Part shown: one piece after another, positions 1 through 38,045 of the stretch
Layout of the letters: every line of letters begins with the position of its first letter
How positions within the stretch are numbered: the stretch's first letter is position 1
Notes under the pieces: model-generated
Databases searched by the model: none
Told to the model about the DNA's origin: nothing
What the model saw: only the letters and a program-made list of their open reading frames with translations
Virus record (IMG/VR): IMGVR_UViG_2534681663_000013
Coordinates: 1 to 38,045 of that record
DNA from: a virus
Taxonomy: Duplodnaviria > Heunggongvirae > Uroviricota > Caudoviricetes
Direction: 5' to 3' (one strand)
DNA length: 38,045 nt
Position numbers and translations under genes: made by a program

Positions 1-599
1 CTGAACGCGGAGTGAATGTCGATCACTCCACGATTTACCGCTGGGTTCAGCGTTATGCGCCTGAAATGGAAAAACGGCTGCGCTGGTACTGGCGTAACCC
101 TTCCGATCTTTGCCCGTGGCACATGGATGAAACCTACGTGAAGGTCAATGGCCGCTGGGCGTATCTGTACCGGGCCGTCGACAGCCGGGGCCGCACTGTC
201 GATTTTTATCTCTCCTCCCGTCGTAACAGCAAAGCTGCATACCGGTTTCTGGGTAAAATCCTCAACAACGTGAAGAAGTGGCAGATCCCGCGATTCATCA
301 ACACGGATAAAGCGCCCGCCTATGGTCGCGCGCTTGCTCTGCTCAAACGCGAAGGCCGGTGCCCGTCTGACGTTGAACACCGACAGATTAAGTACCGGAA
401 CAACGTGATTGAATGCGATCATGGCAAACTGAAACGGATAATCGGCGCCACGCTGGGATTTAAATCCATGAAGACGGCTTACGCCACCATCAAAGGTATT
501 GAGGTGATGCGTGCACTACGCAAAGGCCAGGCCTCAGCATTTTATTATGGTGATCCCCTGGGCGAAATGCGCCTGGTAAGCAGAGTTTTTGAAATGTAA
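1..599 (+). CDS. tnpA: IS26 transposase Tnp26, 5'-partial (N-terminal ~39 aa outside window)
   Basis: Reading frame is open from position 3 in the frame of the 12-599 ORF. The protein matches the IS6-family DDE transposase. Confidence 0.9.
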   Translation, partial: ERGVNVDHSTIYRWVQRYAPEMEKRLRWYWRNPSDLCPWHMDETYVKVNGRWAYLYRAVDSRGRTVDFYLSSRRNSKAAYRFLGKILNNVKKWQIPRFINTDKAPAYGRALALLKREGRCPSDVEHRQIKYRNNVIECDHGKLKRIIGATLGFKSMKTAYATIKGIEVMRALRKGQASAFYYGDPLGEMRLVSRVFEM

Positions 600-651
600 G
601 GCCTTTGAATAAGACAAAAGGCTGCCTCATCGCTAACTTTGCAACAGTGCC
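1..651 (+). mobile_element. IS26 (IS6 family), partial; element continues upstream of the window
   Basis: Translation of 12-599 matches the C-terminal ~195 aa of Tnp26 as recalled (DHSTIYRWVQRYAPEMEKRLRWYW...GEMRLVSRVFEM). The reverse complement of the IS26 terminal IR GGCACTGTTGCAAA lies at 638-651. Confidence 0.9.
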
Positions 652-3413
652 TTGTATCCAGGGTTGCTTCCCGACTGAAACTTCAGCCTGATTTATGGCC
701 GGAATATGCATCCAGAGAGCAAACCCGCTGGGAACATCTGACCGAACTTTATCGCTACCTGGAACTATCCCCGTTCAGCCGGTCAATGCAAAAAGACTGT
801 ATCCGTCATCTGCACCCCTATGCCATGCGAACTGACAAAGGATTTATGCTGGCGGAAGAAATGCTCAGCTGGCTACATAACAATAATGTTATTTTCCCTT
901 CTGTTGAAGTGATCGAACGGACGCTTGCCGAAGTCGTCACGCTCGCTAACAGATCGGTATTTTCGACACTTACCGTGCAACTGGAAAAGCAGCATAAATC
1001 AGCACTCGACAGCCTGCTCATATCAGAGGGTGAACAACCTTCCCGTCTGGCATGGCTGCTACAGCCTCCGGGTAAAATAAACGGTAAAAATGTGCTGCAA
1101 CATATCGACCGGCTTAATTCCATCGCTGCGCTGGGGTTGCCTGATGGTATTGCACTTTCCGTTCACCAGAACAGGTTGCTTAAACTGGCGCGTGAGGGCC
1201 GGAAAATGAGCAGCAGAGATCTGGCTAAATTCACCGATGTCAGACGTTACGCTACGCTGGTTTGTGTCATTCAGGAAGCGCGGGCCACACTGACTGATGA
1301 GGTTATCGAACTGCACGAACGTATTCTGGGCACTCTGTTCAGCCAGGCAAAACGCACACAAGCCGAGAGGCTTCAGCTGACGGGGAAACTCATCCAGAGC
1401 AAGTTGAAGCAATATTTTACTGTCGGTCAGGCACTACTGCATGCCAGAGAATCCGGTGAAGATCCCTGGGCAGCGATAGAAGATGTCCTTCCCTGGCAGG
1501 AGTTCATCAACAGCCTGGAAGAAACACGGTTTCTGTCCCGTAAGGGCAATTTCGACCCGCTTCACCTGATCACCGAAAAATACAGTACGCTGCGTAAATA
1601 CGCCCCGCGTATGCTGTCAGCATTGCAGTTCATGGCGACACCTGCGGCGCAGACGCTCAGCGATGCGCTGGACACCATCAGGGAAATGTACCGTAAACAA
1701 CTTCGTAAAGTGCCGCTATCGGCGCCAACAGGATTTATCCCTGAAAGCTGGCGAAAACTGGTACTCACGCCTTCAGGAATCGACCGCAAGTACTACGAGT
1801 TTTGCGTAATGAATGAACTCAAGGGGGCGCTACGTTCCGGTGATATCTGGGTAAAAGGATCGCGCCGCTACAGAAATTTTGATGATTATCTCATCCCGAC
1901 TGCTGAGTTTGAGAAATCCCGCCACAATGACCAGTTACAGTTGGCCGTTCAGACCGATTGCCAGGCATATCTTCAGGCCCGTATGACGCTTCTTGCATCG
2001 CGTCTGGAAGAAGTTAACGCGATGGCGCTTGCCGGTGATTTGCCCGATGTTGATATTTCAGATAAAGGAGTAAAAATCACTCCGCTGGAGAACAGCGTCC
2101 CTTCGGGTGTTTCGCCCTTTGCCGATTTGGTTTATGGCATGCTTCCTCATCCGAAAATTACAGAGATACTGGAAGAAGTGGACAGCTGGACGGGGTTTAC
2201 GCGTCACTTCGCGCACCTCAAAAATAATAACGTCAGACCAAAAGACGGAAGACTGTTGCTGACCACCATTCTGGCCGACGGCATCAATCTGGGGCTGACA
2301 AAAATGGCGGAGTCCTGCCCGGGGGCAACAAAATCGTCACTCGAAGGTATTCAGGCATGGTACATCAGAGATGAAACTTATTCAGCGGCACTGGCCTAGC
2401 TGGTCAACGCTCAGAAAGCGCGGCCTCTGGCCGCATTCTGGGGCGACGGGACAACATCATCGTCAGACGGGCAGAACTTTCGGGTAGGCAGTCACGGACG
2501 TTATGCCGGTCAGGTCAATCTTAAATATGGTCAGGAGCCGGGCGTGCAGATTTATACGCATATCTCAGACCAATACAGCCCGTTCTATGCCAAAGTGATC
2601 AGCCGGGTGCGCGACTCAACCCACGTGCTTGATGGCCTGCTGTACCATGAAAGCGATCTGGAAATTACCGAGCATTACACCGATACCGCAGGCTTCACTG
2701 AACATGTTTTCGCCCTGATGCACCTGCTGGGATTCGCTTTTGCGCCGAGGATCCGGGATCTTCATGACAAGCGGCTGTTTATTCATGGAAAGGCCGAACG
2801 CTATCCGGGGCTTCAGTCCGTCATATCAACAACCAGCCTGAATATCAAAGACATTGAGGCACACTGGGATGAGGTATTGCGCCTGGCAACCTCGATTAAG
2901 CAGGGGACAGTCACCGCATCGCTGATGATGAAAAAGTTAGCCAGTTACCCAAAACAGAATGGACTTGCCAAAGCGCTGAGAGAGATTGGCCGCATTGAGC
3001 GGACACTATTTATGCTGGACTGGTTCCGTGATCCCGGTCTGCGCCGACGCGTACAGGCGGGGCTGAATAAGGGGGAGGCCCGTAATGCCCTTGCGCGAGC
3101 GGTCTTTATGCACCGTCTGGGTGAAATAAGGGATCGTGGGCTGGAGAATCAGAGTTACCGCGCCAGCGGGCTGACGTTACTGACAGCGGCGATCACGTTG
3201 TGGAACACGGTATATATAGAAAGAGCTATTGAGTCACTAAAACGAAAAGGTATCCCGATAAATGAGCAACTGGTATCTCATCTTTCTCCCCTGGGCTGGG
3301 AACATATCAATCTGAGTGGAGATTACGTCTGGCGTAATAATCTTAAGCTGGGATCCGGAAAATACCGCTCATTACGCACAGTCGACACCACATTGTACAA
3401 AAAACAGTCTTAG
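652..3413 (+). pseudogene. tnpA: Tn3-family transposase TnpA, 5'-truncated by IS26 and interrupted by an in-frame TAG at 2397-2399
   Basis: ORFs 639-2399 and 2544-3413 are in the same frame with no other stop between them. The joined translation is collinear with Tn3-type TnpA (C-terminal signature ...[23 protein letters not shown]...). The N-terminus is missing because the IS26 IR ends at 651. Confidence 0.85.
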
Positions 3414-3446
3414 CGTGGGATAATTTCCGTTTTCCAAGCGGACCCC
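3409..3446. repeat. 38-bp Tn3-family terminal inverted repeat (reads GGGGTCCGCTTGGAAAACGGAAATTATCCCACGCTAAG inward)
   Basis: GGGG...ACGCTAAG architecture with an internal AAAACGGAAA core typical of Tn3/Tn21-family IRs, overlapping the tnpA stop. Confidence 0.8.
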
Positions 3447-3683
3447 AAAAAGATCATGCTGGTTATGAGTGATGGGGAGCCATGTGCTACAGGTAGTGGA
3501 TTCCATCAGCATTTACGAACCGTCACCAAAGAAATTGAGACCTTGAGCGACATCGAACTGATGGCTATCGGCATTCTGACCGACGAACCACGGCGTTACT
3601 ACAAAAATTACGCACTGGTTAACAGTGTAGAAGAGTTAGGGCCGTCAGTCGTCACTGAGTTATCTCGTATCATTCTTAGGTAA
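3447..3683 (+). pseudogene. C-terminal remnant of a CobT-like vWA-domain protein, 5' part removed by the transposon insertion
   Basis: Frame is open from the first base after the IR. The LVMSDGEP motif is typical of the vWA/CobT C-terminal region, and the remnant sits immediately upstream of a cobS-like gene. Family assignment is weak. Confidence 0.4.
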
Positions 3684-3778
3684 TATCTTTACCCTTAAAA
3701 ATAAGTAACCACTTACTATATAGCCTAATATATCTATATAAGATATACCCCACAAACGACAAACAGTAAGGAAAACAC

Positions 3779-5014
3779 ATGACCGCTACTGCACTACAGC
3801 AAGAAAAACATTTGCCGGAAGCCATCGTCTGCAAGTGGTGTGGCAAATCCTTTCATTACCTGAAATCCCATATCTCAATGGGCCGTTGTGAGAGCATTCC
3901 TGAGTCCGCGAAAGGTCTGGACGTGGACGAAGTGGTGAAAATGTACACATCTTCGTTTCCGGATGAACCAACGATCTCTCGCACGGCACTGGCCAAACTC
4001 AACGAGAAGCGTGCCGAAAAACATTCATGCGAAGGAAAGGTAGCGGAGATTAGCGCACATCCAGGCTACGCAGGAACAGTCGAATACAAAACCGAACTGG
4101 TGGCTGCGCACGAACTGCTTGGCCTAACGATCAAAGAGCTGGGTACACCACGCGGAAAACCACTACAGGTGACAGTCAACGTCAACACGCCCTATCCGGA
4201 GTTCGTACCTGAAGCGAAGAAAAACTATGTGTATGGCGACTTCGACCTGATCAAGGACATCTTTATGATGCTGGAAATCGGAATCCCGGGTTATCTCTGG
4301 GGCCATGCAGGAACCGGTAAATCTTCTCTTCCTACGCAGCTATGTGCCCTGCTAAATCGACCACTGATCCGCGCCCAGCATACGGCGTCTATGGAGGAAG
4401 CGCACGTTACAGGCCAGATCCTCGCTCGCGATGGTTCCACCTATTTCGAACCGGGTTTACTAGCGCTGGCGATGAAAAATGGTTGGGTTTACCTCGCTGA
4501 TGAATATGACTTCGCGTTCCCGCAGATTCTGGGTGTGTATCAGCCAGTTCTTGAAGGAGAGCCGCTGATCATCAAAGAGGCAACTGCGGACTGGCGCCGC
4601 ATCACCCCGCATAAACGCTTTGCCTTCATTGGCACTGGCAACACTAACGGCTCTGGCGACGAAACAGGTCTCTATCAAGGCACAAACATCCAGAACGCAG
4701 CGAACTTCTCGCGTTTTGGCATTGTTTCAAACGTGAAGTACATGAGTACGAAGGCAGAAGTCAACATGCTGGCTGAAGCAGGCGTCATCCGCGAATACGC
4801 CGAGAAGATGGTGAAGTTCGCGAATCTTATCCGTGAAGGTTATGAAAAGCATCAGATTAGCCAGCCAATCGGGCCTCGTGAGCTTCTGCTGTCCGCCAAA
4901 ATCGGAATGATGCGCGGTGATTTCTCTGCCGGCATCGAAAAGTCGTTTATCAATAAACTTCCATCCACGTCTGCACAGGCAGCGCGTGAAGTGGTTCAGA
5001 AGATCTTTGGTTAA
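3779..5014 (+). CDS. CobS-like / MoxR-type AAA+ ATPase
   Basis: Walker A GHAGTGKSS and Walker B-like VYLADEYDFA motifs. RBS AAGGAAAACAC precedes the ATG. Confidence 0.7.
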   Translation: MTATALQQEKHLPEAIVCKWCGKSFHYLKSHISMGRCESIPESAKGLDVDEVVKMYTSSFPDEPTISRTALAKLNEKRAEKHSCEGKVAEISAHPGYAGTVEYKTELVAAHELLGLTIKELGTPRGKPLQVTVNVNTPYPEFVPEAKKNYVYGDFDLIKDIFMMLEIGIPGYLWGHAGTGKSSLPTQLCALLNRPLIRAQHTASMEEAHVTGQILARDGSTYFEPGLLALAMKNGWVYLADEYDFAFPQILGVYQPVLEGEPLIIKEATADWRRITPHKRFAFIGTGNTNGSGDETGLYQGTNIQNAANFSRFGIVSNVKYMSTKAEVNMLAEAGVIREYAEKMVKFANLIREGYEKHQISQPIGPRELLLSAKIGMMRGDFSAGIEKSFINKLPSTSAQAAREVVQKIFG

Positions 5015-5194
5015 TCGTGCGTAAAGGATGTTTCGGCTCTCTTATCGCAGCGTCTGAAACTGGCAGTGCTTGTTTGGCATGTCCGGATAGACCCGAGTGC
5101 CACCAGTCAGCCAAAGAGGTTGCGATTTCGATGTATGGGAAGTTCGTTGGCTTCCCCAATGACAAAATCAAGAAAACCAGAAAGGTAAAAACAC

Positions 5195-8100
5195 ATGAAG
5201 GCTCTGATGGTCAGAACTGACTTCTCCCTGGGAGAGTCGGCTCTAAAAGCAGAAAACGCGGTGAAAATCGCGAGAGACGCTGGCTACACCGCTGTCATTT
5301 CCGCTGACAGCATGAACATTGCCAGTGTGATCCCCCTGCAGCGTGCCGCTGGCGACGACATGGCGGGTATTTGTGGTGTTAAGCTGAATGTGGTCGACGA
5401 TCCGACATACGAGCACCGCGCCCGCCTTGCGAAAGAGTCAGGAGGATGTATGGAATCATTGGTGCGTGATCGAAGCTACTGCTTCACGGCACTGATAAAG
5501 AATGAGCAAGGTTATCGCGACGTGTGCGAACTGATGACCTTAGCCAACAAGCGCGAGCAATTCTACTTTGTTCCGCGTCTGGCACTTGACCAGCTGGCGG
5601 CCGCATATGCCAAAGGCAACATCATCCTGCTGACGTCCGACATTGGCAGTGTATTCCAGCGCCGGGACTTCGCAAAAATTATCGGGACGCTGGTCACAGC
5701 TGGCGGTCGCGATAACTTCTACAGCGTGGTTTATCCGCACCCTACCCCATTCTACGACCAGATTAACGTCCGGGCGATGAAAGTGGCGAGCGCACTGAAA
5801 ATAGAGCCAGTGGCGTTCTATCCCGCTTATTACGAAGCGATCGACGACGCTGACATTAAAGACATTGCGCACATGGTTACGAACAACATCAAAATCGACC
5901 AGCCGCATCGTCTGCGCATCCCCCACCAGCGAGATAACGCTGTTAATGGTCGTCGCCATCTCCTTGAAGCGCTGAAAGCCTTCTCCGTTCGCATGGGCGT
6001 ACCGGTAACAGCTGCAATGGCCTCAACAACGCAGGACACCATTATTGAAGCCTGCACATGGCGCTGGCATGAACTGCCACCAGCACTGCCCAAGATGGCA
6101 GACGACGAGCCTGCAACGCTGATGAAGCTGGCTGTCGCGGGGCTACGCAAGCGTCTAACTACTAAAGAGTTTGGCTACACACCACCGGCTTCTGAGCACC
6201 GAGTGTATGTTGAGCGACTGAAGTACGAAATGGACACACTGACCCGTCTGGGCTTCTGTGGCTACTTCCTGATGGTACGCGATCTGATGAATCACAGCCG
6301 TGAAACAGGAATACCGGTTGGGCCAGGGCGTGGTTCGTCAGCGGGTTCTCTGGTAGCGTGGTGCATAGGCATAACCAACGTCGATCCTATCCGTCACGGT
6401 CTTCTGTTTGAGCGTTTCATCAACCCTGAACGTCTTGACTTACCGGATGCGGATCTGGACTTCAGCCAGGCACGTCGTCATGAGGTGATCGAGTATCTGA
6501 ATGAACGCTATGGCGAAGATTACGTTGCCGGTATTCCAAACTTCACCTATCTGGGCGCCGCTTCTGCGCTGCGAGACACTGCGCGTATTTACGGTGTCGA
6601 CGCTGCGGATATGGCGGTATCCAAAGAGTTCAAGAATCTGGAAGACGATAGCCTGTCTCTGGAAGAGCTGCGCGAGCAACTGGCCAGCCTGGACAAATAC
6701 GCCACGAAAAACCCGGAAGCGTTCAAAGCGGCGTGTAAGCTGCAAAGCCTAATGCGTGGTTTTGGTCGTCACGCTGCGGGGATGATCGTCGCTGGCGTTC
6801 CATTGATAGAGCGCACGCCCGTCGAGCTGCGTGGCAACGCTCGCTGTATTGCGTTCGATAAACGTTACTGCGAGGCGATGGGGCTGATTAAGCTGGACGT
6901 TCTCGGTCTGGCAACGCTCGATCTGCTGGATAGCGCGAAACGCTACATCAAAGAGAGTACCGGGGAAGACATCAATCTCGATGCTATTCCACTGGACGAT
7001 CGTAAGGTTCTGGATGGGTTCGCTGCAGGGTACACGCAGGGCGTATTCCAGCTGGAGTCCGGCCCCATGCGCAAGCTGCTTAAAGATCTGGGCGGTGGCA
7101 TTGAGCCAATGAGCTTCAAAACCGTTGTCGCCACGACCGCACTCTTCCGACCTGGCCCGATTCAATCAGGCATGTTGGACGACTATGTCTCCGTGGCCAA
7201 AGGCTTCATGGCTCCACATTCAATTCATCCGCGTCTTGAGGAAGTCACCCGGGAGACTAATGGTGTTTTGCTCTATCAGGAACAAATCATGCAAAGTTCC
7301 CGAGTACTTGCCGGGTTCTCTATGGCCGAAGCAGACGCTCTGCGTTCCGCTATCGGTAAAAAGAACATGGATAAGATGAAAGCGATCGGCAGCGATTTTG
7401 TAGAACGAGCACAAGCAGGCTGTGTGACACTGTCACTCAAAAATAGAGGTACTGTAGAGGTTCACAAACACGCAAAACTGGATTGCTCAGACGGTAAGCG
7501 TAGAAGCTACAGCGAGGCTATTAGTGACGGCATAGACTACGTGGAGATCGTCTCTGAACAAGAAGGTCTCAGTAAGGAAAAAGCCCAAGAAATATGGGAC
7601 GCCTTTGAGAAGTTCGGTGGATATGCCTTCAACAAATCACACAGTGTTGCTTATTCTTTAATCAGCTATCAGTCTATGTGGTTAAAGACACATTACCCTG
7701 CTGAGTTCTTCGCTGCTGCGCTCACCATTCTGGGCGAGGATAAGCACCAGGGGCTGGGTAAGGATGCGCTGACCTATGGCATTCGCGTATTGCCACCAGA
7801 CGTTAACGTGTCATCTAACCGAATTGAGATCCGCACGCTGGAAGACGGCAGTCAGGTTCTGTATGCACCATTCTCTGCTGTGAAAGGCTGCTCTGAGAAT
7901 GGTTGTCAGGCCATCATGAGAGCGCGTGAGAAAGTTGGCGGCAAATTCGAGTCACTTGAGCAATTTGAGGAAGCGGTCGAGAAGCGTGCATGTAACAGCC
8001 GGGTACGCGAATCACTGCAAAAAGTAGGTGCGTTCGCATCGATTGAGTCTGGCAGTCTGCCAGCGACAGATCCGGAACGACTGCGCGACCAGGCAGAGTT

Positions 8101-8701
8101 GATGGGCAATCTGGTGATCGACGCTGTAAAAGCCTCTCGACCGTTCGAGATGAACCCTAAGCGCTCTGCCGAGGTGAATGTACTGATGACTCGCATGGCG
8201 GCCGAAATGGGTCTGGGAGACGACCTGATCCGCCCAAGCATTGGCATTAAGCCGAAAATCATGGTCATTCTGGACAACGCGAACGGCAATGATGGGCGTA
8301 CCGGCTACTTCATGGAGAACGGCTACGACGACTTTAAGGCGAAGTTGCTTACTGCAGGCGATCTGCGCATGGGCGATCTCTACGTCACAGGCGTGTGCAA
8401 AAAGGGGAAGGACAAAGAGAAGGACTACACCAAAGACGAGATCGGTCAGTTCACCGACTTTATGCGTGAAGAGATCAATCTGGTGCGTCCGACCTATGTA
8501 CTGACGTGTGGCAGCCGGGCGACGTCGCTCTTCAACAACAAGAGCAAACCATCCGACCTGGTTGGACGCAAAGAGTATCTGCCGGAGCTGGATGCGACCG
8601 TTTTCTACGGATTTAACCCGAATATCCTTTACTTCCGACCGGAAGAAGGAGAGCGACTGGAGGCCATTCTGACTGATATTGCGGAGACGATAAATAAGTA
8701 A
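5195..8701 (+). CDS. dnaE: DNA polymerase III alpha subunit (DnaE-type, C-family polymerase) with C-terminal UDG-like domain
   Basis: 1168 aa with C-family polymerase signatures (GYFLMVRDLMNHSRETGIPVGPGRGSSAGSLVAWCIGITNVDP, LDLPDADLDF, FNKSHSVAYS...HYPAEF). The last ~150 aa resemble a family-4 UDG fold. Confidence 0.9.
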   Translation: MKALMVRTDFSLGESALKAENAVKIARDAGYTAVISADSMNIASVIPLQRAAGDDMAGICGVKLNVVDDPTYEHRARLAKESGGCMESLVRDRSYCFTALIKNEQGYRDVCELMTLANKREQFYFVPRLALDQLAAAYAKGNIILLTSDIGSVFQRRDFAKIIGTLVTAGGRDNFYSVVYPHPTPFYDQINVRAMKVASALKIEPVAFYPAYYEAIDDADIKDIAHMVTNNIKIDQPHRLRIPHQRDNAVNGRRHLLEALKAFSVRMGVPVTAAMASTTQDTIIEACTWRWHELPPALPKMADDEPATLMKLAVAGLRKRLTTKEFGYTPPASEHRVYVERLKYEMDTLTRLGFCGYFLMVRDLMNHSRETGIPVGPGRGSSAGSLVAWCIGITNVDPIRHGLLFERFINPERLDLPDADLDFSQARRHEVIEYLNERYGEDYVAGIPNFTYLGAASALRDTARIYGVDAADMAVSKEFKNLEDDSLSLEELREQLASLDKYATKNPEAFKAACKLQSLMRGFGRHAAGMIVAGVPLIERTPVELRGNARCIAFDKRYCEAMGLIKLDVLGLATLDLLDSAKRYIKESTGEDINLDAIPLDDRKVLDGFAAGYTQGVFQLESGPMRKLLKDLGGGIEPMSFKTVVATTALFRPGPIQSGMLDDYVSVAKGFMAPHSIHPRLEEVTRETNGVLLYQEQIMQSSRVLAGFSMAEADALRSAIGKKNMDKMKAIGSDFVERAQAGCVTLSLKNRGTVEVHKHAKLDCSDGKRRSYSEAISDGIDYVEIVSEQEGLSKEKAQEIWDAFEKFGGYAFNKSHSVAYSLISYQSMWLKTHYPAEFFAAALTILGEDKHQGLGKDALTYGIRVLPPDVNVSSNRIEIRTLEDGSQVLYAPFSAVKGCSENGCQAIMRAREKVGGKFESLEQFEEAVEKRACNSRVRESLQKVGAFASIESGSLPATDPERLRDQAELMGNLVIDAVKASRPFEMNPKRSAEVNVLMTRMAAEMGLGDDLIRPSIGIKPKIMVILDNANGNDGRTGYFMENGYDDFKAKLLTAGDLRMGDLYVTGVCKKGKDKEKDYTKDEIGQFTDFMREEINLVRPTYVLTCGSRATSLFNNKSKPSDLVGRKEYLPELDATVFYGFNPNILYFRPEEGERLEAILTDIAETINK

Positions 8702-8706
8702 TAAAG

Positions 8707-8731
8707 AAAAACCCGCCATTTGGCGGGTTTT
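8707..8731. terminator. Rho-independent terminator (bidirectional hairpin AAAACCCGCCA-TTT-GGCGGGTTTT)
   Basis: Perfect GC-rich stem flanked by A and T runs, between convergent genes dnaE and 8730-9290. Confidence 0.75.
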
Positions 8732-9290
8732 ATGCGCAAATTTTTTCGCAGTCTTGCGAGTGACTGAGTGAGCGAGTAACTCTCTCCACCTCATGAATGT
8801 CGCCCAACGATCTTATACGCAGGGCAAGATTCCACGTACTCAATGTGCGCGCGTTACGCACCAGTTCTTCCCGTGCTTTTTCGTCTTTGCTGTCAAGACG
8901 ACCGCAGTCGTTCAACCATTTAGCGACTTCCGCCCAGTCCCAGAGTGGAGACTGACCGCTGATACGCTGAACAGGGCAAGGAAAATCACCTTTGCCACGT
9001 AATCCGTCTTTAAGCAGAGTAATAGCCTGGCGCGTTAAGCCAGAGAGTTGAGCAATATCGCTCAAGCCTACCAGTGCTGAATCTACCGATTCCACCACTG
9101 CGCCAATGCCTGCTGTTTCAATATCAAGGATTGCCGATTCGATTGCTTCATCTAAAGATTTAGCTTCTCGATCAAATTCTACATACACTGAGTTTCCGTA
9201 GTAGCAAATGAGCGCATCATCGCAACCGTGGCTATACAGAGCATCTGCGACTACGCAGTACTGACTACAGGTTATCAGAATTATCCCCAT
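8730..9290 (-). CDS. Hypothetical protein with predicted HTH segment (LSDIAQLSGLTRQAITLL)
   Basis: 186-aa ORF convergent with dnaE. No confident family assignment. Confidence 0.45.
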   Translation of the reverse strand: MGIILITCSQYCVVADALYSHGCDDALICYYGNSVYVEFDREAKSLDEAIESAILDIETAGIGAVVESVDSALVGLSDIAQLSGLTRQAITLLKDGLRGKGDFPCPVQRISGQSPLWDWAEVAKWLNDCGRLDSKDEKAREELVRNARTLSTWNLALRIRSLGDIHEVERVTRSLSHSQDCEKICA

Positions 9291-9357
9291 TTACATCAGC
9301 TTACCTACGTCAGCCCTCAAGTTCTTCAGCAAGCCAGCTCCACCGCCTGATTCCAAC

Positions 9358-9831
9358 ATGATAAAATTGATATACGAAAATAAGTATACAGATAACATTA
9401 TGAGCACCGATATCTACGAAAAAATCATGTCCGATCTGGAGTTCGACCGCGACAATCTGGAGGAAGTCTGGCGTCAGCAACCGCGTCTGTTGATGGAGTA
9501 TGGCTCTAAGCTGGCACGGGCAGAACGTGAGGTTGCAGATGCAAAACTCTCTCTCGACGCGATCGAGGCAAAAATCTATGACAACGAGCGTAAGAGATTG
9601 AGTATGAATGGAATTAAGTTTAATGAATCCGTACTGGAAGCGAAGGTTAGAACCAACCCGCAATACCTCGCAAAGCGCCAGAAACTCGACGATGCTCGAC
9701 ACATTGCAGACCTGTACAAGCACGCTGTAGCCGCCTTCTCCCACCGCCGCGATATGATTGTCCAGGCGTCGAAGATGGCTATCGTAGAGATAGAGCGTCT
9801 GGGGGCCGAACGATTCCATTTACCCCGTTAA
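9358..9831 (+). CDS. Hypothetical protein (start may be the ATG at 9400)
   Basis: Long ORF with charged coiled-coil-like composition. Start codon uncertain. Confidence 0.5.
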   Translation: MIKLIYENKYTDNIMSTDIYEKIMSDLEFDRDNLEEVWRQQPRLLMEYGSKLARAEREVADAKLSLDAIEAKIYDNERKRLSMNGIKFNESVLEAKVRTNPQYLAKRQKLDDARHIADLYKHAVAAFSHRRDMIVQASKMAIVEIERLGAERFHLPR

Positions 9832-9950
9832 TTTATGCTAGATAGTAAGTAAGTACTGATCTATCATTCTTCTCGCTCGAAAGAGCCACGAACAAACGAA
9901 CGCCCAATGCGCATAGCGCCAATGGCCACAATCACAACAAGGAGAAATAC

Positions 9951-10190
9951 ATGTCTAAGTCATTACTTGATCTGCTTAACAAGACCCGTGGCGATATTGC
10001 TTCCAAACGTGGCAATAACATTGATTTGACCCGTCTGAAAGATGGCAATAACTATCTGCGCATTTTTCCGAACAAGGACGAGCAGGTCGTGAAGATCATC
10101 GCTCGCGTCGCCAAACACCTGAACCACGACGCAATCAAGTTTGACGAAGCCGCTGCTTCGAAGCGAATCAACGAATCAAAAGGAGCCTAA
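9951..10190 (+). CDS. Hypothetical 79-aa protein immediately upstream of recA
   Basis: Good RBS (AAGGAGAAATAC-ATG). Its 3' end carries the recA RBS. Confidence 0.55.
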   Translation: MSKSLLDLLNKTRGDIASKRGNNIDLTRLKDGNNYLRIFPNKDEQVVKIIARVAKHLNHDAIKFDEAAASKRINESKGA

Positions 10191-10192
10191 TC

Positions 10193-12532
10193 ATGGCAAA
10201 AGGCAAATCCGCACTGGCACTGGCGCTGAAAAAGAAAATCGGCAGCAATGACGAGATTCAGAAGGTCTCCCACTGGATTGACTCCGGTTTCCCTCCACTG
10301 AACAAAGCCATTTCCGGACGTTACGACGGTGGTTTTCCGTGTGGGCGTATCGTTGAAGTCTTCGGGCCACCAAGCGCGGGGAAATGTGTTACCGCAGACA
10401 CCATGCTGCTGACGGAGCGTGGAATGGTAACAGTGAAAGAACTGTTTGAGATTGAGGGGCACAAAGCAACATGCACTACTCGCGATGTAGAGCATAACGT
10501 TGGACTCATCAATGAAAATGGCGTGATAGAGAAGACCTCACACCTGACATGGAACAACCGTCGCAAATTCAAGCGCATTAAGCTGGCATCAGGGGGTTAC
10601 ATCGAGGCTACGTTCCGTCACCCAATTCGTGTGGTTGACGACTTAGGCAATATCGTCTGGCGGTATGCTGAAAAAATCAGTGTAGGCGACACGATTCCTT
10701 CAATGGTTGGCACACATCAATTCGGCGATCAGCACTTGGATGCCAATATCGCAAAACTGATGGGCTATTTAATTGCTGACGGATACGTGGCCTCTGAAAA
10801 TTCTGTGCATGTTTCTAACACAGATCCATTCATCAAGGATGAGTACTACCGCCTCATTTCGCTGGTATCAGACAAGATGCCAGTTACGAGAAAACATAAC
10901 GGCTCGGAAGACCATGTGCTGTTTAGCAAAGAGGGGCGTTCGCTGCTTTTTAAAGAATATGGTCTGGAGTATGAGAAAGCTGCTGGCAAGCAGGTTCCGT
11001 TGAGTGTGCGTCGCGCCAATAGCGAGGCTCAAATTGCATTCCTTCGCGGCTACTTTGAGCTGGAATGCCACGTCAATGATGGTCGCTGCATTGAGGTTGT
11101 GAGCGCGAGTGGGCTGCTGCTACAGCAAATTCGCCTCATGCTCCTGAATCTGGGGATTACGTCAACTATCTCTGAAAAACACGTCGCAGGTTATAAAAAC
11201 ATATATTACCGGCTGTCATTCAGTGGCTCTAACTACGACCTTTTCCTGTCAACGATTGGGTTCGAGTCTCCGGCTCGTTTAGCAGTGGCAACCAAACGGG
11301 ACATTAGTTTTGACCGCACTTATTTAGGCTACGTTCCGCACATCAGCGGCTTAGTGAAATCACTCTACGAGTCACTCACCAAGACCTCTCGTAAAGACTA
11401 CGTTCTGGTAGATCACGTTATTGGCCGCGGCGATCGTGTCGGAATAGACAAACTGCGAGAAATCTATGTCTCCTTCATTGGCAGAAAGAATCGTTTTAAC
11501 GAGCATCTGTTTGCACAACTGGCAGCGGTAATTGACTCTAACTTGTTCTACGACGAAGTCGTGGCTATTGAGGAAGGTGAAGCACCAACGTTCGACGTAG
11601 CGATGCCGGAAACACACTCTTTCTGGTCTAACGGGATTATCAGCCACAACACATTCCTCGCGACGGCTGCGATGGTGTCAGCACAAAAACAGGATGGGCT
11701 GGCCGTATTCCTTGACCACGAAAACAGTTTCGACGTTGGTCTGGCGGTAGCGAACGGACTGAACGCCGACGAAGACGACGGTCAGTGGGTCTACAAACAG
11801 CCGGATACCTTCGAAGACTCCGTAGAGCTGATCGGCACAATCCTCAAGCTGGTGCGCGACGAAGAGCTTATTCCGGAAACAGCCCCTATCTGCATCGTAG
11901 CCGACTCTCTGGCGTCGAGGGTTCCGAACTCGAAGGCTGAGAAGTTCGACAAGATGGCAGAAGGCACTGCGAAGGACAAAGATCAGCTGAACATGAACGA
12001 CAACACGGAGCTGGCGCGCGCGACAAGTGCGAACTTCCCTACTCTGGCGCTTTGGGCGCGTAAGTACAACGCGTGCATCATCTTCTTGAACCAGGTGCGT
12101 ACCAAAATTGGTGTGATGTTTGGCGATCCGACTACGTCTCCGGGTGGCGACTCTCCGAAGTTCTACGCGTCGGTGCGCATCCGTCTGGGTGCATCCGTCA
12201 TGAAGGATGGCAAAGAGAAGATCGGACAGGACGTTGGCGCCGAGTGCATTAAAAACAAAGTCGCGCCTCCGTTTGGCAAATGCTCATGGAAATTCTACTT
12301 CGACCCGACTCGCGGGCTGGACGTCGTCGAGTCTCTGGTTGAATACATGCTGGAGGAAGGATACCTGCCCAAGAGCGCCAGCGGGCGTGTGGAAATTGGC
12401 GAGAAGAAATACACCAAATCACAGATCGTCGAGATGTATCGGGAGAAGCCATTAGCTGAAATCATTGCTGCGTTACAGGCAATAGATGACAGGCGCGAGA
12501 AGACATCACCGACAGATGAATTAGAAGATTAA
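10193..12532 (+). CDS. recA: RecA/UvsX-family recombinase precursor containing an intein
   Basis: N-extein ends GPPSAGK, C-extein starts TFLATAAMV and continues with a RecA-like core. The exteins sum to ~357 aa. Confidence 0.85.
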   Translation: MAKGKSALALALKKKIGSNDEIQKVSHWIDSGFPPLNKAISGRYDGGFPCGRIVEVFGPPSAGKCVTADTMLLTERGMVTVKELFEIEGHKATCTTRDVEHNVGLINENGVIEKTSHLTWNNRRKFKRIKLASGGYIEATFRHPIRVVDDLGNIVWRYAEKISVGDTIPSMVGTHQFGDQHLDANIAKLMGYLIADGYVASENSVHVSNTDPFIKDEYYRLISLVSDKMPVTRKHNGSEDHVLFSKEGRSLLFKEYGLEYEKAAGKQVPLSVRRANSEAQIAFLRGYFELECHVNDGRCIEVVSASGLLLQQIRLMLLNLGITSTISEKHVAGYKNIYYRLSFSGSNYDLFLSTIGFESPARLAVATKRDISFDRTYLGYVPHISGLVKSLYESLTKTSRKDYVLVDHVIGRGDRVGIDKLREIYVSFIGRKNRFNEHLFAQLAAVIDSNLFYDEVVAIEEGEAPTFDVAMPETHSFWSNGIISHNTFLATAAMVSAQKQDGLAVFLDHENSFDVGLAVANGLNADEDDGQWVYKQPDTFEDSVELIGTILKLVRDEELIPETAPICIVADSLASRVPNSKAEKFDKMAEGTAKDKDQLNMNDNTELARATSANFPTLALWARKYNACIIFLNQVRTKIGVMFGDPTTSPGGDSPKFYASVRIRLGASVMKDGKEKIGQDVGAECIKNKVAPPFGKCSWKFYFDPTRGLDVVESLVEYMLEEGYLPKSASGRVEIGEKKYTKSQIVEMYREKPLAEIIAALQAIDDRREKTSPTDELED
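10385..11650 (+). other. Intein (422 aa) with LAGLIDADG homing-endonuclease domain, inserted between Lys and Thr of the RecA Walker A motif
   Basis: Begins with Cys (CVTADTML), TxxH block (ATFRHP), LAGLIDADG blocks (LMGYLIADGYV, LRGYFELECHV), ends ...GIISHN followed by Thr. Confidence 0.8.
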
Positions 12533-12538
12533 TTTTCA

Positions 12539-12562
12539 GGCGTCCGAATGGACGCCTTTATA
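12539..12562 (+). terminator. Rho-independent terminator after recA (GGCGTCCGAATGGACGCC + TTTAT)
   Basis: Perfect 7-bp stem hairpin followed by a T-rich tract. Confidence 0.6.
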
Positions 12563-12622
12563 CCTTGAAAATATATAAGCACTTACTTACCATCTACACA
12601 CAATAGCCACATAGGAAAACAC

Positions 12623-12823
12623 ATGATCAAACTCTATCTGATGGCAGTGGCTACAGGTATATCTGTAGTTTTCATCTACTGTTTGCTGGTTCCGTCGCTG
12701 ATCTCGGCTAAAAGCGATATTGCCGTAATGCTTGGAATCATTGTTGCTTTTGGCGCTCCTGTTATCGGCTTTAATGTTGGTCGTAACTTTCTGAAGTCAC
12801 TAATTAATTCGAAGGGGAAGTAA
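12623..12823 (+). CDS. Small hydrophobic (2-TM) membrane protein
   Basis: 66 aa with two hydrophobic stretches. RBS AGGAAAACAC-ATG. Confidence 0.5.
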   Translation: MIKLYLMAVATGISVVFIYCLLVPSLISAKSDIAVMLGIIVAFGAPVIGFNVGRNFLKSLINSKGK

Positions 12824-12826
12824 GTA

Positions 12827-13018
12827 ATGAAGAAAGGTTTACTGGCAGTGATCGTGGCTGCTGTTTGCACAATGGGTCTTACAGGCTGCGATCGTGTTGA
12901 GCCTGGGTACGTTGGCATCAAAGTAAACAAATTGGGTGAAGACAAAGGTATCGGTGAAGTTGTCGGCGTTGGCCGTCAGTGGACTGGTCTGAATACCGAG
13001 CTGTACACCTCTCTTTAA
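12827..13018 (+). CDS. Small lipoprotein (signal peptide + lipobox LTGC); possibly a 3'-truncated gene
   Basis: MKKGLLAVIVAAVCTMGLTGC signal peptide and lipobox. The ORF ends at the edge of the low-GC island. Confidence 0.5.
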   Translation: MKKGLLAVIVAAVCTMGLTGCDRVEPGYVGIKVNKLGEDKGIGEVVGVGRQWTGLNTELYTSL

Positions 13019-13046
13019 GTCATCTTAAATGACTCTGAGGTGTCTG

Positions 13047-13088
13047 TTAAACCTGTGGCGATTCAGTCTATTAAACCTGTGGCGATTC
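13047..13088. repeat. Direct repeat 2 x TAAACCTGTGGCGATTCA separated by 6 bp
   Basis: Two 18-bp copies at 13047-13064 and 13071-13088, at the left edge of the R-M island upstream of hsdM. Confidence 0.7.
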
Positions 13089-13250
13089 ACTTTATGGTGT
13101 CATAAACTTAAATCTAGCGCCGGGTAGAACAAGTTAATCGAACGATGTAGCGGCCATTTAGGCGTTACAGAAAGAACAGAATTTTAAATTTATAGTGAAG
13201 CCGTTGCAGCAACTTTGTGGGGTGCAACCAACACTGAACAGGAAAAGAAA

Positions 13251-15680
13251 ATGGATCATAGTGTACATAACAAGCTCATCTCATTTATATGGAACATTGC
13301 CGACGACTGTTTACGTGATGTGTACGTTCGCGGTAAGTACCGCGATGTGATTTTACCTATGGTGGTATTACGACGTTTAGATACGTTACTTGAACCCACC
13401 AAAGAAGCCGTGCTTGAAGAGGTCAAGTTCCAAAAAGAAGAGATGCAAGCCACGGAGCTTGATGATGAACCATTGAAGGCGGCTAGTGGTTATGTTTTTT
13501 ACAATACATCTAAATGGACCCTGAAATCCCTGTTCAATACCGCAACGAATAACCAACAGATATTACTCGCCAACTTTGAAGAGTACCTGCTTGGCTTTAG
13601 CGATAATGTTAAAGAAATCATTGAATGCTTTAACCTCAAGTCGCAAATTCGTCACATGGCCTCAAAGCAAGTCCTTCTTGATGTCGTCGAAAAGTTTGTT
13701 TCCCCTTACATCAACTTAACTCATGAAACGGTCGAAGACCCAGATGGCAACAAGATGCCAGCCCTTACTAACCTGGGTATGGGGTACGTGTTCGAAGAGT
13801 TGATCCGTAAGTTCAACGAGGAGAATAACGAAGAAGCCGGTGAGCACTTTACACCTAGGGAAGTGATTGAGCTGATGACACACTTGGTTTTTGACCCAGT
13901 GAAAGAGCAGCTACCATTGACCATGACCGTTTACGACCCTGCGTGTGGTAGCGGTGGTATGCTCACTGAATCTCAAAACTTCATTGAAGAGAAATACCCG
14001 AACGACAGCCGAGATATTTACCTTTACGGCAAAGAGATCAATGACGAGACCTACGCGATTTGTAAATCGGACATGATGATCAAAGGTAACAACCCTGAGA
14101 ACATCAAGGTAGGCTCAACCTTGTCTACCGACGAGTTTGCGGCTTCACGCTTTGACTTTATGTTGTCTACCCCGCCATACGGTAAGAGTTGGGCGTCTGA
14201 ACAGAAGTACATTAAAGACGGCAGTGATGTGATTGACCCGCGTTTTAAGGTTAGCCTGAAAGACTATTGGGGAAATCTCGAAGTGGTGGATGCCACGCCA
14301 CGTTCGAGTGATGGCCAGCTGCTTTTCTTAATGGAAATGGTCAACAAGATGAAAGATCCGAGCGTAAGTCCATTAGGCAGCCGGATTGCCTCTGTTCATA
14401 ACGGCTCATCGCTCTTTACCGGTGATGCGGGCGGTGGCGAAAGTAATATTCGTCGCTTCATCATTGAAAACGACATGCTAGATGCCATCGTTCAGTTACC
14501 TAATAACCTGTTCTATAACACTGGCATTACCACTTACATTTGGGTGTTGAGCAACAATAAACCTGAGGCGCGTAAAGGTAAGGTGCAATTAATTGATGCC
14601 AGCTTGCTCTACCGTAAGTTGCGCAAGAACTTAGGTAACAAAAACTGCGAATTTGCGCCTGAGCACATCACGGAAATTACCGATACTTACCTCGCGTGTA
14701 AGGATGTTGAAAGAGCACTGGATGCAAACAATGATCCTGTTGGCATCGCCAGTAAGGTATTCAGCAATGACGATTTTGGCTACTACAAAGTCACTATCGA
14801 GCGCCCAGATCGCCGCAAAGCCAAGTTTACTCAAGATGCCATAGCCCCACTGCGTTTTGATAAGCAACTTAGTGAAGTGATGGAGTACGTGTACGCAGAG
14901 CACGGCGAACGTGTTTACGAAAAAACTGGCTACGGGTCAGATCAGAAAAAGAGCTTCTTAAAATCCATCGAGAAAGACATTATTTCTTGGTGTGAAGATA
15001 ACGACATCAGTCTCAATGCTAAGGCTAAGGCCAAACTGCTTGATGTGAAACACTGGCTGGCGCTAAAAGCATTGCTTGAAACTGCACAAACGCTGATGGC
15101 TGACATCGGTAGCATTGAATTTGATGACTTCAATAGCTTTAAAACCCAAGTTGATAAATCGCTAAAAGCCCATGCTATTAAGCTTTCAGCACCTGAGAAA
15201 AATGCCATTCTTCACGCGGTGAGCTGGTATGACGAAACCGCCAAGAAAGTGGTTAAAAAGGTAGTTAAATTAACAGGTGATAAATTAAACGACCTGCTGG
15301 AGCGCTATGAGTGTGAAGTCGCTGACTTGCCAGATTTTGGTTATTACCCCGTTCCTTCAGCAGAAGGCGGTAAAAAAGGCGAGTATATCACTTACGAGAC
15401 CAATTCAGACCTGCGAGATACAGAATCTGTTCCATTAAAGCAAAGCATTTACCAGTACTTCCTAGATGAAGTGAAGCCTCATGTCGATGAAGCATGGATA
15501 AACCTAGATACGGTAAAAATTGGCTATGAAATCAGCTTCAATAAGTATTTCTACCGTCATAAACCGCTGCGTAGTTTAGAAGAGGTCACAACCGACATTA
15601 TCAACCTAGAACAAAAAGCCGAAGGTCTTATTGCGCAGATATTGGGTGTGAACGTGACGGAAGTTCAGGGAGAAGCCTAA
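13251..15680 (+). CDS. hsdM: Type I restriction-modification methyltransferase subunit HsdM (long form, ~810 aa)
   Basis: AdoMet motif YDPACGSGGML, catalytic TPPYG motif, and the conserved HsdM C-terminal segment (LPNNLFYNTGITTYIWVL). Start taken as ATG 13251 with RBS AGGAAAAGAAA. Confidence 0.85.
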   Translation: MDHSVHNKLISFIWNIADDCLRDVYVRGKYRDVILPMVVLRRLDTLLEPTKEAVLEEVKFQKEEMQATELDDEPLKAASGYVFYNTSKWTLKSLFNTATNNQQILLANFEEYLLGFSDNVKEIIECFNLKSQIRHMASKQVLLDVVEKFVSPYINLTHETVEDPDGNKMPALTNLGMGYVFEELIRKFNEENNEEAGEHFTPREVIELMTHLVFDPVKEQLPLTMTVYDPACGSGGMLTESQNFIEEKYPNDSRDIYLYGKEINDETYAICKSDMMIKGNNPENIKVGSTLSTDEFAASRFDFMLSTPPYGKSWASEQKYIKDGSDVIDPRFKVSLKDYWGNLEVVDATPRSSDGQLLFLMEMVNKMKDPSVSPLGSRIASVHNGSSLFTGDAGGGESNIRRFIIENDMLDAIVQLPNNLFYNTGITTYIWVLSNNKPEARKGKVQLIDASLLYRKLRKNLGNKNCEFAPEHITEITDTYLACKDVERALDANNDPVGIASKVFSNDDFGYYKVTIERPDRRKAKFTQDAIAPLRFDKQLSEVMEYVYAEHGERVYEKTGYGSDQKKSFLKSIEKDIISWCEDNDISLNAKAKAKLLDVKHWLALKALLETAQTLMADIGSIEFDDFNSFKTQVDKSLKAHAIKLSAPEKNAILHAVSWYDETAKKVVKKVVKLTGDKLNDLLERYECEVADLPDFGYYPVPSAEGGKKGEYITYETNSDLRDTESVPLKQSIYQYFLDEVKPHVDEAWINLDTVKIGYEISFNKYFYRHKPLRSLEEVTTDIINLEQKAEGLIAQILGVNVTEVQGEA

Positions 15681-16987
15681 TGGAAAGTTTAGCTTTGATG
15701 CCGAAGTATGAGGCTTATAAAGATTCTCAGGTTCAATGGATAGGTGATATACCAGCCAACTGGCATCTGGAAAAGGCTAAGTGGCTGTTTTATAAAGCAG
15801 ATAGAAAGCCTCTCGTTGATGATGATATCGTCACTTGTTTCCGAGATGGGCAAGTTACGTTGAGAAAAAACAGAAGGACTGAGGGGTTTACTAATGCTTT
15901 AAAAGAGCATGGTTATCAGCGTATTTGTAAAGGGGACTTAGTTATCCATGCAATGGATGCCTTTGCAGGAGCGATAGGTGTCTCTGATTCTGATGGAAAA
16001 TCAACACCAGTATATGCAGCATGCGTCCCAAGAAAGATAGGCAAAGTTAATTCATATTATTATGCCTACTATATGCGTGATTTGGCTCTGTCAGGCTTCA
16101 TTGTGTCGCTTGCGAAAGGAATTAGAGAGCGCTCAACAGATTTTCGGTTTAATGATTTTGCAGAATTATTATTACCGTTTCCGGATTATGAAGAGCAAAC
16201 CCTAATAGCCAACTTCCTCGACAAGAAAACCGCTCTAATCGACGAAGCGATTTCGATCAAAGAGCAGCAAATTAGCCTGCTGAAAGAGCGTAAGCAGATC
16301 ATCATCCAACAGGCGGTGACCCAAGGGCTTGATCCCAATGTGCCAATGAAAGACTCCGGTGTGGATTGGATTGGTAAGATTCCAGCGCATTGGGATATTG
16401 TGCCAGGATTTACAGTATTTAAAGAGGGAAAAGACTCGAACAAAGGGATGATTGAATCACAAGTTTTATCTCTCAGTTATGGAAATGTTATTATAAAACC
16501 AGAGGAGAAATTGGTTGGGCTTGTACCTGAGTCTTTTGAAACGTATCAAATAGCTTTACCTGGCGACATCATAATACGTTGTACAGACTTGCAAAATGAC
16601 AAAACGAGCTTGAGAACGGGGATAGTGCGGAATAAAGGAATTATAACTAGTGCTTACCTTAACTTACGGTTGAAAACGGAACATTCAGCTGAATTTATGC
16701 ATTATTTTCTTCATGTATTAGATATAACTAAAACTATATATCGTTTTGGTTCTGGGCTGAGACAAAACTTGAGTTATAAAGATTTTAAGCATATGAGAAT
16801 ATTGATGCCTCCTAAAGCAGAGCAAATTGAAATAGTAAATTACATCAATAATCAAGTAGAAATGACTGAGTCATCTATTGATCTGATTAAAAATAAAATA
16901 GAAAAACTAAAAGAATATAAAACCACCCTGATCAACAGCGCCGTGACAGGAAAAATAAAAATCACCCCAGAAATGGTTGAGCAATAG
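15680..16987 (+). CDS. hsdS: Type I R-M specificity subunit HsdS (two target-recognition domains)
   Basis: Duplicated conserved HsdS segments (PDYEEQTLIANFLDKKTALIDEAI and PPKAEQIEIVNYINNQVE). Start overlaps the hsdM stop (TAATGG). Confidence 0.85.
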   Translation: MESLALMPKYEAYKDSQVQWIGDIPANWHLEKAKWLFYKADRKPLVDDDIVTCFRDGQVTLRKNRRTEGFTNALKEHGYQRICKGDLVIHAMDAFAGAIGVSDSDGKSTPVYAACVPRKIGKVNSYYYAYYMRDLALSGFIVSLAKGIRERSTDFRFNDFAELLLPFPDYEEQTLIANFLDKKTALIDEAISIKEQQISLLKERKQIIIQQAVTQGLDPNVPMKDSGVDWIGKIPAHWDIVPGFTVFKEGKDSNKGMIESQVLSLSYGNVIIKPEEKLVGLVPESFETYQIALPGDIIIRCTDLQNDKTSLRTGIVRNKGIITSAYLNLRLKTEHSAEFMHYFLHVLDITKTIYRFGSGLRQNLSYKDFKHMRILMPPKAEQIEIVNYINNQVEMTESSIDLIKNKIEKLKEYKTTLINSAVTGKIKITPEMVEQ

Positions 16988-16996
16988 GACGCGAAT

Positions 16997-18160
16997 ATGT
17001 TCACGGTAAATCATCAAACCAACAGGATTAGTCCTGTTAGGACAAAGAAGTTCAGTGAGTTGGGCTTTACTGAGCGCAAGCATCTTCAGGAGTGGTTGGC
17101 ACACGAACCTTCCGCATTGGGTGAAGAGTTGTTGATTATTCAAAAAGAGTTCGATGGCTTTGATGACACCCGTGAACGATTAGATTTACTGGCACTGGAT
17201 AAAGATGGCAACTTGGTCATTATTGAAAATAAGCTGGACGACAGTGGCCGAGATGTGGTGTGGCAGGCCCTTAAATATGCCTCTTACTGTGCCAGTTTAA
17301 CCAAAGCACAAATAGTTGACATTTACCAGCAGTACTTAGACCGCTATGAGCCTGTAACAGCAGAGGTTGACCTGTTAAATGCCCCTGCAAGTGCCTCAGC
17401 TAGAATATGTGAGTTTTTGGATGCGCCCGATCTGGATGAGTTAAAGCTCAACCTGGGTAACAGCCAGCGCATTATGTTAGTTGCGGCAAACTTTCGCAAA
17501 GAAGTGACCAGCACCGCGCTGTGGTTATTGGGTCAAGGAATTAGCATTGCCTGCTTCAAAATCACGCCTTATTCACTGGGTGAACAGCTACTGATTAATA
17601 TTGACCAGATCATCCCAACGCCGGAAGCGAAAGAGTTGATGATCGGCATTAATGCCAAGGAAGCGGAAGAAAAAACCACCGAAGTGGTACTAAAAAACCG
17701 CCATACGGTGCGGCGCGAATACTGGGAGCGTGCCTTAGAGGCGTTTCAGAAAAGCGCTTGCCAACTCTATAACAACATTAGCCCAAGCAAAGATCATTGG
17801 TTATCAGCAGGCTCAGGGTTAAGTGGGTGTCCGTATAACCTGATATTTCTGCAAAAAGAGCTTCGAGTAGAGCTTTGGATCAGCCGTGGGGTTACCGAAG
17901 AGAATAAATACCTTTTTGACTTGTTGAGTCAGTCCAAACAGGACATTGAACATACTTTTGGTGCAGAACTTGAGTGGATGAGGCTGGATGAGAAGAAATC
18001 TTGCCGTATTCAGTTTTCGACCAAAGCTGATGGGTTTAACAAAGATACGTGGCCCCAAGCGGTTGCGTGGCACTTAGAGCAGATGACAAAGTTAGAAAAA
18101 GCCTTAAAAGGACCGCTGCAAAAAGCGGCTGAGGCAATGAAACAGAAGAATTTTGATTAA
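16997..18160 (+). CDS. Hypothetical protein with N-terminal PD-(D/E)xK nuclease-like motif, embedded between hsdS and hsdR
   Basis: 387 aa. Motif ...RERLDLLALDKDGNLVIIENKLDD fits the D-x(n)-ExK pattern. Same strand and tight spacing with the hsd genes. Confidence 0.6.
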   Translation: MFTVNHQTNRISPVRTKKFSELGFTERKHLQEWLAHEPSALGEELLIIQKEFDGFDDTRERLDLLALDKDGNLVIIENKLDDSGRDVVWQALKYASYCASLTKAQIVDIYQQYLDRYEPVTAEVDLLNAPASASARICEFLDAPDLDELKLNLGNSQRIMLVAANFRKEVTSTALWLLGQGISIACFKITPYSLGEQLLINIDQIIPTPEAKELMIGINAKEAEEKTTEVVLKNRHTVRREYWERALEAFQKSACQLYNNISPSKDHWLSAGSGLSGCPYNLIFLQKELRVELWISRGVTEENKYLFDLLSQSKQDIEHTFGAELEWMRLDEKKSCRIQFSTKADGFNKDTWPQAVAWHLEQMTKLEKALKGPLQKAAEAMKQKNFD

Positions 18161-18174
18161 GGGAACTTACAATT

Positions 18175-21100
18175 ATGGTCAGTCAAACCAATGAACAAGC
18201 ATTAGAGTCGGCCATTGAGAAATGTCTGGCTGGGATCAGTACTGAAGAGCTCAAAGAGGGGCTGAGTCAGCAGTCACTGGGTGCTGGATACTTCATTGGT
18301 GCTGCTAGTGACTTTAATATGCAATATGCCATTGATGAACGTTTTTTCTGGCAATTTCTGCAAAAGACACAAGAAGTAGAGTTGGCCAAACTGCAAAAGA
18401 ACAACCCCTCAGATTGGCAGCGTAAGTTACTCGAACGATTTGACCGATTGATTAAGAAGCATGGCATTCTTCATTTACTTAAGAAAGGGCTAAGCGTAGA
18501 CGATGCTCACTTCAATTTGCTCTATCCAGCCCCTTTGGCAAGTAGTAGTGAGAAGGTAAAGCAAAACTTTGCAGATAACGTGTTTAGTTGTACTCGCCAA
18601 GTGCGCTATTCCATGGTAAATCCCCTACAAGAAATCGACATGGTATTGTTTATCAACGGAATACCCTTGATAACGCTGGAGTTGAAGAACGCATGGACCG
18701 GGCAAACAGCACGTTATCACGGCCAAAAGCAGTATCGAGATGATCGGGATGCAACTCAGCCATTGCTGACCTTTGGCCGCTGCCTAGTGCATATGGCGGT
18801 CGATACCGACGAAGTGTATATGACCACCAAGTTATCAGGTAGCAGTACATTCTTCTTGCCGTTCAATAAAGGTCACAATCTTGGACAAGGCAACCCGCCG
18901 AATCCATCTGGCCATAAAACGGCATACCTATGGCAAGAAGTATTCACTAAAGACAGCTTGGCGAATATTATTCAGCATTTTGTGCGTCTGGATGGGTCAA
19001 GCAAAGATCCATTACCAAAGCGAACCCTGTTCTTTCCTCGATACCATCAATTGGATGTGGTGAGAAAATTAGTAGACCATGCCGCCCAGCACGGTGTCGG
19101 TCAGACTTACTTAATTCAACACTCAGCCGGTTCAGGTAAGTCTAACTCGATTACCTGGGCAGCTTATCAGCTAATTGAAACCTATCCTGCTTCGTCTGAT
19201 GTGGCAGGCGGAAAAAGCTTGGAGCAGCCGTTGTTTGACTCTGTGATTGTGGTCACCGATAGACGCCTATTGGACAAGCAGCTGCGGGATAACATTAAAG
19301 AGTTTTCTGAAGTAAAGAACATTATTGCCCCAGCGAATAAGTCTTCTGAGCTTAAGCAGGCGCTGGAGAATGGCAAAAAGATTATTATAACGACGATTCA
19401 GAAATTCCCGTTCATTATTGATGGTATCACCGATCTTAGTGACAAGCGCTTTGCAGTGATCATCGATGAAGCACACAGCTCACAGTCTGGTTCGGCGCAT
19501 GACAATATGAACCGAGCGATGGGCAAGTCTGAAGTCGAAGAGGCAGAAGATGCTCAGGATAAAATCCTTCAGGCGATGAGATCGCGTAAGATGCGCGGGA
19601 ATGCGTCGTACCTGGCATTTACAGCGACACCAAAAAACAGCACTTTGGAGAAATTTGGTCAACGCCAAGAAGATGGCTCTTAAAAGCCGTTTCACTTGTA
19701 TTCGATGAAACAAGCCATTGAAGAAGGCTTCATCTTGGATGTGCTGGCAAATTATACGACGTACAAAAGTTATTATGAGATTGAGAAATCAATTGCTGAT
19801 AACCCTGAGTTTGATACCAAAAAGGCGCAGAAAAAACTCAGAGCTTATGTAGAACGAAGCCAGCAAACAATTGATATCAAGGCAGAGATTATGCTGGAGC
19901 ATTTTGTTCCGCATGTCGTGAATACGAAAAAGCTCAAAGGTAAAGGTAAAGGAATGGTGGTCACTCAAAATATTGAGGCGGCCATTCGATACTACAAAGC
20001 GATAAGGCGAATACTTGAGGAGCAAGGAAACCCGTTTAAAGTTGCCATTGCTTTCTCAGGAACCAAAGAAGTTGATGGTATTGAATATACCGAAGCAGAT
20101 ATTAATGGTTTTGCCGAGTCAGATACCAAAGATATGTTTGATACCGATGAGTATCGACTTTTAGTGGTTGCTAACAAGTATCTGACTGGGTTTGACCAGC
20201 CTAAGCTTTGCGCCATGTATGTAGATAAGAAGCTCGCCAGTGTCTTGTGTGTTCAGGCGCTATCTAGGCTCAATCGCAGTGCACCTAAGCTAGGGAAGAA
20301 AACAGAAGACTTGTTTATCCTGGATTTTTTCAACTCGGTTGAAGATATTCAATCAGCATTCGATCCTTTCTATACAGCAACGTCATTGTCCCAAGCTACA
20401 GATATAAACGTACTGCACGAGTTGAAAGATGAAATGGACGATGTCGGTGTGTACGAGTGGTATGAAGTTGAAGACTTTGTGACGCGTTATTTCAAGAATG
20501 AAGACGCCCAAACACTCAGTCCAATCATTGATATTGCCGCAGCGCGGTTTGACCATGAACTAGATCTTGAAGCTGAAGCTAAAGTGGACTTTAAGATTAA
20601 AGCCAAACAGTTCGTTAAAATCTATGGGCAGATGGCTTCTATCATGCCTTATGAAATGGTCAGCTGGGAAAAACTGTTTTGGTTCCTGAAGTTTTTAATA
20701 CCGAAATTGAAAGTGGAAGATCCCGATGCTGATGCTATTGATGAGCTTCTCGATTCTGTCGATCTGAGTTCATACGGTTTGCAACGTGTGAAGCTTAACC
20801 ACAGCATTAAACTTAGTGACCAAGAAGCGGAGCTTGATCCTCAAAATCCGAACCCACGTGGGGTGCATGGCGGTGAAAAAGAAACTGACCCGCTGGATGA
20901 AATCATTCGCACATTTAATGAGCGATGGTTCCAGGGCTGGAGTGCCACACCTGAAGAGCAAAAGGTTAAGTTCGTGAACATCGCTGAAAGTATCCGCAAT
21001 CACCCTGACTTCGAATCGAAATACAAAAACAACCCAGATCCCCATAATCGAGATTTGGCCTTCGAAAAAATGCTCAAGGAAATCATGCTGCAACGCCGTA

Positions 21101-21192
21101 AAGATGAACTTGAGCTCTACAAGTTGTTCGCAGGAGATTCAGCATTTAAAGCCTCGTGGACGCAAAGTATGCAACGAATGGTGGGTAGGTAG
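18175..21192 (+). pseudogene. hsdR: Type I R-M restriction subunit HsdR interrupted by an in-frame TAA at 19681-19683
   Basis: ORFs 18175-19683 and 19696-21192 share one frame. Helicase motifs I (SAGSGKSNS), II (IIDEAHSS) and III (FTATPKNS) lie before the stop, and the conserved segment KQAIEEGFILDV follows directly after it. Confidence 0.8.
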
Positions 21193-21584
21193 AAAGGAGT
21201 GATGGTTTGCTGAAGGCAGTCTCAGAGTTATTAGGTGGGTCACCAGGCCTGAAAGGACGTCAAATTGCCAAGGAGCTGGGGCTGGTCAGCTGTCAGCAGC
21301 CGACTCACCGGTATAAACGTGGTGGTCATGAACATGTTGCTATCCCTAACTACCTTGAACGGCAGTTCGCCGTGACCGAGCCAAATCAGGTGTGGTGCGG
21401 TGATGTGACCTATATCTGGACGGGTAAGCGCTGGGCGTACCTCGCCGTTGTTCTCGACCTGTTCGCAAGAAAACCAGTGGGCTGGGCCATGTCGTTCTCG
21501 CCGGACAGCAGGCTCACCATGAAAGCGCTGGAAATGGCATGGGAAACCCGTGGTAAGCCCGGCGGGGTGATGTTCCACAGCGAT
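21193..21584 (+). mobile_element. IS3-family (IS911-like) transposase OrfB remnant, truncated after the HSD of the DDE core
   Basis: Translation ...[65 protein letters not shown] matches IS911-type OrfB as recalled. Homology stops at ~21584, with no orfA or downstream orfB. Confidence 0.7.
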
Positions 21585-21589
21585 AGTAA

Positions 21590-23040
21590 TAATGCCGATG
21601 TCAGTCTTTACCACCACTTAGTTTGCCGTTTAACCAGATTGGTGTGATTACTGATGCAGTGAAGACCTTCCCGCATCCTGACTCACACAGCGATCGACCT
21701 TTTGTGTCCTGCCCTGGACCCGTCGGTTGCCGGAAGCGCCTTCATGCGAGGCATCTCCTCACCGATGCGCGTGACTCAAGAAGGGCCTGACGGCTTGTCT
21801 CGTTACTGTCCTGTCCGGGTTATCTGTCTGGAGATTCAACTCTGTTTCCTCACAGGAGCTCTGTCATGGTTGATAAAGTTACCGAAGCTGCCGTTGTGGG
21901 TGGCGTGGATACACATAAAGATTTGCACGTTGCCGCTGTCGTAGATCAGAACAATAAAGTCCTTGGGACTCAGTATTTCTCCACAACACGACAAGGTTAC
22001 CGGCAGATGCTGGCATGGATGACCTCGTTTGGGACATTAAAGCGAATTGGTGTTGAGTGCACAGGTACCTATGGTTCCGGTTTGCTTCGTTATTTTCAGA
22101 ACGCCGGGTTAGAAGTTCTTGAGGTGACTGCTCCAGACCGGATGGAGCGACGCAAACGGGGTAAAAGTGACACAATTGATGCTGAATGTGCCGCTCATGC
22201 AGCATTCTCAGGCATCAGGACAGTTACTCCCAAAACGCGTGATGGCATGATTGAGTCCCTGCGGGTATTAAAAACTTGCCGAAAAACAGCAATATCAGCC
22301 CGCAGAGTCGCTCTCCAGATTATCCATTCAAATATTATCTCTGCCCCGGATGAATTACGTGAACAGCTCAGAAATATGACGCGCATGCAGCTCATCAGGA
22401 CCCTGGGTTCCTGGAGACCTGATGCCAGTGAATACCGCAATGTAACCAACGTTTATCGCATTTCATTAAAGTCCCTTGCCCGACGCTATCTCGAGTTACA
22501 TGACGAAATCGCTGATCTGGATGTCATGATTGCGGCAATTGTCGACGAGTTGGCACCTGAGCTGATTAAACGTAATGCTATCGGATACGAAAGCGCTTCA
22601 CAGTTGCTGATCACTGCCGGAGACAATCCTCAACGGTTAAGATCAGAATCAGGATTTGCGGCACTGTGTGGTGTCAGCCCGGTCCCCGTTTCTTCTGGAA
22701 AAACGAACCGTTACCGACTTAATCGTGGTGGAGATCGTGCTGCAAATAGTGCACTTCACATCATCGCCATCGGACGCTTACGAACTGACGCAAAAACAAA
22801 GGAATATGTCGCCAGGCGTGTAGCCGAAGGACATACAAAAATGGAAGCGATACGCTGTCTAAAGCGATATATCTCCCGCGAAGTTTACACGTTACTGCGC
22901 AATCAAAACAGGCGGATCAACAGTATCCCGATAACAGCTTGACTCTTAGAAGGGCGTCCAGGGCAGTCATTAGGTTCGTTTACAACAAATCGGGTGATGT
23001 ATACGGCGTTCACGCGAAGAACGACAGCTACCTTTTCGAT
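21590..23040 (+). mobile_element. IS110-family insertion sequence (ends approximate)
   Basis: Single DEDD-type transposase gene with ~280 bp of non-coding sequence upstream and ~100 bp downstream. Boundaries inferred from where IS911 homology stops and the next gene starts. Confidence 0.55.
21866..22942 (+). CDS. IS110-family (DEDD) transposase
   Basis: N-terminal RuvC-like motif VVGGVDTHKDLHVAAVVD and the typical C-terminal IS110/IS116/IS902 transposase domain (...SESGFAALCGVSPVPVSSGKTNRYRLNRGGDRAANSALH...). Confidence 0.9.
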   Translation: MVDKVTEAAVVGGVDTHKDLHVAAVVDQNNKVLGTQYFSTTRQGYRQMLAWMTSFGTLKRIGVECTGTYGSGLLRYFQNAGLEVLEVTAPDRMERRKRGKSDTIDAECAAHAAFSGIRTVTPKTRDGMIESLRVLKTCRKTAISARRVALQIIHSNIISAPDELREQLRNMTRMQLIRTLGSWRPDASEYRNVTNVYRISLKSLARRYLELHDEIADLDVMIAAIVDELAPELIKRNAIGYESASQLLITAGDNPQRLRSESGFAALCGVSPVPVSSGKTNRYRLNRGGDRAANSALHIIAIGRLRTDAKTKEYVARRVAEGHTKMEAIRCLKRYISREVYTLLRNQNRRINSIPITA

Positions 23041-23057
23041 GACTGCAAGGAGGTTAG

Positions 23058-23273
23058 TTGATGGCGGTTACACTGACAGGTCTGGAAATCGAAAAAACAA
23101 GCGGCTACTGGCGTGCCAAAGGGTTCAAGCAGTCCGGCGTACTGGAACGACTGGAACGTGAAGATGGGTATATTGTCCACCAGCGACGTGAATGGCACAT
23201 GTACGATCCGGAAACAGGTAAGCTCGCAACGAAGGCCGGGACACTCTGGGGTCTGCTGAAGAAAATCCACTGA
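23058..23273 (+). CDS. Hypothetical 71-aa protein
   Basis: RBS AAGGAGG 7 nt upstream of the ATG. No family assignment. Confidence 0.45.
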   Translation: MMAVTLTGLEIEKTSGYWRAKGFKQSGVLERLEREDGYIVHQRREWHMYDPETGKLATKAGTLWGLLKKIH

Positions 23274-23280
23274 TAACACT

Positions 23281-23880
23281 ATCCACTGCGGTGAGTAGCC
23301 AGCTCACCGCGTGTGAATCCGGCTCATAACCACTGTAGCGAGTAGAACACCCTTCAGGTATGCACCCCAACCACTGTAGTGAGCAAACCCTCTGCCACGA
23401 TATCAACTATCCACTGTAGTGAGTAAATTGGTGATTATCGGGGTCGCTATACACTGTAGTGAGTAAACAGGCGTTCACTGACTACAAACAACCACTATAG
23501 AGAGTGATGGAATGCCCCCTCCAGCGGATATCCACTATGGAGAGTAAATCTTCGCTGTTTTAAACGGATATCCACTCACTACAGTGGATAGAGGTCAAGT
23601 CAGCCAATTCTGCTCTTCACAGTGGATAGTCAACAATGAGGAGAGCGACGATAACCGCTGTAGAGAGTAGACTTAACAGAGATACCCAGTGACCGCTAAC
23701 CTCTCAGCCCTTGTTTTATCTATGTTTGCAACCACTAACATTTACTTCGCGATTTGTGCGCACTGCCTACAGTGGTTATTCTTCGGTTTCTTTTACTCAC
23801 TACAGTGGATATTGCATTTCCGATAAACAAAAAGGCTCACTATCTACTGTAGTGAGCCTTTTTACTCTCTACAGTGGTTG
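23281..23880. repeat. Iteron array (~14 copies of a ~17-19 bp CCACTGTAGTGAGTA-like repeat, both orientations) downstream of repA; incA-like copy-control locus
   Basis: Reiterated degenerate repeats (atccactgtagtgagtaa, aaccactatagagagtga, tccactcactacagtggata, and others) with irregular spacing. Confidence 0.8.
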
Positions 23881-23882
23881 GG

Positions 23883-24938
23883 CTATTTGCGAGCCTTTGC
23901 CTTGCGCAGCTCTTCGAGAATCGCCAGTTCTTCCTTGCTCAACATGACCATTTCCCCGTCTTTTTCTTCAGGGGCAACATCGATAATGTCCTCCGGATCA
24001 TCACCTGGCAAGATATCTTCTGGCTCTTCAGGCGTAGCCATAGATGGCGGCAGTGCCGAACGTAACTTCGGCCGTCTATAGTGGATGACGAAGTAGACCG
24101 AGCTGCCGCGTTTCACTTCAGTGTAATCGAGATAGCCGATCTCTCGCAGCTGCTCCATCGCCTTCCTGACTGTCGCATTCTGGGTAATGGTGCGGCTGGT
24201 TAAGTTAAGTCTGGCGCGTAAGCGAGCCAATGAGATTGGCGCCGGGTCTGGTGGCAAACTTTCAATGAAGGTGTAGAGCGCCTGCGCGGATTCCTTTCTG
24301 GAGAGTTCGTTGATGGCCCGAAGTTGCAAAAGCACCTTTTTGTCGAACTGGTAAAGTTCGAAAATCTTAGGATCGGCCTTCAGTTCGACCGTGTCATTCT
24401 TGGTACTGTACTTTGCCGTCTGCACAAGGTGCGTAACGTAATACTCTTCAGAGCCTTTGCTGCGGAATGAGATGGTGTTTGTGGCGATACGACTTAGAGA
24501 GCTGTCCAGGCGCTTACGTAACTTCGCGGACGATCTGGCTGTTGGTATGCCACAAAGTCTGACGAACTCGACGAACGGCAACGTGACGGTGTCACCAACA
24601 ACCTTGTGCTTGGCGAACGCGTGGATGATGCCCACCCATGTTTTGAAATCGTTATCCATATCAAGACGAAGACCAGCAATCCTTATATCCTCGTACCCTT
24701 CGGCTTTGGCCAGAGACAGCTGTTTGAGTTCAGCGGAGGCGTCCATAGAGACCATTTGCCCCTTTCTACCCCTGGATGTCGATTTCAGCGTCGGAACGAA
24801 GAGACCAAGACGCATCAGAGCAACAGGCTGAACTGTGTTGTTGGTGTTAGGAACTAACGTAACAACTTCGCCGGTCTTTTTGTCTGTTTCGGAAAATGCT
24901 TCGCTTATCGCAATGTTTTTATTGTCGTTTACGCTCAT
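23883..24938 (-). CDS. repA: Plasmid replication initiator RepA (P1 RepA / RepFIB-like)
   Basis: Signature segments [51 protein letters not shown] and LYTFIESLP match P1-type RepA as recalled. Flanked by iterons. Confidence 0.9.
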
Positions 24939-24974
24939 TCCAAATGTCTCTTTTTATTCGACGGCTTGGGTGCC

Positions 24975-25105
24975 TTTACTGATTACAGTGGATAGTAGCA
25001 CCCATCACAGTGGTTATCCTACCGCCTACAGCGGTTTTTCTACTCTCCATAGTGGTTGATTTACTCTCTATAGTGGTTGTTCTTCTCACTATAGTGGATA
25101 TCGAT
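24975..25105. repeat. Origin-proximal iteron cluster (6 direct copies of CTMYAGTGGWTR-like repeat) immediately upstream of repA
   Basis: Same repeat family as 23281-23880, all in one orientation. Position matches the oriR/incC iterons of P1-type replicons. Confidence 0.8.
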
Positions 25106-25147
25106 AACCTCTAAAGCCATGTGGCACAACGGTTTGCAGGGGCCGGG

Positions 25148-25220
25148 GATCTCTTTGGGTCTTTGTGGTTCTCTTTGGTTCTAACAGGGATCTGAATTAC
25201 TGGATCGGGCCTGTGTATAA
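25148..25220. promoter_or_regulatory. Origin-like module 1: 3 GATC sites plus a DnaA-box match (TGTGTATAA, rc TTATACACA)
   Basis: GATC at 25148, 25189 and 25203. DnaA-box consensus TTATNCACA matched at 25212-25220. Confidence 0.5.
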
Positions 25221-25379
25221 AAATCAGATAATTACAAAATCAGGCATCACTCCCCTTCTGGGGATAATGTGTGATCGAAATAAACACGCCGCAACGCAAA
25301 ATTTACAATATTTCCAAGAATATCAGCCATCTGCCGCAGAAAAACAGGCTCGGAGTTATCCAGTTAAAACATTGTCTCC

Positions 25380-25495
25380 TACTCACTACAGTGGATACCG
25401 ACTACTCTCCAGAGAGGTTGTTTTGCTCTTCATAGCGGTTATTATGCTCTCTACAGTGGTTATTTTGCTCCCTATAGTGGATAGTAACCCCTTCT
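25380..25495. repeat. Third iteron cluster (about 5 copies)
   Basis: cactacagtggatac, cttcatagcggttatt, ctctacagtggttatt and cctatagtggatag, same family as the other two clusters. Confidence 0.75.
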
Positions 25496-25523
25496 CAAGC
25501 CAGTAACCGCAAGCGCTGGAGAC

Positions 25524-25595
25524 GATCGGGGATCTCTTTTGATCTTCTGTAGGATCTCTCTGGGGATCTAAATATTGGATCGGGCCTGTGAATAA
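25524..25595. promoter_or_regulatory. Origin-like module 2: 6 GATC sites in 58 bp plus a DnaA-box match (TGTGAATAA, rc TTATTCACA)
   Basis: GATC at 25524, 25531, 25541, 25553, 25565 and 25578. DnaA-box match at 25587-25595. Parallel to module 1 (shared string TGGATCGGGCCTGTG). Confidence 0.6.
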
Positions 25596-25680
25596 AGTGA
25601 ATAAGTAAACAGGCATTTGCAAACTCCGGTGCGCCTTATCCGTTATCGTTGCCCCGGACAAAATTATTTGAACAAGAATT

Positions 25681-26325
25681 ATGGATCTTAAACGCACGCG
25701 CTGGGTTCGCCGTCTTGAAGATGGCTCCTACACCATTGAATCAAACACTAGTCTGAACAAACAGAAGTTGCTCTGCGACCTTTGCGGCATTGCTTCGAAA
25801 TGCCCGATTAACGAAACCCGGCTTAAACTCCACGACGCCGGTGCGCATTTCCACCTAAACAGCTGCATACGTTACGTGCCACTACTAGCATTTCGTAAAC
25901 CGATCATCGGATTGGATGCTCCCTACTTCAACACACTGCGCTCTGGTGTCACTTGGCGAGATCGTGTCGAACCTGGCAAACTCGTTTGTCTGGTTGAAGC
26001 TGATACTGGAAATATCATCCGGTTCGGGAGAGTTGATAAGGTCTACTCAGGCCCGGTGGATGAAATACTGCGGAAACACAGCCGATTTAACCATCTCTGC
26101 ATGGGCGGAGAGAAGATTGAGAAGGTTGGCGAAGTAATTCGCAAATCTTACGGACACTTTCTGAATGATAACAGCCTTCTGACAGCCATTTACATTCGAC
26201 ATGTCGATCGGGAGTTCGACACGGAGTATCACAGTGCTGAAGAGTTGAATCTTGTAGACCCTCGTCCAAAAGCTGGGGTAATAGACATTAGCAGAGCGCG
26301 TCAGAAGCCCTCAGAGACGTTTTAA
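25681..26325 (+). CDS. Hypothetical protein (214 aa)
   Basis: Long ORF directly after the origin region. Weak resemblance of its central beta-rich segment to PUA/ASCH-like domains, not supported. Confidence 0.5.
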   Translation: MDLKRTRWVRRLEDGSYTIESNTSLNKQKLLCDLCGIASKCPINETRLKLHDAGAHFHLNSCIRYVPLLAFRKPIIGLDAPYFNTLRSGVTWRDRVEPGKLVCLVEADTGNIIRFGRVDKVYSGPVDEILRKHSRFNHLCMGGEKIEKVGEVIRKSYGHFLNDNSLLTAIYIRHVDREFDTEYHSAEELNLVDPRPKAGVIDISRARQKPSETF

Positions 26326-26721
26326 AGGCAAACTCATGCTTTTTACCGGGCATAAAATATGGTGTCTTAGAAAGACACTGAGAGCTTTAGGGATTAATGC
26401 ATGAGTGAATTTTATTCAAGAGCAGAAACTGTGGCCGACGGATGCGTTTGAAGACGACGCACGCAAACGCCGTAAATGTCATCTCACAACTTCACCGTCC
26501 GTTCTCCTTTTTCATTTCTTGTCATCAGTAAATGACTGCTCTCATAAAATTGCTTGTGACGTTTAGAAATCGTTGCTGCCCTACCTGATAGGTATTTACT
26601 TACTTATTTTTTTGTCATTATCATGTGCCTTTATATTCTTTTGTGTGCCGTGTTGTCTGGGTTGTACGCCTCTTATGCACGCTTAGAATTTGTATCAAAA
26701 TAACCACAAAGGAAAAGACAC

Positions 26722-27000
26722 ATGACATTGCCATACGGGGTAATATCAGATCCCCATTATCATCGTTGGGATGCTTTTGCGACAACAAACGCTGACGGGC
26801 TTAACTCTCGGCTGGAGATCCAACTGGACGCTACGAAGGAGGCGGCCAAAGCGATGAAAGCTGCTGGCTGTAAGCACATGCTGGTAGCTGGTGATACCTT
26901 CCATGTTCGCGGTGCTATATCACCTTCCGTTCTGCATTTCGTGACCGAAACTTACGAGTGGATCATCAAAGAGTTGGGTCTCAAGGTGGTAAGCTGGTGA
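26722..27000 (+). CDS. Hypothetical 92-aa ORF; may be the 5' part of a frameshifted gene continuing in 27035-27436
   Basis: RBS AAAGGAAAAGACAC-ATG. Motifs VISDPHYH and LVAGDTFHVRG. The downstream frame opens at 26993, 8 nt before this ORF stops. Confidence 0.4.
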   Translation: MTLPYGVISDPHYHRWDAFATTNADGLNSRLEIQLDATKEAAKAMKAAGCKHMLVAGDTFHVRGAISPSVLHFVTETYEWIIKELGLKVVSW

Positions 27001-27034
27001 TACGAAAAAGCAAGTTCGCGTTAACAGTGACGAT

Positions 27035-27436
27035 ATGCGGCGGTTGAACGAGATTTGGCGTGGTATTAAGCCACTGATTGACCAAGTTCATTTAGTGTTC
27101 TGTGAACTGCCAGTAGGCAGTCAATCTGCTAGAGCGATGGTTTCTTATGGTGGTTGTCTTGGCGTACTGGCGTGTGTGGATAAGCCACTGATACAGGTCA
27201 CGCCAAACGAGATTAAGTACTATGTCGGGAATAAGCTGACTACGTCGAAAGAAGAGATCATTCAGTGGGCTACGCAGAAGCAGCCAAACGCCCCGTGGTT
27301 GCGCCGGAAGCAATCGGGCAAGGAAGTGCTGGTGAATAAAAACGAGCACCTTGCGGACGCTGTCGCATCGATTTACACCGGTATGCAAACTGATCAATTC
27401 CGTCAGGTTCGCGATGTTCTTGCTGGAATTTTATAA
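27035..27436 (+). CDS. RuvC-like (RNase H-fold) resolvase-type protein, C-terminal two thirds; no start codon at the beginning of the open frame
   Basis: Aligns by eye to E. coli RuvC residues ~40-145 (KQVRVNSDDMRRLNEIW / VFCELP / HLADAVA matching VDDLPSRLKLIY / FAIEQV / DAADALA). Confidence 0.45.
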   Translation: MRRLNEIWRGIKPLIDQVHLVFCELPVGSQSARAMVSYGGCLGVLACVDKPLIQVTPNEIKYYVGNKLTTSKEEIIQWATQKQPNAPWLRRKQSGKEVLVNKNEHLADAVASIYTGMQTDQFRQVRDVLAGIL

Positions 27437-27474
27437 GTTGATAATTGATAGGTAAGTGCTTATCTATTACCATG

Positions 27475-27500
27475 AGACCACTATATATAGTGGTCTTTTT
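27475..27500 (+). terminator. Hairpin GACCACTATATATAGTGGTC followed by TTTTT
   Basis: Perfect palindromic stem followed by a T-run, downstream of the 27035-27436 ORF. Confidence 0.55.
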
Positions 27501-27674
27501 AATTGGGCTACACATAATAAGCATCGTAAAACGTAACGCCCACCGAGCCGCTGCCAGCTGCATGAAGCGCTGACAAAGTTCGCTGTCGATTGCACTGGCC
27601 CGAGCCAGTTCGAATACCAAACCCACCAGCAATCCCGTACCAACTTCAAAACCCCCGTAGTCGAGTTCAATCCC

Positions 27675-28130
27675 CAGCTCAAAACCGTAAAAGTATTCAG
27701 TGATGGCTCCTGCCTCAAAAATCCGGGCGGGCCGGGCGGTTACGGCATCGTTCTCCAGTATCGAGGCGAAGAGCGCGAGCTTTCTGAGGGCTTCCACAGC
27801 ACGACCAACAATCGGATGGAGATGATGGGCGCCCTGATTGCGCTGGAGCGTCTGAAGTACCCCTGCAACGTGATCCTGCATTCCGACAGCCAGTATCTTA
27901 AAAACGGCATGACGCTCTGGATGAAAGGCTGGAAGCGTAACGGATGGATCACGTCTGAGAAGAAGCCAGTCAAAAACGTGGATCTCTGGAAACGTCTCGA
28001 CGCGGCCGCCAGTCGTCATAATGTCCGCTGGAAGGGGGTTAAAGGCCATGCAGGTCATCGCGAGAACGAAATGTGTGACCGTCTGGCGAAGATCGCCGCC
28101 TATTGTCGAGCGAGTCTCCGCTTTTGTTAA
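27675..28130 (+). CDS. rnhA: RNase HI homologue; catalytic residues intact but no ATG/GTG/TTG at the expected start (CAG at 27675-27677)
   Basis: Translation [23 protein letters not shown]...[11 protein letters not shown]...ILHSDSQY...[13 protein letters not shown]...[17 protein letters not shown] aligns along the whole length of E. coli RNase HI. The frame is open from 27537, and the first canonical start is the ATG at 27816. Confidence 0.7.
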
Positions 28131-28375
28131 GTCCCCGCTGAATAATCCCCTCACCCGCGGTGAGCAGATGGAGCTGGCAAGGTGGTTTCTGCGTATCCAT
28201 GAGCAGATGGAAGTTTTTAAACAGTTGCCGGATCTGCCCATTACAGACGGCCAAATTCAGTGTGCCACTTCAGTACGGTCGACGATGACAACGACGCAAA
28301 CCTGCTTTTCGTCAAATCCGAAATCATAAAGTTGCGCAGGGAGAGAGAGAAATCGACGCAGAGCAGGCCCGCAAT

Positions 28376-28591
28376 ATGTGGGACGAGGCAGAAAACGCTG
28401 ATGACGTAAAAGAAAGTTGCTGCTGTTTCGGTGTCGGTAACGAACTGCTGAGTCTGTTTGGTGACGATCCGTGGTATGCCGGTTGGCCAACGGTGCCAAA
28501 CCCCAGATACCAATACCTGGAACGTATCATGAACGCGGTACGTAATGGGCTGAAAGAGCTTCACAATCAGATGAGAGAAGCAATCGGTTAA
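28376..28591 (+). CDS. Hypothetical 71-aa ORF (weak)
   Basis: ORF with no convincing RBS. Confidence 0.25.
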   Translation: MWDEAENADDVKESCCCFGVGNELLSLFGDDPWYAGWPTVPNPRYQYLERIMNAVRNGLKELHNQMREAIG

Positions 28592-28629
28592 GTGCTATAG
28601 TCAGGCGCTTTTATATTTATGGAGTGAAT

Positions 28630-29328
28630 ATGAAAAATATCCTACTGGCATCATTGTTGGTGGCATCGCCGGCTGTATTTGCAGCCAGCTTTGACTGCCA
28701 AAAGGCTTCGGCAGAAATCGAACACAAAATCTGCGATAACGAACGCCTGTCAAAATTAGACGAACAACTTAGCTCTACCTATTCCAACGCACTCAAAGCA
28801 AACCCGGGGGACGCAGACGCCTTAAAGACGGTTCAGCGTCAATGGGTAAGTATGCGTGGAAAACTCACTGGTGATAAGACTCTGGAGTTGGCTTATCTAA
28901 TCCAAATTAATGGCCTCAAGAGTTTGGATGGTTCGGCCAGCACTGCGGTGGTCAATGAGACACCAAAGCCTGTGCAGAAACAGCCTGAAGTTCAGGAAAA
29001 GACAAGCAAGGCAGACACAAAGCAGGCTGAGAGCGGTAAAAAGCTAACTCTGGAGTCATTCCGAGCTAAGTATATTGAAGTTGACGGTGAATACTACAGC
29101 ACGACATCCCTTCCCAGAGGGAGTTCGTTCTTGTTCACCTGCGCAAGTCGTATCGCAGATGACCAGGTGAATATTTGGAAGAAGGTGGCAGCCAAAGAGG
29201 GCAAGATCGATCTCTTCTTTGAACTTGAGAATCGAATACATACCGCAATGCTGAATGCCAATTTTCAGAAGCTAAATAGTGATTTAACTAAAACAGGCAT
29301 TTGCGATCTGATTACTGCTGTTCCGTAA
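28630..29328 (+). CDS. Secreted protein with LprI-like (DUF1311) N-terminal domain
   Basis: Signal peptide MKNILLASLLVASPAVFA. Motif FDCQKASAEIEHKICDNERLSKLDEQLSSTY...QRQWVSMR matches the LprI/DUF1311 pattern. RBS GGAG 5 nt upstream of ATG 28630. Confidence 0.65.
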   Translation: MKNILLASLLVASPAVFAASFDCQKASAEIEHKICDNERLSKLDEQLSSTYSNALKANPGDADALKTVQRQWVSMRGKLTGDKTLELAYLIQINGLKSLDGSASTAVVNETPKPVQKQPEVQEKTSKADTKQAESGKKLTLESFRAKYIEVDGEYYSTTSLPRGSSFLFTCASRIADDQVNIWKKVAAKEGKIDLFFELENRIHTAMLNANFQKLNSDLTKTGICDLITAVP

Positions 29329-29383
29329 GCCAGATAAGGCCATTATTTGTGGCCTTAAACAATTTGTTTAATTAGTGGTGTAA

Positions 29384-29587
29384 TTATTGGAATCCCAGGC
29401 GAACTAAATCCATTGGGCAGAACAGATCTTCCACACCTTCGATAGACACGCAGTCAGAGCGGCGTAATTGTTCTTCTGATTTGCCTTCTCCGCAGATTTC
29501 CTTGATGACTCCCGTTGCACCATTCGTTGCCACCATCACTCGGCTGCCGGTAGTGATAGTGTTACGGTTGCGATCATAGGTCTTCAT
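29384..29587 (-). CDS. Hypothetical 67-aa protein
   Basis: Strong RBS on the minus strand (GAAAGGAGGAAACG-ATG). Confidence 0.5.
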   Translation of the reverse strand: MKTYDRNRNTITTGSRVMVATNGATGVIKEICGEGKSEEQLRRSDCVSIEGVEDLFCPMDLVRLGFQ

Positions 29588-29775
29588 CGTTTCCTCCTTT
29601 CACATGGGTCAAATCAGGTTTCAAAAATTGCCGTTTTCCATGTAGGTGCGATTTGCAAAATCTCAAGCGCCAAAACAAATTGTTTTCACCATCTTGTTAT
29701 TCAATTAACCCGTAAAGTTGACCAGTACCGTAATAAATACCACTGTTTATATGTGCAGTATTGCGAGGCGAGCAA

Positions 29776-30041
29776 TGGGCAGCAAGAATTCTAAATATGT
29801 GATCGTCTATAGGGGCGAAGCACTCAAGCACCTAATACCCGGACAGTTCGTTTTCTTCCAACGTGAAAAAGAATACGGTGGGGGGTTCTGGCTTGGTAAA
29901 ACGCATGAGGATGGGTTCGAATTTGTGCTGGAGCAACCCACTTCACTAAGTTACGGGCTTGCGTATCTGATCAGATTGTCGAGTGTCGAAGCCAGGTATA
30001 TGGAGTTTGTTGATGACATAGACGACTTCAAACTCACCTAG
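29776..30041 (+). CDS. Hypothetical small protein (start taken at ATG 29776; ORF track starts at 29718)
   Basis: GAGG 6 nt upstream of ATG 29776. Confidence 0.45.
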
Positions 30042-30082
30042 TCATCCCTTAAACATCTTGTTTTCTGCCTTTCGTTATTTGA

Positions 30083-30114
30083 GATAATAATACCAATAAG
30101 AAAACAAATTGTTT
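30083..30114 (+). promoter_or_regulatory. Promoter module A: -10-like GATAAT (30083-30088) followed 13 bp later by palindrome AAACA-AAT-TGTTT (30102-30114), then RBS AAGGAG
   Basis: Same architecture recurs at 32868-32899, 35385-35416 and 35869-35901. Confidence 0.5.
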
Positions 30115-30126
30115 AAGGAGTTAATC

Positions 30127-30363
30127 ATGTTCGGAACCGCGAAAGAAATTATCGAAAAGCTGGAGAACTACCCAGAAGACGAGCCGCTGCTGATGGTGAT
30201 GGGGCACAAGGAAGATGGAGGTGAAGGGCGACCAGACCTGACTGACGAACAGTGCGTTCAGGTTTTGCGAAAAATCAAAGAGTGCCATGACGCCAGCGTC
30301 GGCGTGAATTGGGATGTCATTTCTGACACGGCCAACATTCTGTTTCCAAAGGAGAAGGCATGA
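30127..30363 (+). CDS. Hypothetical small protein
   Basis: RBS AAGGAG at 30114-30119, ATG at 30127. Stop overlaps the next start (ATGA). Confidence 0.55.
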   Translation: MFGTAKEIIEKLENYPEDEPLLMVMGHKEDGGEGRPDLTDEQCVQVLRKIKECHDASVGVNWDVISDTANILFPKEKA

Positions 30364-30680
30364 TGCTGAAAATCACCGAATCGTATAAGACGGCGGTGAT
30401 CAGCACCGCCCACGTCACGGCAGCGGATTCAGAACGGCTACCCATTGCCTGCTTCGACCCACTTACTGATCGCGGGTTGAATTGGGTACACGGTACACAG
30501 TATGGATGGATTGTTCGTGCTGGAATGCGAGGGAATGACTGGAAGGAAGAATTGCGTGATTACGGCATTTCCCAAGAGGCGATCTCTAACATACAGGCCA
30601 TACGGGATGCCGGGTATGATTCGGTACAATTTGACTGTGATGCGGAGCTGGTGGATGGAATGCCAGCATGGGATTGGTAG
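30360..30680 (+). CDS. Hypothetical 106-aa protein, translationally coupled to the preceding ORF
   Basis: ATGA overlap with the upstream gene. Confidence 0.55.
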   Translation: MMLKITESYKTAVISTAHVTAADSERLPIACFDPLTDRGLNWVHGTQYGWIVRAGMRGNDWKEELRDYGISQEAISNIQAIRDAGYDSVQFDCDAELVDGMPAWDW

Positions 30681-30695
30681 ATATAACTACTAGCA

Positions 30696-31322
30696 ATGGC
30701 GGGAATAATTACCTGGAAAGTTGATATCATATACCCGCTTGTATTTCAAAATGGAATGGATGTAATGGAAATCGATACTTTAGAAAAAAAATCAGTTAAA
30801 AACCTCTACGCGTGGCTTATAGCAATACTGCCGTTTGTTGTCAGCGTCCCCCCTGCTGAGTACGACAATTACGTTATGGTGATTTCGTTCGTCATTGGGC
30901 TTGGACTGCTGGTCGCCGATCGCATGAATTTGACTGAGGCAGGCTATGAGCCACCATCATTCTTATGTGGGTTCTTTATCCCCCCTGTGTATCTCTGGAA
31001 ACGAGCGACGGTTCTTGGAAGTAACCGACTGCTGTTTATCGTATGGATTGTTGCCTTTGCTGCATCATTTTTCGTGTATAGCTTCAACGCAGATTCAGCG
31101 CTTGAAGAAGCTGCTTGCCCTATAGTTACCACTATTCTGAAAGAAAATAACGGTTCAGAAGCATCTAAATGCATGAAGGTAACAATTCAGGACAAAGTGA
31201 CGGACAAGTTCTACAAAGCCACGGCTACACTGGATAACGGTAATGACATTAACATCACTATCGAAATGATCGGTGACGAGAATTTCTACGTTCGCGTGCC
31301 TAATTACTACCTAAACGACTAA
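30696..31322 (+). CDS. Hypothetical integral membrane protein (start uncertain, alternatives at 30756 and 30765)
   Basis: Several hydrophobic helices (LYAWLIAILPFVVSV, VMVISFVIGLGLLVA, LLFIVWIVAFAASFFVY). Confidence 0.5.
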   Translation: MAGIITWKVDIIYPLVFQNGMDVMEIDTLEKKSVKNLYAWLIAILPFVVSVPPAEYDNYVMVISFVIGLGLLVADRMNLTEAGYEPPSFLCGFFIPPVYLWKRATVLGSNRLLFIVWIVAFAASFFVYSFNADSALEEAACPIVTTILKENNGSEASKCMKVTIQDKVTDKFYKATATLDNGNDINITIEMIGDENFYVRVPNYYLND

Positions 31323-32931
31323 CGGCTGCAACTCGTTGACATTGGCGGTCACAAATTGAGGATTTCTATAAGAGTCCGTTGATCGCCACTTCCCCCACCT
31401 CTCCAACCTACCCCAGCCCAGGGGTGACAAGGCATTTAAGCCAATTACACCCATAAGAAAACAAATAAATAACACGTCAACGAAAAGTCAACGCTTTCCT
31501 CTGATTTGGTCTAAAAAGTTGACGTTTTCGCAAGCCATCTCTTATACCCAAAATCCTGCGCACCAGAATCCATCTCCCTGCGACCAAAACGTCAAAAACG
31601 ACTCGTGATATCACTCAAAAACAGAAGCGCTCAGAAGCGCTCCCGTTGCGTTATATTGGGCATCTAAACAAGTTGTTTTCAGGCATAAGAAAACAAGTTA
31701 ACAACCCCCACAGGAAACCCAGAGACGCCATTACCCACAATCCCGGAAACACCCACCTCTTCCTGTCAGACTACCGAAAAGACCCACCTCATTGCCCCAG
31801 GCTACAGACCACCCACCTAATATTCCCAGGCAACCGAGAACGCGGTTCGCACGCGCAAACCCCGATACGTCATTACCCAATACACGGAGAAGAACAGCCA
31901 GAACGAAACCCCGGACAAACCCAGACAAGAACAGGAGCCGTCACAATCTCGTTTACCCACCATTACCCCGAAAGAGAGCGCAAATTCCTGAATAGCAGGG
32001 AACGCCATTACTTCATATGCGGAGAACAACTAAAGCGCCCTACTGCCATTACCCACACTTTCATCATTTCACGTAAACGAAGAGAAAAGCGCCCCTGCCA
32101 TTACTCCATACACGGAGAAGAACACTCACCAAAACGACGAGAACAACCCAGACGAAAACACAGAGAAGAACCACCTCAAGAAGAACGAAACCACATATGC
32201 CGGTAGAAAGAACAAACCACCCATTTCACCCAAAGGAATACTCGCCGTATAGAGCGTTATCAGAGGGAAGGTTTATGCCCACATAAGAGAGAAAATTCGT
32301 GGGAGGTATAAGTGGGAAGGGAAGGAGGGGTATCGCCACTTTTTCCGCATAAATTCAAGCCATAGTTTTCATCCCCCGTAACGTCCCTTTCCACCCCTTC
32401 GGTCAGCCTTCGGGCCATCCGGGAAAGCTATGTCCCTTTTCAGGAACGGGAGCGTCGCCGCAGGGAAAAGGCTTGAGGTTTTCAGGGAAACGGTGGGAAT
32501 CCCGCTATACGAACCGGGGAAAGGCTGGCTGCCGGTCGGGAAACGGGTACATCCCGGTACAGAGTGAGGGACGACTGCGGGAGCGGTGCGGGAAATCTTC
32601 GGGAGTGCGCCTTACTCTTCACTCGCCTGAAAATCGCGGGGGAGTGTCATTCCCTCTCGTGCAGCTACTGGACTCCATTCTGCCAGACCATCATTGGGTC
32701 TCAAGCTATTTCAGTAGGTTTTCGGGGAGAAGGATATTCTGCCCACCAGCCCCGTGGCGCGCGTAGAGCAGAATATCGTAAATACTGGCTCCCGTGTCGT
32801 TCCCGGATATTCACTGCCCAGCCTGGCTTTCACGACATAAAATCCTTTTCCGCCTTTGTCTTATTGCGATAATAACACCAACAAGTAAACAACATGTTTA
32901 GACGTTATATAAACGAAGTGAGGATGAAGAG
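31323..32931. repeat. 1.6-kb non-coding, repeat-dense region with strong strand compositional asymmetry
   Basis: No convincing ORF; the only long ORF (31646-32206) is low complexity. Repeats include ACCCACCT x3, a ~27-bp repeat GCCATTACYCMATACACGGAGAAGAAC x2, a GGGAAACGG-type motif at least 6 times, and the palindrome AAACAAGTTGTTT at 31666. Confidence 0.6.
32868..32899 (+). promoter_or_regulatory. Promoter module B: GATAAT (32868-32873) plus palindrome AAACA-ACA-TGTTT (32887-32899)
   Basis: Conserved block GCGATAATAACACCAACAAG shared with modules A, C and D. Confidence 0.5.
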
Positions 32932-33150
32932 ATGATTAAGATGCCTGTGACGGTTGAGGTGTGGGGCGTGGATTCCCTGGCTGAGTGTCTGGATGCAGTG
33001 GGGCCGGAGTTGTACCGCAAGTTGTGGTCGTTCGTCCCGGCAGAAGGGGAATCGCCCAAAGGGAAGGATATCTGGCACCTGCTGAGTGAAGATGAAAAGC
33101 GGGAGCTGGTGGACGCGGTACACAGCGAGTTCCCGGGCGACGAAGATTAA
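32932..33150 (+). CDS. Hypothetical 72-aa acidic protein
   Basis: RBS GAGGATGAAGAG-ATG. Followed by a terminator hairpin. Confidence 0.55.
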   Translation: MIKMPVTVEVWGVDSLAECLDAVGPELYRKLWSFVPAEGESPKGKDIWHLLSEDEKRELVDAVHSEFPGDED

Positions 33151-33157
33151 GAGTGAG

Positions 33158-33180
33158 GCCACCAGCACGGTGGCTTTTGT
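33158..33180 (+). terminator. Rho-independent terminator (GCCACC-agcac-GGTGGC + TTTTGT)
   Basis: Stem-loop followed by a T-run. The same stem family recurs at 35256-35271 and 35722-35745. Confidence 0.6.
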
Positions 33181-33289
33181 CGCTATTAACCTCCGGGGCA
33201 GCGCAGCACCGTAACGATATACTTTGTGGCCGTTTTCTTACTGGTATTGTTTACGCAATTCAGAAAACAACATGTTTAAGGATTGCGTT

Positions 33290-33619
33290 ATGTTTGCAAA
33301 TATCGACATCAACCAAATCAAGAAAATGACTCAAAAAGAGTTTGACCAGTTTTATGAGTTAGAAGGTTGGTCTTCCACGCTGATCAATTCGCGCTGGGTG
33401 CTTGAGCTGATGACTCGTGATGATGCTCCTGCTTTGATTATTTGCGACCTGGGTGATGATGCTGACTTTATGGATATGAGCGAATTTTGTGTGGATACAT
33501 ACAACCGCAGCCAGAAGTACTACTTCACATGCGATAGCGAGAATGACGTGATTTCTAAGCTCTATCTTCACCTTGTCCAGCATTGGGACGTTCAGGAGTT
33601 CCTTGATGTATTCGCGTAA
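33290..33619 (+). CDS. Hypothetical 109-aa acidic protein
   Basis: Palindrome AAACA-ACA-TGTTT at 33265-33277, then AAGGA and ATG 33290. Confidence 0.55.
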   Translation: MFANIDINQIKKMTQKEFDQFYELEGWSSTLINSRWVLELMTRDDAPALIICDLGDDADFMDMSEFCVDTYNRSQKYYFTCDSENDVISKLYLHLVQHWDVQEFLDVFA

Positions 33620-33779
33620 ACCCAACCAAAGCCAGCACCGCCTGCTGGCTTAACTTCTCTGTAGCCGCAGGGAAGAACCACCTTTAGATAATTCATGTGC
33701 CTGAGCAATATGCTTTGTAGCCGTTTTTACACTGGTATTATTTACGCCATTGAGAAAACAATTTGTTTACGGAGTGGTG

Positions 33780-34091
33780 ATGAATACTTCATTGGTGCTG
33801 GGTCTTGCTGAAGGTCAGGAGAGAAAAGAAAAACCAACCTTAATGGGGCATCTCACATTGCTGGATATCGTAGCGAATGGGACTTCTATCCGTCTGTTTC
33901 GTGAAAAAGCCATTACCTTCGACGCGGGCAATTTTACGCGCTATGTGATGGTAGTTCGTCGCCAGCGTGGAAGAGGGTGGATGTCGGTCCAGAAAATGTG
34001 GCCAGAGGACCAGCTTGAACTGGCGCTGATGGAAGCCAACCGTGTCGCCCAACAAGAGATCCAACGAGCGTCTGTTCAGGCGGTAGCTTAA
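33780..34091 (+). CDS. Hypothetical 103-aa protein
   Basis: Palindrome at 33756-33768, GGAG 6 nt upstream of ATG 33780. The upstream 60 bp are near-identical to the region upstream of 33290. Confidence 0.55.
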   Translation: MNTSLVLGLAEGQERKEKPTLMGHLTLLDIVANGTSIRLFREKAITFDAGNFTRYVMVVRRQRGRGWMSVQKMWPEDQLELALMEANRVAQQEIQRASVQAVA

Positions 34092-34125
34092 ACATGTGCA
34101 AGCAGTAGTTAGTCGAATGTACGAC

Positions 34126-34154
34126 AGCCCCGCCAATCCTTCGGGGCTTTTTTG
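34126..34154 (+). terminator. Rho-independent terminator (AGCCCC-loop-GGGGCT + TTTTTT)
   Basis: GC stem followed by a T6 run. Confidence 0.7.
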
Positions 34155-34180
34155 TATTGTAAGTACTTACTTATGATAAT
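34152..34180 (+). promoter_or_regulatory. Sigma70-like promoter: -35 TTGTAT, 17-bp spacer containing perfect palindrome GTAAGTACTTAC (34159-34170), -10 GATAAT
   Basis: Canonical spacing. RBS AAGGAGAG and ATG 34213 follow. Confidence 0.55.
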
Positions 34181-34212
34181 AAAATTAAAAATTAAACACT
34201 AAGGAGAGTGAA

Positions 34213-34608
34213 ATGACCGTTAAACGCGAAAATCTGACCCTGGATATGTATTATGCATCAGAGACGGAAAATGGAGACAAAGTTGCAAAAATTACAATTG
34301 TGCTACGCGATAATGCCTCCGGCGAAGAAGTTCACACCAGTACCTTAACTCGCACCGGCGAGGCCACAAAGGGAAAATATTCGGTGCGTTACCAAAGCAT
34401 CAGTAATGCTTCTGACCCTTTACTGATAAAACTGGAAACTCATTTCCGTGGCGCGGATCAGACGTTGTTTGAAAATTTGATGAAAAAGGTCGATGCGGTT
34501 TATACATCGAGTTTAAATACCAATAGTACCTGGATGGGACAACACGGTCTGCGAATAATCTCCGGCGAAAAGATCGACACCATTGTCCCTGAAAGCGTAT
34601 TCGCTTAA
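34213..34608 (+). CDS. Hypothetical 131-aa protein
   Basis: Strong RBS, with promoter upstream and terminator downstream. Confidence 0.6.
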   Translation: MTVKRENLTLDMYYASETENGDKVAKITIVLRDNASGEEVHTSTLTRTGEATKGKYSVRYQSISNASDPLLIKLETHFRGADQTLFENLMKKVDAVYTSSLNTNSTWMGQHGLRIISGEKIDTIVPESVFA

Positions 34609-34617
34609 TCCTCTTTG

Positions 34618-34646
34618 AATGGCGCGTAAACCGCGCCATTTTCTTA
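34618..34646 (+). terminator. Rho-independent terminator (AATGGCGCG-taaa-CCGCGCCATT + TTCTT)
   Basis: 10-bp stem followed by a T-rich tract. Confidence 0.7.
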
Positions 34647-34725
34647 TTCCCGATAACAATTTGTTTTCTGCCTTATCTGATTTGTGAAAATGATTTCACT
34701 GAAGCAACTTAATAAGGATACCATC

Positions 34726-35100
34726 ATGGGACTTGATATCTATATCGAGACGCAGCCTAAAAACGATCTGAATAACGAGGCATCCAGAAAGCAGGTTGCT
34801 TACTTCCGTAAGTTCAATGCGCTCGTTGGGTGGATGGAGCGCAACGTAGGTGAAGTCGAAAATTGTGAGCTTTTAGAATTAACGATGAATGACATTTGTT
34901 TTCTGAAGGCTCATTTGATGCACATAAACGAAAGTAATTGCGAAGTGTACTTACCTACCCGGGAAGGTTTTTTCTTCGGCAGTCAGGAGTACGATGAAGG
35001 TTACTGGCATGACGTGGATAAGCTGAAAAAACTTGTGGAAGACCTGATCAGGAACCACGACTTTCACAATAACAGACTGACGTTCCGTGCCTGGTGGTAA
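34726..35100 (+). CDS. Hypothetical 124-aa protein (ORF track starts at 34684; ATG 34726 has the better RBS)
   Basis: AAGGA 7 nt upstream of ATG 34726. Confidence 0.55.
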   Translation: MGLDIYIETQPKNDLNNEASRKQVAYFRKFNALVGWMERNVGEVENCELLELTMNDICFLKAHLMHINESNCEVYLPTREGFFFGSQEYDEGYWHDVDKLKKLVEDLIRNHDFHNNRLTFRAWW

Positions 35101-35102
35101 AT

Positions 35103-35246
35103 ATGGGCGATTTCAAGAAACGCCTGAAGGAGAGAGCCGAGATGGTCAGAAAGCGAAACGCCTCTTCTGTCATAAGATACGCAAGGCAGTTTAGTCGCAA
35201 CAACAAATCAGTTGAGGAAAAGATCCTTAGCGTAATCGGGCGATAA
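35103..35246 (+). CDS. Possible 47-aa basic protein (MGDFKKRLKERAEMVRKRNASSVIRYARQFSRNNKSVEEKILSVIGR)
   Basis: Starts 3 nt after the preceding stop and is followed by a hairpin element. Below the ORF-track length cut-off. Confidence 0.3.
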   Translation: MGDFKKRLKERAEMVRKRNASSVIRYARQFSRNNKSVEEKILSVIGR

Positions 35247-35384
35247 TTATTAAGGCCACCAGCATTGGTGGTCTTAAATGACTTTTAATAACCGAAGGTT
35301 AGTTTGAAACCTGGCTATCAACTTCCAGAACCTTTCTTGTGTATTCAGCCTGTATTAACTTCTTTTATGCCTTATCTACACTGC

Positions 35385-35416
35385 GATAATTACACCAACA
35401 AGAAAACAATATGTTT
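35385..35416 (+). promoter_or_regulatory. Promoter module C: GATAAT (35385-35390) plus palindrome AAACA-ATA-TGTTT (35404-35416)
   Basis: Same architecture and shared flanking sequence as modules A, B and D. Confidence 0.5.
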
Positions 35417-35429
35417 ACGCAGTGAGGAT

Positions 35430-35717
35430 ATGCTCATGACTGATTTCACCATTACCCCTAAAGCACAAAATGTATTCCTTGAATCATGGCTGGACTTGCC
35501 GGAAACAGAACAGCAAGAAATGGATCATGTGGAATATGACGAGCAGGTAAGCACGCGATTCTTCCACTTTGAGGGCTGCGTTTACGACATTGCCGACTTC
35601 ATGCGAGATGACCGCTTCCCTGAATGGCACGCAAGCTATCCACTAAACGCCTTCGCCATGCTGATGATCCGTGTGGATGATTCAGGGGATACCATCGACA
35701 TCGGTCTGCTCCACTAA
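35430..35717 (+). CDS. Hypothetical 96-aa acidic protein
   Basis: GAGGAT upstream of ATG 35430. Followed by hairpin AAGGCCACCA-atgc-TGGTGGCCTT. Confidence 0.55.
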   Translation: MLMTDFTITPKAQNVFLESWLDLPETEQQEMDHVEYDEQVSTRFFHFEGCVYDIADFMRDDRFPEWHASYPLNAFAMLMIRVDDSGDTIDIGLLH

Positions 35718-35847
35718 AGAGTAAGGCCACCAATGCTGGTGGCCTTAAATGACCATCCTGTTTCCCGCAGGCTAAAAACACCAACCTCTTACCTCCAGGC
35801 AACCGACAAACCCACCTGTTCCCGTCCGGCTACCGCAACTTTCCACT

Positions 35848-35901
35848 TTGACGCCTTATTCGTACAACGATAATTAACACCAACAAGAAAACAATTTGTT
35901 A
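35848..35901 (+). promoter_or_regulatory. Promoter module D: -35 TTGACG (35848-35853), -10 GATAAT (35869-35874), palindrome AAACA-ATT-TGTTA (35889-35901)
   Basis: 15-bp spacer between the hexamers. RBS AAGGAATTAATC and ATG 35922 follow. Confidence 0.55.
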
Positions 35902-35921
35902 TTTACGATAAGGAATTAATC

Positions 35922-36404
35922 ATGAATTTTATCGCTACTGTAAACGCACCCGCACATGGCAATATCGCTGTAACGTTCTCTGATATTGAAAAACGAGTAC
36001 TTGGTGCATGGCGCGACAATGAGACGGTAGAACTGTCAGCACAAGAAAAATGCATTATTGCACGCGACATCATTTGCAAACGTCGTTACTCACGGGTAAT
36101 TGAGAAAGCGTATGTCGCAAATTCTGGCTTCGGAACATTTGTCTTCCCGGTACGCTCCGGGCGATTCTGCCAGTCCAAGCTGATTGAGTTCGCTACGCAG
36201 ATTTCTGTCTGGATTAAAACTCAATCGTCGTTCAAATTTTCCGACGATGAAGCAGTATCGCAGGGGATGCGGATCGCCAACAATGCAATAAAATGCAAAA
36301 ACATTACGTATGCCGCTGGCGTTGACACATGGAAACTGTTTTGCGCTAACTTTATGCTGAATGTATACGCAAGCAACCGCATCCACATCCTTGATGGCGT
36401 GTAA
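35922..36404 (+). CDS. Hypothetical 160-aa protein
   Basis: Promoter module D upstream and a terminator downstream. Confidence 0.6.
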   Translation: MNFIATVNAPAHGNIAVTFSDIEKRVLGAWRDNETVELSAQEKCIIARDIICKRRYSRVIEKAYVANSGFGTFVFPVRSGRFCQSKLIEFATQISVWIKTQSSFKFSDDEAVSQGMRIANNAIKCKNITYAAGVDTWKLFCANFMLNVYASNRIHILDGV

Positions 36405-36412
36405 CTGAGAAG

Positions 36413-36436
36413 AGGGCCAGAAACGGCCCTTTCTCT
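36413..36436 (+). terminator. Rho-independent terminator (AGGGCC-agaaac-GGCCCT + TTCTCT)
   Basis: GC stem followed by a T-rich tract. Confidence 0.6.
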
Positions 36437-36995
36437 ATAGCCACCAGCTGCCGCAGGGAAATTTTCAGAAACGGCGAGGAACGCATTCATGAGCCGACGG
36501 GAAACGGCCAAGATTTTTTCGGGAAACGGCGGGGGTCGCCTTTATGTAGAAAACTGAGCGGGAGAAACCCGGAATCGCGCCAGAAATTGCGTAGCGGCGC
36601 TGGGGTAGCGCTGGTGGGGGTTTCAGCCCCTGGGCCATCCAGATAGCTTTCGCTATGTGATTATGTGAATCCGTGGGTAAATCACTGTAAGCGCGTACAC
36701 GTTGCCCAACGTGGCAATCATATGCGAGCGGATACAAAACAACACAAAGAGCCGATCCGCGCCGACAAATAAACGCGGATCACATAGCAAGACTAAAAGC
36801 CAATGATTAACCATACTCTATAGCGCAATATAACGCGTTTTAAGCGCGTTAATGTGTTAAGTAATGTGTATGTACTAACAAGGATATAAAAGCGCGTCTA
36901 TGGCGTTATTTTGGTGCTTATTTTTATGTTGTTGGAGCGAGTTAAAGACAATAAAAAACGCGCTAATGATGGCGCGTTATGGTGGGAGTATTGGA

Positions 36996-37025
36996 AACGA
37001 AAAAAGCGCCCATAGTGGGCGCTCG
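36996..37025 (-). terminator. Palindromic hairpin AGCGCCCATAGTGGGCGCT with flanking A and T runs; terminator for the 37029-37259 gene
   Basis: On the minus strand the hairpin is followed by TTTTTTCG. An identical stem recurs at 37279-37299. Confidence 0.6.
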
Positions 37026-37028
37026 ATT

Positions 37029-37259
37029 TTATTTGTGTAAACTAATTTTGAATCCCATTTCTACAAACGCTTTTAACATTAAAAATATATCAGCGTCATT
37101 CACGTCTGCTTTTTTTCGCTCCTGGTCGTTCAATAAGTCAATTTTGCGCGTTGTTTCATTTATAAACTCGACTGCGCGCCCAGCGATCCCAGCGATCCCA
37201 GCGATGCGATTAACATAATATTCATTATGGACGTTAACGCCAGCGATAAGAACAAACAT
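37029..37259 (-). CDS. Hypothetical 76-aa protein containing an (IAG)x3 repeat
   Basis: Strong RBS (AAGGAG, 7 nt) on the minus strand. Encoded by a 9-bp tandem repeat CCCAGCGAT x3 at about 37180-37206. Confidence 0.5.
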   Translation of the reverse strand: MFVLIAGVNVHNEYYVNRIAGIAGIAGRAVEFINETTRKIDLLNDQERKKADVNDADIFLMLKAFVEMGFKISLHK

Positions 37260-37275
37260 GATTAAGCTCCTTAAA

Positions 37276-37300
37276 ACTAGCGCCCATAGTGGGCGCTATA
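37276..37300 (-). terminator. Second copy of hairpin AGCGCCCATAGTGGGCGCT; terminator for the 37310-37813 gene
   Basis: On the minus strand the stem is followed by TTTTAAGG. Confidence 0.55.
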
Positions 37301-37309
37301 TCCATCTAA

Positions 37310-37813
37310 TTACGCTTTGAAAGCATCAGCCAGATAGTTATAAAAATCATTTTTAACGAAGCGATATTGCTGTGATCCGTTTTTCGCTGCACCCATTCCT
37401 TTGATTTTTTCGACCAGTCCCAGACGTTCGCAAAGATTGATAAGCTGGTTGGCTTGAGTGTATCCTGCGTCTAATTTTATTTCGTTGGCTTTTTTCGCTT
37501 TATTCATTAAATCGAAAACAGCGCCATTGGTGAACGTGTCGATCTCGTCGTTAATCATATCGATTAAAGCGAATACACGAGATCCGGACATATCAGCGAC
37601 GGAATAAACACACTTTCCAGCTTTAATAGATTTAACCAGATAAACCAGTTTTTCGAGTGAATAGCTATTGGTCATAGCTTCACGGAAAAACGCTTCAGGT
37701 GCTTGTTTACTTGCTTTAATCGCGTAGTAAAAGATACCAGCTAATTTCTCATCATTAACAGCGTTTAAAACGTTGTTGGTGAAGTATGCTAGTTTGGTAG
37801 ACGCTGCAAGCAT
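37310..37813 (-). CDS. Hypothetical 167-aa protein (AT-rich gene)
   Basis: Long minus-strand ORF in a low-GC segment, with a terminator downstream. Confidence 0.55.
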   Translation of the reverse strand: MLAASTKLAYFTNNVLNAVNDEKLAGIFYYAIKASKQAPEAFFREAMTNSYSLEKLVYLVKSIKAGKCVYSVADMSGSRVFALIDMINDEIDTFTNGAVFDLMNKAKKANEIKLDAGYTQANQLINLCERLGLVEKIKGMGAAKNGSQQYRFVKNDFYNYLADAFKA

Positions 37814-37833
37814 GTTAGCTTTATCCGCTTTTG

Positions 37834-38045
37834 GGTGATGCTGCCAACTTACTGATTTAGTGTATGATGGTGTTTTTGAGGTGCTCCAGTGGCTTCTGTT
37901 TCTATCAGCTGTCCCTCCTGTTCAGCTACTGACGGGGTGGTGCGTAACGGCAAAAGCACTGCCGGACATCAGCGCTATCTCTGCTCTCATTGCCGTAAAA
38001 CATGGCAACTACAGTTCACTTACACCGCCTCTCAGCCCGGTAAGC
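37834..38045 (+). mobile_element. IS1, left end (partial; continues beyond the window)
   Basis: GGTGATGCTGCCAACTTACTGATTTAGTGTATGATGGTGTTTTTGAGGTGCTCCAGTGGCTTCTGTTTCTATCAGC matches the IS1 IRL and insA leader as recalled. Confidence 0.9.
37889..38045 (+). CDS. insA: IS1 InsA, 3'-partial (runs off the window)
   Basis: GTG start, translation (M)[50 protein letters not shown] matches InsA. Confidence 0.85.

Follow-up and report, generated by a model that had tools for sequence, protein, structure and literature searches.

The locus and its features

The window, by which is meant the whole stretch of DNA that was analysed (38,045 nt), is an SSU5-type phage-plasmid. Elements of this type are common in clinical Klebsiella, E. 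coli, Enterobacter and Salmonella; some members carry resistance genes, and pHCM2 of S. Typhi belongs to the group. Positions 31323-32931 of the window hold a colinear block of 1.5-1.6 kb which is almost never annotated: among the best 12 E. coli matches, PGAP places nothing over it in 10 and a hypothetical protein in two. A literature search found no mention of this block. Its features are given below from left to right, with the strand where one is assigned.

31323-31454: left linker after the upstream gene (alignment; conservation profile 0.91 and 0.78, then 0.48)
31333-31359: conserved box CGTTGACATTGGCGGTCACAAATTGA in the left linker
31363-31390: conserved box TTTCTATAAGAGTCCGTTGATCGCCAC in the left linker
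31391-31432: pyrimidine tract in the left linker, poorly conserved
31434-31475: first part of a degenerate early promoter module copy (31434-31466 resembles the module at 30077-30109)
31455-31531, minus strand: most conserved core, with an A/T-rich tract, two GTCAACG and an inverted GTTGAC (conservation 0.88-0.90)
31520-31549, plus strand: possible weak rightward promoter, TTGACG, variable spacer of 17-18 nt, TTATAC/TATACC (hexamer regions kept in all clades, spacer varies)
31646-31700, plus strand: rightward promoter-like element TTGCGT, N16-17, CAAGTT (alignment)
31666-31678, plus strand: predicted operator palindrome AAACAAGTTGTTT, overlapping the preceding element
31686-31700, plus strand: half copy of the operator palindrome, 3' of the full copy
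31700-32250: A+C-rich block of about 550 nt, G+T-rich on the minus strand (composition, skew, repeats)
31727, 31868, 32004, 32045, 32097: five GCCATTAC-type units (repeat analysis)
31747-31840: three 30-nt ACCCACCT..CAGGCTACCG units (repeat analysis)
31871-31933 and 32099-32160: internal 63-nt duplication (repeat analysis)
32299-32340, plus strand: purine and G-run block GTGGGAGGTATAAGTGGGAAGGGAAGGAGGGGTATCGCCAC at the switch point from the A+C-rich to the G-rich half (conservation 0.89)
32413-32612, plus strand: array of GGGA(A/G) units (GGGA enrichment, phasing)
32677-32704, minus strand: predicted leftward sigma-70 promoter with extended -10 (scan and conservation)
32709-32733: near-invariant block TTTCAGTAGGTTTTCGGGGAGAAGG, upstream of the leftward promoter (representatives)
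32733-32777: 10-bp inverted repeat GATATTCTGC / GCAGAATATC (86% of cells paired)
32743-32750, minus strand: Chi site between the arms of this inverted repeat
32840-32931, plus strand: early promoter, operator and SD of the downstream 72-aa gene (64-nt similarity to modules at 35354 and 30061)
32887-32899, plus strand: predicted operator AAACAACATGTTT in the promoter region of the downstream gene, whose ATG is at 32932

The first-pass annotation had described an ORF-free region packed with short repeats and strongly asymmetric between its strands, and all of the sequence features that it listed are present in the window. At the left end these are GTCAACG at 31476 and 31487 and the inverted GTTGAC at 31518; GTCAACG alone is not enriched window-wide (8 copies vs 4.7 expected). 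This most conserved stretch also contains a hairpin and U-tract (31524-31455) with the U-rich tail on the minus strand, and a terminator-like call was obtained on the minus strand at 31494-31474. The consensus hairpin is 97% paired in 17 sequences, with one pair being U-G in five of them and U-A in two, and shows no covariation above shuffles in these 17. The core may terminate a leftward transcript, bind a protein, or both. The rightward promoter proposed at 31520-31549 is weak, since its -10 lacks the final T. A further hairpin, AGCGCT...AGCGCT at 31625-31642, was considered as a terminator and rejected, as it occurs only in the window and in one close relative.

The second rightward element overlaps a palindrome which is the predicted operator of this element (AAACAANNTGTTT). 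It has 13 matches in the window with at most one mismatch (9 of them exact), vs 2 expected, and 12 of the 13 fall in 29357-35901. Most copies lie between the -10 and the SD of small plus-strand genes; the palindrome is repeated before eight or more neighbouring early genes.

The strand asymmetry is borne out between 31700 and 32250, where the top strand has A 0.37, C 0.34, G 0.17 and T 0.13 and forms the most extreme C>G stretch in the 38-kb window. Nineteen of the 40 most C>G 78-nt windows fall in 31500-32260, and four of the top eight in a paralogous array at 35751-35781, which is placed after a hairpin terminator. The skew is maintained in all clades, even with diverged sequence (GC -0.32 to -0.45, AT +0.44 to +0.51). 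Within this half, ACCCACCT recurs three times as claimed (31751, 31782 and 31811, inside 30-31-nt units), and the repeat of about 27 nt noted earlier, located at 31868-31896 and 32096-32124, has an additional third copy at 32003-32030; GCCATTAC is present four times in the block vs 0.97 expected over the whole window. Repeat copies are also found outside the block, at the intergenic sites 33664, 35747 and 36450. The recurrences reported earlier are present for CCAGGCAACCGA (31826 and 35795) and for GCCGCAGGGAA (32457, 33664 and 36450), the earlier coordinates being 1-2 nt off. In total, the block contains four families of same-orientation direct repeats, and the arrays all share one orientation relative to transcription. 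Tandem repetition as such is limited: TRF reports only 10-nt x 2.1 and 24-nt x 2.6 repeats, and the 30-nt units, only three in number at 65-71% identity and with no toxin gene downstream of them, do not form a CRISPR array or a ToxI-type tandem repeat.

The G-rich half carries the GGGA-type array that had been pointed out earlier. GGGA occurs 17 times on the plus strand of 32250-32760 vs 5.8 +/- 1.9 in dinucleotide shuffles, and GGGAAA 6 times vs 0.5 expected. Five longer YC(A/G)GGGAAA(A/C)GGCT units, about 21-42 bp apart, are followed by four 11-nt units (32568-32611), and clades B, Klebsiella and L013 share a core subset of the GGGA units. The best period of the GGGA sites is 10.5 bp (R = 0.72), a modest statistic: p is about 0.01 if only the helical band is considered and 0.05 if all periods are. 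The near-invariant TTTCAGTAGGTTTTCGGGGAGAAGG block is a further copy of the AGGTTTTC(A/G)GGGA unit found at 32476 (repeat family D10).

The predicted leftward promoter consists of TTGAGA (32704-32699), a 16-nt spacer and TGG CAGAAT (32685-32677), with a predicted start near 32670. Comparison of 24 distinct sequences from four clades shows variation in the spacer and on the transcribed side but conservation of the -35 TTG, the TGG and the -10. The leftward promoter faces the weaker rightward promoter/operator at 31646-31678, and the conserved core is bracketed by the leftward promoter (32704-32677) and by the hairpin and U-tract (31524-31455) 1.2 kb leftward. To its right, the inverted repeat at 32733-32777 has two pairs changed on both sides, a score reached by 15 of 500 shuffles, and a recombination joint between alleles is located here. 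The segment 32840-32931, which is 96-100% identical between alleles whose block differs, is part of the downstream 72-aa gene and lies outside the block proper.

Selection on the block without protein coding

The block is carried by 859 plasmid records, with at least 80% coverage in 698, where its length is 1510-1610 nt. Among 5426 complete E. coli genomes it is found in 215, plasmid-borne in all of them. Counted by genus, the block is as frequent as the phage dnaE in Escherichia, Enterobacter, Salmonella and Citrobacter, and in Cronobacter and Shigella the two numbers differ by no more than one; in the Yersinia records that match dnaE, no match to the block was found. A distant-mode search of the phage collection returned 12 records, SSU5-type without exception.

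Between clades the block is 72-80% identical, vs 50-63% for the third codon positions of the flanking genes. Being more conserved than the synonymous sites of its neighbours, the block is under selection, yet it does not code for protein. It is colinear and constant in length throughout four clades, even at 65% identity. Alleles of the block may be only 60-79% identical while the flanks of the element are 96-100% identical, which is as expected of a specificity determinant. Insertions of IS elements and replacements of segments are tolerated: in phage SSU5 itself, which is viable, other sequence replaces the right-hand part of the block, leftward promoter included, and large Klebsiella and Shigella plasmids that persist carry IS-bounded remnant copies.

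To assess coding, ORFs were mapped clade by clade, open stretches were compared with regard to frame, substitutions were examined for periodicity alongside positive controls, and peptides of the minus strand were inspected. In a mechanical sense the description as ORF-free does not stand, as ORFs of 186, 97 and 102 aa exist; it stands in that none of them is conserved, and the earlier judgement that the region has no credible coding potential is upheld by the lack of any frame-conserved ORF or codon periodicity in it. The 186-aa ORF is broken in a 96%-identical relative. ORF positions in the block differ between clades, and the longest frame-consistent open stretch common to 17 of 20 representatives measures 176 nt. 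Substitution counts by codon phase reach at most 1.6:1 in the block, whereas in the flanking genes, used as controls, third positions are about 40-50% different vs 4-23% at first and second positions; neither a kept frame nor a third-position substitution bias is thus seen in the block. Pfam returned nothing for the ORFs annotated in SSU5, and for the flanking ORFs together with these, Pfam and PHROGs returned nothing or families of unknown function only.

The earlier proposal of a structured non-coding RNA fares no better. Rfam gave no match at gathering score in the whole window, and relaxing the threshold to E = 10 added just three matches at chance level (13-16 bits vs cut-offs of 45-48 bits), none of them to CsrB or CsrC; ARAGORN found no tRNA and no tmRNA. 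Folding is no better than that of shuffles, with z-scores of -1.47 (plus) and -0.12 (minus) for 31450-32260 and of +0.69 and +0.51 for 32250-32900, and RNAalifold on blocks was uninformative. A covariation scan of 20 representatives on both strands yielded only 4-nt low-complexity helices and no helix longer than 9 bp with convincing covariation; its power is limited by there being only four clades, the same four that IMG/VR, GTDB genomes and metagenome scans yielded. The stable folding with compensatory pairs that marks a generic structured RNA is therefore not seen, though two local inverted repeats are kept.

That the block is a large structured RNA, or hides a protein-coding gene, is accordingly most improbable. 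In its favour are these two conserved inverted repeats, one of which has two compensatory pairs, and a hydrophobic minus-strand frame (32126-32284) which is open in every clade and in which one deletion is in frame. An open frame is, however, expected where a strand is A-poor, and the differences between clades A and B in this frame look mostly non-synonymous on inspection, with no codon periodicity. Since conserved promoters are directed into the block, a non-coding transcript without defined structure is still likely.

Candidate functions in lytic development

The block is probably a control or lytic-replication site, and its content points to a conserved control module, free of genes, within the early region that is under repressor control in SSU5-type phage-plasmids. 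Tentatively, it may be a transcription-activated, protein-bound cis site for lytic development, in which case a lytic origin is the most likely form. Induction would lead to transcription of the block. The leftward RNA, rich in G+U and low in C, would be a poor Rho substrate, and the rightward RNA, C-rich and untranslated, an ideal one. The repeat arrays would be bound by phage proteins, and transcription and bound proteins together would create a cis-acting nucleoprotein site for lytic development, specifically a transcription-activated lytic origin apart from the RepA/iteron plasmid origin at 23.2-25.5 kb. The 21 iterons of the RepA origin are unrelated to the block repeats: with a PWM built from them (consensus tTTTACTCaCTACAGTGGaTA) the best score in the block is 7.7 bits and the others are at most 4, vs 16-35 bits for true iterons. 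The PWM also rejects a kinship of the GGAGAAGAAC unit with these iterons at which BLAST had hinted, and the block does not resemble a RepA (Rep3) iteron field or an oriR-incA-type copy-control site. Also in favour of such an origin, the element has replisome genes of its own, encoding DnaE and RecA.

There is a parallel in P1, which besides its plasmid replicon has a second one for lytic growth (C1-controlled P53, kilA-repL, oriL); this is under repressor control, and lytic replication requires its transcription. Like P1, the present element is a phage-plasmid with a RepA and iteron plasmid replicon, and the block as proposed here would likewise be a separate operator-controlled unit, silent in lysogeny and transcribed for lytic replication. 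The P1 oriL, however, lies inside the protein gene repL, whereas the block is gene-free and shares no sequence similarity with it. Transcript-primed origins (ColE1 RNA II, T4 oriF/oriG, mitochondrial LSP-CSB) also combine a promoter pointing into a gene-free stretch of several hundred nt with a strong G/C strand skew and G-run blocks; the block has no homology to them and, at 1.2 kb, is longer. In the stretch into which the leftward promoter points, the non-template strand has a GC skew of +0.32 to +0.45, with G at only 34%, and the clustering of C-runs is not kept in all clades. With iteron fields (P1 incA, F incC, R6K gamma) the block shares same-orientation direct repeats about two helical turns apart, but its repeats are not the RepA iterons of the element, no initiator gene is adjacent and four different repeat families extend over 1.3 kb.

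Several observations count against a lytic origin. No initiator gene was found next to the block, the flanking genes are not the same in all clades, and phage SSU5 is viable although its right-hand part and leftward promoter are replaced. The block contains no DnaA box without mismatch (only one-mismatch TTACCCACA words within GCCATTAC units), no IHF site and a single GATC, and its A/T-rich stretches (31433-31475 and 31663) are only about 40 bp. The repeat copies at 33664, 35747 and 36450 would be explained by transcription control no less readily than by an origin. A regulatory-protein binding array, as had been suggested in the first-pass annotation, is compatible with the same-orientation direct repeats, the 10.5-bp phasing of GGGA and the repeat copies beside other promoters and terminators. 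In favour of a lytic function, published RNA-seq of lysogens of the relative Cyrano (block at 94275-95814 of OV696614) shows only background levels for the ORFs annotated over the block (CYRAN_103 FPKM 5, CYRAN_104 FPKM 14), the counts being made per annotated ORF and skipping the middle of the A+C block (PMC9928086 supplement).

A close rival of the lytic-origin reading, possible but doubtful, is a trans-acting long non-coding RNA of the lytic cycle. It would titrate a host RNA-binding protein such as Rho, Hfq or CsrA in the manner of a decoy or sponge, or pair as antisense with the RNA of the opposite strand. It could be a leftward G+U-rich RNA of about 1.2 kb or a rightward RNA, A+C-rich and then GGA-rich. 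The exact bracketing of the conserved core by promoter and terminator would be explained in this way, as would a composition that is kept where sequence is not and the single orientation of all repeat arrays relative to transcription. Short repeated motifs on a poorly structured, length-conserved backbone recall CsrB/CsrC or CrcZ, with their many short GGA-containing or A/C-rich motifs; the block, however, is 3-4 times longer, and Rfam, searched up to E = 10, assigns it to neither CsrB nor another family. GGA occurs 21 times in 32250-32760 vs 14.1 expected (3 of 500 shuffles reach it), and AUACACGGAG units are present too. This enrichment is mild and does not make the block a CsrA sponge: its GGA density is about half that of CsrB, and where CsrA-type sites have ANGGA in hairpin loops, it is GGGA(A) that is enriched here. 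The background expression in lysogens and a 10.5-bp phasing without obvious meaning for RNA also count against such an RNA.

Alternatively, the rightward RNA may serve as one very large Rho loading site, making the block a one-way barrier to transcription or a long leader that attenuates. It would stop read-through from lysogeny-expressed upstream accessory genes into the early lytic genes and could make early expression dependent on an anti-terminator; this we consider unlikely. Rho prefers C-rich, G-poor, untranslated RNA. In the rightward direction only, the block would present just such a rut-like substrate (C 0.34 and G 0.17 over 550 nt, no conserved ORF, weakest folding), and the top C>G windows are concentrated in 31500-32260 and in the paralogous array, which follows a hairpin terminator. 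As in Rho-dependent terminators with rut (lambda tR1), the stretch lies downstream of an early promoter, but it is 550 nt long vs about 80 nt, and 1.5 kb far exceeds the need of a terminator. Expression in Cyrano falls from FPKM 57 in the upstream gene to 5 across the start of the block (PMC9928086 supplement), but the drop precedes the start of the A+C block. A barrier leaves the GGGA array, the leftward promoter and the allelic divergence unexplained, and every downstream gene has its own promoter. The face-to-face pR/pL switch of coliphage 186 likewise has two convergent promoters in a temperate-phage control region, though 62 bp apart vs about 1 kb here, where no repressor or cro-type genes are read from them.

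It is more improbable still that the block arose by accretion of duplicated intergenic modules after gene loss and is kept only as a spacing or recombination scaffold with no function of its own. Parts of it can indeed be traced to the early promoter module and to repeat arrays of other intergenic sites, it has an internal 63-nt duplication, and IS insertions and segment replacements are tolerated. Against this stand its colinear, constant-length form in four clades, its conservation above the synonymous sites of its neighbours and the genus counts that track the phage dnaE in all six genera; phage genomes also rarely retain 1.5 kb of useless DNA.

A plasmid maintenance site, either a partition centromere (the earlier suggestion) or a copy-control iteron field as in R1 parC, P1 parS or P1 incA, is highly improbable: direct repeats at 11 and 21-22 bp and the words ATTTCAC and TCGCCA, which we take to resemble P1 parS boxes A and B, would suit it, but no ParA/ParB genes or Par domains were found in the neighbouring ORFs or elsewhere in the window, the repeats score far below RepA iterons, the block is IS-truncated in large plasmids that persist, and it has no match in the dnaE-matching Yersinia records, which are presumably stable pMT1-type plasmids.

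Implications for SSU5-type phage-plasmids

A gene-free stretch of 1.5 kb that is conserved like the surrounding genes is unusual for a phage, and it makes the block an obvious candidate locus for the lytic origin, the immunity logic and the early-gene control of SSU5-type elements. The repeated operator palindrome and promoter module outline, for the first time, which genes the repressors of these elements would control. It is conceivable, though rather doubtful, that a 1.2-kb non-coding RNA is made from the conserved leftward promoter, with an extreme G+U composition selected to escape Rho termination, and primes lytic replication by an R-loop on the A+C-rich template or titrates a host RNA-binding protein; if true, it would represent a type of long non-coding RNA, or of RNA-primed lytic origin, new to enterobacterial phages. 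Should the block be a specificity determinant (origin, immunity or incompatibility), it could explain coexistence and exclusion among these elements.

Host element and spread of the block

The gene-free stretch at 31323-32931 (the block) is a selected, non-coding and repeat-rich module, marked by facing promoters, an operator, a clade-wide skew, allelic divergence and silence in a lysogen. A search of plasmid records found 659 that match the region at high identity, and phage SSU5 matches it with 93% identity over its first 78%. A more sensitive search, reaching down to 65% identity, gave 859 plasmid records, in 698 of which the match extends over 80% of the region or more, with a length there of 1510-1610 nt. 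The hosts of the matching plasmids are Klebsiella, Escherichia, Enterobacter, Salmonella, Citrobacter, Cronobacter and Shigella. SSU5-type phages were the sole matches in the phage collection searched, and the region occurs in 215 of 5426 complete E. coli genomes, every time on a plasmid. Genes in the window include those for a phage DnaE, an intein-containing RecA, a RepA of the Rep3 type accompanied by iterons, and a type I restriction system; fragments of transposases also occur. On the basis of these matches and this gene content, the window can be assigned to the SSU5-type phage-plasmids, with the block located among small rightward genes of unknown function. Record counts of the block and of the phage dnaE are equal for Escherichia, Enterobacter, Salmonella and Citrobacter; for Cronobacter and Shigella they differ by at most one. 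In Yersinia, 63 records carry dnaE and none matches the block. For the best 12 E. coli matches, PGAP gives no annotation in 10 and a hypothetical protein in 2. Database annotation of the block is limited to scattered hypothetical ORFs, and no paper found in the literature search mentions it.

Accessory insertions in the window (12-3413, 13215-21192 and 21866-22942) comprise Tn3-family transposase fragments, an IS110-family transposase and a complete type I restriction-modification system (hsdM, hsdS, DUF4268 and a split hsdR). The intein that splits the phage RecA (10193-12532) has a homing-endonuclease domain of the LAGLIDADG type. One relative with 95.8% identity to the block (L073, JAEWTL010000044.1, 5936-7534) lies on a contig assigned to a MAG labelled 'Bacillota bacterium'; this is almost certainly a binning error, the contig being from a phage-plasmid of enterobacteria.

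Conservation, coding capacity and alleles

Relatives of the block were gathered from plasmids, IMG/VR, GTDB genomes and metagenomes, yielding 20 representatives with less than 97% identity to one another. These form four clades, A (including the window and SSU5), L013, Klebsiella and B (including phage Cyrano), together with mosaics, and their alignment is colinear end to end, with conserved islands. The block of clade A is 72-80% identical to that of the Klebsiella or L013 clades, compared with 0.50-0.63 at third codon positions of the flanking genes (0.77-0.96 at positions 1+2), so that purifying selection acts on it.

The first-pass annotation had described the region as ORF-free, with no credible coding potential. 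The former holds only in part: ORFs of 186, 97 and 102 aa are present. No ORF retaining its position across clades was found in the representatives, and the 186-aa ORF is shortened to 57 aa in a relative 96% identical. The longest same-frame open stretch, 176 nt in 17 of the 20 representatives, falls where T is scarce and stop codons are infrequent in any case, and substitution counts by codon phase reach a maximum of ~1.6:1. At 32126-32284 the minus strand has a hydrophobic frame that no clade interrupts; it lies on an A-poor strand, its differences between clades A and B look by inspection mostly non-synonymous, and it lacks periodicity. Where SSU5, Cyrano and certain plasmids do have annotated ORFs over the block, these are few, disagree in position and strand, and gave no match in a Pfam search. 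The judgement on coding potential is upheld, and the block is conserved yet non-coding.

The window and the relative locus L031 are 96-100% identical rightward of 32736, whereas identity across 31336-32735 is 37-79% per 100-nt bin (mostly 58-79%); the joint lies inside an inverted repeat at 32733-32777 and leaves the hybrid stem mismatched. The block thus occurs as divergent alleles swapped between otherwise near-identical elements. Immunity regions and origin-initiator pairs of other temperate phages are exchanged as divergent alleles, and the exchange of the block resembles theirs. In the SSU5/pHCM2 lineage, ~32585-32830 is replaced by a different sequence with a small leftward ORF, so that this part, leftward promoter included, can be replaced in a viable phage; the replacement still has something reading leftward into the block.

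Repeats, promoters and expression

All repeats named in the first-pass annotation are present, with coordinates right to 1-2 nt.

Features of the block and related elements in the window
23883-24938, minus: RepA (Rep3 family), with 21 iterons divided between its two sides, within 23279-25485
29357-35901, plus: promoter/operator module (CTTTg..GCCtT, -10 GATAAT/TATTGT, ~15 nt, AAACAANNTGTTT, Shine-Dalgarno, ATG) preceding at least 8 small rightward genes
31455-31531, minus: most conserved stretch of the block, a hairpin then UUUUCGUUGACGUGUUAUUUAUUUGUUUUCUU, 1.2 kb left of the leftward promoter
31666, plus: AAACAANNTGTTT copy overlapping a weaker promoter-like element (TTGCGT, N16-17, CAAGTT), with no gene behind
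31700-32250: A+C block; its repeats are GCCATTAC-type units (five), 30-nt ACCCACCT..CAGGCTACCG units (three) and an internal duplication of 63 nt
32299-32340: conserved purine/G-run block, following the A+C block
32704-32677, minus: predicted sigma-70 promoter with extended -10 (TTGAGA, 16 nt, TGG CAGAAT), from a promoter scan
32887, plus: AAACAANNTGTTT copy, part of the promoter that serves the 72-aa gene downstream
33664-33683, same orientation as the block: GCCGCAGGGAAGAACCACCT element, intergenic
35747-35838, same orientation: three 30-nt ACCCACCT units between a terminator hairpin and a promoter
36450-36530, same orientation: GGGAAACGGC units 22 nt apart, after the last rightward gene

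The top-strand A+C-richness noticed earlier over ~500 bp is found at 31700-32250 (A 0.37, C 0.34, G 0.17, T 0.13), which contains the windows with the strongest C>G excess in the 38 kb; the skew (GC -0.32 to -0.45, AT +0.44 to +0.51) appears in every clade, even with diverged sequence. The block has 4 copies of GCCATTAC, where 0.97 would be expected in the entire window. On the plus strand of 32250-32760, GGGA occurs 17 times against 5.8 +/- 1.9 in dinucleotide shuffles, and GGGAAA 6 times against 0.5 expected. Periodicity in the GGGA array (32413-32612) is strongest at 10.5 bp (R = 0.72); random placements reach this in ~1% of cases within the 9.5-11.5 band and in 5% when all periods are considered. 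A core set of the array's longer units (YCRGGGAAAMGGCT) is common to all clades. These phased direct repeats look like protein-binding DNA. As had also been remarked, parts of the block recur elsewhere: its repeat families have copies in the early region (33664, 35747-35838 and 36450-36530), in identical orientation throughout. GATC has a single site (31381) in the 1.6-kb block, versus 4.4 per kb across the window.

Allowing one mismatch at most, the palindrome AAACAANNTGTTT is found 13 times in the window, 9 of them exact, where 2 would be expected, and all but one of these sites fall in 29357-35901. In most cases the site is placed, within the repeated module, after the -10 (GATAAT or TATTGT) of a small rightward gene and before its Shine-Dalgarno. 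The palindrome looks like a prophage repressor operator, of which the block holds two copies, and the genes behind the module are probably the repressor regulon. In the 24 distinct sequences compared, drawn from all four clades, the leftward promoter keeps the TTG of its -35, its TGG and its -10, and varies in the mid-spacer and over the whole transcribed side, which is the classic comparative signature of a promoter; a 20-nt near-invariant block lies directly upstream. The A+C block and the GGGA array both lie between this promoter and the 31455-31531 hairpin, which a terminator scan flags on the minus strand.

The Chi octamer GCTGGTGG lies in the stems of intergenic terminator-like hairpins (33156-33178, 35250-35275 and 35724-35750; also 36441 and 36610), and the window as a whole has 12 Chi sites in its 38 kb against 0.8 expected. 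A second gene-poor stretch, 36405-37300, lies between the rightward early genes and leftward genes, contains AACGCG-type repeats and a bidirectional terminator-like hairpin, and may be the lysis-lysogeny switch region.

E. coli LF82 carries the clade-B element Cyrano and is covered by a published RNA-seq re-analysis (PMC9928086). Two Cyrano ORFs lie over the block, CYRAN_103 (~31440-31800 of the window) and CYRAN_104 (~32290-32700), with FPKM of 5 (floor) and 14 in per-ORF counts that leave the mid A+C block uncounted; the gene upstream of the block has 57 and a lysogeny-expressed gene elsewhere 7084 (PMC9928086). Because of these low values, from per-ORF counts whose strand-specificity is not established, the block is considered silent in the plasmid state, like the adjacent operator-bearing genes. 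The hypothetical gene CYRAN_43 (OV696614, locus L076, 40268-40822), beside the integrase and repressor, is ~700-fold over local background in lysogens (PMC9928086) and is unrelated to the block.

Candidate functions

The block may tentatively be read as a nucleoprotein site that acts in lytic development and is activated by transcription, most likely the lytic origin, for which the repressor-controlled lytic replicon of P1 provides one analogue and transcript-primed origins a second. Against a lytic origin, the initiator gene is not adjacent, the flanks differ between clades, the block is without clean DnaA or IHF sites, paralogous arrays adjoin ordinary promoters and the phasing statistic is modest. 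A trans-acting sponge or antisense long non-coding RNA is a close second candidate, likewise tentative. The RNA read leftward from ~32670 to ~31460 would be G+U-rich and C-poor, and Rho should not load on it, whereas the rightward RNA, C-rich and untranslated, would be an ideal Rho substrate; the strand skew thus suggests that the block may be directional. That it serves as a directional Rho barrier or attenuating leader is unlikely, and a functionless accretion of intergenic modules is slightly more unlikely still.

A partition or centromere-like role had been proposed from the sequence. The 21 iterons of RepA (consensus tTTTACTCaCTACAGTGGaTA, some 21 bp apart) flank its gene in a layout like P1 oriR/incA, and the best score of the iteron weight matrix in the block is 7.7 bits, versus 16-35 bits for real iterons; the block was rejected as a plasmid origin on this score and as a centromere for want of any Par domain encoded nearby, leaving a partition or copy control site very improbable. 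An isolated iteron-like site (15.9 bits) overlaps the Shine-Dalgarno of the gene at 34213.

The structured RNA suggested at first finds no match in Rfam even at E up to 10, folding energies equal those of dinucleotide shuffles (z from -1.5 to +0.7), and a helix scan of either strand (pairing in at least 90% of representatives, G-U allowed) returned just 4-5-nt low-complexity matches, with no convincing covarying helix. The inverted repeat GTCAAC/GTTGAC at 31487-31523 is 97% paired and uninformative because it is nearly invariant; GATATTCTGC/GCAGAATATC (32733-32777) shows 86% pairing and has two base pairs in which both sides have changed, and its score is reached by 15 of 500 shuffles. The block is neither a known RNA family nor detectably structured RNA, at a covariation power that is low because there are only four clades, and a structured RNA or hidden gene is hardly to be expected. 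The kinds of element that the block may be are all known, and what is new is their particular combination and the size.

Follow-up and report, generated by a model that had tools for sequence, protein, structure and literature searches.

Mycobacteriophage L5 carries more than 20 repressor sites genome-wide, located at promoters and in short intergenic spaces ("stoperators"), which are proposed to stop transcription initiation at the former and elongation at the latter; these sites are 13 bp long, asymmetric, orientation-dependent and bound by a monomer (PMC9283540). Here we analysed a stretch of 38,045 nucleotides of viral DNA (IMG/VR record IMGVR_UViG_2534681663_000013, hereafter the window) that carries a motif whose genome-wide layout most closely resembles that of L5, with dispersed sites at promoters and in short gaps. 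It differs from the L5 sites in that it is a 20-bp palindrome, symmetrically conserved and without meaningful orientation, in that it belongs to a plasmid prophage of a proteobacterial host, and in that a block to elongation is here something that we only infer. Membership of the L5 stoperator type was rejected, since the motif is palindromic and does not show the asymmetry and orientation of that type.

Other described systems share part of this design. Phage P1 is a plasmid prophage of Enterobacteriaceae whose C1 repressor controls many operators over ~100 kb; the P1 operators are asymmetric and 17 bp long, and C1, which binds them, is a large monomer with no relationship to the XRE family. 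The plasmid-prophage lifestyle and the dispersal of the present motif resemble those of P1, but there is no sequence similarity to the C1 operators. The conserved inverted repeats (CIRs) of Streptomyces phage phiC31 are a 17-bp palindrome that recurs between genes at many loci and is recognized by the phage repressor; judged by their general description, the dispersed-palindrome design is alike, whereas sequence, repressor family and host differ. In the IncP plasmid RK2, the KorB/KorA system uses a palindromic operator at many promoters and promoter-distal positions of the plasmid backbone; KorB belongs to the ParB family and is expressed in the plasmid state, in contrast to the ParB-like genes of the elements described here, which are silent in the lysogen. 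Finally, the operators of lambda and 434 cI/Cro consist, like the present motif, of inverted half-sites about one helical turn apart, but in lambdoid phages they cluster in two or three control regions, compared with ~30 dispersed sites here. We classify the motif as dispersed repressor operators in kind, but outside the L5, P1 C1 and phiC31 CIR families.

The window represents a decayed piece of an SSU5-like phage-plasmid

Megablast searches placed the window among SSU5-like phage-plasmids, a group represented by Escherichia phages PhiR41_1 and Cyrano, Salmonella phage SSU5, phage-plasmids of Klebsiella and numerous E. coli plasmids. Only a decayed segment of such an element is left, flanked by IS elements: positions 1-3446 hold IS26-type (DDE_Tnp_IS240) and split Tn3 transposase ORFs, with cobT truncated on the left, and positions 37831-38045 hold an IS1 that truncates the phrog_1513 gene (37310-37813) at the right edge. 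Compared with the complete relative pRHB41-C15_2 from E. coli/E. fergusonii (NZ_CP056969.1, 106,982 bp; hereafter pRHB41), several backbone blocks are deleted, namely the 3′ part of the SSB gene together with the exonuclease, SbcCD, the MazG-ThyA-DHFR-Dam block and the Rha/antirepressor-methylase block. The deletion junctions lie near 10080, 26991-26997, 27614-27618 and 28103. Because these junctions never fall on the motif sites described below, there is no sign of site-mediated recombination, and a role of the motif in recombination was discarded. No structural genes were found in the window, which therefore represents a decayed leftover rather than a phage that could be induced. At ~13.2-21.6 kb lies a type I restriction-modification island. 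A 779-aa ORF at 10193-12532 (plus strand) is annotated in RefSeq as a LAGLIDADG homing endonuclease and in Cyrano as RecA; it exceeds the recombinase gene of SSU5 (1077 bp) by ~1.26 kb, and this extra length suggests an intein-containing RecA-like recombinase.

Six copies of a 20-bp palindrome lie between backbone genes

A preliminary description of the window, made from its sequence alone, had listed a TAAGTRCTTA-type palindrome at six positions. The exact word TAAGTRCTTA was found at three loci (12576, 27453 and 34160) against 0.09 expected, a count that none of 100 shuffles equalled, and the 9-mer ACTTACTTA was present in five copies (9846 on the minus strand, 12581, 19105, 26598 and 34165) against ~0.3 expected, the latter being an estimate from base composition rather than from shuffles. 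The same 9-mer has 17 copies in pRHB41. We then used a 23-bp position weight matrix, iteratively refined, with the consensus AATAGGTAAGTACTTACTTATTT. Scanning the window with it down to 7 bits gave six sites and none else, each of at least 22 bits (matches at 3699-3721, 9843-9865, 12570-12592, 26587-26609, 27446-27468 and 34154-34176), compared with 0.00-0.01 sites at ≥14 bits in dinucleotide shuffles of the window; the matrix was trained on pRHB41, which is 95-99% identical to the window, so that these matches are not independent, as the exact-word counts are. All six of the listed palindromes were thus present and the scan recovered exactly these, including the two that had been called weak, at a significance of six sites against 0.01 in shuffles. 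The features concerned are the following.

34126-34153, plus strand: terminator-like hairpin, AGCCCCG / CGGGGCT, 9-nt loop, T6
34152-34180, plus strand: sigma-70-like promoter (consensus match only), TTGTAT-TGTAAGTACTTACTTAT-GATAAT, 17-bp spacer filled by site A
34155-34174, unstranded: site A, TATTGTAAGTACTTACTTAT, 26.0 bits
12571-12590, unstranded: site B, ATATATAAGCACTTACTTAC, 26.9 bits
27448-27467, unstranded: site C, ATAGGTAAGTGCTTATCTAT, 29.3 bits
9845-9864, unstranded: site D, GTAAGTAAGTACTGATCTAT, 27.7 bits
26588-26607, unstranded: site E, ATAGGTATTTACTTACTTAT, 30.9 bits
3701-3720, unstranded: site F, ATAAGTAACCACTTACTATA, 22.8 bits

All six sites are located between phage-plasmid backbone ORFs and none in the type I restriction-modification island or at IS ends. 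In site A the core and the right half match the consensus, and the left half is degenerate and overlaps TTGTAT. The arrangement first described at 34152-34180, TTGTAT and GATAAT separated by 17 bp with GTAAGTACTTAC in the spacer (34159-34170), reads as claimed; the scan tool gave an alternative register for this promoter, TTGTAA-17-TAAAAT (34157-34185). An ORF (34213-34608) lies downstream of the promoter-like match. Site A is kept in pRHB41, SSU5, Cyrano and pJN2-26 although the DNA downstream diverges, and the hairpin that closes the upstream gene and abuts site A is kept in all five genomes (it was read from the sequence by eye; the scan tool misses loops of more than 8 nt).

Site B lies within a promoter-like TTGAAA-17-TACCAT (12565-12593) upstream of a small membrane-protein gene at 12623, and site E overlaps the -35 of a promoter-like TTTACT-18-TATCAT (26595-26624) upstream of an SbcD-like remnant at 26722; in site E, ATAGGTATnTACTTACTTAT is kept in pJN2-26 and Cyrano although the flanks are essentially unalignable. 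Site C begins 11 nt past the stop codon of ORF 27035-27436, with a terminator-like hairpin (27474-27497) directly after it and a hexamer pair, TTGATA-17-TACCAT, overlapping it, so that promoter-like hexamer pairs overlap four of the six sites (A, B, E and C). Site D begins 13 nt past the stop codon of a UvsY-like ORF (end 9831), upstream of the truncated gp32-like SSB gene (9952); the window, pRHB41, SSU5 and pJN2-26 agree in all 20 bp of it, and Cyrano departs at the first base. Site F falls between cobT and cobS and precedes the latter (3779) by 58 nt; its orthologue is also found in Yersinia, Kluyvera, Buttiauxella and Serratia loci.

The word AAACA-N3-TGTTT occurs in nine exact copies against 0.04 expected, only at 29357-35416 of the window, and looks like a separate, locally clustered site set; all its copies fall within a block of small hypothetical genes at 29.3-35.4 kb, interleaved with site A. 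The confinement of this set agrees with the initial view that the palindrome is distinct from it. An initiation region shared by three genes had also been reported, and it is indeed present, as AGGAAAACACATG at cobS (3779) and at 12623 and as AGGAAAAGACACATG at 26722. Its supposed tie to the palindrome was lost on comparison with SSU5, in which ...ACACATG is found at 9 of 129 genes, only five of the nine after a site. Judged from its distribution, the AGGAAAACACATG region is a general translation-start or ribosome-binding context common to many genes of these phages. The start context AAGGAAAA(A)CACATG, found at ~9 SSU5 genes (cobS, dnaE, sbcD, nrdB and others) whether or not a palindrome lies upstream, is an unusually uniform ribosome-binding region, with window copies at 3766-3781, 12610-12625 and 26707-26724.

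The motif is dispersed throughout SSU5-like phage-plasmids

The complete genomes contained 29 sites in pRHB41, 28 in SSU5 (Salmonella), 29 in pJN2-26 (Klebsiella) and 30 in Cyrano, compared with 0.04-0.23 in shuffles, and fragments from Yersinia pestis (pMT1-type), Kluyvera, Buttiauxella and Serratia proved to carry the motif as well. Retrieval of viral contigs by the 14-mer core GGTAAGTACTTACC gave at least 120 stretches. Among the matches listed, 51 SSU5-like stretches accounted for 173 sites in 412 kb, 69 other stretches had fewer than one site each, representing AT-rich chance matches, and the motif was multi-copy only in SSU5-like contigs. With ~30 sites per complete genome, kept across genera, the motif is therefore a property of the SSU5-like family and not of this replicon. 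The proposal of a second backbone regulon holds insofar as there is a real, dispersed and backbone-specific site set; what changes is that the set is family-wide and not peculiar to the replicon in which it was noticed. Full-text literature searches found no published description of the motif or of an operator for SSU5-like elements, and on an SSU5/pHCM2 operator or repressor they found only the "putative repressor" annotation in Cyrano.

Sites were non-coding in 27 of 29 cases in pRHB41 and in 26 of 28 in SSU5, of whose records 81.5% and 88.4%, respectively, are annotated as coding; on either strand the motif has stop codons in two of its three frames, a property that adds to this bias but cannot explain all of it. 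The comparison of intergenic with coding positions thus came out in favour of the preliminary description, with all six window sites intergenic and ~93% of the copies non-coding in complete relatives. Most sites occupy short gaps just past stop codons, late operon included: in SSU5, 14 of the 26 intergenic sites start ≤20 nt after the upstream stop codon and several overlap it. The SSU5 sites include those in the terL-portal gap, after the major capsid gene, between tail genes and before the holin gene, and others lie between cobT and cobS, between MazG and ThyA, and between Dam and the DUF4942 methylase. Terminator-like hairpins precede or follow some sites. In alignments of the window's sites, the 20-mer stands out as a conserved island in diverged orthologous gaps. 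This comparative evidence speaks for selection on the motif.

Two copies are located inside genes and kept across genomes, with orthologues in pRHB41, Cyrano and pJN2-26: SSU5 3544-3563, at the 3′ end of the portal gene and ~100 bp before the next gene, and SSU5 43661-43680, in cobT. Two further SSU5 copies of 18-19 bits (33469-33488 and 78323-78342) each form the AT-rich apex of a long hairpin that has a GC clamp and a T-run behind it, and are therefore parts of large terminator-like structures; these may be a different element that merely resembles the motif.

The motif has the features of a DNA site for a symmetric dimer

Across the four genomes, information content was mirror-symmetric about the centre; in SSU5, the values per position were 4 7 6 2 5 9 6 5 4 5 in the left half and 5 4 5 6 8 4 3 5 6 3 in the right half. 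The TAAGTRCTTA unit originally proposed is a real core, but the full unit is a 20-bp palindrome, ATARGTAAGT followed by ACTTAYCTAT. The pooled half-site is A-T-A-R-G-T-A-A-G-T, in which T6 is invariant (188/188 half-sites), and the half-sites are inverted about the centre as in the operators of cI/Cro (XRE) HTH proteins. Analysis of 94 distinct 20-mers showed that departures from the consensus are one-sided, without compensation at any of the 10 pairs: pairs 2/19 and 7/14 had 20 and 17 deviating sites, respectively, and both sides were changed in none. On average 6.8 of 10 positions were complementary. Sequence rather than pairing is conserved, and the motif is therefore not an RNA or DNA hairpin; an RNA hairpin or intrinsic terminator was also rejected because the motif itself carries no T-run.

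The motif had been presented as a promoter motif, a name that fits the overlap with hexamer pairs at four window sites but not the absence of any fixed -35/-10 offset in the four genomes. When sites were aligned by gene direction, no information was found within ±60 bp except a weak A-rich patch just upstream, which leaves no -10 or -35 with a constant offset. The offset of the site from the start of the promoter-like match spans 24 bp (-17 to +7), which led us to reject a sigma-70 promoter element, and 19 of the 26 intergenic SSU5 sites have no promoter-like match. The remaining seven overlap a sigma-70-like match in gene direction, compared with 0.9 ± 0.9 in random intergenic windows, and their centres fall at ~-32 to -8, over the core promoter (estimated from the offsets, taking the start of the -35 hexamer as -35). 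This variable position over core elements would fit occlusion by a repressor and not an activator box. An apparent orientation bias in the late operon, where the matrix put all sites on one strand, came from R/Y at positions 4 and 17 only; because the late-operon sites are near-symmetric, it was dropped as evidence.

Because conservation is mirror-symmetric, deviations are one-sided and uncompensated and there is no fixed promoter offset, we read the motif as a double-stranded DNA site for a symmetric dimer. Its architecture is, as far as sequence can tell, that of an operator for a cI/Cro-type HTH dimer, and one conserved site in many copies, mostly non-coding, is what characterizes a dispersed set of prophage-repressor operators.

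An XRE protein encoded by three complete relatives is the leading candidate binder

A search for a cognate repressor in the replicon had been proposed; in the window it revealed no candidate regulator. Two window genes were considered and discarded. The gene at 8730-9290 (minus strand) encodes a HicB-like antitoxin, orthologous to CYRAN_50 and classified by PHROG as "excisionase and transcriptional regulator" and elsewhere as "DNA-binding protein"; its orthologue is absent from pJN2-26, which keeps 29 sites. CYRAN_50 is highly expressed in the Cyrano lysogen, together with HicA (PMC9928086). The gene at 37310-37813 (minus strand), taken for an FljA-like regulator, is actually the neighbouring hypothetical gene, truncated by IS1. 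Pfam gave no matches for most of the small candidate proteins.

All annotated DNA-binding candidates of the complete relatives were then examined. Three of these genomes carry, next to the integrase gene, a gene for an XRE-family HTH protein of 128 aa (CYRAN_45, annotated "putative repressor"; pRHB41 25957-26346; pJN226_0108), which is divergent from the cobT-cobS-dnaE early block and absent from the window. In Cyrano, pRHB41 and pJN2-26 alike, sites flank TTTACA-16-TAATAT, the sole promoter-like match ahead of the gene, with a conserved GGTAAGTRCTTAC at -10/+1 and a weaker site on the -35. The AlphaFold model of the protein (pLDDT 78) predicts a cI/Cro-type five-helix HTH fold, and its nearest structures are C.AhdI, C.BclI, 434 Cro and the N-terminal domain of lambda cI. 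The candidate would thus share with lambda/434 cI-Cro its fold, the proximity of its gene to the integrase and a site on its own promoter. It differs from them in that no S24 self-cleavage domain was found in it.

Expression values from RNA-seq of the LF82 (Cyrano) lysogen, taken from the supplementary table of PMC9928086 (median 9.8), were 95.8 for the XRE gene CYRAN_45, ~10 times the median, 5.0 and 9.5 for the ParB-like CYRAN_119 and CYRAN_120, 6.4 for CYRAN_37, 7.8 for CYRAN_123 and 18 for the FljA-like CYRAN_114, so that the conserved DNA-binding candidates other than the XRE protein were at background or at most ~2 times the median. Of 22 genes directly downstream of a site, 20 were at or near background in the lysogen; this comparison has little power, because nearly all forward-strand lytic genes are silent, site or none. 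CYRAN_34 (43.7) and CYRAN_81 (117) are preceded by a site and yet expressed. Expression falls across two site-bearing gaps, from 54.6 to 6.2 and from 31.5 to 7.5, drops that could be due to ordinary terminators.

The XRE family is essentially restricted to contigs of ~100-116 kb from Enterobacteriaceae and is narrow, with 49-96% identity among the matches; the genome scan for relatives gave only 84%-identical ones, and the most distant syntenic homologue examined, from Serratia (49% identity), still has a similar motif. Protein and site thus offered no informative divergence across these relatives. P0067, also considered for such a comparison, lies in an unrelated context, without sites. The lytic phage D29 lacks an L5-type repressor gene but keeps stoperator sites, and SSU5 likewise lacks the XRE gene, together with the integrase, and keeps its 28 sites; Cyrano (41090-42574), pRHB41 and pJN2-26 carry both genes. 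The persistence of high-quality sites in SSU5 fits a recent loss of the XRE gene and fits equally a binder common to all four genomes. SSU5 is described as virulent (PMC5427195). The lack of the XRE gene and integrase would be a simple candidate explanation of its lytic behaviour. We consider the XRE protein the leading candidate binder on the basis of its position, its expression and its predicted fold.

Alternative readings of the sites

The sites could instead bind a lytic-phase positive regulator, that is, an activator or anti-terminator loader acting on early and late genes in the manner of P1 Lpa, Mu C or the T4 MotA boxes. The sites precede early and late lytic genes and are kept in virulent SSU5 without the XRE gene, several sites of the late operon are directly followed by terminator-like hairpins, a place at which anti-termination might occur, and all four genomes encode small conserved proteins (CYRAN_37-like, CYRAN_123-like and FljA-like). 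We nevertheless regard this reading as unlikely: the activator boxes of P1 Lpa, Mu C and T4 MotA have a strict position, whereas here no -10/-35 lies at a fixed distance, and site centres spread over the core elements are the geometry of a repressor.

RK2 KorB and N15 SopB use dispersed palindromes, and the motif could in the same way provide centromere-like or KorB-type sites for a ParB_N-domain protein with a role in partition, DNA organisation or packaging. All complete relatives encode a pair of neighbouring ParB_N proteins, with a site directly upstream of the first gene in all four genomes. Their expression in the lysogen, the state that needs partition, is however at background, only the ParB N-terminal domain was detected in them and no HTH domain, their genes head the packaging/late operon while a separate module of ParA and a small protein exists, and thirty copies placed specifically between genes are unlike a centromere. 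Such a function appears improbable, even more so than that of an activator.

The chances are slimmer still for a motif acting at the RNA level, as a processing or termination hairpin or as a translational operator of an FljA-like (Flag1_repress / Hfq-like) protein. The palindrome is transcribed, for several copies a start codon follows at 11-17 nt, and every relative encodes an FljA-like protein. However, the uncompensated pairs and incomplete pairing described above show that both halves are conserved by sequence, and a reader of single-stranded RNA would need no mirror-symmetric conservation.

Equally hard to credit is a host (enterobacterial) transcription factor recruited by the phage-plasmid, for although the motif is unchanged in Escherichia, Salmonella, Klebsiella, Yersinia, Kluyvera and Buttiauxella elements and only slightly altered in those of Serratia, and its GTAAG-N2-CTTAC core superficially resembles LacI-family half-sites, its central TA differs from the CG of that family, it matches to our knowledge no E. 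coli factor consensus, it is multi-copy only in SSU5-like contigs among the viral matches listed with the 14-mer core, and an element-encoded HTH gene has a site on its own promoter.

A proposed dispersed operator set for the lysogenic state of SSU5-like phage-plasmids

We therefore return to a repressor, and consider it probable that the motif represents the ~30 dispersed operators of the prophage repressor of SSU5-like phage-plasmids, with the XRE HTH protein as the likeliest binder. Binding, repression and the identity of the binder are all matters that we infer. According to this model, a symmetric dimer encoded by the phage-plasmid would occupy the 20-bp sites in the plasmid (lysogenic) state, through the half-site 5′-ATARGTAAGT-3′, and the predicted target of the XRE protein would be ATAGGTAAGTACTTACCTAT. 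At sites that lie over a core promoter (A, B, E and probably F in the window), the bound protein would exclude RNA polymerase. At sites in short co-directional gaps (C, D and most late-operon sites of the relatives), it might limit read-through in a roadblock-like fashion, a role that is purely conjectural. Because the window no longer encodes the XRE protein, its own six sites would either be served by a regulator supplied from elsewhere or be relics. A more far-reaching version, in which a single small XRE dimer uses ~30 palindromes as operators and elongation roadblocks to silence a whole lytic genome of ~100 kb, we put forward only tentatively and consider rather doubtful.

If true, the system would stand beside the stoperators of mycobacteriophages as their symmetric counterpart in proteobacteria. 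It would also offer a second case, a symmetric one, for asking whether repressor sites spread between genes throughout a genome serve as roadblocks to transcription. The motif and its repressor would define immunity groups as a pair, and would explain the virulence of the repressor-less SSU5. The motif may further serve as a signature that separates intact from decayed elements and predicts which genes (morons) escape repression. SSU5-like phage-plasmids (pHCM2, pMT1-related elements and the Klebsiella/E. coli "phage-like plasmid" groups) are frequent in clinical Enterobacteriaceae and often harbour resistance genes, and the control of their lysogeny is essentially undescribed; an operator consensus, ~30 mapped sites and a named candidate repressor make it a directly testable system.
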